Shown one piece after another: positions 1 through 64,000 of a stretch of 64,000 bases of DNA (position 1 is the stretch's first letter; each line of letters opens with the position of its first letter). Under the pieces are notes generated by a model. It was not told the origin of the DNA. It saw nothing but the letters and a program-made list of their open reading frames with translations, and ran no database searches. Made by a program: the position numbers and the translations under genes. The stretch comes from Geosiphon pyriformis uo1 (Eukaryota; Fungi; Glomeromycota), in contig JAAOMT010000134.1 of assembly GCA_016748015.1 (NCBI GenBank), forward strand, positions 1,246,757-1,310,756, in the 5' to 3' direction.

Positions 1-2249
1 TCCAAATTAGGTTGCATGAGAATGGATTCTGTAACCAGTTTTTCCTTCAGAATTTCAAATGCTTTTTGTTGATGAGTGCCCCAGTGATAATTGATGTTTT
101 TCCTAAGTAGCTGATTGAGAGGAGCAGCAATTTTGGAGAAATCCTTGACAAACTTGTGATAATAAGAGGCCAAACCAAGAAAAGAGCATAGTTCATGAAC
201 ATTTATTGGTTGTCTAATGTTTTGAACTTTTTCAATTTTGGCTGGATCAGGAAAGATTCTATCTTTTGTAATAAAATGGCCAAGAAACTGGGTGGATTGA
301 CGTCTAAAGAATAATTTGATTGGATTAATCTTGAGACCAGCATTTCTAAGGAGGTCAAAAACCTTTTGCAAATGTTCAAGGTGTTCATCCCAGTTTTTTG
401 AGTATACCATTATGTCGTCTAAGTAGACTAGAACAAAGTTTTCTTTTACTGATTCAAATACTTTGTCCATTAAGTATTGAAAAGTGGAAGGAGCATTTGT
501 AAGACCAAAAGGCATGACTGTGAATTCATAGGTACCATACTTGGTGATGAAGACAGTTTTCTTTCTGCTTTCTGGATTCATCTCTACTTGCCAGAATCCA
601 GCAGTTAAGTCAATGGTTGAGAAGAAAGCGGCACCATGGAATTGGTCTAGCATTGCATCAATCTTGGAAAGTGGGTACATGTCTCTTTCAGTAATGGCAT
701 TTAATTGGTGATAGTCAACACAAAAGCGTAGGGTTCCCCCTTTCTTGGATACCACTACAACTGGAAATGCCCATTCACTCTTGGTTTCCTGTATGAATCC
801 AAGGGTTTTCATTTGGGTTATTTCTTTTTTGATAAACTCATCATTGTGCTGGTTGAATTGATAGGACTTCAAATGGATGAGGTGGGTTTCTCTGGTAATG
901 ATAGTGTGTTGTATCACATGTGTACGTCCAGGAGGTTCACCTTTTTTTGAGATAACTGGGCTGTTTCTAGCCAGCAGGCTTTCAATGTCTACTTTTCTTT
1001 CTTCTGGAGAGAGTTCTCTTTGTTCTACAACCAGTGATTGGATTTTAGGTGGTTTGTTTTCAAAGGACTTTTGGACTTCTTTTATTTCCTCTCGGGGTAT
1101 TAAGCTGATTGGTTCCCAATCTTTGTAATAGATCAGACAGGACATGCATTCATCACTAGGAGAATACAATGGTTTGTCACACCAGCACCAGGCACAAGGA
1201 CCATGCCACCAATAACTGTATTTGGCTTTCATGTCTGGCTTTCTGTCAAAGGTTCTTCTGAGCATGTCATAATAAGGCCAGCAGATCAGCTTGCCATTGA
1301 CAATGATTTCTTCTTTATCTGTCTTGACATTATCCAGTGGTTTGCAGTTTCTTCTTGTTCTTCTTGTTCTTCTTCTTCCTCACTTTCTTTATCATCTGAT
1401 TCGTCTGATTCATTTTCTTCTGGGCTCTGCTTGAGTACTGGGGGAGTTGTCCAATGGTGACACTTAACCACAATGGGTTTCTCACCACATCTGATGGTTA
1501 GTTTACAGAGTTTATAATCAAGCAAAGTCTTTGCTTTCTTGAGCTATTCATTGCCAACAATGATGGTGTATTCTTTTGCTTCAGACACTTCCATATCAGT
1601 TTCAATGCTGATGCCATTAATGCAAACAGGAATAGCTTTAGCTATGCCAAGCCCTTTTTTCTTATCACCATGCACATTGGTCATTGGTCGTGTGGATGGT
1701 TCATCAATTTTTCTGCCAATTGCTTCAAAAAAGTGTTTGGCAATAACACTAACAGATGATCCACTGTTTAGGATCAAATCGATGAAGTAGCCAGCTACTT
1801 GGGCTTTACAAATTAGAGGAGTGACATTGCTATTGTCAGCAAGTCCAGCTTGGCGAGGGCGTTTGTTGGTTTTGGGTGTCTTTTTCTTTGAAATCAGGGA
1901 TTTGCGAAGATTTTTTCTGAATTGTGGATGGGTCATCAATTGGCCAAAGGTTATATGCACTGGGGTTTCCATAAGGTCTTTGACAACAGAATAGGGGCCG
2001 GATTTTTGTACTATTTCTGGGAGTTCCAACTTTGGCTTTTGGGAGCTCATTGTTGTCAGCAGTTGATGTAGAAGCTTTATTGGGATCTAGAACGAAATCA
2101 ACTTTGTCTTTCTTCTTCTTTCTTGTGGATTCAGAGGGGTTGATTGCTAATTCATTCATGTCATGGTCATCATCAGTTAAGTTAAAAGCGTAAAAAGGGT
2201 TTTCTTCTGGTTGGCTTGCACTCTCACTCTTTAGAGGTGCGCCTACCAG
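1..2249 (-). pseudogene. pol: pol (PR-RT) of copy A, disrupted
   Basis: Fragments 1836-2159 and 1544-2050 (aspartic protease). RT sequence is collinear with the + strand copies. Confidence 0.9.
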
Positions 2250-3796
2250 TTTAAAGGCTGATAAACAGTGGCTTCAACTAGGGGATCCTCTCCAAAAAAA
2301 TTGATGTTGGCATGATTGGGTCTTTGGTTGGGCACATTGTTGTTGTTGATCCTGTTGTTCTGAGCATCATTGTTTCTGGAGACTGGTGAAGGCAGTGGAG
2401 GATTGTTGCAATCTCTTGAAAAGTGTCCAGTTAATCTACAGCAATAGCATACAGGTGGGCCATGATTTTGCTGTCTTTGATAAGGTGGTTGCTGGGGCTG
2501 ATTGAAGCATGGTTCAAATCTGGGTCTTTGTGGTTGCTGATTTTCTCTAACTGCTTGGGCTAAGAGTTCTAATAACTGGGCAAGATTTGCTGTGAATCTG
2601 TCTATTAACTGTTCATTTGGATCTTGAGTGTGAGTGGCAAAAGAAGTAGCAGCCATTTGAGGGGCAGAAGCCATAACAGGAACAGGAGCAAAAACTGGTA
2701 GTGTGGATTCCAAGTGCATCCTTTGGTTATCTTCAATTCTTTGTGCTAATTCAATGGCCATATCCATGGTGAGATTATCTTTTAGGGCCAGGAGGGGCCA
2801 AAGAGCATACGATAGATCAGTTCTCAATCCTTTTGTGAAGAAGTAAATTTTCTGCTCTTCTGTCCAATTTTTTCCAGTGTCTACTTGTTTGATTAACTTT
2901 TTAATTGCTTTGACATATTCGGTTACAACTTCACCGGGACCTTGGGTTCTTCTTTCCAATTCCATATGCCATTTTGATATTAATATTAGGGTTCTGAACT
3001 TGTTTTCAAACCGGGTAGTAAAAAAAGTGTTGATTTCTCCCACATTTGCTGGTGTCTATCTAATGATTTTTTGCTGGATGTTGGCATCTGTTTCTTGTGA
3101 GAACCAGGTAGCAGGGGATCCTTGAAGGTAGCCACCAACAATTTGGAACTTGTACTCATTGTCATATTGATTGGCTGTAGCAGCTCTTTCAAAGTCATTC
3201 AACCATTCAATTGGATCTTGTGCATTACCTCTAAATAATGGTATTGGGGTGTTGTTTCTTCGCCCTAGAGCAGTTTGTATACCTTGGAGGGCAGCCAGAA
3301 TGTTTGCTTGCATGGAGTCATTAGCCATTGGTTCAGGGGTAACTGTTTGTGTAGACGAGTTTAATTCGCTTGATAAAAGATCAAAAACAGGGGCAGTTTG
3401 GTAGCTTTCTTCTTCTGTTTCAAAGGGAGTTTCAGTTGCTTGATGGGCAGCAATCCAAATGTGGATTTGATGATTCAGATATTCGAAATCAGGTGGCTGT
3501 TGTTCAAAGGTTGCAAAATATAAGAGCTGATTGATACTGTTGTTTCTTTCTTCAAAGTTGTTTTCAAAATAAGCTTGGTCAAAGTAATAGATTGTATAAG
3601 CTGTGTAGGTTTTAGCTGAATGCTCATTCAGGAACCAGTTTCAAAAGTCTTAGAATTGTCTACTGGATTGTTCTTCAAGGGAGAAACAGATTAAGCAGGA
3701 GGGCAGAGGATTAAGTTCAATAAAATCTAGGTCATTTCTGTTGTGTGCTGCAAAGTGTTCTTCTAATTGCTATGGCAGATATGAGTAATCACCCAT
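2243..3796 (-). pseudogene. gag: gag of copy A (N-terminal extension, capsid, zinc knuckle), disrupted
   Basis: ORF fragments 3056-3328 and 2243-3043. Ends ATVYQPLNW* as in the other copies. Confidence 0.9.
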
Positions 3797-3825
3797 ACAA
3801 TGAGAGAATAAGTGAATTTTGACAA

Positions 3826-3842
3826 CCTCACAGGGAGCACCA
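3826..3842 (-). promoter_or_regulatory. Primer binding site (elongator tRNA-Met type)
   Basis: The + strand reads CCTCACAGGGAGCACCA, i.e. T-stem, acceptor strand and CCA of a tRNA. It lies 6 nt from the LTR end. Confidence 0.8.
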
Positions 3843-3848
3843 CTTTTA

Positions 3849-4563
3849 TGTTACGGGTTGGAGTAACAAGCTAACGGATAGCAAGGAAGAACAGTATTGT
3901 ATGGTGATGGAAATAAACAAAGAAGAAATTACAATAAGGGAGCAAATTAAATAAGTAGGAATTTAATGTGCGTGATCAGTCTCATAAAAATCACAGTCGC
4001 TATTCTTTTCTTAAATCTGAAGGTAGAGAAATAGTTCGTGATTGTCAACAAGATAACACTGCTGCTATTATTCTATGCCTCAACTCGGTGATTCTTAGAA
4101 TCAATAACAGGTATCATTGTACTTTTCAATCATTTCTTTATTCAATGAATTACAAAAGCAAGCCAATTGCTTCTCAGACTAATTCTAACAAATACAAATC
4201 AAAAAAGGGAAAAGATAAGGTATGTGAATGCCGACAAGTAGATACTTGAAGGTAAGGAAAGAGGAATAAGTGATTATGAGAGGAAGTAATTGATATTGTT
4301 TTATTTCGTTACTTTGATCATGTTTTTCTATAGCTAAGAGAATCATTGCTTATATAGTTATCTAAAGTGGTCAACAACCAGGTCAACGATTAGGTTAATG
4401 ATCAGGTCATTGATTAGGTCAATGATCAGATCAATGATCAGGTTAACGGTCAGGTCATTGATCAGGTCAATAATCACTATCTAAAAATAGAGTGGCTAAT
4501 TATATGACATCAGTGGCTAATACATGTGATAATTAATAAAAACTATGTGTTTCAACCATAACA
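3849..4563 (-). repeat. 5' LTR of copy A
   Basis: Termini tgttacgg...ccataaca, adjacent to the PBS. Contains the 12-bp array at about 4370-4477. Confidence 0.95.
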
Positions 4564-5627
4564 TTATGATCCACCTATGAGAAGATCAGCCTTCCAGTAT
4601 CAAATCTAGTCCTGATCAAACTGCTAAGTGGATGAGTAGTATGGTTAAGAATAGTTATGAGCTTGTTAGCATTATAGGTAAGATGTATAAATTAGAAATG
4701 TTTGATACTGTTATAGTTAAAACACATAGTTTTTATTAATTATCACATGTATTAGCCACTGATGTCATATAATTAGCCACCTTATTTTTAGATAGTGATC
4801 AATGACTTGATCATTGACCTGATTATTGATCTGACCGTTGACCTGATCATTGACCTGATCATTGACCTGATCAATGACCTGATTATTGACCTGATCATTG
4901 ACTTGATCATTGACCTGGTCGTTGACCACTTTAGATAGCTATATAAGCGATGATTCTCTTAGCTGTAGAAAGACATGATCAAAGTAATAAAATAAACAAT
5001 ATTAATTACTTCCTCTCATAATTGCTTATTCCCCTTTCCTTACCTTCAAGTATCTACTTGTTGGCATTCACATACCTTATTTTTTTCCCTTCTTGATTTG
5101 TATTTGTTAGAATTAGCCTGAGAAGCAATTGGCTTGCTCTTGTAATTCATTGAATAAAGAAATGATTGAAAAGTACAATGATACCTGTTATTGATTCTAA
5201 GAATCGCCGAGTTGAGGCATAGAATAATAGCAGTGGTGTTATCTTGTTGACAATCACGGACTGTTCCTCTACCTTCAGATTTAAGAAAAGATTAGTGACT
5301 GTGATTTTTATGAGACTGATCACGCATATTGAATTCCTACTTATTCAATTTGCTCCCTTATTGTAATTCCTTCTTTGTTTATTTCCATCACCATACAATA
5401 CTGTTTTTTCTTGCTATCCGTTAGCTTGTTACTCCAATCCGTAATAATACATTAAGTAGTAAAGGTAGTACTAGCATGTAGTTAGGGCTTTCTACTAAGT
5501 GGTTAACTGCATCTTGTAATATTTGTATTATTGGGTGAGCTGGCTTTATAAAACTGTCACATTACTGTTGACTTAACTAATAAACAATCAGCATGGCTAC
5601 ACATTAACAAAAAAAATAAAAAAAAAA
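4564..5627 (+). mobile_element. 3' end of ORF1-only non-LTR element, copy P (interrupted by copy A and by a solo LTR)
   Basis: Encodes ...DQTAKWMS...KGSTSM* (stop 5479-5481), followed by the family 3' UTR and poly(A) at about 5609-5627. Confidence 0.9.
4709..5446 (+). repeat. Solo LTR, TSD ATAC
   Basis: ATAC at 4705-4708 and 5447-5450. The host sequence resumes exactly. Confidence 0.93.
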
Positions 5628-7759
5628 GAAAGTTTATGATGTATTCCCATTTTTCTACAAAGTTCTTCAATCTGTGTACTGAGAAAAGCTCTTCCTCTAT
5701 TAGATAAAAGTTTTTTGGGACAGCCATGATGGTAGATGATATCTTTATAAATGAAATTAGCTATTGAGACTGCCATTTGATCTGGAATGGCTCTTGCTTT
5801 TACCCATTTTGTAAGATAGTTAATAGCTGTGATAATATATCTGTTGCCATTAGGAGTTATTATTAAAGATTCAACAACATCTATACTAATTCTGTCAAAT
5901 GGTTGACCAACAGAGATTGGATGAATATTTTCTTTGTGATTGGATTTGCCTCTTTTTTGGCAAATGTTACAGGTTTTGATGTATTCAGCAATGTTTTTTC
6001 CCAAGGTAGGCCAATAATAGTGAGCTAAAGTTTTCTGAATTGTCTTTGTTTTTTCAAAGTGTCCAGCTAATGGGTTAGTGTACATGTTGTATATTACAAT
6101 TTCTCTTTCTTCAAATCTGATGACTCTTTGGGAGTGGTCAGGATCTTTTTTATTTCTTTTATATAGCTGGTTCTGGTGAATCAAATAGAAATTTGATTGT
6201 TTGTGCAAATGTTCTCTTTGCTGTTAAGTGTATTCCAGTGGGTATTGTTCTTTACCCAAAAATTCTATTAAGGCAAAGTAGTTGTCCAAGTCTATTATTG
6301 TGTTTGTTTGTGAAAAAGTTACTAATAATTAAGTTGGTTTGGTTTGAGGAGTTGTACTATCACTGGATGGTAAGTTTAAAAAAAGTGTCAGCATTTTGAT
6401 AATTTGCTTCTTTGCAGTGTTGAATATCATAGTCAAATTCATTCAAGTAGAGTATTCAGTAAGTTATTTATTTGTGTTCCAGCTTCTTTTTATTGTGCAG
6501 CCAAACCAAGGCTTAATGATCTGTTACCACTAAGAATTTTGTACCAAGAAGATATTGATCCCAATAGCTAGTAGTCCAAACTACTATTAAATATTCTTAT
6601 TCAATAACTGAATAGTTTTTTTCTGCTTGTGTAAGGGATCTACTGGCATATGCTATCGCATGTTCTCTGCTATTTTCATCTTTCTGTGAAAGAACAGCAC
6701 CAAGTCCATAGCCAGATGCATCAGTGTGGAGGATAAAAGATTGATCCAGATCAGATTGCTTGAGAATTGGTTCAGTAACAAGTTTTTCCTTTAGAATTTC
6801 AAAAGCTTTTTGTTAATGAGTGTCCCAGTAATAATTGACATTTTTTCTGAGTAGCCAATTGAAAGAAAAGGCAATTTTAGAGAAATTCTTAATAAATTTG
6901 CAATAGTAAGAGGCCAAACCAAGGAAAGAGTGTAGTTTAGAAACAATTTTAGCTGGGTCAGGAAAGATTCCATCTTTTGTAATAAGATGACCAAGGAACT
7001 AGGTGGATTGGTGTCTAAAGAAAAATTTGATTGGATTGATCTTAAGGCCAGCATTTCTGAGCAGGTCAAAAACTTTCTGTAAATGTTCAAGGTATTCATC
7101 CCAGGTTTTTGAATATACCATTATATTATCCAAGTAAACCAGAACAAAGTTTTCTTTTACTGATTCAAACACTTTATCTATTAGGCATTGAAAGGTAGAA
7201 GGAGCATTGGTGAAACCAGAAGGCATGACTGTAAATTCATAGATGCCATACTTGGTGATAAAGGCAGTTTTTTTCTGCTTTCTGGATTCATTTCTACTTG
7301 TCAGAATTCAGCAGTTAAGTCAATGGTTGAGAAAAAAACAGCACCATTGAATTTATCTAGCATTGCATCAATTTTGAGGAGTGGGTACATGTCTCTTATA
7401 GTGATGGCATTTAATTGGCAGTAGTTAACACAGAAGTGTAGGGTTTCACCTTTCTTAGATACTACTACAACTGAGAAAGCCCATTCACTCTTGGTTTCTT
7501 GTATGAATCCAAGATCTTTCATCCTATTTATCTCTTTTTTAATAAATTCATCATTGTGTCGATTGGATTGATAAGGTTTCAAATAGATAAGACAAAGTTC
7601 TTTTGTGATAATGGTGTGTTGTATCACATAAGTTCGTCCAGAGGTATCACTTTTTTTTGAAATAACTGGGCCATTTCTAGCCAACAGATTTTCAATGTCC
7701 ACTTTTTTTTCTTCAGAGGAAGATTTTCTTTGTTCTATAATTAGGAATTGGATTTCAGG

Positions 7760-10700
7760 ACTAAGCTATTTGTTTGAGAGTGGTATGGAGAAAAAAGTTT
7801 ATTAGTTAAGTCACAAACTTTTTCTCTCCTAAATTTCATGACTGCAAATAAAGCTAAGAGTAAAAAAGTTACAAATGTTACTTTTTCTATAGTAACTAAT
7901 AAAGTTTCAATAAAAGAGGGTCTCTCTGTTATTGAAGTAGCTAGACAAAATGTTCTGGCAACATTTCCTTTAAAAAATACTAGTGATAAGCTGCTTTTAG
8001 CAGCTTCTGGTTCATTTTTTTCACCTTTGGCTGGTAGTTTTTCTTCAGTCAAAGTTCCTTCCAAAAGACACACTTGGGTTAGTTTCTACTACTTCCAAAA
8101 GCCCAAAAATTTTTAATAATAGACCAGTCAACAAGTTGGTCTTTCCTGCTCTCACCACTCTTACTACTACTTCTACTATTACTGCTTTACAAATAGTCAC
8201 AAAAGTGAAAAATTCCAAAAAACAGCAACATACAGTCACAACTGCTATGGTCACACCAAACCCCTTTGTGGTTTCAGATGAGATCTTGGGTAAGATCTCC
8301 ACAGCAGCAGCCAGCCCTCTTTCTGATAAAGATGGCAACAGCAGCAGCATATCTCCCAAAATAGGCCAAGATTAACCATTGGCTGTGTTGCCTGATATAG
8401 TACTCTTCAGCAAATTATTGCCAATCCCAGTAGCAAAACAGTCCATCAATCCAGATGATCTCAAAGATTGGGCTGATCAGATGGAAGTGGAATTAACTGT
8501 CCCTCCCCCAGTTTCTGGTGCTGCTGATGATGGTGTTTGGAAAAATGTGAATGGTCATTAGAGATTCTCTGGTTGAGTGGCCTCCAATATAATACCTGGT
8601 ACTATATTTAAAATCAAAATGGCCCTGCTTGGTTCCTTGTTTCAGTTACTGCCTGGTTGTATTGGGCTTAAGTCAGTTTCACAAGATGCTGTTAAGTTGT
8701 TCTGTGTGAAATTTGCATCTCAGAAGAGTCTAAATGGTGCCACCAAAGTGGCCATCAGTGATGAGGTTTTTTTGACTACTCTTAAGATTGTATGGTTTTC
8801 TGGTGTGGTCTCTGTTTTTTCCCCCTCCTTGTCAGTTGCATTGTGCGATGTACCTTTGGGTACCTCTTCTGATGACATCAAAACTGCTCTTGGCATTTTT
8901 GGTGTTGTCACTTCTGTTAAGTTGAAGCCTGCTGACTTATGGCAATATGCTGTGGTTAATTTTAAGGACATTTCTTCTGCTGCTGCTGCTCTTTCTAACT
9001 GGTCTGTATTGGTCAGAAAAGATAGTGTTAGGATTTTTCCCATTGCCAACCAAAAGGAGGTTATCTCTTCAAGAGATGCATTCAATGCTAAGTTGGTCAA
9101 TCTTCCATTTGGCTGTACTGTCTTTGAGATAAGTGATTTGGTCTCCCAAGTTGGTGGCCATACATGTTTCATTCCTCGCTCCTTTGAATTTTATCAACAT
9201 CAATGCTTTGCTGTAGTTACCTTTGATTCTTTGGAATCTCTGAATGTTGCTGTATCAAAAACTAGTACTTTGCATGGTTGTCATATCTGGTAAGAAACCC
9301 CTGGGTGTTACCACTGCTACAGGTGTCAAGACTTGAGTTATTTGGCTGTGGACTGCAAAAAATTACCTCCTCTCTTACCCAAACTTCCTTCCAACTCCAT
9401 TGGTGGTCCTAAGAATTTTAAATCTTCATTCATTGGATCTAAATTTTATGCCAAGGCTGCTGCTTTTGTGGTTTCTTCTGGTGCTGCTGCTGATATGGAC
9501 TTGAATCTTGGTGGTTCTCCCAAAACTACTGTTATGGTTGAAACCCATAATTTTTATTAGTTATCACATGTATTAGCCACTCTATTTTTAGATAGTGATC
9601 ATTAACCTGATCAATGACCTGACCATTGACCTGATCATTGACCTGATCATTGACCTAGTTGTTGACCACTTTCATTAGCTATATAAGCAATGAGTCTCTT
9701 AGCTGTAGAAAATTATCTCTTAGACAAGAATCAAATAAATAAAAATAACAACTTTTATCTCAATTACTCTCTTATTGCTAATTTCCCTTTCCCTACCTTC
9801 AAATATCCAAACATCTTAGGATAAAAGATTACTTGTTAGTCTTTTCCTGTTTGAATAATTGTAGTATTTGAAGACTATTTGAATAAACATGACTGAAGAG
9901 CACAAGTTGATATCTGATATTGAATTCTAAGAGTGCCGATGTGAAGGCATAGAATTAATACCAGTGGTGATCAATTGTTGACAGTATGGACTATCTTTCT
10001 ACCTTCAAATTCTCCAGTTATTTTTTAAAAAGAATAGCAACTGAGATATTTTATGAGACTGATTTCGCATATTGAATCCATACTTATTCAATTTGCTCTT
10101 TAAAGTTGAATTTCTCTTTGATTATTTCCATCACCCTACAATCCTGTTCTCTCTTGCTATCCGTTAGCTTGTTACTCTAACCCATAACACTACAATACCC
10201 ATGTTGTCTGCTGTCCTTTTTGTTCCCAATACTGCTGTTGAATCTAGGTTGGCTTCTCTTGAATTCCACTTTAGTGAACTATCTGTATTGATAAAATTTT
10301 TAGTTGAATCTGTTAGTGCTCTGGTTGCATTGGTTACCAAATTGCTGTTTACTCCATTTGCTGTGAATGTGTTGGTTAAGAAATGTGTGGATGGGTTGGC
10401 TAAGCAAAATAAAAACTTGGTTGCTATTGCTTCCATAATGCAGAAAAGAATGATACGTCTTGAAAAAATATATGAACAGATCTACTCAGAGAACAGATCT
10501 GATGTTGATGACATGATTGATAATGTTAATGATGATGATGATGAAGATAAAGACTTTTCAGTTTATAATAACACCTTCAATATCATGATGCATCTATGGG
10601 AAGAACAGTCTTCCAGAATCAAATCCAGTTCTGATCAGACTGCTAAGTGGATGAGTGGTATAATTAAAAATAGTTATGAGCTTGTTAGCATTATGGGTAA

Positions 10701-10902
10701 GATGTATGAATTAGATATGTTTGATACATTAAGTAACAAAGATAGTACTAGCATGTAGTTAGGGCTTTCTGTTTGTGGTTAGCTGCATCTTGTGATTTTG
10801 TATTATTGGGTGAGCTGGCTTTATGAAAAGATCATGCTCTTTGAGTATGGCTAAACTAATAAAAGATTAGCATGGCTACACATTAACAAAAAAAAAAAAA
10901 AA
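7760..10902 (+). mobile_element. ORF1-only non-LTR element, copy M (full length, carries a solo LTR)
   Basis: ATG at 7838 to stop at 10758, poly(A) to 10902. Decayed ~15-bp TSD (ggaattggatttcagg / ggattggatttttgg). Confidence 0.88.
9530..10189 (+). repeat. Solo LTR (second LTR subtype), TSD CTAC
   Basis: CTAC at 9526-9529 and 10190-10193. Confidence 0.93.
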
Positions 10903-12250
10903 GGATTGGATTTTTGGTGGTTCACTCTCAAAGGACTTCTGTATTTTTTTTAGTTCTTCTCTAGATATCAAACTAATTGGCTTCCAATCTTTGTAATAAA
11001 TTAAGCAGGACTTGCATTCATTACTAGGGGAATACAAAGATTTATCACACCAGCACCTGGCACAAGAACCATGTTACCAATAGTTGTATTTGGCTTTCTT
11101 GCCAGGTTTTCTTTCAAAGGTTCTTCTGAGAATGTTATAGTAGGGCCAGCAGATCAGCTTGCCATTTACCATGCTTCCTTCTTTGTCAGCTTTAACATTG
11201 TCCAGTGGCTTGCCATTATTGGTAAAGATAGTATAAGTGAGTTTAGCAGTTTCTTTTTGTTCTTTTTGATCTTCTTCATCATCACTTTCATCATCATCTG
11301 ATTCATCTGATTGTTCTTTTTGGTTCTGTTTGGTTACTGGAAGAGTTGTCTAATAATGGCATTTAACTATAATGGGTTTCTCACCACATTTGATGATTAG
11401 CTTGCAAAGTTCATAGTTAAGTAGTGTTTTGGCTTTCTTAAACCACTCATTACCAACAATAATAGTATACTCTTTTGCTTCAGATACTTCCATGTCTGTT
11501 TTGATGCTAATACCATTGATGTGAATAGGAACAGCTTTGGCTATACTCAGATCTTTCTTTTTGTCACCATGTACATTGGTCATAGACTGGGTAGAAAGTT
11601 CATCAATCTTTCTTCCAATGGCTTCTAGAAAGTGTTTGGCAATTACAGTAATAGATGATTCACTGTTTAGAATCAAATCAATAAAGTAGCCAGCCACTTG
11701 GGCTTTGCAAATCAGAGGAGTGACATTGCTGTTGTCAGCAAGTCCAGCTTAACGAGGATGCTTATTGGTTTTTGGTGTCTTCTTTTTTGGTATCAATGAT
11801 TTGTGAAGGTCTTGTTTGAACTGTGGATGGGTCATTAGTTGGCCAAATGTAATGTATGCTGGAATTTTCATAAGATTTTTAACAACAGAATAGGCGCCAG
11901 ATTTTTGTACTATTTTTGAAGGTTTTAACTTTGGAGGATTTTTAAAAACTTTAGCCTTTGGTGGCTCATTGTTGTCAGCAGTGGAAGTTAAGGCTTTGTT
12001 GAGATCTAGAATGAAATCAACCTTGGCTTTCTTCTTCTTTCTTGTTAAGTCAAAGGTATTGATTGTCAGTTCATTTATATTATGGTTATCATTAGTTAGG
12101 TTAAAGGCATAAAAGAAGTTTTCTTCTGATTGGCTTGCACTCTCACTCTTTGGAGATGTGCCTACCAGGAATCCTCTTCAAAGAAATTGATGTTGGCATG
12201 ATTGGGTCTTTGGGTCTGTTATTCTAGGTGTCATTATTTCTAGGAGCTGG

Positions 12251-14358
12251 AAAGTTCCTTTCAAAAGACACACTTGGATTAGTTTTAGTGTTGTCTCTAC
12301 TGTTTCTAAGAGCCCAAAGATTTTTAATAACAAACCAGTCAACAAGTTGGTCTTTCCTGCTTTCACCACTCCCACTACTACTTCTACTATTACTGCTTCA
12401 CAAATGGCTGCAAAAGTGAAAAATTCCAAAAAACAGCAGCAGGCAGTCACAACTGCTATGGTCACACTGAATCCCTTTGTGGTTCCAGATGAAATCTTGG
12501 GTAAGATCTCTATAGCAGCAGCCAGCTCTCTTCCTGATATGGATGGCAACAGCAGCAGCACATCTCCCAAGATGGGCCAAGATTAACTACTGGCTGTGTT
12601 GCCTAATGTGGTACTCTCCAGCAGATCATTGCCAATCCCAGTAGCAAAACTGTCTATCAATTCAGATGATCTCAAAGATTGGGCTGATCAGATGGAAATG
12701 GAATCAACTGTCCCTCCTCCAGTTTCTGGTGCTATTGATAGTGGTGCTTAGAAAAATGTGAATGGTTGTTAGAGGTTTTCTGGTTGGGTGGCCTCCAATC
12801 TAGTATTTGGTGCTACATTTAAGATCAAAATGGCCCTGCTTGGTTCCTTGTTTCAGTTGCTGCCTGGTTGTATTGGGCTTAAGTCAGTTTCATGAGATGC
12901 TGTTAAGTTGTTCTGTGTGGAATTTGCATCTCAGGAGTGTCTAAATGGTGCCACCAAAGTGGCCATCAGTGATGAAGTTTTTTTGACTACTCTTAAGATT
13001 GCATGGTTTTCTGGTGTGGTCTCTGTTTTTTCTCTCTCTTTGTCAGTTGCATTGTGTGATGTACCTTTGGGTACCTCTTCTGATGACATTAAAACTGCTC
13101 TTGGTATTTTTGGTGTTGTCACTTCTGTTAAGTTGAAGCCTACTGGCTTATGGCAATATGCTGTGGTTAATTTTAAGGACATTTCTTCTGCTGCTGCTGC
13201 TCTTTCTAACTGGTCTGTATTGGTCAGAAAAGATAGTATTAGGCTTTTTCTCATTGCCAACCAAAAAGAGGTTATCTCCTCAAGAGATATATTCAAAACT
13301 AAGTTGGTTAATCTTCCATTTGGCTGTACTGTCTTTGAGATAAGTGATTTGGTCTTCCAAGTTGGTTGCCATACATGTTTCATTTCTCACTTCCCTGAAT
13401 CTTATTGATGTCAACACTTTGCTGTGGTTACCTTTGATTCCTTGGAATCTCTGAATGTTGCTGTGTCAAAACTGGTATCTTGCATGGTTGTCATATCTGG
13501 TAGAAAACTCCTAAATGTTGCTGCTGCTACAGGTGTCAAGACTTGAATCATTTGGCTGTGAACTGCAAGAAGTTACCTCCTCTTCCACCCAAACTTCCTT
13601 TCAACACCTTTGGTAGCCCCAATAATTTCAAACCTTCATTTGTTGAATCTAAATTTTATGCCAAGGCTGCTGCTTTTGTGGTTTCTCCTGGTGCTGCTGC
13701 TGCTGATATGGACTTTGATCTTGGTGGTCCTTCCAAAACTGTGACATCTATGTTGTCTGCTGTCTTTTCTGCTCCCAATTCTGCTGTTGAATCTAGGTTG
13801 GCTTCTTTGGAATCCCACCTTAGTGAACTATCTGTGTTGATAAAATCCTTAGTTGAACCTGTTGATGCTCTGGTTGCATTGGTTACCAAATTGCTGTCTA
13901 TTCTATCTGTCATGGATGTGTCAGTTAAGAAATGTGTAAATGGGTTGGCTAAGCAAAACAAAGGCTTGGCTGCTGTTGCCACCATGATGTAGAAAAGAAT
14001 GACATGTCTTGATGACATGGTTGATAATATTGATGATGATGATGATGATGATAAAGACTTTTCAGTTTATGATAATGTCTTTGATGTTATAATGCACCTA
14101 TGAGAAGATCACCCTTCCAGGATCAAATTCAGTCTTGATCAGACTGCTAAGTGGATGAGTGGTATGATTAAAAATAGTTATGAGCTTGTTAACATTATGG
14201 TTAAGATGTATGAATTAGATATGTTTGATACATTAAGTAGCAAAGGTAGTACTAGTATGTAGTTAGGACTTTCCACTTGTAGTTAGCCATATTTTGTGAT
14301 TTTGTATTATTGGGTAAGCTGGCTTTATGAAAATGCCACATTCCTGTGGCTTAACTAA
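12251..14358 (+). mobile_element. ORF1-only non-LTR element, copy N (5' truncated; 3' tail cut by an LTR insertion)
   Basis: ORF fragments 12347-13992, stop at 14260-14262. The 3' UTR is interrupted at CTAA|TGTT. Confidence 0.88.
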
Positions 14359-15106
14359 TGTTCTGATTGGAGTAACAAGCTAACAGATAGCAAGGAAGAA
14401 CAGAATTGTAGAGTGATGGAAATAATCAAAGGGAATTCAACTTTAAAGAGTGAATTGAATAAGTATGGATTCAATATGCAAAATCAGTCTCATAAAATAT
14501 CTCAGTTGCTATTCTTTTCAAAAAATAACTGGGGAATCTGAAGGTAGAGGGATAGTTCATACTGTCAACAAATGATCACACCTGGTATAATTCTATGTCT
14601 CATGTCAATGCTCTTAAATTTCAATATTAAGTATCAGATGTGCTTTTCAGTCACATTTTATTCAATAATCTTCAAATGCTACACTTATATGTTTCAGGAA
14701 AAGGATAAAAATTAACCAACAAATAATCTTTTATTCCAAGATGTTCAGATACTTGAAAGTAGGAAAAGGGAAAATTAGCAATAAAAGAAGAATTGAGATA
14801 AAAGTTGTTATTTTATTTATTCTTGATTATTTTGAACATGCTTTTCTACAGCTAAAAAATTCATTGCTTATATAGTTGTCAAAAATGGTCATTGATTAGG
14901 TTAATGACTAAGTCAATGATCAAGTCAATGGTCAGGTCAATGATCAGGTCATTGATCAGGTCAATAATCAAGTCAATGATCAGGTCAACAGTCAGGTCAT
15001 TGATCAGGTCAATGATCACTATCTAAAAATAGAGTGGCTAATGTATATGACATCAGTGGCTAATACATGTGATAATTAATAAGAAGTATAAGTTTCAACC
15101 ATAACA
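14359..15106 (-). repeat. 3' LTR of minus-strand Gypsy copy O
   Basis: Followed by the reverse-complement PPT (tcatcctctcc) and the extra-ORF C-terminus at 15107-15226, which resumes at 34789-34897. Confidence 0.92.
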
Positions 15107-15226
15107 TCATCCTCTCCAAAGAGATTGAGCTCTGGCGAAATCAAGCTATTCATGGGGTATCTATTTGAAAGATTTTATCTAACTCAAAGCTAATTAATTT
15201 GTTGAAGTCTTTTGTGGATAAGGTAT

Positions 15227-15951
15227 TGTTATGGTTGAAACCCATACTTTTTATTAGTTATTACATGTATTAGCCACTGATGTCATATAATTAGCCACCC
15301 TATTTTTAGATAGTGATCGTTGACCTGATTAATGATCTGACTGTTGACCTGATCATTGACCTGATCAATAACCTGATCGTTGACCTGATCATTGACCTGA
15401 TCATTGACTTGATCATTGATTTGGTTGTTGACCACTTTAGATAACTATATAAGCAATAATTCCCTTAGCTGTAGAAAGACATGATCAAAGTAACAAAATA
15501 AAACAATATCAATTACTTCCTCTCATATCACTTATTTCCTTTTTCTTACCTTCAAGTATCTACTTGTTGGCATTTATATACTTTATCTTTTCCCCTTCTT
15601 GATTTGTATTTGTTAAATTAGCCTGAGAAGCAATTGGCTTGCTCTTGTAATTCATTGAATAAAGAAATGATTGAAAAGCACAATAATACCTGTTATTGAT
15701 TCTAAGAATTGCTGAGTTGAGGCATAGAATAATAGCAGCAGTGTTATCTTGTTGACAATTACAGACTATTCCTCTACCTTTAGATTTAAGAAAAGATTAG
15801 TGACTGTGATTTTTATGAGACTGATCATGCACATTGAATTCTTACTTATTCAATTTGCTCTCTTATTGTAATTTCTTCTTTGTTTATTTCCATCACCATA
15901 CAATACTGTTCTTTTTTGCTATCCGTTAGCTTGTTACTCTAATCTGTAACA
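15227..15951 (+). repeat. 5' LTR of copy B
   Basis: TGTTATGG...GTAACA followed by a degenerate PBS. Nine 12-bp units at 15321-15428. Confidence 0.95.
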
Positions 15952-16003
15952 TAAAAGTAGTGCTTCCTGTGAGGTTGTCAAAATTCACTTATTCCCTTAT
16001 TGT

Positions 16004-17560
16004 ATAGGTGATTACTCATATCTGCCACAGCAATCAGAAGAACACTTTGCAGCACACAACAGAAATGACCTAGATTTCATTGAACTTAATCCTCTGCCCT
16101 CTTGCTTGATCTGCTTCCCCCTTAAAGAACAATTCAGTAGACAATTCCAAGACTTTTGGAACTGGTTCCTGAACAAGCATTCAGCTGAAACCTACACAGC
16201 TTATACAACCTATTACTTTGACCAAGCTTATTTTGAAAACAACTTTGAAGAAAGAAACAACAGTATCAATCAGCTCTTATATTCTGCAACCTTTGAACAA
16301 CAGCCCCCTGATTTCGAATATCTGAATCATCAAATCCACATTTGGATTGCTGCCCATCAAGCAACTGAAACTCCCTTTGAAACAGAAGAAGAAAGCTACC
16401 AAACTGCCTCTGTTTTTGACCTTTTATCAAGTGAATCAGATTCATCTACACAAACAGTTACTCCTGAACCAATGGCTAATGACCTCATGCAAGCAAACAT
16501 TCTGGCCGCCCTCCAAAGTATACAAATTGCTCTAGGAAGAAGAAACAATACCCCACTACCACTATTTAGAGGTGATGCACAAGATCCAATTGAATGGTTG
16601 GATGATTTTGAAAGAGCTGCCACAGCCAACCAGTATGATGAAGAATACAAGTTCTAAATCATTGGTGGCTACCTCCAAGGCTCTCCTGCTACCTGGTTCT
16701 CACAAGAAACAGATGCCAATGCTCAACACCGAATAATCAGATGAACACCAATCAATGCTAGAGAAGAAAATACCTCTTTCACTACCCGATTTGAGGCCAA
16801 GTTCAGAATCCCAATATTAATATCCAAATGGTGCATGGAATTGGAAAGAAGAACCCAAGGCCCTGGAGAAGTAGTAACTGAATATGCCAAAGCTATTAGA
16901 AAGCTAATCAAATGTGTAGACTCTGAGAGAAACTGGACAGAAGAACAAAAGATTCATTCCTTCACAAAAGGATTAAGAACCAATTTATCTTATGCTCTTT
17001 GGCCTCTCTTGGCCCTAAAAGACAACTCTACAATAGACATGGCCATTGAACTTGCCCAACGAATTAAAGACAACCAAAGAATACATTTGGAATCTACACT
17101 TCCAGTTTTTGCTTCTGCTCCTGTCATGGCTCCTGCCCCTTAAATGGCTGCTGCTTCTTTTGCTGCCCAAATTCAAGATCCAAATGAACAATTAATTGAT
17201 AGACTCACAGCCAATCTTGCCTGGTTATTAGAACCTTTGGCACAAGCAGTCAGAGATAACCAGCAACTACCAAGACCTAGATACAAACCTTGTTTTAACC
17301 AGCCTCAGCAACTTCCATATCAAAGACAGCAAAATTGTGGCCCATCTGTGTGCTATCATTGTGGATTAACTGGACATTATTCAAAAGATTGTAACAATCC
17401 TCTACTGCCTCCTCTAGCTCCCAGAAACAATGACAACCAAAACAACAGACCCAACAACAACAACAATGTCCCCAATCAAAGACCCAATCATGCCAACATC
17501 AATTTCTTTGAAGAGGATCCCCTAGTTGAAGCCACTGTTTATCAGCCTTTAAACTGGTAG
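16004..17560 (+). pseudogene. gag: gag of copy B
   Basis: In-frame fragments 16106-16657, 16835-17143 and 17144-17560, with a CCHC knuckle. Confidence 0.9.
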
Positions 17561-19641
17561 GCACACCTCCAAAGGGTGAAAGTGCAAGCCAACCAGAAGA
17601 AAACCCCTTTTACACTTTTAACTTAACTAATGATAACTATGACATGAATGAACTAGCAATCAACCCCTCTGAATCCACAAGAAAGAAGAAGAAAGCCAAA
17701 GTTGATTTCGTTCTGGACCCCAATAAAGCTTCTACATCAACTGCTGACAACAATGAGCACCCAAAAGCCAAAGTTTTCAAGAACCCTCCAAAGTTGGAAC
17801 CCCCAGAAATAGTACAAAAATCCGGCCCCTATTCTGTTGTCAAAGATCTCATAAAAACCCCAACACATATAACCTTTGGCCAATTGATGACCCATCCACA
17901 ATTCAGAAAAGATCTTCGCAAATCTCTGATTCCAAAGAAAAAGACACCCAAAACCAACAAACACCCTTGCCAAGCTGGACTTGCTAACAATAGCAATGTC
18001 ACTCCTTTAATTTGCAAAGCCCAAGTGGCTGGCTACTTCATCAATTTGATCCTAAACAGTGGATCATCTGTTAGTGTTATTGCTAAACACTTTCTTGAAG
18101 CAATTGGCAGAAAAATTGATAAACCATTCACATGACCAATGACCAATGTGCATGGTGATAAGAAGAAAGGGCTTGGCATAGCCAAAGCTATTCCTGTCCA
18201 CATCAATGGCATCAGCATTAAAACTGATATGGAAGTATCTGAAGTGAAAGAATACACCATCATTGTTGGCAATGAATGGCTCAAGAAAGCAAAAGCTTTG
18301 CTTGATTATGAACTCTGTGAACTAACCATCAGATGTGGTAAGAAACCCATTGTGGTTAAATGTCACTATTGAACAACTTTCCCAGTACCCAAGCGGAGCC
18401 CAGAAGAAAATGAATCAGACAAATCAGATGATGAAGAAAGTGAGGAAGAAAAAGAACAAGAAGAAACTGCTGAACTCGCCTATACCATCTTCACCAGCAA
18501 TGACAAACCACTAGATAATGTCAAGACAGATAAAGAAGGAATCATTGTCAATGGCAAGCTGATCTGCTGGCCTTATTATGACATGCTCAGAAGAACCTTT
18601 GACAGAAAGCCAGGCAAGAAAGCCAAATACAGTTATTGATGGCATGGTCCTTGTGCCTGGTGCTGGTGCAACAAACCATTGTATTCTCCTAGTGATGAAT
18701 GCATGTCCTGCCTGATCTATTACAAAGATTGGGAACCAATCAGCTTGATACCCTATAAGGAAATAAAAGAAATCCAATCACTGGTTGTAGAACAAAGAAA
18801 ACCCTTTCCAGAAGAATGAAAGATAGACATTGAAAACCTGCTGGCTAGAAACAGCCCAGTTATCTCAAAAGAAGGTGAACCTCCTGAATGTACACATGTG
18901 ATATAACACACTATCATCACCAGAGAAACTCGCCCCATCCATTTGAAGCCCTATCAATCCAACTAGCACAATGATGAGTTTATCAAAAAGAAAATAACCC
19001 GAATGAAAAACCTTGGATTCATACAGGAAACCAAGAGTGAATGGGCATTCCTGGTTGTAGTGGTATCCAAGAAAGAAGAAACCCTACGCTTTTGTGTTGA
19101 CTATCACCAATTAAATGCCATTACTGAAAGAGACATGTACCCACTTCCCAAGATTGATACAATGCTATACCAATTCCATGGTGCCACTTTCTTCTCAACC
19201 ATTGACTTAACTGCTGGATTCTGACAAGTAGAGATAGATCCAGAAAGCAGAAAGAAAACTGCCTTCATCACCAAGTATGGTACTTATGAATTCACAGTCA
19301 TGCCTTTTGGTCTCACAAATGCTCCTCCCACCTTTCAATGCTTAATGGACAAAGTATTTGAATCAGTAAAAGAAAACTTTGTTCTAGTTTACTTGGATGA
19401 CATAATGGTATACTCAAAAACCTGGGATGAACACCTTGAACATTTTCAAAAGGTTTTTGACCTCCTTAGAAATGCTGGCCTCAAGATCAATCTAATCAAA
19501 TCATTCTTTGGATGTCAATCCACCCAATTCTTTGGCCATCTTATTACAAAAGATGGAATCTTCCCTGATCCAGCCAAAATTGAAAAAGTTCAAAACATTA
19601 AACAACCAATGAATGTTCATAAACTACACTCTTTTCTTGGT
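17554..19641 (+). pseudogene. pol: pol (PR-RT) of copy B, 5' part
   Basis: Protease ILNSGSS; RT motifs [16 protein letters not shown] and YLDD. Confidence 0.9.
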
Positions 19642-19660
19642 AGATGTGTATAAGAGACAG
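19642..19660 (+). other. Tn5 mosaic end / Nextera adapter (assembly artefact)
   Basis: Exact AGATGTGTATAAGAGACAG at an otherwise unexplained junction between RT and the middle of an LTR. Confidence 0.95.
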
Positions 19661-19942
19661 GCATAGAATAATAGCAGTGGTGTTATCTTGTTGACAATTA
19701 TGGACTATTTCTCTACCTTCAGATTTAAGAAAAGATTAGTGACTGTGATTTTTATGAGACTAATCACGCACATTGAATTCCTACTTATTCAATTTGCTCC
19801 CTTATTGTAATTTTTTCTTTGTTTATTTCCATCACCATATAATACTGTTCTTTCTTGCTATCCATTAGCTTGTTACTCCAACTCGTAACATAAAAGTGGT
19901 GCTCCCTGTGAGGTTGTTAAAATTCACTTATTCCCTCATTGT

Positions 19943-21496
19943 ATGGGTGATTACTCATATCTGCCACAGCAATCAGAAGAACACTTTGCAGCACACAACA
20001 GAAATGACCAAAGTTTCATTGAACTTAATCCTCTGCCCTCCTGCTTGATCTGCTTCTCCCTTGAAGAACAATCTAGTAGACAATTCCAAGACTTTTGGAA
20101 CTGGTTCCTGAACGAGCATTCAGCTGAAACCTACACAGCTTATACAACTTATTACTTTGACCAAGCTTATTTTGAAAACGACTTTGAAGAAAGAAACAAC
20201 AGTATCAATCAGCTCTTATATTCTGCAACCTTTGAATAACAGCCACCTGATTTCGAATATCTGAATCATCAAATCCACATTTGGATTGCTGCCCATCAAG
20301 CAACTGAAACTCCCTTTGAAACAGAAGAAGAAAGCTACCAAACTGCCCCTGTTTTTGATCTTTTATCAAGCGAATCAGACTCGTCTACACAAACAGTTAC
20401 TCCTGAACCAATGGCTAATGACTCCATGCAAGCAAACATTCTGGCCGCCCTCCAAGGTATACAAACTGCTCTAGGGCAAAGAAACAACACCCCAATACCA
20501 TTATTTAGAGGTGATGCACAAGATCCAATTGAATGGTTGGATGACTTTGAAAGAGCTGCTACAGCCAATCAATATGACGATGAGTACAAGTTCCAAATTG
20601 TTGGTGGCTACCTTCAAGAATCCCCTGCTACCTGGTTCTCACAAGAAACAGATGCCAATGCCCAGCAAAGAATCATTAGATGGACACCAGCAAATGTGGG
20701 AGAAATCAACACTTCTTTTACTACCCGGTTTGAAAACAAGTTCAGAACCCCAATATTAATATCAAAATGGCGTATGGAATTGGAAAGAAGAACCCAAGGT
20801 CCTGGTGAAATTGTAACCAAATACGCCAAAGCAATCAGAAAGTTAATCAAACGAGTAGACACTAGAAGAAATTGGACAGAAGAGCAGAAAATTCACTCCT
20901 TCACAAAAAGATTGAGAACTGATCTATTGTATGCTCTTTGGCCCCTCCTGGCCCTGAAAGATAATCCCACCATGGATATGGCCATTGAATTAGCACAAAG
21001 AATTAAAGATAACCAAAGGATGCACTTGGGATCCACACTACCAGTTTTTGCTCCTGTTCCTGTCATGGCTTCTGCCCCTCAAATGGCTGCTACTTCTTTT
21101 GCCACTCACACTCAAGATCCAAATGAACAGTTAATAGACAGACTCACAGCAAATCTTGTCTGGTTATTAGAATCCTTAGCCCAAGCAGTCAGAGAAAATC
21201 AGCAACCACAAAGACCCAGATTTGAACCACACTTCAATCAGCCCCAGCAACTACCTTATTAAAGACAACAAAATCGTGGCCCACCTGTATGCTATTGCTG
21301 TGGATTAACTGGACACTTTTCAAGAGATTGCAACAATCCTCCTCTGCCTCCACCAGTCCCCAGAAACAATGATGCTCAGAACACCAGGATCAACAACAAC
21401 AATGTGCCCAACCAAAAATTCAATCATGCCAACATCAATTTCTTTGGAGAGGATCCCCTAGTTGAAGCCACTGTTTATCAGCCTTTAAACTGGTAG
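19943..21496 (+). pseudogene. gag: gag of copy C with N-terminal extension
   Basis: MGDYSY... is in frame with MANDS...DPIEWLDDFERA and the CCHC knuckle. Two premature TAA stops (from CAA). Confidence 0.92.
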
Positions 21497-21526
21497 GCGC
21501 ATCTCCAAAGAGTGAGAGTGCAAGCC
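21484..21526 (+). promoter_or_regulatory. -1 ribosomal frameshift signal (T TTA AAC plus downstream stem-loop)
   Basis: X XXY YYZ heptamer in the gag frame, just before TGG TAG. The -1 frame is open into MDELAINP. Confidence 0.85.
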
Positions 21527-24186
21527 AACCAGAAGAAAACCCCTTTTACACTTTTAACTTAACTGATGATAACCATGACATGGATGAATTAGCAATCAAC
21601 CCCTTTGAATCCACAAGAAAGAAGAAGAAAGCCAAAGTTGATTTCGTTCTAGACCCCAATAAAGCTTTTACATCAACTGCTGACAACAATGAGCCCCCAA
21701 AAGCCAAAGTTTTCAAGAACCCTCCAAAGTTGGAACCCCCAGAAATAGTACAAAAATCTGGTCCCTATTCTGTTGTCAAAGACCTTATGGAAACCCCAGC
21801 ACATATAACCTTTGGCCAATTGATGACCCATCCACAATTCAGAAAAGATCTTTGCAAATCCCTGATTCCAAAGAAAAAGACACCCAAAACCAACAAACGC
21901 CCTCACCAAGCTGGACTTGCTGACAATAGTAATGTCACTCCTCTAATTTGTAAAGCCCAAGTGGCTGGCTACTTCATCGATTTGATCCTAGACAGTGAAT
22001 CATTTGTTAGTGTTATTGCCAAACACTTTCTTGAAGCAATTGGCAGAAAAATTGATGAATCATCCACACGACCAATGACCAATGTGCATGGTGATAAGAA
22101 AAAAGGGCTTGGCATAGCCAAAGCTATTCCTGTCCACATCAATGGCATCAGCATTGAAACTGATATGGAAGTGTCTGAAGCAAAAGAATACACCATCATT
22201 GTTGGCAATGAATGGCTCAAGAAAGCAAAGACTTTGCTTGATTATGAACTCTGTGAACTAACCATCAGATGTGGTGAGAAACCCATTGTGGTTAAGTGTC
22301 ACCATTGGACAACTCCCCCAATACCCAAGCAGAGCCCAGAAGAAAATGAATCAGATGAATCAGATGATGAAGAAAGTAAGGAAGAAGAAGAACAAGAAGA
22401 ACAAGAAGAACAAAAAGAAACTGCTGAACTTGCCTATACCATCTTCACTAGCAATGGCAAACCAATGGATAATGTCAAGGCAGATAAAGAAGGAATCATT
22501 GTCAGTGGCAAGCTGATCTGCTGGCCTTATTATGACATGCTCAGAAGAACCTTTGACAGAAAGCCAGGCAAGAAAGCCAAATACAGTTATTGGTGGCATG
22601 GTCCTTGTGCCTGGTGCTGGTGTGACAAACCATTGTATTCTCCTAGTGATGAATGCATGTCCTGCCTGATCTATTACAAAGATTGGAAACCAATCAGCTT
22701 GATACCCTGAGAGGAAATAAAAGAAGTCCAAAAGTCCTTTGAAAACGAACCACCTGAAATCCAATCACTGGTTGTAGAACAAAGAGAACCCTCTCCAGAA
22801 GAAAGAAAAGTAGACATTGAAAATCTGCTGGCTAGAAACAGCCCAGTTATCTCAAAAGAAGGTGAACCTCCTGAACGTACACATGTGATATAACACACTA
22901 TTATCACCAGAGAAACTCACCCCATCCATTTGAAGCCCTATCAATCCAACTGGTGCAATGATGAGTTTATCAAAAAGGAAATAACCCGAATGAAAACCCT
23001 TGGATTCATACAGGAAACCAAGAGTGAATGGGCATTCCCAGTTGTAGTGGTATCCAAGAAAGGGGGAACCCTACACTTTTGTGTTAACTATCACCAATTA
23101 AATGTTATTACTGAAAGAGACATGTACCCACTTCCCAAGATTAATGCAATGCTAAACCAATTCCATGGTGCCGCTTTCTTCTCAACCATTAACTTAACTG
23201 CTGGATTCTGGCAAGTAGAGATAGATCCAGAAAGCAGAAAGAAAACTGCCTTCATCACCAAGTATGGTACCTATGAATTCACAGTCATGCCTTTTGGTCT
23301 TACAAATGCTCCTCCCACCTTTCAACGCTTAATGGACAAAGTATTTGAATCAGTAAAAGAAAACTTTGTTCTAGTCTACTTAGACGACATAATGGTATAC
23401 TCAAAAACCTGAGATGAACACCTTGAACATTTGCAAAAGGTTTTTGACCTCCTTAGAAATGCTGGTCTCAAGATCAATCCAATTAAATCATTCTTTAGAT
23501 GTCAATCCACCCAGTTCCTTGGCCATCTTATTACAAAAGATGGAATCTTTCCTGATCCAGCCAAAATTGAAAAAGTTCAAAACATTAGACAACCAATGAA
23601 TGTTCATGAACTACACTCTTTTCTTGGTTTGGCCTCTTATTATCGCAAGTTTGTCAAGAATTTCTCCAAAATCACTGCTTCTCTCAATCAGCTACTTAGG
23701 AAAAACATCAATTATTACTGGGACACTTATCAACAAAAAGCATTTGAAATTCTGAAGGAAAAACTGGTTACAGAACCCATCCTCATGCAACCTAATTTGG
23801 ATCGACCTTTTATCCTCCACACTGATGCATCTGGCTATGGACTTGGTGCTGTTCTTTCCCAAAAAGATGAAGATAACAGAGAACACGCTGTAGCATATGC
23901 CAGTAGAACTCTCACACCAGCAGAAAAGAACTACTCAGTCACTGAGCAAGAATGCTTAGCAGTAGTTTGGGCTACCAGCTACTGGGACAAATATCTTAAG
24001 GGTGTGAAATTTTTGGTGGTAACAGATCACCAAGCTTTGGTTTGGCTACACAACAAAAGAAACCTGGAACATAAACAGATAACTCACTGGATACTCTACT
24101 TGGATGAATTTGACTATGACATTCAACACCGCAAAGGAGCTAATCATCAAAACACCAACACTCTCTCTAGACTTACCATCCAGTGA
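21490..24186 (+). pseudogene. pol: pol PR-RT-RNase H of copy C
   Basis: ILDSE (mutated DSG), YLDD, and RNase H motifs TDAS, ECLAV, VTDH. Ends SRLTIQ*. Confidence 0.93.
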
Positions 24187-24251
24187 TAGTAAAATCCTCT
24201 CAAACCAAACCAACTTAATTATTTGTAACTCCCCCACAAACAAACACGATA

Positions 24252-25509
24252 ATGGGCTTGAACAACTACTCTGCTTTAATAGAATTTTTGGGTAAAAGAC
24301 AATACCTGCCAGACTATACTTGACAGCAAAGAGAACATTTGTGCAAACAATCAAATTTCTATTTGATTTGCCAGAACCAGTTATATAAAAGAAATAGAAA
24401 AGATCCTGACTGCCCCCAGAGAGTCATTAGATTTGATGAAAGAGAAATTGTGATCTACAATATGCACACTGATCCATTAGCTGGACACTTTGGAAAAACA
24501 AAAACAATTCAAAAAACTTTAGCTTGCTATTATTGGCTGGCCTACCTTGGGAAAAGACATTGCTGAATACATCAAAACCTGTAATACCTGCCAAAGAAGA
24601 GGAAAACCCAATCGCAAGGAAGATATCCATCCAATTTCTGTTGGTCAACCATTTGATAGAATTGGTATAGATGTTGTTGGACCTTTAACAGTAACTCCTA
24701 ATGACAACAGATACATTATCACAGCTACTGACTATCTTACAAAGTGGGTAGAAGCAAGAGCCACCCCAGATCAAATAGCAGTCTCAATTGCCAATTTCAT
24801 TTATGAAGATATTATCTGTTACCACGGCTGCCCCAAAGAATTTTTATCTGATAGAGGAAGAGCTTTTCTCAGTACACTGGTTGAAAAACTTTGCAGAAAA
24901 ATGGGAATATGTCATAAACTCTCTTCTCCTTATCACCCCCAAACAAATGGCCTAGTGAAACGTTTCAATAAAACACTATGTGAAATCCTAGCCAAAACCA
25001 GTAAAGAAACCAACCTATGGGACAAAGTATTGCCTTCAGCTTTGTTTGCTTACAGAACTGTGAATCATAACATAACAAGTTATGAACCCTTTTATCTGCT
25101 CTATGGACAAATGGCAACTCTACCAATAGAAACAGATATAGAAACAATACCTTTTAAAGAAATAACAATAGGAGATTACAAAGACATTTTGCAAAGAAGA
25201 CTTGGTACTATTCTTGACTTATTGGTAGAAGCACGGATAATTGCCTTTAAAAAGATAAAACAGTTCCAAGAGAAGCTCAAAAAGAAAAAGACCTATAAAA
25301 CACTTTTCTTAAGTGTTGGTGACTTAGTTTTGGAATACCATTCAGACAGAGACAATGTCTATGGTAATAAATTCTTTAGCCAGTGGAAAGGACCCTTTAT
25401 AGTCAACAAAGTTTTGAACAATGGTTCTTATATCTTACAAGATCAATATGGAACAATATTCAGTGATCGCCCTGCTCATGGCACGCGACTCAAGAAATAT
25501 CACAAATGA
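24252..25509 (+). pseudogene. Integrase ORF of copy C (separate from RT-RNase H)
   Basis: HHCC zinc domain, GIDVVG / SDRG / YHPQTNG DDE core and GPF motif (WKGPF). No chromodomain. Frameshift near 24540. Confidence 0.92.
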
Positions 25510-26267
25510 CCTGATTGGTTACCTGTTGTGGTAATACCAACCCAAATGATCAGCAAAAATCAGATATAAATAAATGCACCATTCCCAAAACAGAGGTATC
25601 TTCAATCGACATGAACAATTATTTCCTGGATCAAAACATTCAAAATGCTTTCTATACTCTCCATGAGTATTGGATCAAGAACTATCCAAATGCTACTCTG
25701 ACTATCAGAAAACAAACCACTATAACAGACAACAGTAGAACTCACACTGTTATTAGACCAAAGAAAACAACTACCAAAAGAGAAAGAATTGGTAGCAAAA
25801 TGGATAAATACCTGCTGAAAAGCATAACAGTAATGATACTTTCACCTTCCAGCACAATTGGAAAAACAATACAAGAAATCTTGCCCATAGACAAAAACTT
25901 GTCATATAGAAGACAACTAGAACTCTATGGTCGTCTTGGTGAAATTATAGAAGACATGAAGCTTATGAAGAAAACAACTTCAGAGATACAAGTGGAAATT
26001 TTGGGCATTATACGATTAGATGTCCCAAGAGTTTTGACCATTGCTAGAAAAGCCAGAACTCTAATACAAAGATTTGGTCTCTTGGATACAAAGCTTATTT
26101 CGCCTCAAGTACTATATACTCTATCCACAAAAGACTTCAACAAACTAGTTAGTTTTGAGTTAGACAAAACCCTTCACATAGACTATCCCATAAATAGTTT
26201 GATTTCGCCAGAGCTCAATCTCTTTGAAGAGGATGATGTTATGGTTGAAACACATAGTTTTTATTAA
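25506..26267 (+). CDS. Extra ORF (~250 aa, unknown function) in the env position of copy C
   Basis: Open from 25515 to 26267, homologous in B, H, K and O. Runs through the PPT into the LTR. No obvious signal peptide or TM helix. Confidence 0.75.
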
Positions 26268-28819
26268 TTATCACATGTATTAGCTACTGATGTCATATAA
26301 TTAGCCATTCTATTTTTAGATAGTGATCATTGACTTAATCGTTGACCTGGTTGTTGACCACTTTAGATAGCTATATAAGCGATGATTCTCTTAGCTGTAG
26401 AAAGACATGATCAAAGTAACAAAATAAAACAATATCAATTACTTTCTCTCATAATTGCTTATTTCCCTTTTCTTACCTTTAAGTATCTACTTGTCAGCAT
26501 TCACATACCTTATCTTTTCCCTTTCTTGATTTGTATTTGTTAAAATTAGCCTGAGAAGCAATTGGCTTGCTCTTGTAATTCATTGAATAAAGAAATGATT
26601 GAAAAGTACAACGATACCTGTTATTGATTTTAAGAATTGCTAAGTTGAGGCATAGAATAATAGTAGCAGTGTTATCTTGTTGACAATCATGGACTATTCC
26701 TCTACCTTCAGATTTAAGAAAAGATTAGTGACTGTGATTTTTATAAGACTGATCATGCACATTGAATTCCTACTTATTCAATTCACTCCCTTATTGTAAT
26801 TTCTTCTTTGTTTATTTCTATCACCATACAATACTGTTCTCTCTTGCTATCCATTAGCTTGTTACTCCAACCCGTAACACTAGTACTACCTTTGCTACCT
26901 AATGTATTAAACATATCTAATTCATACATATTACCCATAATGCATACAAGTTCATGACTACTCTTAACAAGACTGCATCTACTTAGCCATCTGATCTGGA
27001 TTGGACTTGATATTAGAGGATTGAACCTCCCATAACTCCATCATTACATCAAATATATCATCATAGATTGAAAAATCTTTAGCATCACCATCATCATCAT
27101 TATCATCATCATTATCATCATCCATGTCTTCATCATCAGATATGTTATATTGTACCTTCCCACTCCTCAACTTGAGGGTCCCTACTTTCTTTTGCAGCAC
27201 AGAAGTCACAGCATGAACAGCCTTAATTTGGTTTCCCAATCCAATCACACTTTCCTTCATTGCCTCAGCCATAACTGGTGGAGTAGACAATAATGTAGTA
27301 ACCAATGCAACCAAAGAACCCATAGGCTCAACTATAGATTTGATCAACAAAGACAGTTTACTAAGTTGGGTTTCCAGAGAAGCCAATCTAGCATTAACAG
27401 CAACATCTGAACCAGAGGAGGCAACTGGCAACAGCGGCCCCACAACTTTGGGGGATGTACTGAAAGCCAGACCTGTATCAGCAACAGCAGCAACAGGAGG
27501 AACCACAGAGGTGACAGCTTTGGCATAGAATTTAGCTCCAACAAGGGATGACTTGAGAAAGATGGGACCACCAGCAGAATTAGAAGAGAGTTTGGGAGGG
27601 AGAGATGACAACACCTTGCAGTCCACAGCCAAATGATCTAAACTTTGACATCTATAGCAGTGACAACATCCAGGAGTTTCCCACCAGATGCGACAGCCAC
27701 GTAAGGTACCAGTTTTTGAAACAGCAGCATTTAAAGATTCCAAGAAATCAAAGGTCACTACAGCAAAGTATTGACATCGATAGGAATCAGGGGAGCAAGG
27801 AATGAAGCATGTATGGCCACCAACTTGGGAGACCAGATCACTTATCTCAAATGCAGTACAGCCAAATGGAAGATTAACCAGCTTAGCTTTGAAAGCATTT
27901 CTTGAGGAGATAACCTCCTTTTGGTTGGCAATAGGAAGAATCCCAACATTATCTTTTCTGACCAACACAGACCAGTTAGAGAGAGCAGCAGCAGCAGAAG
28001 AAATCTCCTTAAAGTTAACCACAGCATATTACCATAAGCCAGCAGGCTTCAACTTAACAGAAGTGACAACACCAAAAATGCCAAGAGCAGATTTGATGTC
28101 ATTAGAAGAGGTACCCAAGGGTACATCACGCAGTGCAACTGACAAAGAAGGGAAAGAAACAGAGGTTACTTCTGAAGACTGTGCAATCTTAAGAGTGGTC
28201 AAAAAAACCTCATCACCAATGGCTACTTTGGTAGCACCATTTAGACACTCCTGAGATGCAAATTCCACACAGAACAACTTGACAGCATCTTGTAAAACAG
28301 ATTTAAGCCCAATACAACCAGGCAGCAACTGAAACAAAGAACTGAGCAAAGCCATCTTGATCTTAAACGTAGTACCAGGTACAAGATTGGAGGCCACCCA
28401 ACCAGAGAACTTTTGATGTCCACTCACATTCACCCAAGCACCAGCATCAGATGCACCAGAAACTGGGGGGGGGGACAGTTGATTCCATTTCCATTTGATC
28501 AGCCCAATCTTTGAGATCATCTGGATTGATGGACTGTTTTGCTACTGGGATTGGCAATGATCTGCCAGAGAGTACCACATCAGGCAACACAGCCAGTGGT
28601 TGATCTTGGCCCATCTTGGAAGATGTGCTGCTGCTGTTGCCATACATATCAGGAATAGGGCTGGCTGCTGCTGCTGTGGAGATCTTACTGAAGATCTCAT
28701 CTGGAACCACAAAGGGGTTTGGTGTGACCATGACAGTTGTGACTGCCTGCTACTGTTTTTTGGAATTTTTGGCTTTCATGGCCATTTGTGAAGCAGTAGT
28801 AGTAGAAGTAATAGTGGGA

Positions 28820-31260
28820 AATTGCTGAATTTTTCTCTCCTAAATTTCATGACCATGAATAGAGCTAAGAGTAAAAAAGTTGCAAACATTACTTTTCTTA
28901 TAGTAACTAATAAAGTTTCAACACGAGAGGATTTTTCTGTTATTGAAGCAGCTAGACAAAATGTTCTGGCAACATTTCCTTTAAAAAATAATAGTAATAA
29001 GCTGCCTTTAGCGGCTTCTGGTTCATTTTCTTCTCCTTTGGCTGGAAGTTCTTTTCCAGTCAAAGTCCCTTCAAAAAGGCACACTCGGGTTAGTCTTAGT
29101 GTTGTCTCTACCACTTCAAAGAGTCCAAAAATTTTTAATAACAGACCAGTCAACAAGTTGGTCTTTCCTGCTCTCACCACTCCCACTACTACTTCTACTA
29201 CTACTGTTTCACAAATAGCCACAAAAGCAAAAAATCCCAAAAAACAGCAGCAGGCAGTCGCAACTGCCATGGTCACACCGAACCCCTTTGTGGTTCCAGA
29301 TGAGATCTTCAGTAAGATCTTCACAGCAGCAGCCAGCCCTATTCCTGATATGGATGGCAACAGCAGCAGCACATCTCCCAAGATGGGCCAAGATCAACCA
29401 CTGGCTGTATTGCTTGATGTGGTACTCTCTGGCAGATCATTGCCAATCCCAGTAGCAAAACAGTCCATCAATCCAGATGATCTCAAAGATTGGGCTGATC
29501 AGATGGAAATGGAATCAACTGTTCCCCCCCAGTTTCTGGTGCATCTGATGCTGGTGCTTGGGTGAATGTGAATGGTTGTTAGAGGTTCTCTGGTTGGGTG
29601 GTCTCCAATCTTGTACCTGGTGCTACATATAAGATTAAGATGGCTTTGCTCAGTTCTTTGTTTCAGTTGCTGCCTGGTTTTATTGGGCTTAAATCTGTTT
29701 TACAAGATGCTGTCAAGTTGTTTTGTGTGGAATTTGCATCTCAGAAGTGTCTAAATGGTGCTACCAAAGTGGCCATTGGTGATGAGGTTTTTTTGACCAC
29801 TCTTAAGATTGCATGATCTTCAGGAGTGGCCTCTGTTTCTTTCCCTTCTTTGTCAGTTGCACTGCACGATGTACCCTTGGGTGCTTTTTCTGATGACATT
29901 AAATCTGCTCTTGGCATTTTTGGTGTTGTCACTTCTGTTAAGTTGAAGCCTGCTGGCTTATGGCAATATGCTGTGGTTAACTTTAAGGACATTTCTTCTG
30001 CTGCTGCTGCTTTCTCTAACTGGTCTGTGTTGGTCAGAAAAGATAGTGTTAGGATTCTTCTCATTGCCAACCAAAAGAAGGTTATCTCCTTAAGAGATGC
30101 TTTCAAAGCTAAGCTGGTTAATCTTCCATTTGGCTGCACTGCATTTGAGATAAGTGATCTGGTCTCCCAAGTTGGTGGCTGTACATGTTTCATTCTCCGC
30201 TCCCCTGATTCCTATCAATGTCAATGCTTTGCTGTGGTGATCTTTGATTCCTTGGAATCTTTAAATGCTGTTGTTTCAAAAACTGGTACCTTACATGGCT
30301 GCCGCATCTGGTGAGAAACTTCTGGATGTCATTGCTGCTATAGATGTCAAAGTTTAGATTATTTGGCTGTGGACTGCAAGGTGTTGTTACCTCTCTCTTC
30401 CAAACTCTCTTCTAATTCTGCTGGTGGTCCCATCATTTTCAAGTCATCCCTTGTTGGAGCTAAATCCTATGCCAAAGCCACCACTTCTGTAGTTCCTCCT
30501 GTTGCTGCTGCTGCTGATATGGGTCTGGCTTTCAGTACATCCCCCAAAGTTGTGGTGCCACTGTTGCCAGTTGCCTTCTCTGGTTCAGATGTTACTGTTA
30601 ATACTAGGTTGGCTTCTCTGGAAACCCAACTTAATGAACTGTCTTTGTTGATCAAATCTATAGTTGAGCCTGTGGGTTCTTTGGTTGCATTGGTTACTAC
30701 GTTATTGTCTACTTCACCAGTTATGGCAGAGGCAATGAAAGAAAGTGTGATTGGATTGGAAAACCAAATTAAGGCTGTTCATGCTGTGACTTCTGTGCTG
30801 CAAAAGAAAGTGGGGGCCCTCAAGTTGAGGAGTGGGAAGGTACACTATAACATATCTGATGATGAAGACATGAATGATGATGATGATGATGATAATGATG
30901 ATGATGGTGATGCTAAAGATTTTTCAGTCTATGATGATATATTTGATGTAATGATGGAGTTATGGGAGGTTCAATCCTCTAATATCAAGTCCGATCCATA
31001 TCAGACTGCTAAGTGGATAAGCAGTCTTGTTAAGAGTAGTCATGAACTTGTATGCATTATGGGTAAAATGTATAAATTAGATATGTTTAATACATTAGGT
31101 AGCAAAGGTAGTACTAGCATGTAGTTAGGGCTTTCTGCTTGTGGTTAGCCGCATCTTGTAATATGTATTATTGGGTGAGCTGGCTTTATGAAACTGCCAC
31201 ATTACTGTGGAATAACTAATAAACGACCGGCATGGCTACACATTAACAAAAAAAAAAAAA
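28820..31260 (+). mobile_element. ORF1-only non-LTR element, copy E, full length, 16-bp TSD
   Basis: AGAAGTAATAGTGGGA at 28804-28819 and 31261-31276. ATG at 28849, stop at 31124, poly(A) at 31248-31260. Confidence 0.95.
28849..31124 (+). pseudogene. LINE ORF1-like protein (~750 aa): S/T/P-rich N-terminus, RRM-like repeats, CCHC knuckle, coiled-coil-like region, acidic tail
   Basis: VALHDVPLG..FGVVTSVKL..YAVVNF, KLVNLPFGCT..FAVVIF, CYRCQSLD(H>Y)LAVDC, poly-Asp. One frameshift and a few stops. Confidence 0.8.
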
Positions 31261-31634
31261 AGAAGTAATAGTGGGAGTGGTAAGAGCAGGAAAAACCAAC
31301 TTGTTGACTGGCCTGTTATTAAAAATCTTTGGGCTTTTTGAAGTAGTGGAGATAACACTGGGACTAACCCAAGTGTGTCTTTTTGAAAGAACTTTGACTG
31401 GAGAAGAACTACCAGCCAAAGATGAAGAAAATGAACCAGAAGCCGCTAAAGACAGCTTATTACTATTATTTTTTAAAGGAAATGTTGCCAGAATGTTTTG
31501 TCTAGCTGCTTCAATAACAGAGAGACCCTCTCGTGTTGAAACTTTATTAGTTACTATAAGAAAAGTAACATTTGCAACTTTTTTACTCTTAGCTCTATTC
31601 GTGGTCATAAAATTTAGGAGAGAAAGAGTTTTTT

Positions 31635-34201
31635 GCCTCTTATTATCACAAGTTTGTCAAGGATTTTTCCAAAATCACCGCTCCTCTCAATCAGCTACTT
31701 AGAAAAAACATCAATTATCACTGAGGCACTCATCAACAAAAAGCATTTGAAATTCTGAAGAAAAAACTGGTTACAGAACCCATCCTCATGCAACCTAATT
31801 TGGATCGACCTTTTATTCTCCATACTGATGCATCTGGCTATGGACTTGGTGCTGTTCTTTCCCAGAAAGACGAAGATAGCAGGGAACATGCTGTAGTATA
31901 TGCCAGTAGAACTCTCACACCAGCAGAAAAGAACTACTCAGTCACTGAGCAAGAATGCTTAGCAGTAGTTTGGGCTACCAGCTACTGGGACAAATATCTT
32001 AAGGGTGTGAAGTTTTTGGTGGTAACAGATCACCAAGCTTTGGTTTGGCTACACAACAAAAGAAACCTGGAACATAAACAGATAACTCGCTGAATACTCC
32101 ACTTGGATGAATTCAACTATGATATTCAACATCGCAAAGGAGCTAATCATCAAAACACTGATGCTCTCTCCAGACTTACCATCCAGTGACAGAACAACCC
32201 TCTCAAACCAAACCAACTTAATTATTAGTAATTCCCCTTTTTGACAAACACAATAATGGACTTGGACAATTACTCTGCCTTAATAAAATTTTTGGGTAAA
32301 AGACAATACCCGCCGAACTATATTCGACAGCAAAGAGAACATTTGTGCAAACAATCAAATTTCTATTTGATTTGTCAGAACCAACTTTATAAAAGAAATA
32401 GAAAAGATCCTGATCTACAATATGCACACTGATCCATTAGCTGGACACTTTGAAAAAACAAAAACAATTCAAAAAACTCTAGCTTGCTATTATTGGCCTA
32501 CCTTGGGAAAAGACATTGCTGAATACATCAAAACCTGTGATATCTGCCAAAAGAAGATATTCATCCAATCTCTGTTGGTCAACTCTTTGACAAAATTGGT
32601 ATAGATGTTGTTGGATCTTTAACAATAACTCCTGATGGCAACAGATACATTATTACAGCTACCAATTATCTTACAAAGTGAGTAGAAGCAAGAGCCACTC
32701 CAGACCAAACAGCAGTCACAATAGCCAATTTCATTTATGAAGATATCATTTGTCACCATGGCTGCCCCAAAGAACTTTTATCTGACAGAGGAAGAGCTTT
32801 TCTCAATACACTTGTTGAAGAACTTTGTAGAAAAATGGGAATATGTCATAAACTCTCTTCCCCTTATTACCCCCAAACAAATGGCCTAGTGGAACGTTTC
32901 AATAGAACACTATGTGAAACCCTAGCCAAAACCAGTGAAGAAACCAACCTATGGGACAAAGTATTGCCTTCAGCTTTGTTCACCTACAGAACTGTGAATC
33001 ATGACATAACAAGTTATAAACTCTTTTATCTGTTCTATGGATGAATGGCAACTCTACCAATAGAAACGGATATAGAAACAATACCTTTTGAAGAAATAAC
33101 AATAGGAGATTACAAGGACATTTTGCAAAGAAGACTTGGTACCATTCTTGACTCATTGGTAGAAGCACAGATAATTGCTTTTGAAAAGATAAAACAGTTC
33201 CAAGAGAAGCTCAAAAAGAAAAAGACCTATAAAACACTTTCCTTAAGTGTTGGTGACTTAGTTTTGGAATACTATTTAGACAGAGACAATGTCTATGGTG
33301 ATAAATTCTCCAGCCGCTGGAAAGGACCTTTTATAGTCAACAAAGTTTTGAACAATGGTTCATATATCCTACAAGATCAATATGGAACAATATTCAGTAA
33401 TTGCTCTGTTCATGGCACACAACTCAAGAAATATCACAAATGACCTAATTGGTTACCTGTTGTGGTAATACCAACTCAAATAATCAGCAAAAATCAGATA
33501 TAAATAAATACACTATTCCCAAAACAGAGGTATCTTCAATTGACATGAACAATTATTTCTTGGATCAAAACATTCAAAACACTTTCTATACTCTCCATGA
33601 GTACTGGATCAAGAACTATTCAAATACTACTCTGACTATTGGAAAACAAACCACCATAACAGACAACAGTGAAACTCACACTGTTATCAGACCAAAGAAA
33701 ACAACTACCAGAAGGGAAAAAATTGGTGGCAAAATGGATAAATACCTGCTGGAAAGCATAACAGCAGCGATACTTTCACCTTCTAGCACAATTGGAAAAA
33801 TGATACAAGAAATCTTGCCCATAGACAAAAACTTGTCATATGGAAGACAACTAAAACTTTATGGTTGTCTTGGTGAAATCATAGAAGACATGAAGCTCAT
33901 AAAGAAAACAACTTCAGAGATACAAGTGAAAATTTTGGGCATTATATGATTAGATGTCCCAAGAGTTTTGACCATTGCTAGAAGAGCCAGAACTCTTATA
34001 CAAAGATTTGGTCTCTTGGATACAAAACTTATTTCACCTCAAGTATTATATACCTTATTCACAAAAGACTTCAACAAACTAGTTAGTTTTGAGTTAGACA
34101 AAACCCTTCACATAGACTATCCCATAAATAGCTTGATTTCGCTGGAGCTCAATCTCTTTGGAGAGAATGATGTTATGGTTGAAACCCATACTTTTTATTA
34201 G
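31635..34201 (+). pseudogene. 3' part of copy B: RT end/RNase H (stop 32189), integrase (32256-33443), extra ORF (33440-34201)
   Basis: Collinear with copy C. Confidence 0.9.
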
Positions 34202-34788
34202 TTATCACATGTATTAGCCACTGATGTCATATAATTAGCCACCCTATTTTTAGATAGTGATTATTGACCACTTTAGATAACTATATAAGCAATGATTCCC
34301 TTAGCTGTAGAAAGACATGATCAAAGTAACAAAAAAAAACAATATCAATTACTTTCTCTCATATCGCTTATTTCTCTTTCCTTACCTTCAAGTATCTACT
34401 TGTTGGCATTTACATACCTTATCTTTTCCCCTTCTTGATTTGTATTTGTTAGAATTAGCCTGAGAAGCAATTGGCTTGCTCTTGTAATTCATTGAATAAA
34501 GAAATGATTGAAAAACACAATGATACCTGTTATTGATTCTAAGAATTGCTGAGTTGAGGCATAGAATAATAGCAGCAGTGTTATCTTGTTGACAATCACA
34601 GACTATTCCTCTACCTTCAGATTTAAGAAAAAATTAGTGACTGTGATTTTTATGAGACTGATCACACACATTGAATCCTTACTCATTTAATTCGCTCTCT
34701 TATTGTAATTCCCTCTTTGTTTATTTCCATCACCATACAATACTGTTCTCCCTTGCTATCTATTAGCTTGTTACTCCAACCCATAACA
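34171..34788 (+). repeat. 3' LTR of copy B (12-bp array absent)
   Basis: Preceded by the PPT ggagagaatga; 618 bp long. Confidence 0.95.
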
Positions 34789-35140
34789 GTATATAACACT
34801 TGAGGCGAAATGAGTTTTGTATTCAAGAGACAAATCTTTGTATTAGATTTTTGGCTCTTTTAGCAATAGTTAAAACTCTTGAGACATCTAACTGAATTGT
34901 TATGGTTGAAACTTATACTTCTTATTAATTATCACATGTATTAGCCACTCTATTTTTAGTAAGTGATCATTGACTTGATCATTGATCTAATTGTTGATTT
35001 GATCATTGACCACTTTTTACAGTTATATAAGTGATGAATTTCTAAGCTGTAGAAATGCATGAAGAAATCAAGGAAATAAATAAATAAAACAACAACTTTT
35101 ATCTCAATCATTCTCTTATCACTAATTTTCCTTTCTCTAC

Positions 35141-35819
35141 TGTTATGGGTTAGAGTAACAAGCTAACGGATAGCAAGAGAGAACAGGATTGTAGGGTGAT
35201 AGGAATAATCAAAGAGAATTCAACTTCAAAGAGTAAATTGAATAAGTATGGATTCAATGTGTAAGATCAGTTTTATAAAATATCTCAGTTGCTATTCTTT
35301 TCAAAGGTAACTGAGGAATCTGAAGGTAGAGGAATAGTCCATACTGTCAACAAATGATTACACTTGGTATAATTCTATGCCTCATATCAACACTCTTAGA
35401 ATTCAATATCAAGTATCAGATGTGCTCTTCAGTCACGTTTTATTCAATAATCTCCAAATGTTGCAATTACACAAGTCAGAAAAAGGGTAAGAAATAACCA
35501 ACAAGTAATCTTTTATCCCAAGATGTTCAGATACTTGAAGGTAGGGAAAGGGAAATTAGTGATAAGAGAATGATTGAGATAAAAGTTGTTATTTTATTTA
35601 TTTGATTTCCTTGATTTTTTACATGCTTTTCTACAGTTAAAAGATTCATCACTTATATAGCTATCAAAAGTGGTTAATGATCAGGTCAATGACTAGGTCA
35701 ATGATCAGGTCAATAATCAGGTCAATGATCACTTATTAAAAATAGAGTGGCTAATTTTTATGACATTAATGGCTAATACATGTGATAATTAATAAGAAGT
35801 ATAAGTTTCAACTGTAACA
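35141..35819 (-). repeat. Solo LTR inserted in reverse into the LTR of G, TSD CTAC
   Basis: CTAC at 35137-35140 and 35820-35823. Confidence 0.93.
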
Positions 35820-35840
35820 CTACCTTTAAGTATCTGAACA

Positions 35841-38130
35841 AAAAAAACTCTTTCTCTCCTAAATTTTATGACCACAAATAGAGCTAAGAGTAAAAAAGTT
35901 GTAAATATTAGTGATAAGCTGTCTTTAGCAGCTTCTGGTTCACTTTCTTCACCTTTGGCTGGTAGTTCTTCTCTAGTTAAAGTTCCTTCAAAAAGACACA
36001 CTTGGGTTAGTCCCAGTGTTGTCTCTACTACTTTGAAAAGCCCAAAGATTTTTAATAACAAACCAGTCAACAAGTTGGTCTTTCCTGCTCTCACCACTTC
36101 CACTATTACTTCTACTACTACTACTTCACAAATGGCCATGAAAGTGAAAAATTCCAAAAAACAGCAGCAAGCAGTCACAACTGCTATGGTCACACTGAAC
36201 CCCTTTGTGGTTCCAGATGAGATCTTCGGTAAGATCTCCACAGCAGCAGCCAGCCCTCTTCTTGATATGAATGGCAACAGCAGCAGCACATCTCCCAAGA
36301 TGGGCCAAGATCAACTACTGGCTGTGTTGCCTGATGTGGTACTCTCTGGCAGATTATTGCCAATCCCAGTAGCAAAACAGTCCATCAATCCAGATGATCT
36401 CAAAAATTGGACTGATCAGATGGAAATGGAATCAACTGTCTCTCCTCCAGTTTCTGGTGCTGCAGATGGTGGTGCTTGGGAAAATGTGAATAGTTGTCAG
36501 AGGTTCTCTGGTTGGGTGGCCTCAAATCTAGTACTTGGAGCTACATTCAAGATCAAAATGGCCCTGCTTGGTTTCTTGTTTTAGTTACTGCCTGGTTGTA
36601 TTGGGCTTAAGTCAGTTTTACGAGATGTTGTTAAGTTGTTCTGTATGGAATTTGCATCTCAGGAGTGTCTAAATGGTGTCACCAAAGTGGCCATCAGAAA
36701 TGAGGTGTTTTTGACCACTCTTAAGATTACATGGTCTTCTGGTGTGGCCTCTGTTTTTTTTCCTTCCTTGTCAGTTGCACTGCATGACGTACCTTTGGGT
36801 ACCTCTTCTGATGACATCAAAACTGCTTTTGGCATTTTTGGTGTTATCACTTCTGTTAAGTTGAAGCCTGTTGGCTTATGGCAATATGCTGTGGTTAATT
36901 TTAAGGACATTTTTTCTGCTGCTGCTGCTCTTTCTAACTGGTCTGTATTGGTTAGAAAAGATAGTGCTAGGATTTTTCCCATTGCCAACCAAAAGGAGAT
37001 TATTTCCTCAAGAGATACATTTAAAGCTAAGTTGGTCAATCTTCTATTTGGCTGTACTGCCTTTGAGATAAACGATTTGGTCTCCCAAGTTGGTGGCTGT
37101 ATGTGTTTCATTCCTCGCTTCCCTGAATCTTATCAATGCCAATGCTTTGCTGTGGTTACCTTTGATTCTTTGGAAATTCTGAATGTTGCTGTGTTAAAAA
37201 CTGGTACCTTGCAGGGTTGTCACATCTGGTAGGAAACTCCTGGGTGTTGCCGCTGTTACAGGTGTCAAGACTTGGGTCATTTGGCCATGAACTGCAAGAA
37301 GTTGCCTCCTCCCACACCCAAACTCTACTTCAACACTTCTAGTGGCCCCAAAATTTTCAAACCTTCATTTGCTGGATCTAAATCTTATGCCAAAGCTGCT
37401 GCTTTTGTGGTTCCTCCTGGTGCTGCTGCTGCTGATATGAACTTGGATCTTGGTGGTTCTCCCAAAACTACACCACCTATAGTGCCTGTTATACCTTTTG
37501 TTCCCAAGTCTGCTGTTGAATCTTGGTTGGCTTCCTTGGAATCCCATCTTAGTGAACTCTCTGTGTTGATAAAATCCTTAGTTGAATCTGTTGGTGCTCT
37601 TGTTGTATTGATTACTAAACTGCTGTCTATTCTAACTGCTGTGGATGTGTCAGTTAAGGAATGTGTGGATGGTTTGGCTAAGCAAAATAAAGGCTTGGCT
37701 GCTGTTGTTTCTATAATGCAGAGAAGCATTACACATCTTGAGAAAAGATGTGAACAGGCTGGCTTGGAGGATGGATCAGATATTGATGACATGGTTGATG
37801 ATGATAATGATGATGATGTTATGATGCATTTATGGGAAGTTCAGCCTTCTAGTATCAAATCCAGTCCTGATCAGACTGCTAAGTGGATGAGTAATATGGT
37901 TAAGAATAGTCATGAGCTTGTTAGCATTATGAGTAAGATGTATGAATTAGAAATGTTTGATACATTAAGTAACAAAGGTAGTACTAGCATGTAGTTAGGA
38001 CTTTCCACTAAGTAGTTAGCCGCATCTTGTAATATTTGTATTATTGGATAAGCTGGCTTTATGAAACTGTCACATTACTGTTGACTTAGCTAATAAACAA
38101 TCAGTGTGGCTACACAATAACAAAAAAAAA
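35841..38130 (+). mobile_element. ORF1-only non-LTR element, copy F, 15-bp TSD
   Basis: T(T/C)AAGTATCTGAACA at 35826-35840 and 38131-38145. ORF region 35868-37994, followed by poly(A). Confidence 0.94.
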
Positions 38131-41100
38131 TCAAGTATCTGAACATCTTAAAGATAAAAGATTACTTGTTGGCATTTACCTATTCATTTCCTGAAATGTA
38201 TAAGTGTAGCATTTGAAGATTATTGAATAAAACATAACTGAAGAGCACATCTGATACTTAATATTGAATTCTAAGAGCACCAATGTGAGGCATAGAATTA
38301 TATCAAGTGTGATCATTTGTTGACAGTATGGACTATTCCTCTATCTTCAAATTCTTCAGTTATCTTTTGAAAAGTATAGCAACTGAGATATTTTATGAGA
38401 CTGATCTCACATATTAAATCCATACTTATTCAATTCACTCTTTGAAGTTGAATTCCCTTTGATTCCTTTCATCACCCTACAATTCTGTTCTCCCTTGCTA
38501 TCTGTTAGCTTGTTACTCCAATCCATAACATAAAAGTGGTGCTCCCTGTGAGGTTGTCAAAATCCTATTGTATGGGTGATTATTCATACCTGCCATAACA
38601 ATCAGAAGAACACTTTAAAGCACACAACAAAAATAATCTAGACTTTATTGAACTCAATTCTTTGCCCTTTTGCTTGATTTGCTTCCCCATTGAAGATCAA
38701 TTCAGCAGACAATTCCAAGACTTTTGGAACTGGTTCCTGAACAAGCATTCAGCTAAAACCTATACAGCTTATACAACCTATTACTTTGACCAAGCTTATT
38801 TTGAAGATGACTTTGAAGAAAGAAACAACAGTATCAATCAGCTCTTATATTCTGCAATCTTTGAACAACAGCCCTCTGATTTCGAATATCTGAATCATCA
38901 AATCCACATTTGGAATGCTGCTCATCAATCAACTAAAACTCCTCTTGAAACAGAAGAAGAAAGCTATCAAACCACTCCTGTTTTTGATCTCTTTTCAAGT
39001 GAATTAAAACACTCCACACAAACAGTTACACCAGAACCAATGGCTCAAAACCCTTTGCAACAAAACATTTTGATTGCCCTCCAAGATATACAGACTGCTT
39101 TAGGGCGAAGAAACAACACTCCATTACTATTATTCTGAGATGATGCCCAAGATCCAATCAAATGGCTGGATGATTTTGAGAGAGCTGCCACAGCAAACCA
39201 ATATAATAATGAATACAAGTTTCAAATTGTTGGTGGCTACCTCCAAGGCTCTCCTGCTACTTGGTTCTCACAAGAAACCAATGCCAATGCTCAGCAAAAA
39301 ATCATTAGATGGGCACCAGCAAATGCTGGAGAAGACAACACCTCTTTTACTATCTGATTTGAAACAAAATTTAGAACTCCCATCTTAATCTCAAAATGGT
39401 GTATGAAATTAGAAAAAAGAACTCAAGGCCCTGGTGAGGTTGTGACAGAATATGCCAAAGCAATAAGAAAACTTATTAAACAGGTAGACTTTGGAAAAAA
39501 TTGGACAAAAAAGCAGAAAATATATTTCTTCACAAAAAGACTGAGAACTGATCTATCATATGCTCTTTGGCCCCTCCTGGCCTTAAAAGATAATCCCACA
39601 ATGGATATGGCCATTGAAAATAGAAGACAATCAAAAAATGCACTTGGGATCCACACTTCCAGTTTTTGCTCCTGCTCCTGTTATGGCTGCCCAAACTCAA
39701 GACCCAAATGAACAGTTAATAGATAGACTTACAGCTAATCTTGTCCGGCTATTAGAACCATTAGCCCAAGCAGTCAGAGACAACCAGCAACTCCAAAGAC
39801 CCAGATTTGAACCATGCTTCAATTAGCAACAGCAACCACCATATCAAAGACAACAAAATTGTGGCCCACCTATGTGCTATCGCTGTGGACTAACTGGACA
39901 CTTTTCCAGAGACTGTAACAATTTTCCATTGCCTTCTTCAGCTCCCAGAAATAATGACACCCAGAATAACAGAGTAAACAATAATAATGTTCCCAATCAA
40001 AGACCCAATTATGCCAACATCAATTTCTTTGGAGAGGATCCCTTAGTTGAAGCTAATATTTACCAGTCTTTAAACTGGTAGGTGCACCTCCAAAGGGTGA
40101 GAGTGCAAGCCAACCAGAAGAAAACCCCTTTTATGCTTTTAACCTAACTAATAATAATTATGATATGGATAAACTAGCAATCAACACCTCTGAATTAACC
40201 AGAAAGAAGAAAAAAGCCAAGGTTGATTTTGTTTTGGACCCAAACAAAGCATCCAAATTATCTGCTGATAACAATGAGCTACCAAAGGCTAAGGTTTTTA
40301 AAAATTCTCCAAAGTTGGAACCTCCAGAAATTGTACAAAAATCTGGACTCTATTCTGTTGTTAAAGATCTCATGAAAACCCCAGCATACATTACATTTGG
40401 CCAACTGATGACCCATCTACAGTTCAGAAAAAATCTTTACAAATCATTGATACCAAAGAAAAAAACACCAAAGACCAATAAATGCCCTTGCCAAGCTGGA
40501 CTTACTGATAAAAGCAATGTCACTCCTCTGATTTGTAAAGCCCAAGTGGCTGGTTACTTCATTGATCTGATCCTAGACAGTGGATCATCTGTTAGTGTAA
40601 TTGCCAAACATTTTCTTGAAGCAATTGGCAAAAAAATTGATGAGCCTTCCACAAGACCAATGACCAATATATATGGTGACAAAAAGAAAGGCCTGGGCAT
40701 AGCCAAAGCTATTCCTGTCCACATTAATGGTATCAGCATTGAAACAGATATAGAAGTATCTAAAGTAAAAGAGTACACCATCATTGTTGGTAATGAATGA
40801 CTTAAGAAAGCCAAAGCACTACTTGACTATGAACTTTGCAAGCTAACCATCAGATGTGGTGAGAAACCCATTGTGGTTAAATGCCAACATTAAACAACTC
40901 CTCTAGTACCCAAGCAGAACCAAGAAGAAAAACAATCAGATAAATCAGATAATAATAAGAGCAATGATGAAAAAGATCAAGAAGAACCAGAAGAAACTGC
41001 TGAACTTGCTTATACCATCTTTGTATTCACCAAGTGATGAATGCAAATCCTGCCTAATCTATTACAAAGATTGGAACCAATTAGCTTGATACTTTAAGAA

Positions 41101-43034
41101 GAACTTAAAGAAGTACAAAAGTTCTTTGAGAGTGAACCACCTGAAATCCAATCACTAGTTGTAAAACAAAGAGAACCTTCCCCTGAAGAAAGAAAAATAG
41201 ACATTAAAAATCTGTTGGCTAGAAATAGCCCAGTTATCTCAAAAGAAGGTAATACCCCTGGACAAACCCATGTAATACAACACACCATCACCACTAAAGA
41301 AACTTGCCCCATCCATTTGAAGCCTTACCAATCTAATTGGCATAATGATGAGTTTATCAAGAAAAAGATAAACTGGATGAAAGATCTTGGATTTATACAA
41401 GAAACCAAGAGTGAATGGGCTTTCTCAGTTGTAGTGATATCCAAGAAAGATGGAACTCTACACTTCTGTGTTGACTATTGCCAATTAAATGCCATTACTA
41501 TAAGAGACATGTACTCACTCCCCAAAATTAATGCAATGCTTTCTTTTCAACTATTGACTTAACTGCTAGATTCTGGCAAGTAGAGATGGATCCAGAAAGT
41601 AGAAAGAAAACTGTCTTCATCACCAAGTATGGCACCTATGAATTTACTGTCATGCCTTTTGGTCTCACCAATGCTCCTCCCACCTTTTAATGCCTAATGA
41701 ATAAAGTGTTTGAATCAGTAAAAGAAAACTTTGTTCTGATTTACTTAAATGACATAATGGTATATTCAAAAACCTGGGATAAACACCTTGAACATTTACA
41801 GAAGGTTTTTGACCTGTTCAGAAATGCTAATCTTAAGATAAACCCAATCAAATCTTTTTTTGGATGCCAATCCACCCAGTTCCTTGGTCATTTTGTTACA
41901 AAAAATGGAATCTTTCCTGACCCAGCTAAAGTTGAAAAAGTTCAAAACATTAGACAACCAATGAATGTTCCTGAACTACACTTTTTCCTGGGTTTGGCCT
42001 CTTACTATCGCAAATTTATCAAGGATTTCTCCAAAATTGCCTTTCCTCTCAATCAACTACTCAGAAAAAATGTCAATTATTACTGGGGCACTCATCAACC
42101 AAAAGCTTTTGAAATTTTGAAGAAAAAACTTGTTACTAAACCAATTCTCAAACAACCTGATCTGAATCAACATTTTATCCTCCACACTAATGCATCTGAC
42201 TATGGACTTGATGCTGTCCTTTCACAGAAAGATGAAAATAGTAGAGAACATGCTATATCATATACCAGTAGATCCCTCACACCAGCAGAAAAGAACTATT
42301 CAGTTACTGAACAAGAATGTCTAGCAGTAATTTGGGCTACCAACTACTGGGATTAATATCTTCTTGGTACAAAATTCTTAGTGGTAACAGATCATCAAGC
42401 CTTGGTTTGGCTGCACAATAAAAAAAAGCTAGAACACAAACAAATAACTCACTAAATACTCCACTTGGATTAATTTGACTATGATATTCAATACCACAAA
42501 GGAGCAAATCATCAAAACACTGATACTCTATCTAGACTTACTATTCAGTGACAATACAACCTCTCAAACCAAACCAACTTAATTATTAGTAACTTTTTTA
42601 CAAACAAACATGATAATGGACTTGGACAACTACTCTGCTTTAATAGAATTTTTGGGTAAAAGACAATACTCATCTGAATACACTTGACAGCAAAGAGAAC
42701 ATTTGCACAAACAATTAAATTTTTATTTGATCTGCCAGAACCAATTATACAAAAAAAACAGAAAAGATCTTGACCACTTCCAAAGAGTTATCAGATTTGA
42801 AGAAAGAGAAATTGTAATATACAACATGCATACTGACCCATTAGCTGGACACTTTGGAAAAACAAAAGCAATTCAGAAAACTTTAACTTGTTATTATTGG
42901 CCCATCTGCCAAAGAAGAGGCAAACCCAATCACAAAGAAGATATCCATCCAATCTCTGTTGGTCAACCCTTTGACAAAATTGGTATAGATGTTGTTGGAT
43001 CTTTAACAATCACTCCTGATGGCAACAGATATAT

Positions 43035-46000
43035 TGTTATGGTTGAAACTTATACTTCTTATTAAATTATCACATGTATTAGCCACTGATGTCATATAAA
43101 TTAGCCATTCTATTTTTAGAAAGTGATCATTGACCTAATTATTAATCTGATCATTGACCTGACCATTAACCTGATCATTAACCACTTTTGATAGCTATAT
43201 AAGTGATGAATCTTTTAGCTGTAGAAAAGTATGTAAGAATCACAAGAAATAAAGAAATAAAATAACAACTTCATTTTAATCCTTCTCTTATCACTAATTT
43301 CTCTTTCCCTACTTTCAAGTATTTGAACATCTTAAAGATAAAAGATTACTTGTTGGTTATTCCTTACCCTTTTCCTGAAACGTGTAATTGTAACATTTGG
43401 AGATTATTGAATAAAATGTGACTGAAGAGCACATCTGATACTTGATATTGAATTCTAAGAGTGCTGACATGAAACATAGAATTATACCAAGTGTGATCAT
43501 TTGTTAACAGTATGGACTATCTCTCTATCTTCAGATTCCCCAGTTACCTTTTGAAAAGTATAGCGACTGAGATATATTATAAGGCTGAGCTTACACATTG
43601 AATCCATACTTATTCAATTTACTCTTTGAAGTTGAATTCTCTTTAATTATTTCCATCACCCTACAATTCTGTTCTTTCTTGTTATTTATTAGCTTCTTAC
43701 TTCAATCCGTAACATAAAAGTGGTGCTTTCTGTGAGGTTGTTAAAATCCACTTTGTTTCCTATTGTATGGGTGATTATTCATACCTGCCACAACAATCAG
43801 AAGAACACTTTAAAGTACACAACAAAAATGATCTATACTTTAATGAACTCAATCCTTTGCCCTCCTGCTTGATTTGCTTCCTTATTGAAGAAAAATCCAG
43901 TAGACAATTCTAAGACTTTTGGAACTGGTTCCTGAACGAGCATTCAGCTGAAACCTACACAGCTTATACAACCTATTACTTTGACCAAGCTTATTTTGAA
44001 GATGACTTTGAAGAAAGAAACAACAGTATCAATCAGCTCTTATATTCTGCAACCTTTGAACAACAGCCCCCTGATTTCGAATATCTGAATCATCAAATCC
44101 ACATTTGGATTGCTGCCCATCAAGCAACTGAAACTCCCTTTGAAACAAAAAAAGAAAGCTACCAAACTGCCCCTGTTTTTGATCTTTTATCAAGCAAATC
44201 AGACTCATCTACACAAACAGTTATCTCTGAACCAATGGCTAATGACCCCATACAAGCAAACATTCTGGCCGCCCTCCAAGGTATACAAACTGCTCTAGGA
44301 AGAAGAAACAATACCTCACTACCACTATTTAGAGGGGACACACAAGATCCAATTGAATAGTTGGATGATTTTGAGAGAGCTGCCACAGCCAACCAGTATG
44401 ATGAAGAATACAAGTTTCAAATCATTGGTGGCTACCTTCAAGGCTCTTCTACTACCTGGTTCTCACAAGAAACAGATGCCAATGCTCAACACAGAATAAT
44501 CAGATGGACACCAAACAATGCTGGAGAAAAAAATACCTCTTTTACTACCTGGTTTGAGGCCAAGTTCAGAACCCCAATATTAATATCTAAATGGTGCATG
44601 GAATTGGAAAGAAGAACCCAAGGCCCTGAAGAAGTAGTGACTGAATATGCCAAAGCTATCAGAAAGCTAATCAAACGTGTAGACTCTAGGAGAAACTGGA
44701 CAGAAGAACAAAAGATCCATTTTTTCACAAAAGGATAAAGAACTGATCTATCATATGCTCTTTGGCCTCTCTTGGCTTTAAAAAACAACCCAACAATAGA
44801 CATGGCTATTGAACTGGCACAAAGAATTGAAGATAACCAAAGGATGCATTTGGAATCCACACTTCCAGTTTTTGCTCCTGCTCCTGTCATGACTCCAGCT
44901 TCACAAATGGCTGCTGTCTCTTTTGCTGCCCAAACTCAAGACCCAAATGAACAGTTAATAGATAGACTCACAGCTAATCTTGCCTGATTACTGGAACCTT
45001 TAGCCCAAGCTGTCAGAGAGAATTAACAACCCCAAAGACCCAGATTTGAACCCTGTTTTAATCAACCCCAGCAACCCCCATATCAAAGACAACAAAATCG
45101 TGACTCACCTGTGTGTTACTGCTGTGGATTAACTGGACATTTCTCAAGAGATTGTAACAATCCTCCCCTGCCTCCTCCAGCTCCTAGAAACAATAACAAT
45201 CAAAACAACAGAACCAGCAACAACAATGTCCCCAATCAAAGACCCAATCATGCTAACATCAATTTCTTTGAAGAGGATCCCCTGGTTGAAGCCACTGTTT
45301 ATTAGCCTTTAAACTGGTAGGCACATCTCCAAAGAGTGAGAAGAAAACCTTTTTTATGCTTTTAATCTAACTGATGATGACCATGACATGGATGAATTAG
45401 CAATCAACACCTCTAAATTAACAAGAAGAAAAAAGCCAAGGTTGATTTTATTCTAGATCCAAAGAAAGTCTCCACATCAACTGCTGATAACAATGAACCA
45501 CTAAAGGCTAAAGTTTTTAAAAATCCTCCAAAGTTAGAACCCCCAGAAATTGTACAAAAATCTGGACCCTATTCTGTTGTCAAGGATCTCATGAAAACCC
45601 CAGCATACATTACATTTGGCCAACTGATGACCCATCTACAGTTTAGAAAAGATCTTCACAAATCATTGATACCAAAGAAAAAAACACCAAAAACCAATAA
45701 ACACCCTTGCCAAGCTGGACTTGCTGACAACAGCAATGTCACTCCTCTAATTTGCAAAGCACAAGTGGCTGGTTACTTCATTGACTTGATCCTAGACAGT
45801 GAATCATCTGTTAGTGTAATTGCCAAACACTTTCTTGAAGTAATTGGCAGAAAAATTGATGAGCCTTCCACCCAACCAATGACCAACATACATGGTGACA
45901 AGAAAAAAGGTCTGGGCATTGCCAAAGCTATTCCTGTCCACATTAATGGCATCAGTATTGAAACTGACATGAAAGTTTCTGAAGCTAAAAAATACACTAT

Positions 46001-49000
46001 CATTGTTGGCAATGAGTGGCTTAAGAAAGCAAAAGCCTTACTCGATTATGAACTTTGTAAGCTAACCATAAGATGTGGTAAAAAACCCATTGTGGTTAAA
46101 TGTTGCCATTGGACAACTCCTTTAGCAACCAAACAAAATCATGAAGATGAGCAATCAGAGGAATCAGATGATAAAGAGAGTGATGAAAAAGATGAACAAG
46201 AAAAACAAGAAGAAACTGCTGAACTTGCCTACACCACCTTCACCAGCAATGGCAAGCCACTAGACAATGTTAAAGCTGATAGAGAGGGAATCATTGTAAA
46301 TGACAAGCTGATCTGCTGGCTCTACTATGATATTCTAAGAAGAACCTTTGACCAAAAGCCTGGCAAGAAAGCCAAATACAGTTATTGGTGGCATGGCCCT
46401 TGTGCCTGGTACTGGTGCAATAAACCTTTGTATTCTCCAAGTAATGAATGCAAATCATGCCTAATCTATTACAAAGATTGAGAACCAATTAGCCTAATAC
46501 CAAAAGATGAATTAAAAGAAGTACAGAAGTCCTTTGAGAATGAACCACCTGAGATCCAATCATTAGTAGTAAAACAAAGAGAACCCTTCCCAGAAGAAAA
46601 AAAGATAGACATTGAAAATCTGTTGGCAAGAAACAGCCCAGTTATCTCAAAAGAAGGTAATATCCCAGGATGAACCCATGTGATACAACACACCATCACC
46701 ACCAGAGAAACTCACCCCATCTATTTGAAGCCTTACCAATTCAATTGCTAAAATGATGAGTTTATCAAGAAAGAAATAAACCAGATGAAAGAACTTGGAT
46801 TCATACAAGAAACTAAGAGTGAATGGGCTTTCCCAGTTGTAGTGGTATCCAAGAAAGGTGGAACCCTACACTTCTGTGTTGACTACTGCCAATTAAATGC
46901 CATCACTAAAAGAGACATGTATCTACTTCCCAAGATTGATGCAATGCTGAACCAATTCAAAGATGCTGCTTTCTTTTTAACCATTGATCTAACTGCTGGA
47001 TTCTGGCAAGTAAAGATGGATTCAGAAAGCCAGAAAAAAACCGTCTTCATTACCAAGTATGGCACCTATGAATCCACAGTCATGCCTTTTGGTCTCACCA
47101 ATGCTCCTTCCATCTTTCAATGCTTAATGAATAAAGTATTTGAATCAGTGAAAGAAAACCTTGTTCTGGTCTATCTGAATGATATAATAGTGTACTCAAA
47201 AACCTGGAATGAACACCTTAAACATTTGCAAAAGGTTTTTGATCTTCTCAGAAATGCAGATCTCAAGATCAACCCAATCAAATTTTTCTTTGGAAGACAA
47301 TCCACCCAATTCCTTGGCCATTTTATTACAAAAGATGGAATTTTCCCTAATTCAGCCAAAATGGAAAAAGTTCAGAACATAAGACAACCAATGAATATTC
47401 ATAAGTTATGTTCTTTCCTTGGTTTGGTCTTCTATTATCACAAATTTGTTAAGGATTTCTTCAAAATTGCCTCTTCACTTAATCAGCTACTCAGGAAAAA
47501 TGTCAACTACCATTGGGGCACACATCAGCAGAAAGCATTTGAAACTCTCAAAGAAAAATTGGTTACAGAACCTATTCTCAAACAATCTGATCTGGATCAA
47601 TCTTTTATCCTTCACACTAATACATCTGGCTATGGACTTGATGCTGTTCTCTCACAAAAAGATGAAGATGGCAGGAAATATGCAATAGCCTATGCCAGTA
47701 GAATCCTTACACCAGCAGAAAAGAACTATTTAGTTACTGAGCAAAAATGCTTAGCAGTAGTTTGGGCTACCAGCTACTGGAATAAGTATCTCCTTGGTGT
47801 GAAGTTTTTGGTGATAACAGATCACCAAGCTTTGGTTTGGCTGTGCAACAAGAAAAGACTAGAACATAAATGGATAGCCCACTGAATACTCCACTTGAAT
47901 AAATTCAACTATGATATTCAACACTGTAAAGGAGTTAATTATCAAAACGCCGACACTCTCTCCAGACTTACTACCAAGTGACAGTACAACCTCCCAAACC
48001 AAACCAACCTAATTATTAGTAATTCTCTTACAACCAAACACAATAATAGACTTGGACAACTACTCTGTCTTAATGGAATTTTTGGGTAAAGGACAATACC
48101 TACTGGAATACACTCAACAGCAAAGAGAACATTTGCACAAACAATCAAATTTTTATTTGATCTGCCAGAACTAATTATATAAAAGAAATAGAAAAGATCC
48201 TGACCACTCCCAAAGAGTCATAAGATTTGAAGAAAGAGAAATTGTGATCTACAACATGCACACTGATCCATTAGCTGGACACTTTGGAAAAACAAAAACA
48301 ATTCAGAAAACTCTAGCTCACTATTATTGGCCTACCTTGGGAAAAAACATTGCTGAGTACATCAAAACCTGTGATACCTGCCAAAAAAGAAGAAAACCCA
48401 ATTGCAAAGAAGACATCCATCTAATTTCTGTTGGCCAACCCTTTGACAGAATTGGTATAGATGTTGTTGGACCATTAACAGTAACTCTTGATGGCAACAG
48501 ATACATTATCACAGCTATTGACTATCTTACAAAGTGGGTAGAAGCAAGAGCCACCCCAGATCAAACAGCAGTTTCCATTGCTAATTTTATTTATGAAGAT
48601 ATTATTTGTCACTATGGCTGCCCCAAAGAACTTTTATCTGATAGAGGAAGAGCTTTTCTCAATACACTGGTTGAAGAACTTTGTAAAAAAATGGAAATAC
48701 ATCACAAACTTTCCTCCCCTTATTACCCCCAAACAAATGGCCTAGTGGAATGTTTCAATAGAACACTGTGTGAAACCTTAGCCAAAACAATTAAAGAAAC
48801 AAACTTATGGGACAAAATACTGCTTTCAGCTTTGTTTGCTTATAGAACTGTGAATTATAACATAACAATTTATGAACCCTTTTACCTGCTCTATGGATAA
48901 ATGGCAACACTACCAATAGAAACTGATATTGAGACAATACTCTTTGAAGAAATCACAATAGGGAATTACAAAGACATTTTGCAAAGAAGACTTGGTACCA

Positions 49001-50620
49001 TTCTTGACTCATTGGTAGAAGCACAAATAATTGCTTTTGAAAAGATAAAACAGTTCCAAGAAAAGCTTAAAAGAAAGAAAACCTATAAAACACTTTCTTT
49101 AAGTGTTTGATAATAAATTCTCTAGCCGGTGGAAAGAACTCTTTATAGTCAACAAAGTTTTAAACAATGGTTCTTATATTCTTCAAGATCAATCTGGAAC
49201 AATCTTTAATGATCATCCTGTTCATGATACATGACTCAAAAAATATCATAAATGACCTGATTGGCTGTCTGTTGTGGTAATACCAACTCAAATGATCAGC
49301 AAAAATTAAATATAAATAAATGCACCATTTCCAAAACAGAGGTATCTTCAATCGACATGAACAATTATTTCCTGGATCAAAACATTCAAAACACCTTCTA
49401 TACTCTCCATAAGTATTGAATCAAAAACTACCCAAATGCTACTCTTACCATTGGAAAACAAACTACAATAACTGATAACAGTAGAACACATACTGTTATC
49501 AGACCAAAGAAAACAACTACCAGAAAAAAAAAATTGGTAGCAAAATGGATAAGTATTTGCTGAAAAGTATAACAGCAGCAATACTTACATCTTCCATTAC
49601 AATTGGAAAAACAATTAAAGAAATCTTGCCTATAGACAAAAACTTGTCATAAGGAAGACAACTAAAACTCTATGGTTGCCTTGGTGAAATCATAGAAAAC
49701 ATGAAGCTCATAAAGAAAACAACTTCTAAGATACAAGTGGAAATTTTGGATATTGTACAATTAGATGTCCCAAGAGCTTTGACCATTGCAAGAAGAGCCA
49801 AAACTCTTATACAAAGATTTAGTCTTTTGGACACAAAGCTCATTTTGCCTTAAGTTTTATATACTTTATCTGCAAAAAACTTCAACAAACTAGTTAGTTT
49901 TGAGTTAGATAAAACTCTTCAAATAGAGTATCCCCTAAATAGTTTGATTTTGCCAAAGCTCAATTTCTTTGAAGAGAATAATGTTACGGTTGAAACTCAT
50001 AGTTTTTATTAGTTATCACATGTATTAATTACTGATGTCATATAATTAGCCACTCTATTTTTAAATAGTGATCATTGATCTGGTCATTAATCACTTTCAA
50101 TAGATATATAAGTGATGAGTTTCTTAGCTGTAGAAAAATATCAATGTAAGGAATCAAGACAATCAAAGAAATAAAATAACAAACTTTCATCTCAAACATT
50201 CTCTTATTGCTAATTTTCTTTTCCCTACCTTCAAGTATCTGAACATCTTTTGGATAAAAAATTACTTGTTGGCACTTTCCTGAAACGTGTAATTGCAGTA
50301 TTTGAAGATTATTTGAATAAACATAACTGAAGAGCACAAGTTGATATCTAATATTGAATTCTAAGAGCACCAACATGAGGCATAGAATTATACCAGCAGT
50401 TATCAATTGTTGACAGTATGGACTATTTCTTTACCTTCAGATTCCTATGTTACCTTTTAAAAAGAATAGTGACTGAGATATTTTATGAGACTGATCTTGC
50501 ACATTGAATCCATACTTATTTAATTTGCTCATTAAAGTTGAATCCTCTTTGATTATTTCCATCACCTTACAATTCTGTTCTCCCTTGCTATTCATTAGCT
50601 TGTTATTCCAACCCGTAACA
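43035..50620 (+). mobile_element. Gypsy copy H (LTRs 43035-43714 and 49982-50620; gag 43767-45320, pol to 47981, integrase ~48046-49255, extra ORF ~49252-50011), probably chimeric
   Basis: All domains are present, but the flanks (ATAT / ATAC) belong to different host positions and the two LTRs are visibly divergent. Confidence 0.9.
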
Positions 50621-53600
50621 ATACCATTATCACCAAAAAAACTCACCCAATCTATTTGAAACCTTATCAATCCAATCAACACAATGATGAATTCATCAAG
50701 AAAGAGATAACCTGAATGAAAAATCTTGAATTCATATAAGAAACCAAGAGTAAATAGGCTTTTTTAGTTGTAGTAATATCCAAGAAAGAGAAAACCCTAT
50801 GTTTCTGTGTTAACTACCACCAATTAAATACTATCACTATAAAAGACATGTATCCACACCCCAAAATTGATACAATGTTAGGCAAATTCAATGGTGCTGC
50901 TTTCTTCTCAACTATTGACTTAACTACTGAATTCTGGCAAGTAGAGATGGATCCAGAAAATAGAAAGAAAACTGCAAAGAACATGCTATAGCATATGCCA
51001 GTAGAATCCTTATACCAACAGAAAAGAACTATTCAGTTACTAAACAAAAATGCTTAGCAGTAGTTTGGACTACTAGTTACTGGAACCAATATCTTTTTGG
51101 TGTAAAATTCCTAGTAGTAACTGATTATTAAGCCTTGGTTTGGCTGTATAACAAAAAAAATTTAGAACATAAATAGATAACTCACTAGATACTTCACTTG
51201 GATGAATTTAACTATAATATTTAACACCACAAAGGAGCAAATCATCAAAATGCTAACACTTTCTTTAGACTTGCCATCCAATGATAGTACAACCTTTCAA
51301 CCAAACCAACTTAATTATTAATAATATTCTCATAAACAAACATAATAATGAACAAAACTGGAAAAAACTCTCTCTCTCCTAAATTTTATGACCACAAATA
51401 AAGCTAAGAGTAAAAAAGTTGCAAACGTTACTTTTCCTATAGTAACTAATAAAGTTTCAACATGAGAGGGTCTTTCTGTTATTGAAGCAGCTAGACAAAA
51501 CGTTCTGGCAATATTTCCTTTAAAAAATAATAGTAATAAGCTGCCTTTAGCGGCTTCTGGTTCATTTTCTTCTCCTTTGGCTGGAAGTTTTTTTCCAGTC
51601 AAAGTCCCTTCAAAAAGACACACTCAGGTTAGTTCTAGTGTTGTCTCTACCACTTCAAAGAGCCCAAAAATTTTTAATAACAGACCAGTTAACAAGTTGG
51701 TCTTTCCTGCTTTTACCACTCCCATTACTACTTCTACTACTACTGCTTTACAAATGGCTGCAAAAGCGAAAAATCCCAAAAAACAGCAGCAGGCAGTTGC
51801 AACTGTTATGGTCACACCAAACCCCTTTGTGGTTCCAGATGAGATCTTCAGTAAGATCTTCACAGCAGCAGCCAGCTCTATTCTTGATATGGATGGCAAC
51901 AGCAGCGGCACATCTCCCAAGATGGGCCAAGATCAACCACTGGCTGTGTTGCCTAATGTGGTACTCTCTGGCAGATCATTGCCAATTCCAGTAGCAAAAC
52001 AGTCCATCAATTCAGATGATCTCAAAGATTGGGCTGATCAGATGGAAATGGAATCAACTGTTCCCCCCCCAGTTTCTGGTGTATCTGATGCTGGTGCTTG
52101 GGTAAATGTGAATGGACGTCAAAGGTTTTCTGGTTGGGTGGCCTCCAATTTTGTACCTGGTGCTACATATAAGATTAAGATGGCTTTGCTCAGTTCTTTG
52201 TTTCAGTTGCTGTCTGGTTTTATTGGGCTTAAATCTGTTTTACGAGATGCTGTCAAGTTGTTTTGTGTGGAATTTGTATCTCAGGAGTGTCTAAATGGTA
52301 CTACCAAAGTGGCCATTAGTGATAAGGTTTTTTTGACCATTCTTAAGATTGTACAATCTTCAGGAGTGGCCTCTGTTTTTTTCCCTTCTTTGTCAGTTAC
52401 ACTGTGCAATGTACCCTTGGATGCCTCTTCTGATAACATCAAATCTGCTCTTGGCATTTTTGGTGTTGTCACTTCTGTTAAGTTGAGGCCTGCTGGCTTA
52501 TGACAATATGCTGTGGTTAACTTTAAAGACATTTTTTCTGCTGCTGCTGTTCTCTCTAACTGGTCTGTGTTGGTCAGAAAAGATAGTATTAGAATTCTTC
52601 CCATTGCCAACCAAAAGGAGGTTATCTCCTCAAGAGATGCTTTCAAAGCTAAGCTGGTTAATCTTCCATTTGGCTGCACTGCATTTGAGATAAGTGATTT
52701 GGTCTCCCAAGTTGGTGGCCATACATGTTTCATTCACTGCTTCCCTGATTTCTATCAACGTCAATGCTTTGCAGTGGTAACCTTTGGCTCTTTGGAATCT
52801 TTGGATGCTGCTGTTTCAAAAACTGGTACCTTATATGGCTGCCGCATCTGGTGGGAAACTCTTAGATGTCATCGCTGCTATAGATGTCAAAGTTTAGATC
52901 ATTTGGCTGTGAACTGCAAGGTGTTGCCACCTTTCCCTCCCAAACTCTCTTCTAATTCTGCTGGTGGTCCCATCATTTTCAAGTCATCCCTTGTTGGAGC
53001 TAAATCCTATGCCAAAGCCACCACTTCTGTGGTTCCTCCTGTTGCTGCTGCTGCTGATACAGGTCTGGCTTTCAGTACCTCCAAAATTGTGGTGCTGCTG
53101 TTGCCGATTGCCTCCTCTGGTTCAGATGTTACTGTTAATGCTAGGTTGGCTTCTCTGGAAACCCAACTTAGTGAACTGTCTTTGTTGATCAAATCTATAG
53201 TTGAGCCTGTAGGTTCTTTGGTTGCATTGGTTACTATGTTATTGTCTACTCCACCAGTTATGGCAGAGGCAATGAAGGAAAAGTGTGATTGAATTGAGAA
53301 ACCAAATTAAGACTGTTTGTGTTGTGGCTTCTGTGCTGCAAAAGGAAGTGGGGGCCCTCAAGTTAAGGAGTGGGAAGGTACACTATAACATATTTGATGA
53401 TTAAAACATAGATGATGATGATGATGATGATGATGATGGTGATGCTAAAGATTTTTTGGTCTATGATAATACATTTGATGCAATGATAGAGTTATGAGAT
53501 GTTCAATCCTCTAATATCAAGTCCAATCCAGATCAGACTGCTAAGTGAATGAACAGTCTTATTAAGAGTAGTCATGAACTTGTATGCATTATGAGTAAGA

Positions 53601-54608
53601 TGTATGAATTAGATATGTTTAATACATTAAGTAGCAAAAGTAGTACTAGTGTGTAGTTAGGGCTTTCTGCTTGTGGTTAGCCACATCTTGTAATATGTAT
53701 TATTGGGTGAGCTGGCTTTATAAAACTGCCATATTACTGTGGAATAACTAATAAACGACTAGCATGGCTATATGTTAACAAAAAAAAAAAAAAAACATAA
53801 TAATGAACTTGAACAACTACTCTGCCTTAATGAAATTTTTGGGTAAAGGACAATACTCATCAGAATACACTCAACAGCAAAGAAAACATTTGCACAAACA
53901 ATCAAATAGAAATTTGATTCATTAGAACCAATTATATAAAAGAAATAGAAAAAATTTTGATCACTTTCAGAAAGTCATTAGATTTAAAGAAAGAAAAATT
54001 GTGATCTACAACATGCATACTGATCCATTAGCTAGACATTTTGGAAAAACAAAAACAATCCAGAAAATTTTAGCTCATTATTATTAGCCTACCTTAGAAA
54101 AAAACATTGTCAAGTACTTGCCAAAAAAAAGACAAATCCAACTGGAAAGAAGATATTCATCCAATCTTTGTTGGCCAACTATTTAACTAAATTGGTATAG
54201 ATGTTGTTAAACCATTAACAATAACTTTTAATGACAATAGATATATTATCACAGCTATTGACTATCTTATAAAGTGGGTAGAAGCAAGAGCCATTCCAGA
54301 CCAAACAGCAGTCTCAATAGTCAACTTCATATATAAAGATATCATCTGTTATCATGACTGCTCCAAAGAACTTTTATTTAATAGAGAAAAAACTTTTCTC
54401 AGTACACTGGTTGAAGAACTTTGCAGAAAAATGAGAATATATTATAAACTTTCTTCTCCTTACTACTCTCAAACAAATAGCCTAGTAAAATGTTTCAATA
54501 GAACACTATGTAAAATTTTAACCAAAACCAGTAAAAAAACAAACTTATAAGACAAAGTACTGCCTTCAGCTTTGTTTGCTTATAGAACTGTGAATTATGA
54601 CATAACAA
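50621..54608 (+). mobile_element. Heavily decayed Gypsy internal fragment I (RT N-terminus, deletion near 50975, RNase H, integrase), split by copy J
   Basis: Nucleotide collinearity with the other copies; no long ORF remains. Confidence 0.85.
51354..53795 (+). mobile_element. ORF1-only non-LTR element, copy J, full length, TSD (AAA)CATAATAATGAAC
   Basis: TSD at 51338-51353 and 53793-53808. ATG at 51388, stop at 53656, poly(A) at 53780-53795. Confidence 0.94.
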
Positions 54609-55857
54609 CTGCTATCACACAATTTACTATGTCTTAAATCTGGAAAAATAAGTTTTTTGCAAAGAAATTTTTAATTATATTAAATTATTTTTATCACAAC
54701 AGACTTTAAAGTGTCTGATAACAACACCAACAGTGAAATACAAATGTAGAGACTACTGACTGTAAAAACCAAGTGGAAAAAAACAAAACATTCACTACAA
54801 AAAAAGAAGAAAATAACACAACTCTACAAAATCCAACAACAGTAAAAACTACTAGACCTACTACATCTCCATTCAGATTTGAAACTGTTAACAGACTATT
54901 TGGAAGTGTGAATACAAGTAGTGGAGACAACACACCTTTCAAAATAGCCAACACATCAAAAAGAACAGCTTTACATAGGCAAACAGCAGACTTTTCTCCA
55001 ATAACTGCCAACAGACTAGAGAAAAAGACTAATAAAAAATACAGACACATTGGAAGAATAAGTATAAAAGGTCTAACTGAGAAATTCAATCAAGTGATTA
55101 AAAAAGACTTGTTTAAAAACACAATTATTCAAACCAACAACTTTGTCTTACAACTAATGTTTAACAAATGTGAAAATAGCAACAAATTCCAAATAAAAGC
55201 TTGGACTAGTAAAAAGAAGGTCTCAAAGTCCCTGAAAAAATTAGATAAACCATCAAAAGCAACTAAAAGAGACAGTAAAAAAGCTGCACAAATAGAAACA
55301 GCTCTGAGAAAATGCAATCCTAATATTTTGAACAGGATCAACAGTGGAAATTCTTTGTTGGAAATTGAGAAACAAATGGACAATCTATTTGTTGCAAACA
55401 AAGATAAGACAGATCTAGATAATACTATAGAAGACATGAAGGACTCTGAATTAGGCCTATTTAGCAGAATAGAGAGTCCAAATCTAAGACAATATAGTAG
55501 TAAATCACTTGGCAAAAAGCCCATGTTTATGGAACCAAATCATGAAGAAGGATAGAAAACTGTGGTCTATAGAACCAAAAAACATGTGCTTTTTGTGCAG
55601 ACATTAAACATACCAGAAAAGATCATGGAAAAGAAAGTGGTGTGGATTTACAATCTTTTGGAGGATGTCAATTACTTCTTGGAGGCTGTAATAGTGAGAA
55701 ACCAAGAAATCCAAGTGGATTTCTCCCAAATGGCAAGAAAAGATCAGGCCAGAAAAATCCTGACAAGTAATAATATTACGGTTGAAACACATAGTTTTTA
55801 TTAATTATCACATGTATTAGCCACTGATGTCATATAATTAGCCCTATTTTTAGATAG

Positions 55858-55990
55858 TGATCATTGACCTGATCAATGACCTGACCGTTGACCTGATCAT
55901 TGATCTGATCATTGACCTGATCAATGACCTGATCATTGACCTGATCGTTGATCTGATCATTGACCTGATCGTTGACCTGGTTGTTGACCA
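55858..55990 (+). repeat. 12-bp tandem array (TGACCTGATCAT)n in LTR U3, just upstream of a TATA-like GCTATATAAG
   Basis: About 10 units here, with variable number in the other LTRs. Confidence 0.92.
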
Positions 55991-56561
55991 CTTTAGATAG
56001 CTATATAAGTGATGATTCCCTTAACTGTAGAAAGACATGATCAAAATAACGAAATAAAACAATATCAATTACTTCCTCTTATAATCGCTTATTCATCTTT
56101 CCTTATCTTCAAGTATCTACTTGTTAGCATTCACATACCTTATTTTTTCTCTTTCTTGATTTGTATTTGTTAGAATTAGCCTGAGAAGCAATTGGCTTGC
56201 TCTTGTAATTCATTGAATAAAGAAATGATTGAAAAGTACAATGATACCTGTTATTGATTCTAAGAATCGCTGAGTTGAGGCATAGAATAATAGCAGTAAT
56301 GTTATCTTGTTGACAATCACAGACTATTCCTCTACCTTCAGATTTAAGAAAAGATTAGTGACTGTGATTTTTATGAGACTGATCACGCACATTGAATTCC
56401 TACTTATTCAATTCGCTCCTTTATTGTAATTCCTTTTTTGTTTATTTCTATTACCATACAATACTGTTCTCTCTTGCTATCCATTAGCTTGTTACTCCAA
56501 CCCGTAACATAAAAGTGGTGCTCTCTGTGAGGTTGTCAAAATTCACTTATTCCCTCATTGT

Positions 56562-58115
56562 ATGGATGATTACTCATATCTGCCACAGCAATCAGAAGAA
56601 CACTTTGCAGCACACAACAGAAACGACCAAAGTTTCATTGAACTTAATCCTCTGCTCTCCTGCTTAATCTGCTTCTCCCTTGAAGAACAATCTAGTAGAC
56701 AATTCCAAGACTTTTGGAACTGGTTCCTGAACGAGCATTCAGCTGAAACCTACACAGCTTATACAACCTATTACTTTGACCAAGCTTATTTTGAAAACAA
56801 CTTTGAAGAAAGAAACAACAGTATCAATCAGCTCTTATATTCTGCAACCTTTGAACAACAGCCCCCTGATTTCGAATATCTGAATCATCAAATCCACATT
56901 TGGATTGCTGCCCATCAAGCAATTGAAACTCCCTTTGAAACAGAAGAAGAAAGCTACCAAACTGCCCCTGTTTTTGATCTTTTATCAAGCAAATTAGACT
57001 CGTCTACACAAACAGTTACCCCTGAACCAATGGCTAATGACTCCATGCAAGCAAACATTCTGGCTGCCCTCCAAAGTATACAAACTGCTCTAGGGTGAAG
57101 AAACAACACCCCAATACCATTATTTAGAGATGATGCACAAGATTCAATTGAATGGTTGGATGACTTTGAAAGAGCTGCTACAGCCAATCAATATGACAAT
57201 GAGTACAAGTTCCAAATTGTTGGTGGCTACCTTCAAGGATCCCCTGCTACCTGGTTCTCACAAGAAACAGATGCCAACGCCCAGCAAAGAATCATTAGAT
57301 GGACACCAGCAAATGTGGGAGAAATCAACACTTCTTTCACTACCCGGTTTGAAAACAAGTTCAGAACCCCAATATTAATATTAAAATGGCGTATGGAATT
57401 GGAAAGAAGAACCCAAGGTTCTGGTGAAGTTGTAACCAAATACGCCAAAGCAATCAGAAAGTTAATCAAACGAGTAGACACTAGAAGAAATTGGACAGAA
57501 GAGCAGAAAATTCACTCCTTCACAAAAGGATTGAGAACTGATCTATCGTATGCTCTTTGGCCCCTCCTGGCCCTGAAAGATAATCCCACCATGGATATGG
57601 CCATTGAATTAGCACAAAGAATTGAAGATAACCAAAGGATGCACTTGGGATCCACACTATCAGTTTTTGCTCCTGTTCCTGTTATGGCTCCTGCCTCTCA
57701 AATGGCTGCTACTTCTTTTGCCACTCACACTCAAGATCCAAATGAACAGTTAATAGACAGACTCACAGCAAATTTTGTCTGGTTATTAGAACCCTTAGCC
57801 CAAGCAGTCAGAGAAAATCAGCAATTACAAAGACCCAGATTTGAACCATGCTTCAATTAGCCTCAGCAACTACCTTATTAAAAACAACAAAATCATGGCC
57901 CACCTGTATGCTATCACTGTAGATTAACTGGACACTTTTCAAGAGATTGCAACAATCCTCCACTGCCTCCACCAGTCTCCAAAAACAATGATAGTCAGAA
58001 CAACAGGATCAACAACAACAATGTGCCCAACCAAAGACCCAATCACGCCAACATCAATTTCTTTGGAGAGGATCCCCTAGTTGAAGCCACTGTTTATCAG
58101 CCTTTAAACTGGTAG
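56562..58115 (+). pseudogene. gag: gag of copy K
   Basis: Fragments 56562-57098 and 57156-57860 share one frame; slippery heptamer at 58103-58109. Confidence 0.9.
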
Positions 58116-60521
58116 GCGCACCTCCAAAGGGTGAGAGTGCAAGCCAACCAGAAGAAAACCCTTTTTACACTTTTAACTTAACTGATAATAACCATAACAT
58201 GGATGAATTAGCAATCAACCCCTTTGAATCCACAAGAAAGAAGAAGAAAGCCAAAGTTGATTTTGTTCTAGACCCCAATAAAGCTTTTACATCAACTGTT
58301 GACAACAATGAGCCCCTAAAAGCCAAAGTTTTCAAGAACCCTCCAAAGTTGGAACCCCCAGAAATAGTACAAAAATCTGGTCCCTATTCTGTTGTCAAAG
58401 ACTTTATAGAAACCCCAGCACATATAATCTTTGGCCAATTGATGACCCATCCACAATTCAGAAAAAATCTTTGCAAATCCCTGATTCCAAAAAAAAAGAC
58501 ACCCAAAACTAACAAACGCCCTCACCAAGCTGGACTTGCTGACAATAGTAACGTCACTCCTCTAATTTGTAAAGCCCAAGTGGCTGGCTACTTCATCGAT
58601 TTGATCCTAGACAGTGAATCATTTGTTAGTGTTATTGCCAAACACTTTCTTGAAGCAATTGGCAGAAAAATTGATGAATCATCCACATGACCAATGACCA
58701 ATGTGCATGGTGATAAGAAAAAAGGGCTTGGCATAGCCAAAGCTATTCCTGTCCACATCAATGGCATCAGCATTGAAACTGATATGGAAGTGTCTGAAGC
58801 AAAAGAATACACCATCATTGTTGGCAATGAATGGCTCAAGAAAGCAAAGNNNNNNNNNNNNNNNNNNNNNNNNNNNNNNNNNNNNNNNNNNNNNNNNNNN
58901 NNNNNNNNNNNNNNNNNNNNNNNNNNNNNNNNNNNNNNNNNNNNNNNNNNNNNNNNNNNNNNNNNNNNNNNNNNNTCCTAGTGATGAATGCATGTCCTGC
59001 CTGATCTATTACAAAGATTGGGAACCAATCAGCTTGATACCCTGAGAGGAAATAAAAGAAGTCCAAAAGTCCTTTGAAAACGAACCACCTGAAATCCAAT
59101 CACTGGTTGTAGAACAAAGAGAACCCTCTCCAGAAGAAAGAAAAGTAGACATTGAAAACCTGCTGGCTAGAAACAGCCCAGTTATCTCAAAAGAAGGTGA
59201 ACCTCCTGGACGTACACATGTGATACAACACACCATCATCATCAGAGAAACCCGCTCCATCCATTTAAAGCCCTATCAATCCAACCGGCACAATGATGAG
59301 TTTATCAAAAAGGAAATAACCTGAATGAAAACCCTTGGATTCATACAGGAAACCAAGAGTGAATGGGCATTTCCAGTTGTAGTGGTATCTAAGAAAGAGG
59401 GAACCCTACACTTTTGTGTTGACTATTGCCAATTAAATGCTATTACTGAAAGAGACATGTACCCACTTCCCAAGATTGATGCAATGCTAGACCAATTCCA
59501 TGGTGCTGCTTTCTTCTCAACCATTGACTTAACTGCTGAATTCTGGCAAGTAGAGATGGATTCAGAAAGCAGAAAGAAAACTGCCTTCATCACCAAGTAT
59601 GGTATCTATGAATTCACAGTCATGCTTTTTGGTTTTACAAATGCTCCTCTCACCTTTCAATGCTTAATGGACAAAGTATTTGAATCAGTAAAAGAAAACT
59701 TTGTTCTAGTCTACTTAGACGACATAATAGTATACTCAAAAACCTGGGATGAACACCTTGAACATTTGCAAAAGGTTTTTGACCTCCTTAGAAATGCTGG
59801 TCTCAAGATTAATCCAATTAAATCATTCTTTAGACATCAATCCACCCAGTTCCTTGGCCATCTTATTACAAAAGATGGAATCTTTCCTGATCCAGCCAAA
59901 ATTGAAAAAGTTCAAAACATTAGACAACCAATAAATATTCATGAACTATGCTCTTTTCTTGGTTTGGCCTCTTATTATCACAAGTTTGTCAAGGATTTCT
60001 CTAAAATCACTGCTCCTCTCAATCAGCTACTAAGAAAAAACATCAATTATCACTGGGGCACTCATCAACAAAAAGCATTTGAAATTCTGAAGAAAAAACT
60101 GGTTACAGAACCCATCTTCATGCAACCTAATTTGGATCGACCTTTTATCCTCCATACTGATACATCTGGCTATGGACTTGGTGCTATTCTTTCCCAAAAA
60201 GAGGAAGATAACAGAGAACATGCTATAGTATATGCCAGTAAAACTCTCACACCAGCAGAAAAGAACTACTCAGTCACTGAGCAAGAATGCTTAGCAGTAG
60301 TTTGGGCTACCAACTACTGGGACAAATATCTTAAGGGTGTGAAATTTTTGGTGGTAACAGATCACCAAGCTTTGGTTTGGCTACACAACAAAAGAAACCT
60401 GGAACATAAACAGATAACTCGCTGGATACTCCACTTGGATGAATTCAACTATGACATTCAACACCGCAAAAGAGCTAACCATCAAAACGCTGATGCTCTC
60501 TTCAGACTTACCATCCAGTGA
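58109..60521 (+). pseudogene. pol: pol PR-RT-RNase H of copy K
   Basis: 398-aa RT/RNase H ORF at 59325-60521 with YLDD; protease at 58199-58850. Confidence 0.93.
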
Positions 60522-60586
60522 TAGTAAAACCCTCTCAAACCAAACCAACTTAATTATTTGTAACTCCCCCACAAACAAACACGATA

Positions 60587-62152
60587 ATGGACTTGGACAA
60601 CTACTCTGCTTTAATGAAATTTTTGGATAAAAGACAATACCCGCTGGACTATACTCGACAGCAAAGAGAACATTTGCGCAAACAATCAAATTTCTATTTG
60701 ATTTGCCAGAACCAGTTATATAAAAGAAATAGAAAAGATCCTGACCACCCCCAGAGAGTCATTAGATTTGATGAAAGAGAAATTGTGATCTACAATATGC
60801 ACACTGATCCATTAGCTGGACACTTTGGAAAAACAAAAACAATTCAGAAAACTTTAGCTTGCTATTATTGGCCTACCTTGGGAAAAGACATTGCTGAATA
60901 CATCAAAACCTGTGATACCTGCCAAAGAAGAGGAAAACCCAATTGCAAGGAAGATATCTATCCAATTTCTGTTGGTCAACCATTTGATAGAATTGGTATA
61001 GATGTTGTTGAACCTTTAACAATAACTCCTGATGGCAACAGATACATTATCACAGCTACCAACTATCTTACAAAGTGGGTAGAAGCAAGAGCCACCCCAG
61101 ATTAAACAGCAGTCTCAATTGCCAATTTCATTTATGAAGATATTATCTGTCGCTACAGCTGCCCCAAAGAACTTTTATCTGATAGAGGAAGAGCTTTTCT
61201 CAGTACACTGGTTGAAGAACTTTGCAAAAAAATGGGAATACGTCATAAACTCTCTTCTCCTTATCATCCCCAAACAAATGGCCTAGTGGAACGTTTCAAT
61301 AGAACACTATGTGAAACCCTAGCCAAAACCAGTAAAGAAACCAACCTATGGGACAAAGTATTGCCTTCAGCTTTGTTTGCTTACAGAACTGTGAATCATA
61401 ACATAACAAGTTATGAACCTTTTTATCTGTTCTATGAACGAATGGCAACTCTACCAATAGAAACGGATATAGAAACAATACCTTTTAAAGAAATAACAAT
61501 AGGAGATTACAAAGACATTTTGCAAAGAAGACTTGGTACTATTCTTGACTTATTGGTAGAAGCACGGATAATTGCCTTTGAAAATATAAAACAGTTCCAA
61601 GAGAAGCTCAAAAAGNNNNNNNNNNNNNNNNNNNNCAAAACCAGTAAAGAAACCAACCTATGGGACAAAGTATTGCCTTCAGCTTTGTTTGCTTACAGAA
61701 CTGTGAATCATAACATAACAAGTTATGAACCTTTTTATCTGTTCTATGAACGAATGGCAACTCTACCAATAGAAACGGATATAGAAACAATACCTTTTAA
61801 AGAAATAACAATAGGAGATTACAAAGACATTTTGCAAAGAAGACTTGGTACTATTCTTGACTTATTGGTAGAAGCACGGATAATTGCCTTTAAAAAGATA
61901 AAACAGTTCCAAGAGAAGCTCAAAAAGAAAAAGACCTATAAAACACTTTTCTTAAGTGTTGGTGACTTAGTTTTGGAATACCATTCAGACAGAGACAATG
62001 TCTATGGTAATAAATTCTTTAGCCAGTGGAAAGGACCCTTTATAGTCAACAAAGTTTTGAACAATGGTTTTTATATCTTACAAAATCAATATGGAACAAT
62101 ATTCAGTAATCACCCTGATCATGGCATGCGACTCAAAAAATATCACAAATGA
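60587..62152 (+). pseudogene. Integrase ORF of copy K
   Basis: Starts at its own ATG (MDLDNYSAL). HHCC, DDE and GPF motifs. One premature stop at 61105. Confidence 0.92.
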
Positions 62153-62910
62153 CCTGATTGGTTACCTGTTGTGGTAATACCAACCCAAATGATCAGCAAA
62201 AATCAGATATAAATAAATGCACCATTCCCAAAACAGAGATATCTTCAATCGACATGAACAATTATTTCCTGGATCAAAACATTCAAAACGTTTTCTATAC
62301 TCTCCATAAGTACTGGATCAAGAACTATCCAAATACTACTCTGATTATCGGAAAACAAACCACTATAATAGACAACAGTGGAACTCACACTGTTATTAGA
62401 CCAAAGAAAACAACTACCAGAAGAGAAAGAATTGGTGGCAAAATGGATAAATACCTACTGGAAAGCATAACAGCAGCGATACTTTCACCTTCCAGTACAA
62501 TTGAAAAAACAATACAAGAAATCTTGCCCATAGACAAAAACTTGTCATATAGAAGACAACTAGAACTTTATGGTCATCTTGGTGAAATCATAGAAGACAT
62601 GAAGCTCATGAAGAAAACAACTTCAGAGATACAAGTGGAAATTTTGGGCATTATATGATTGGATGTCCCAAGAGTTTTGACCATTGCTAGAAGAGCCAGA
62701 ACTCTAATACAAAGATTTGGTCTCTTGGATACAAAGCTTATTTCGTCTCAAGTACTATATACTCTATCCACAAAAGACTTTAACAAACTAGTTAGTTTTG
62801 AGTTAGACAAAACCCTTCACATAGACTATTTCATAAATAGTTTGATTTCGCCAGAGCTCAATCTCTTTGGAGAGGATAATGTTATGGTTGAAACACATAG
62901 TTTTTATTAA
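62149..62910 (+). pseudogene. Extra ORF of copy K
   Basis: Homologous to 25515-26267, with one CGA>TGA stop at 62656-62658. Confidence 0.8.
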
Positions 62911-64000
62911 TTATCACATGTATTAGCCACTGATGTCATATAATTAGCCNNNNNNNNNNNNNNNNNNNNGCATTCACATACCTTATCTTTTCCCTTTCTT
63001 GATTTGTATTTGTTAGAATTAGTCTGAGAAGCAATTGGCTTGCTCTTGTAATTTATTGAATAAAGAAACAATTGAAAAGTACAATGATACCTGTTATTGA
63101 TTCTAAGAATTGCCAAGTTGAGACATAGAATAATAGCAGTGGTGTTATCTTGTTGACAATCATGGACTATTCCTCTACCTTCAGATTTAAGAAAAGATTA
63201 GTGACTGTGATTTTTATGAGACTGATCACGCACATTGAATTCCTACTTATTCAATTTGCTTCCTTATTGTAATTTCTTCTTTGTTTATTTCCATCACCAT
63301 ACAATACTGTTCTCCCTTGCTATCCATTAGCTTGTTACACCAACCCGTAACAATAAAATTGAATCTTTTTTGATGGTTACAGATGGCATTACCAACCAGA
63401 TGGCTGGTCAAAGAAAAGTCCTGGTAAGAAATATCCCTTTAGGCATCTTAGACAGAGAAGTGGGAGCTGCCATGAAAGAATTTGGTGAGATAAAAAAAGT
63501 CCAAATCAAAGTGGCTGGGAAATAGCAATCAGCAGTGGTTAAATATAACAACCAAGAAGAGGCAGCCAGAGCTGTAAACCAATAGTCAACCATGATCAAA
63601 AAAGATGCAGTCAGAATCTACCCAATAATTAGAACCCAAAAGATTATTGAGCAGAGAAAAACCTGGAAAGCTAAACTAGTAGAGTTACCACAAAATTGTA
63701 CTGCTCACTACTTGAGTATCACTCTGGATTAGATCAAAGCCTGATCTTGCTTCATCCCAAGGACTAGCAAGAATTACACAAGGATGAGCTATGCTTACAT
63801 AGGATTTGACAGTAAAGCTAGTTGCAACAGTACTACCAAAAAGTCTTTAGTAATTGGAGACACACTGGTTCACTGGATGTCTACTGATGCCAAAGAGTGC
63901 CACTTTTGTTACCAGATAGGGCATTTGGTCTCCAAATGTCCAACTCTACATAAAAAAAAAGAGGGAGATATCAAAAGAGTTATCAACAATATTAGATTGG

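Follow-up and report, generated by a model that had tools for sequence, protein, structure and literature searches.

In textbook LTR retroelements, integrase dosage and packaging are both solved by keeping integrase in the Gag-Pol polyprotein. The locus described here raises the question of how integrase can be made when a stop codon and a spacer separate it from RNase H. The window, that is, the whole 64,000-nucleotide stretch of DNA that was analysed, comes from Geosiphon pyriformis uo1 (contig JAAOMT010000134.1). An earlier note on this DNA had claimed that its Gypsy-type elements make integrase as a separate cistron, apart from Gag-Pol, within a four-ORF layout. We find that integrase is its own cistron behind a real stop, in a broad Ty3/Gypsy-type lineage of which the window copies are decayed members.

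In the window, copies of one LTR-retrotransposon family, alike to about 81-96%, form a nested cluster with those of a second family that is poly(A)-tailed. Pfam domains for gag, protease, reverse transcriptase (RT), RNase H and integrase (IN) were found in Gypsy order. The LTR family has TGTTA..TAACA ends, a primer binding site, a polypurine tract and 4-bp target duplications. In copy C, all of whose features lie on the forward strand, the 3' part of the 5' LTR (19659..19890) is followed after 6 nt by the primer binding site TGGTGCTCCCTGTGAGG (19897..19913), which is putatively elongator tRNA-Met-like. The decayed gag (19943..21496; start placed by offset from the copy at 56562) encodes a Retrotrans_gag domain and a CCHC knuckle, and is followed by a decayed pol without integrase (21466..24183) that encodes protease, reverse transcriptase and RNase H. 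A predicted -1 frameshift site, U UUA AAC, and then a predicted stem-loop lie at 21484..21540; this heptamer at the -1 gag/pol overlap is common to the window family and to the related loci L004, L017 and L044. The stand-alone integrase gene (24252..25569) has a YPYY-like N-terminus, H2C2, a DDE core and GPF, and is decayed by stops and one frameshift. A fourth ORF, ORF4, occupies 25611..26267, and the polypurine tract and 3' LTR occupy 26223..26879 (3' LTR, 26237-26879). Copy K (55774-63352, forward strand) has the target duplication ATAA and LTRs 93.8% alike, and the nested copy B (15227-34788, forward strand) has the target duplication GTAT. The LTR pairs, where compared, are 93.5-93.8% alike, and strong depletion of CpG is seen (o/e 0.16-0.20), so all window copies are old; they also have other decay stops in common. 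Close integrase matches with names are from Geosiphon pyriformis (78% over 47% of the query), Rhizophagus irregularis and R. clarus, suggesting that the lineage probably belongs to mycorrhizal (glomeromycete) fungi. A search for tRNA genes in the window found none.

A TGA stands directly after the RNase H end motif in all seven window copies, as had been claimed. In copy C this TGA (24184..24186, forward strand) is followed in frame by TAG and TAA, and the intercistronic spacer (24187..24251, 65 nt) is A/C-rich, AUG-free and unstructured. The other forward-strand junctions lie at 60519..60589 in copy K (TGA 60519-60521; 65-nt spacer), at 32187..32258 in copy B (TGA 32187-32189; 66 nt), at 42549..42618 (TGA 42549-42551; 64 nt), at 47979..48048 (TGA 47979-47981; 64 nt; start decayed to ATA) and at 51282..51350 (TGA 51282-51284; 63 nt; integrase interrupted at its ATG by an insertion). 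The seventh, on the reverse strand, lies at 6293..6362 (TGA 6362-6360; 64 nt; start decayed to ATA). The spacers, described before as 64-66 nt long, nearly free of G and carrying frame-changing indels, measure 63-66 nt with 1-3 G each (n = 7). Every copy has an in-spacer stop in the integrase frame, the TAA claimed at 60551 is there, and none of the seven would have a fused RNase H-integrase frame even if the TGA were ignored. The integrase start given in the earlier note as MDLDNYSAL holds in part: the ATG is intact in 5/7 copies, but it reads ATA in two (48046 and 6295), and the copy at 24252 starts MGLNNYSAL. At 51348 a poly(A)-tailed element with a target duplication has inserted at the integrase ATG, and integrase resumes at about 53796. 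Among six aligned copies, the spacer has 0.037 transversions per site as compared to 0.014 and 0.008 in the flanking coding DNA, and gap columns are confined to the spacer. Both features fit non-coding DNA. Folding of the window spacer gave z values of +0.5 to +1.0, in line with an unstructured region.

The stop was further examined in DNA run X1, which may be the window's own source sample and would then show the family's other copies rather than an independent organism. At 60519 no alternative letter reaches 8% (657 contigs over the junction), and the sole variation in the RNase H stop codon is TGA to TAA (17%). At a decay stop nearby (61103), C makes up 95% of depth, the codon being mostly CGA. 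Because the RNase H stop varies only to TAA while the decay stop beside it is mostly CGA, we take the former, from these reads and from the relatives below, to be ancestral and clade-wide and not a product of decay.

Relatives were sought among proteins and metagenome loci. In the integrase protein search, the best 120 of 1026 proteins of 180-574 aa were examined; the first zinc-finger His falls at residue 61-81 in 79 of these 120, and 76 of the 79 start with MD, ME or MN. Met1 is invariant in 62 aligned integrases, which were picked as full length. A search for longer forms returned only two RT-IN joins at comparable score, P0121 and P0122. Both are eukaryotic gene models from which the conserved end of RNase H and the start of integrase have been cut out. 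P0124, a close relative scoring 258 bits, is a true RT-IN fusion with a short linker. Metagenome sequences were scanned with core-domain patterns, and of the best 80 of 357 loci, 51 contain both an RNase H end and an integrase start; the other 29 are cut by a contig end or have no detectable RNase H end. The 51 junctions bear out both the separate cistron and the stop between RNase H and integrase in relatives, since none is fused. An ATG stands at the homologous place in 50 of them. The distance from stop to ATG (n = 50) is -11 to +2 nt in 13, 24-125 nt in 31 and longer in 6. The near-zero class (13/50) takes the forms AUGA, UAAUG, AUGnnUGA and stop-NN-AUG, and the six longest contain a broken or decayed RNase H extension or a short ORF. 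At 80% identity the 50 junctions fall into 40 families, in which the stop is TAA in 27, TAG in 8 and TGA in 5, and all three frame offsets between RNase H and integrase occur. In the relatives L050, L051 and L040 the frame from gag to RNase H is open over about 1621, 1439 and 1228 aa, and their integrase is still split. A continuous RNase H-integrase frame in the youngest copies, which the earlier note had raised against its own claim, is thus not what intact members show. Viral contigs gave only three distant integrase matches.

A concatenated RT+IN tree was built from 23 split and 22 fused rows, the fused rows being unnamed or database-named matches from the search for longer forms and not curated clade references. 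The split rows and P0124 form one clade (SH-aLRT 98), a constraint grouping the split rows alone is not rejected (p-AU 0.28), and overlap and spacer junctions interleave. The comparison of RT and IN phylogenies that had been suggested gave agreement in part: the IN-only tree agrees with the split clade (support 96) and RT and IN identities correlate (rho 0.45), but the RT-only tree, in which a branch with support 34 unites the split group, is unresolved. The comparison of identities gave no sign of a foreign origin for integrase.

The four-ORF layout also extends beyond the window, as a homologous fourth ORF is found across the clade. ORF4 of copy C (218 aa, forward strand) runs into the 3' LTR and ends there. 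When a profile was made from 28 loci, with the window left out, it matched four window copies in the position expected for ORF4 (best E 2.9e-7; copy C, 1.6e-6) as well as further loci, and 662 representatives match it at E <= 0.001. Named members are from Rhizophagus, Gigaspora and Glomus. Across the clade ORF4 has 130-240 aa and models as a compact helical domain (pLDDT 92 for the predicted helical domain of the relative L032). None of 29 members matched Pfam, no PDB sequence came below E 0.6, and Foldseek found nothing at E <= 0.001 in the PDB or viral models. The best VIA-align Z was 5.0, and Atlas matches were unnamed or below the bar. This lack of structure matches does not show a new fold. 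On the models, ORF4 is a conserved, unnamed, predicted all-helical family of the clade. In copy C a TATA box, TATAAAT (25565..25571, forward strand), lies 46 nt upstream of ORF4 and overlaps the integrase stop. It recurs at -46 in the copies at 33545 and 62254, making three window copies in all. A TATA box precedes ORF4 in 19/27 families, mostly 34-58 nt upstream, as compared to 5.1 +/- 1.8 expected (0/300 shuffles), and the spacers before ORF4 often contain AUGs. ORF4 would then be made from its own short TATA-driven transcript.

By which route, then, is integrase translated? No AUG occurs in 28 short spacers (1789 nt), as compared to 16.5 +/- 3.2 in dinucleotide shuffles (0/1000 shuffles as low), and a purine is found at -3 of the integrase AUG in 34/40 families against a background of about 47%. 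These results indicate that the integrase AUG is used and is reached by scanning or by direct restart. TATA boxes before integrase are scattered and occur in 8/40 families (4.0 +/- 2.0 expected; 15/300 shuffles reach this), and none was found within 200 nt before integrase in four window copies tested. Because TATA is positioned at ORF4 and not at integrase, and because the AUGA and UAAUG overlaps resemble those of known stop-restart systems, reinitiation after the RNase H stop is the best reading of these sequences, and we consider it a probable one. According to the available part of PMC10275272, the same overlaps operate at 3-20% efficiency in caliciviruses, CHV1, HvV190S and SART1.

Under reinitiation, Gag-Pol would be produced through the -1 frameshift at U UUA AAC, or as a single ORF in some relatives. 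Ribosomes would terminate Gag-Pol synthesis at the stop of RNase H and then start again at the following AUG of the same genomic RNA. Some terminating 40S subunits would remain on the RNA, reinitiating immediately at overlap junctions and first scanning 24-125 unstructured nt at spacer junctions (63-66 nt in the window family). Integrase would thereby be made without protease cleavage, below the RT level and beside fresh Gag-Pol and RNA. By analogy with foamy-virus Pol, it might enter the particle via RNA or Gag-Pol binding, or it might meet the cDNA in the nucleus.

Several observations weaken the case for reinitiation. A synonymous-site scan of 27 families, which family-specific elements would escape, detected no clade-wide constraint before the stop of the kind expected from a TURBS-like upstream tether. 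TURBS reinitiation is reported, in the text of PMC10275272 accessible to us, to work without need for Kozak context, so that the strong context found here fits scanning from a capped short RNA equally well. Known cases have nearly touching stop and start codons, and a 65-nt gap after a long, frameshift-dependent ORF would yield little integrase. Compaction alone can also create overlaps. Finally, the scarcity of AUG extends into the coding region, whose final 60 nt upstream of the stop contain 9-10 per 30-nt bin as compared to 20-28 at greater distance, and CAT, the control triplet, occurs at about half of expectation (15 vs. 28.7).

Among the alternatives, the one that survives best, though we regard it as unlikely, is that integrase has its own subgenomic mRNA from a TATA-less promoter in the RNase H end or the spacer. 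Strong Kozak context and AUG-free leaders agree with such an RNA, and ORF4 suggests that these elements may use internal promoters. The motif T[AG]AC, a pattern picked post hoc, is more frequent than expected in the 30 nt that precede the AUG (18/30 vs. 8.7 +/- 2.4). However, integrase has no positioned TATA and the coding region no conserved signal, and at overlap junctions the previous AUG lies 8-69 nt upstream, which would put the start site inside RNase H codons in several sublineages.

Somewhat more doubtful is IRES-like internal entry, by which a structured RNA just before the integrase AUG would recruit ribosomes independently of upstream termination. A 39-nt two-helix motif ends a few bases before the integrase AUG in 17/80 loci (best 80 of 357) and occurs nowhere else in those 17 loci. 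It contains GUGnAAGCnwAAG and is predicted to fold into a 6-bp stem with a CAnnGUGA loop and a closing 4-bp outer stem. Of its cells 98% are paired, two-sided changes occur in 7/10 pairs, and 0/500 shuffles reach its covariation score, figures that are not probabilities since the structure was read from the same, related sequences. Two loci have a different, pseudoknot-like motif. Against internal entry, neither the window family nor the majority of loci has the hairpin, the spacer of the window copies is unstructured, and 13 junctions have no spacer at all. Moreover, a role of the hairpin in tethering for reinitiation or in packaging would be equally plausible. Rfam contains no match to it: searches of the window at gathering scores and of 14 loci at E <= 1 both returned nothing. 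Viral contigs had no match to its pattern. The A/C-rich IRES leader proposed earlier finds no support either, since the spacers are conserved neither in sequence nor in length and are absent from many relatives; of the three mechanisms then offered, reinitiation is favored and a spliced RNA is disfavored clade-wide.

In the latter, for which we see little likelihood, a 5' leader would be joined env-style to an acceptor just before the integrase AUG. In 4/7 copies of the window family TTATTAG, closely preceded by CTTAAT, lies 26 nt before the AUG, and this TTAG, a possible acceptor, is the majority allele (78% of X1 depth at 60559). On the other hand, that AG is missing in copies C and K (about 22% of depth). 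Across the clade, AG is missing in 10/28 spacers and shows no positional peak, [CTA]AG is missing between the previous AUG and the start in 5/40 families, and spacers contain 39 AG as compared to 53.1 expected (hairpin families left out). Very improbable is a single polyprotein restored by Ogre-like splicing of the spacer, readthrough or frameshifting. Gene models P0121 and P0122 do join RT to integrase, and P0124 is a real fusion. Yet the two models do so only by removing the conserved RNase H end and integrase start, frame-restoring GT-AG pairs exist in 0/7 window copies and 5/36 relatives, and three frame offsets, three stops and an invariant Met1 all speak against one frame. Lastly, the reading of the stop as a CGA to TGA decay artefact of methyl-cytosine deamination in dead copies, suggested by their CpG depletion and common decay stops, is refuted by the intact split relatives with mostly TAA stops, by the 51 unfused junctions, and by the invariance of T at 60519 in X1 where the decay stop at 61103 is mostly C.

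Combining these results with reinitiation as the preferred route, we tentatively propose a fuller picture that goes well beyond it. The intact fungal LTR clade may be polycistronic, with a Gag-Pol that lacks integrase, and with integrase made by stop-restart, steered in one branch by the RNA motif, which is perhaps also a packaging handle. ORF4, from its internal TATA promoter, might escort integrase or boost reinitiation. If this is true, the clade would be the first known LTR retroelement group whose integrase has left the polyprotein, and a natural intermediate on the way to Ginger1-type DNA transposons. A large clade without integrase in the polyprotein would make the textbook rule optional. 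It makes three questions accessible to experiment: the restart of eukaryotic ribosomes behind a long ORF on an RNA of cellular type, the way in which free integrase meets its cDNA, and the possible origin of stand-alone integrase transposases from retrotransposons. It would also explain mis-annotation in mycorrhizal fungal genomes, namely an invented intron fusing RT and integrase, and orphan "hypothetical" ORF4 proteins. In the literature searched we found no account of a Gypsy lineage whose integrase has an ORF of its own. A split integrase is not seen in the available portions of PMC5911963, PMC4427930, PMC9963178, PMC11042837, PMC3248453, PMC11952901 and bioRxiv 2021.03.30.436303. A prior mention is possible, for example in Repbase Reports or in subscription papers and supplements.

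The elements resemble Ty3/Gypsy (Metaviridae), e.g. yeast Ty3, in their LTRs, primer binding site, polypurine tract, gag with capsid and CCHC, PR-RT-RH-IN order and 4-bp target duplications. They also have a Gypsy-type integrase (H2C2, DDE, GPY/F), whose best solved relative is that of Ty3 (7q5b, E 3e-53), and an RT nested among Gypsy polyproteins in a tree without curated clade references. The ICTV Metaviridae profile places integrase inside pol and allows gag, pol and env (PMC7879559). Unlike canonical Ty3/Gypsy, the present elements have integrase outside pol as its own cistron and, as the fourth ORF, a small helical protein without Pfam match. By sequence they are thus a variant lineage of Ty3/Gypsy and not a canonical member. 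In errantivirus-like elements the ORF after integrase encodes a surface and transmembrane envelope; ORF4 here, of 130-240 aa, is predicted to be compact and helical, and has no Pfam or fold match. Ogre (Tat lineage) has a stop-containing spacer between PR and RT that is spliced to restore one frame, according to the part of PMC6317226 at hand. In the window family the spacer lies between RNase H and integrase, and a frame-restoring intron is impossible in 7/7 copies.

AUGA or UAAUG overlaps after a long ORF are known from victorivirus HvV190S, hypovirus CHV1, caliciviruses (TURBS) and the non-LTR element SART1, as far as PMC10275272 was accessible. Like these, 13/50 related loci have overlapping or nearly touching stop and start codons, and the window family has them 63-66 nt apart. 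No clade-wide conserved upstream element was detected, most families have 24-125 nt spacers, and reinitiation is putative here. Foamy virus Pol is made apart from Gag from a spliced RNA and packaged via RNA and Gag contacts (PMC3705302, available part); there the whole Pol is separate, whereas in the window lineage only integrase is. Ginger1 and YPYY Gypsy integrases are described, in the accessible part of PMC2836005, as a unit of about 400 aa with a YPYY-like motif, H2C2, DDE and GPY/F. The integrase of the window lineage is likewise a stand-alone protein of ~400 aa with the same motifs, a likeness drawn from that description. Unlike Ginger1, it lies between RNase H and ORF4 inside LTRs, in elements that have an RT and no terminal inverted repeats.

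A 39-nt covarying RNA motif directly adjoins the integrase start codon on its 5' side at 17 of the related metagenome loci (numbered with L; positions are locus-internal), namely L018 (17-58), L050 (5190-5231) and 15 further loci. A search of this motif against Rfam gave no match. A second, different motif, pseudoknot-like and with a compensated second stem, lies in the spacer between RNase H and integrase at two loci (L040:3783-3830 and L065:325-372). The tetranucleotide T[AG]AC is over-represented in the final 30 nt upstream of the integrase AUG in related loci (18/30 vs. 8.7 expected); it resembles a branch point, yet the AG that should follow is mostly missing.

In copy K of the window, a central 27-nt block of the spacer (60532-60558) was free of variants at 8% in X1, a DNA run possibly from the very sample that yielded the window, where variants represent other copies of the LTR family; both flanks were variable. 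The invariant block is possibly a cis-element, and its invariance is possibly an effect of contig depth. Copy K contains assembly gaps at 58850-58975, 61616-61635 and 62950-62969. A 292-bp stretch of integrase is duplicated across the second gap, and this duplication is probably an assembly artefact.

Several relatives carry additional coding sequence. RNase H bears an acidic extension of 210-340 aa, ending in a conserved Cys/His-rich domain, in L050 (4348-5163), L054, L062, L064 and L075, and in broken form in L033, L042, L056 and L077; the two extensions examined had no match in Pfam. In L066 and L070 a short lysine-rich ORF is inserted after the RNase H stop and ahead of the integrase start. 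In the intact Gag-Pol ORF of L051 (710-5029), protease and RT are separated by a NUDIX domain. The sole true RT-integrase fusion in or beside the split clade, the relatives with stand-alone integrase, is the protein P0124, whose linker is short; the fusion is either ancestral or arose when the two parts were joined again.

The LTR family and a second, poly(A)-tailed family are mutually nested in the window, and one copy of the latter is inserted exactly at the ATG of one integrase copy. Copies of this second family lie at 51352-53795, 28830-31261, 26877-28819 (reverse strand), 35842-38130, 7815-10902 and 12251-14359. The unit is about 2.4 kb, is flanked by target duplications of 13-16 bp and has a single long ORF with weak matches to RRM and CCHC domains; a search for RT in this family gave no match. 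The family resembles a HAL1-like element, a non-autonomous derivative of a LINE with ORF1 only.
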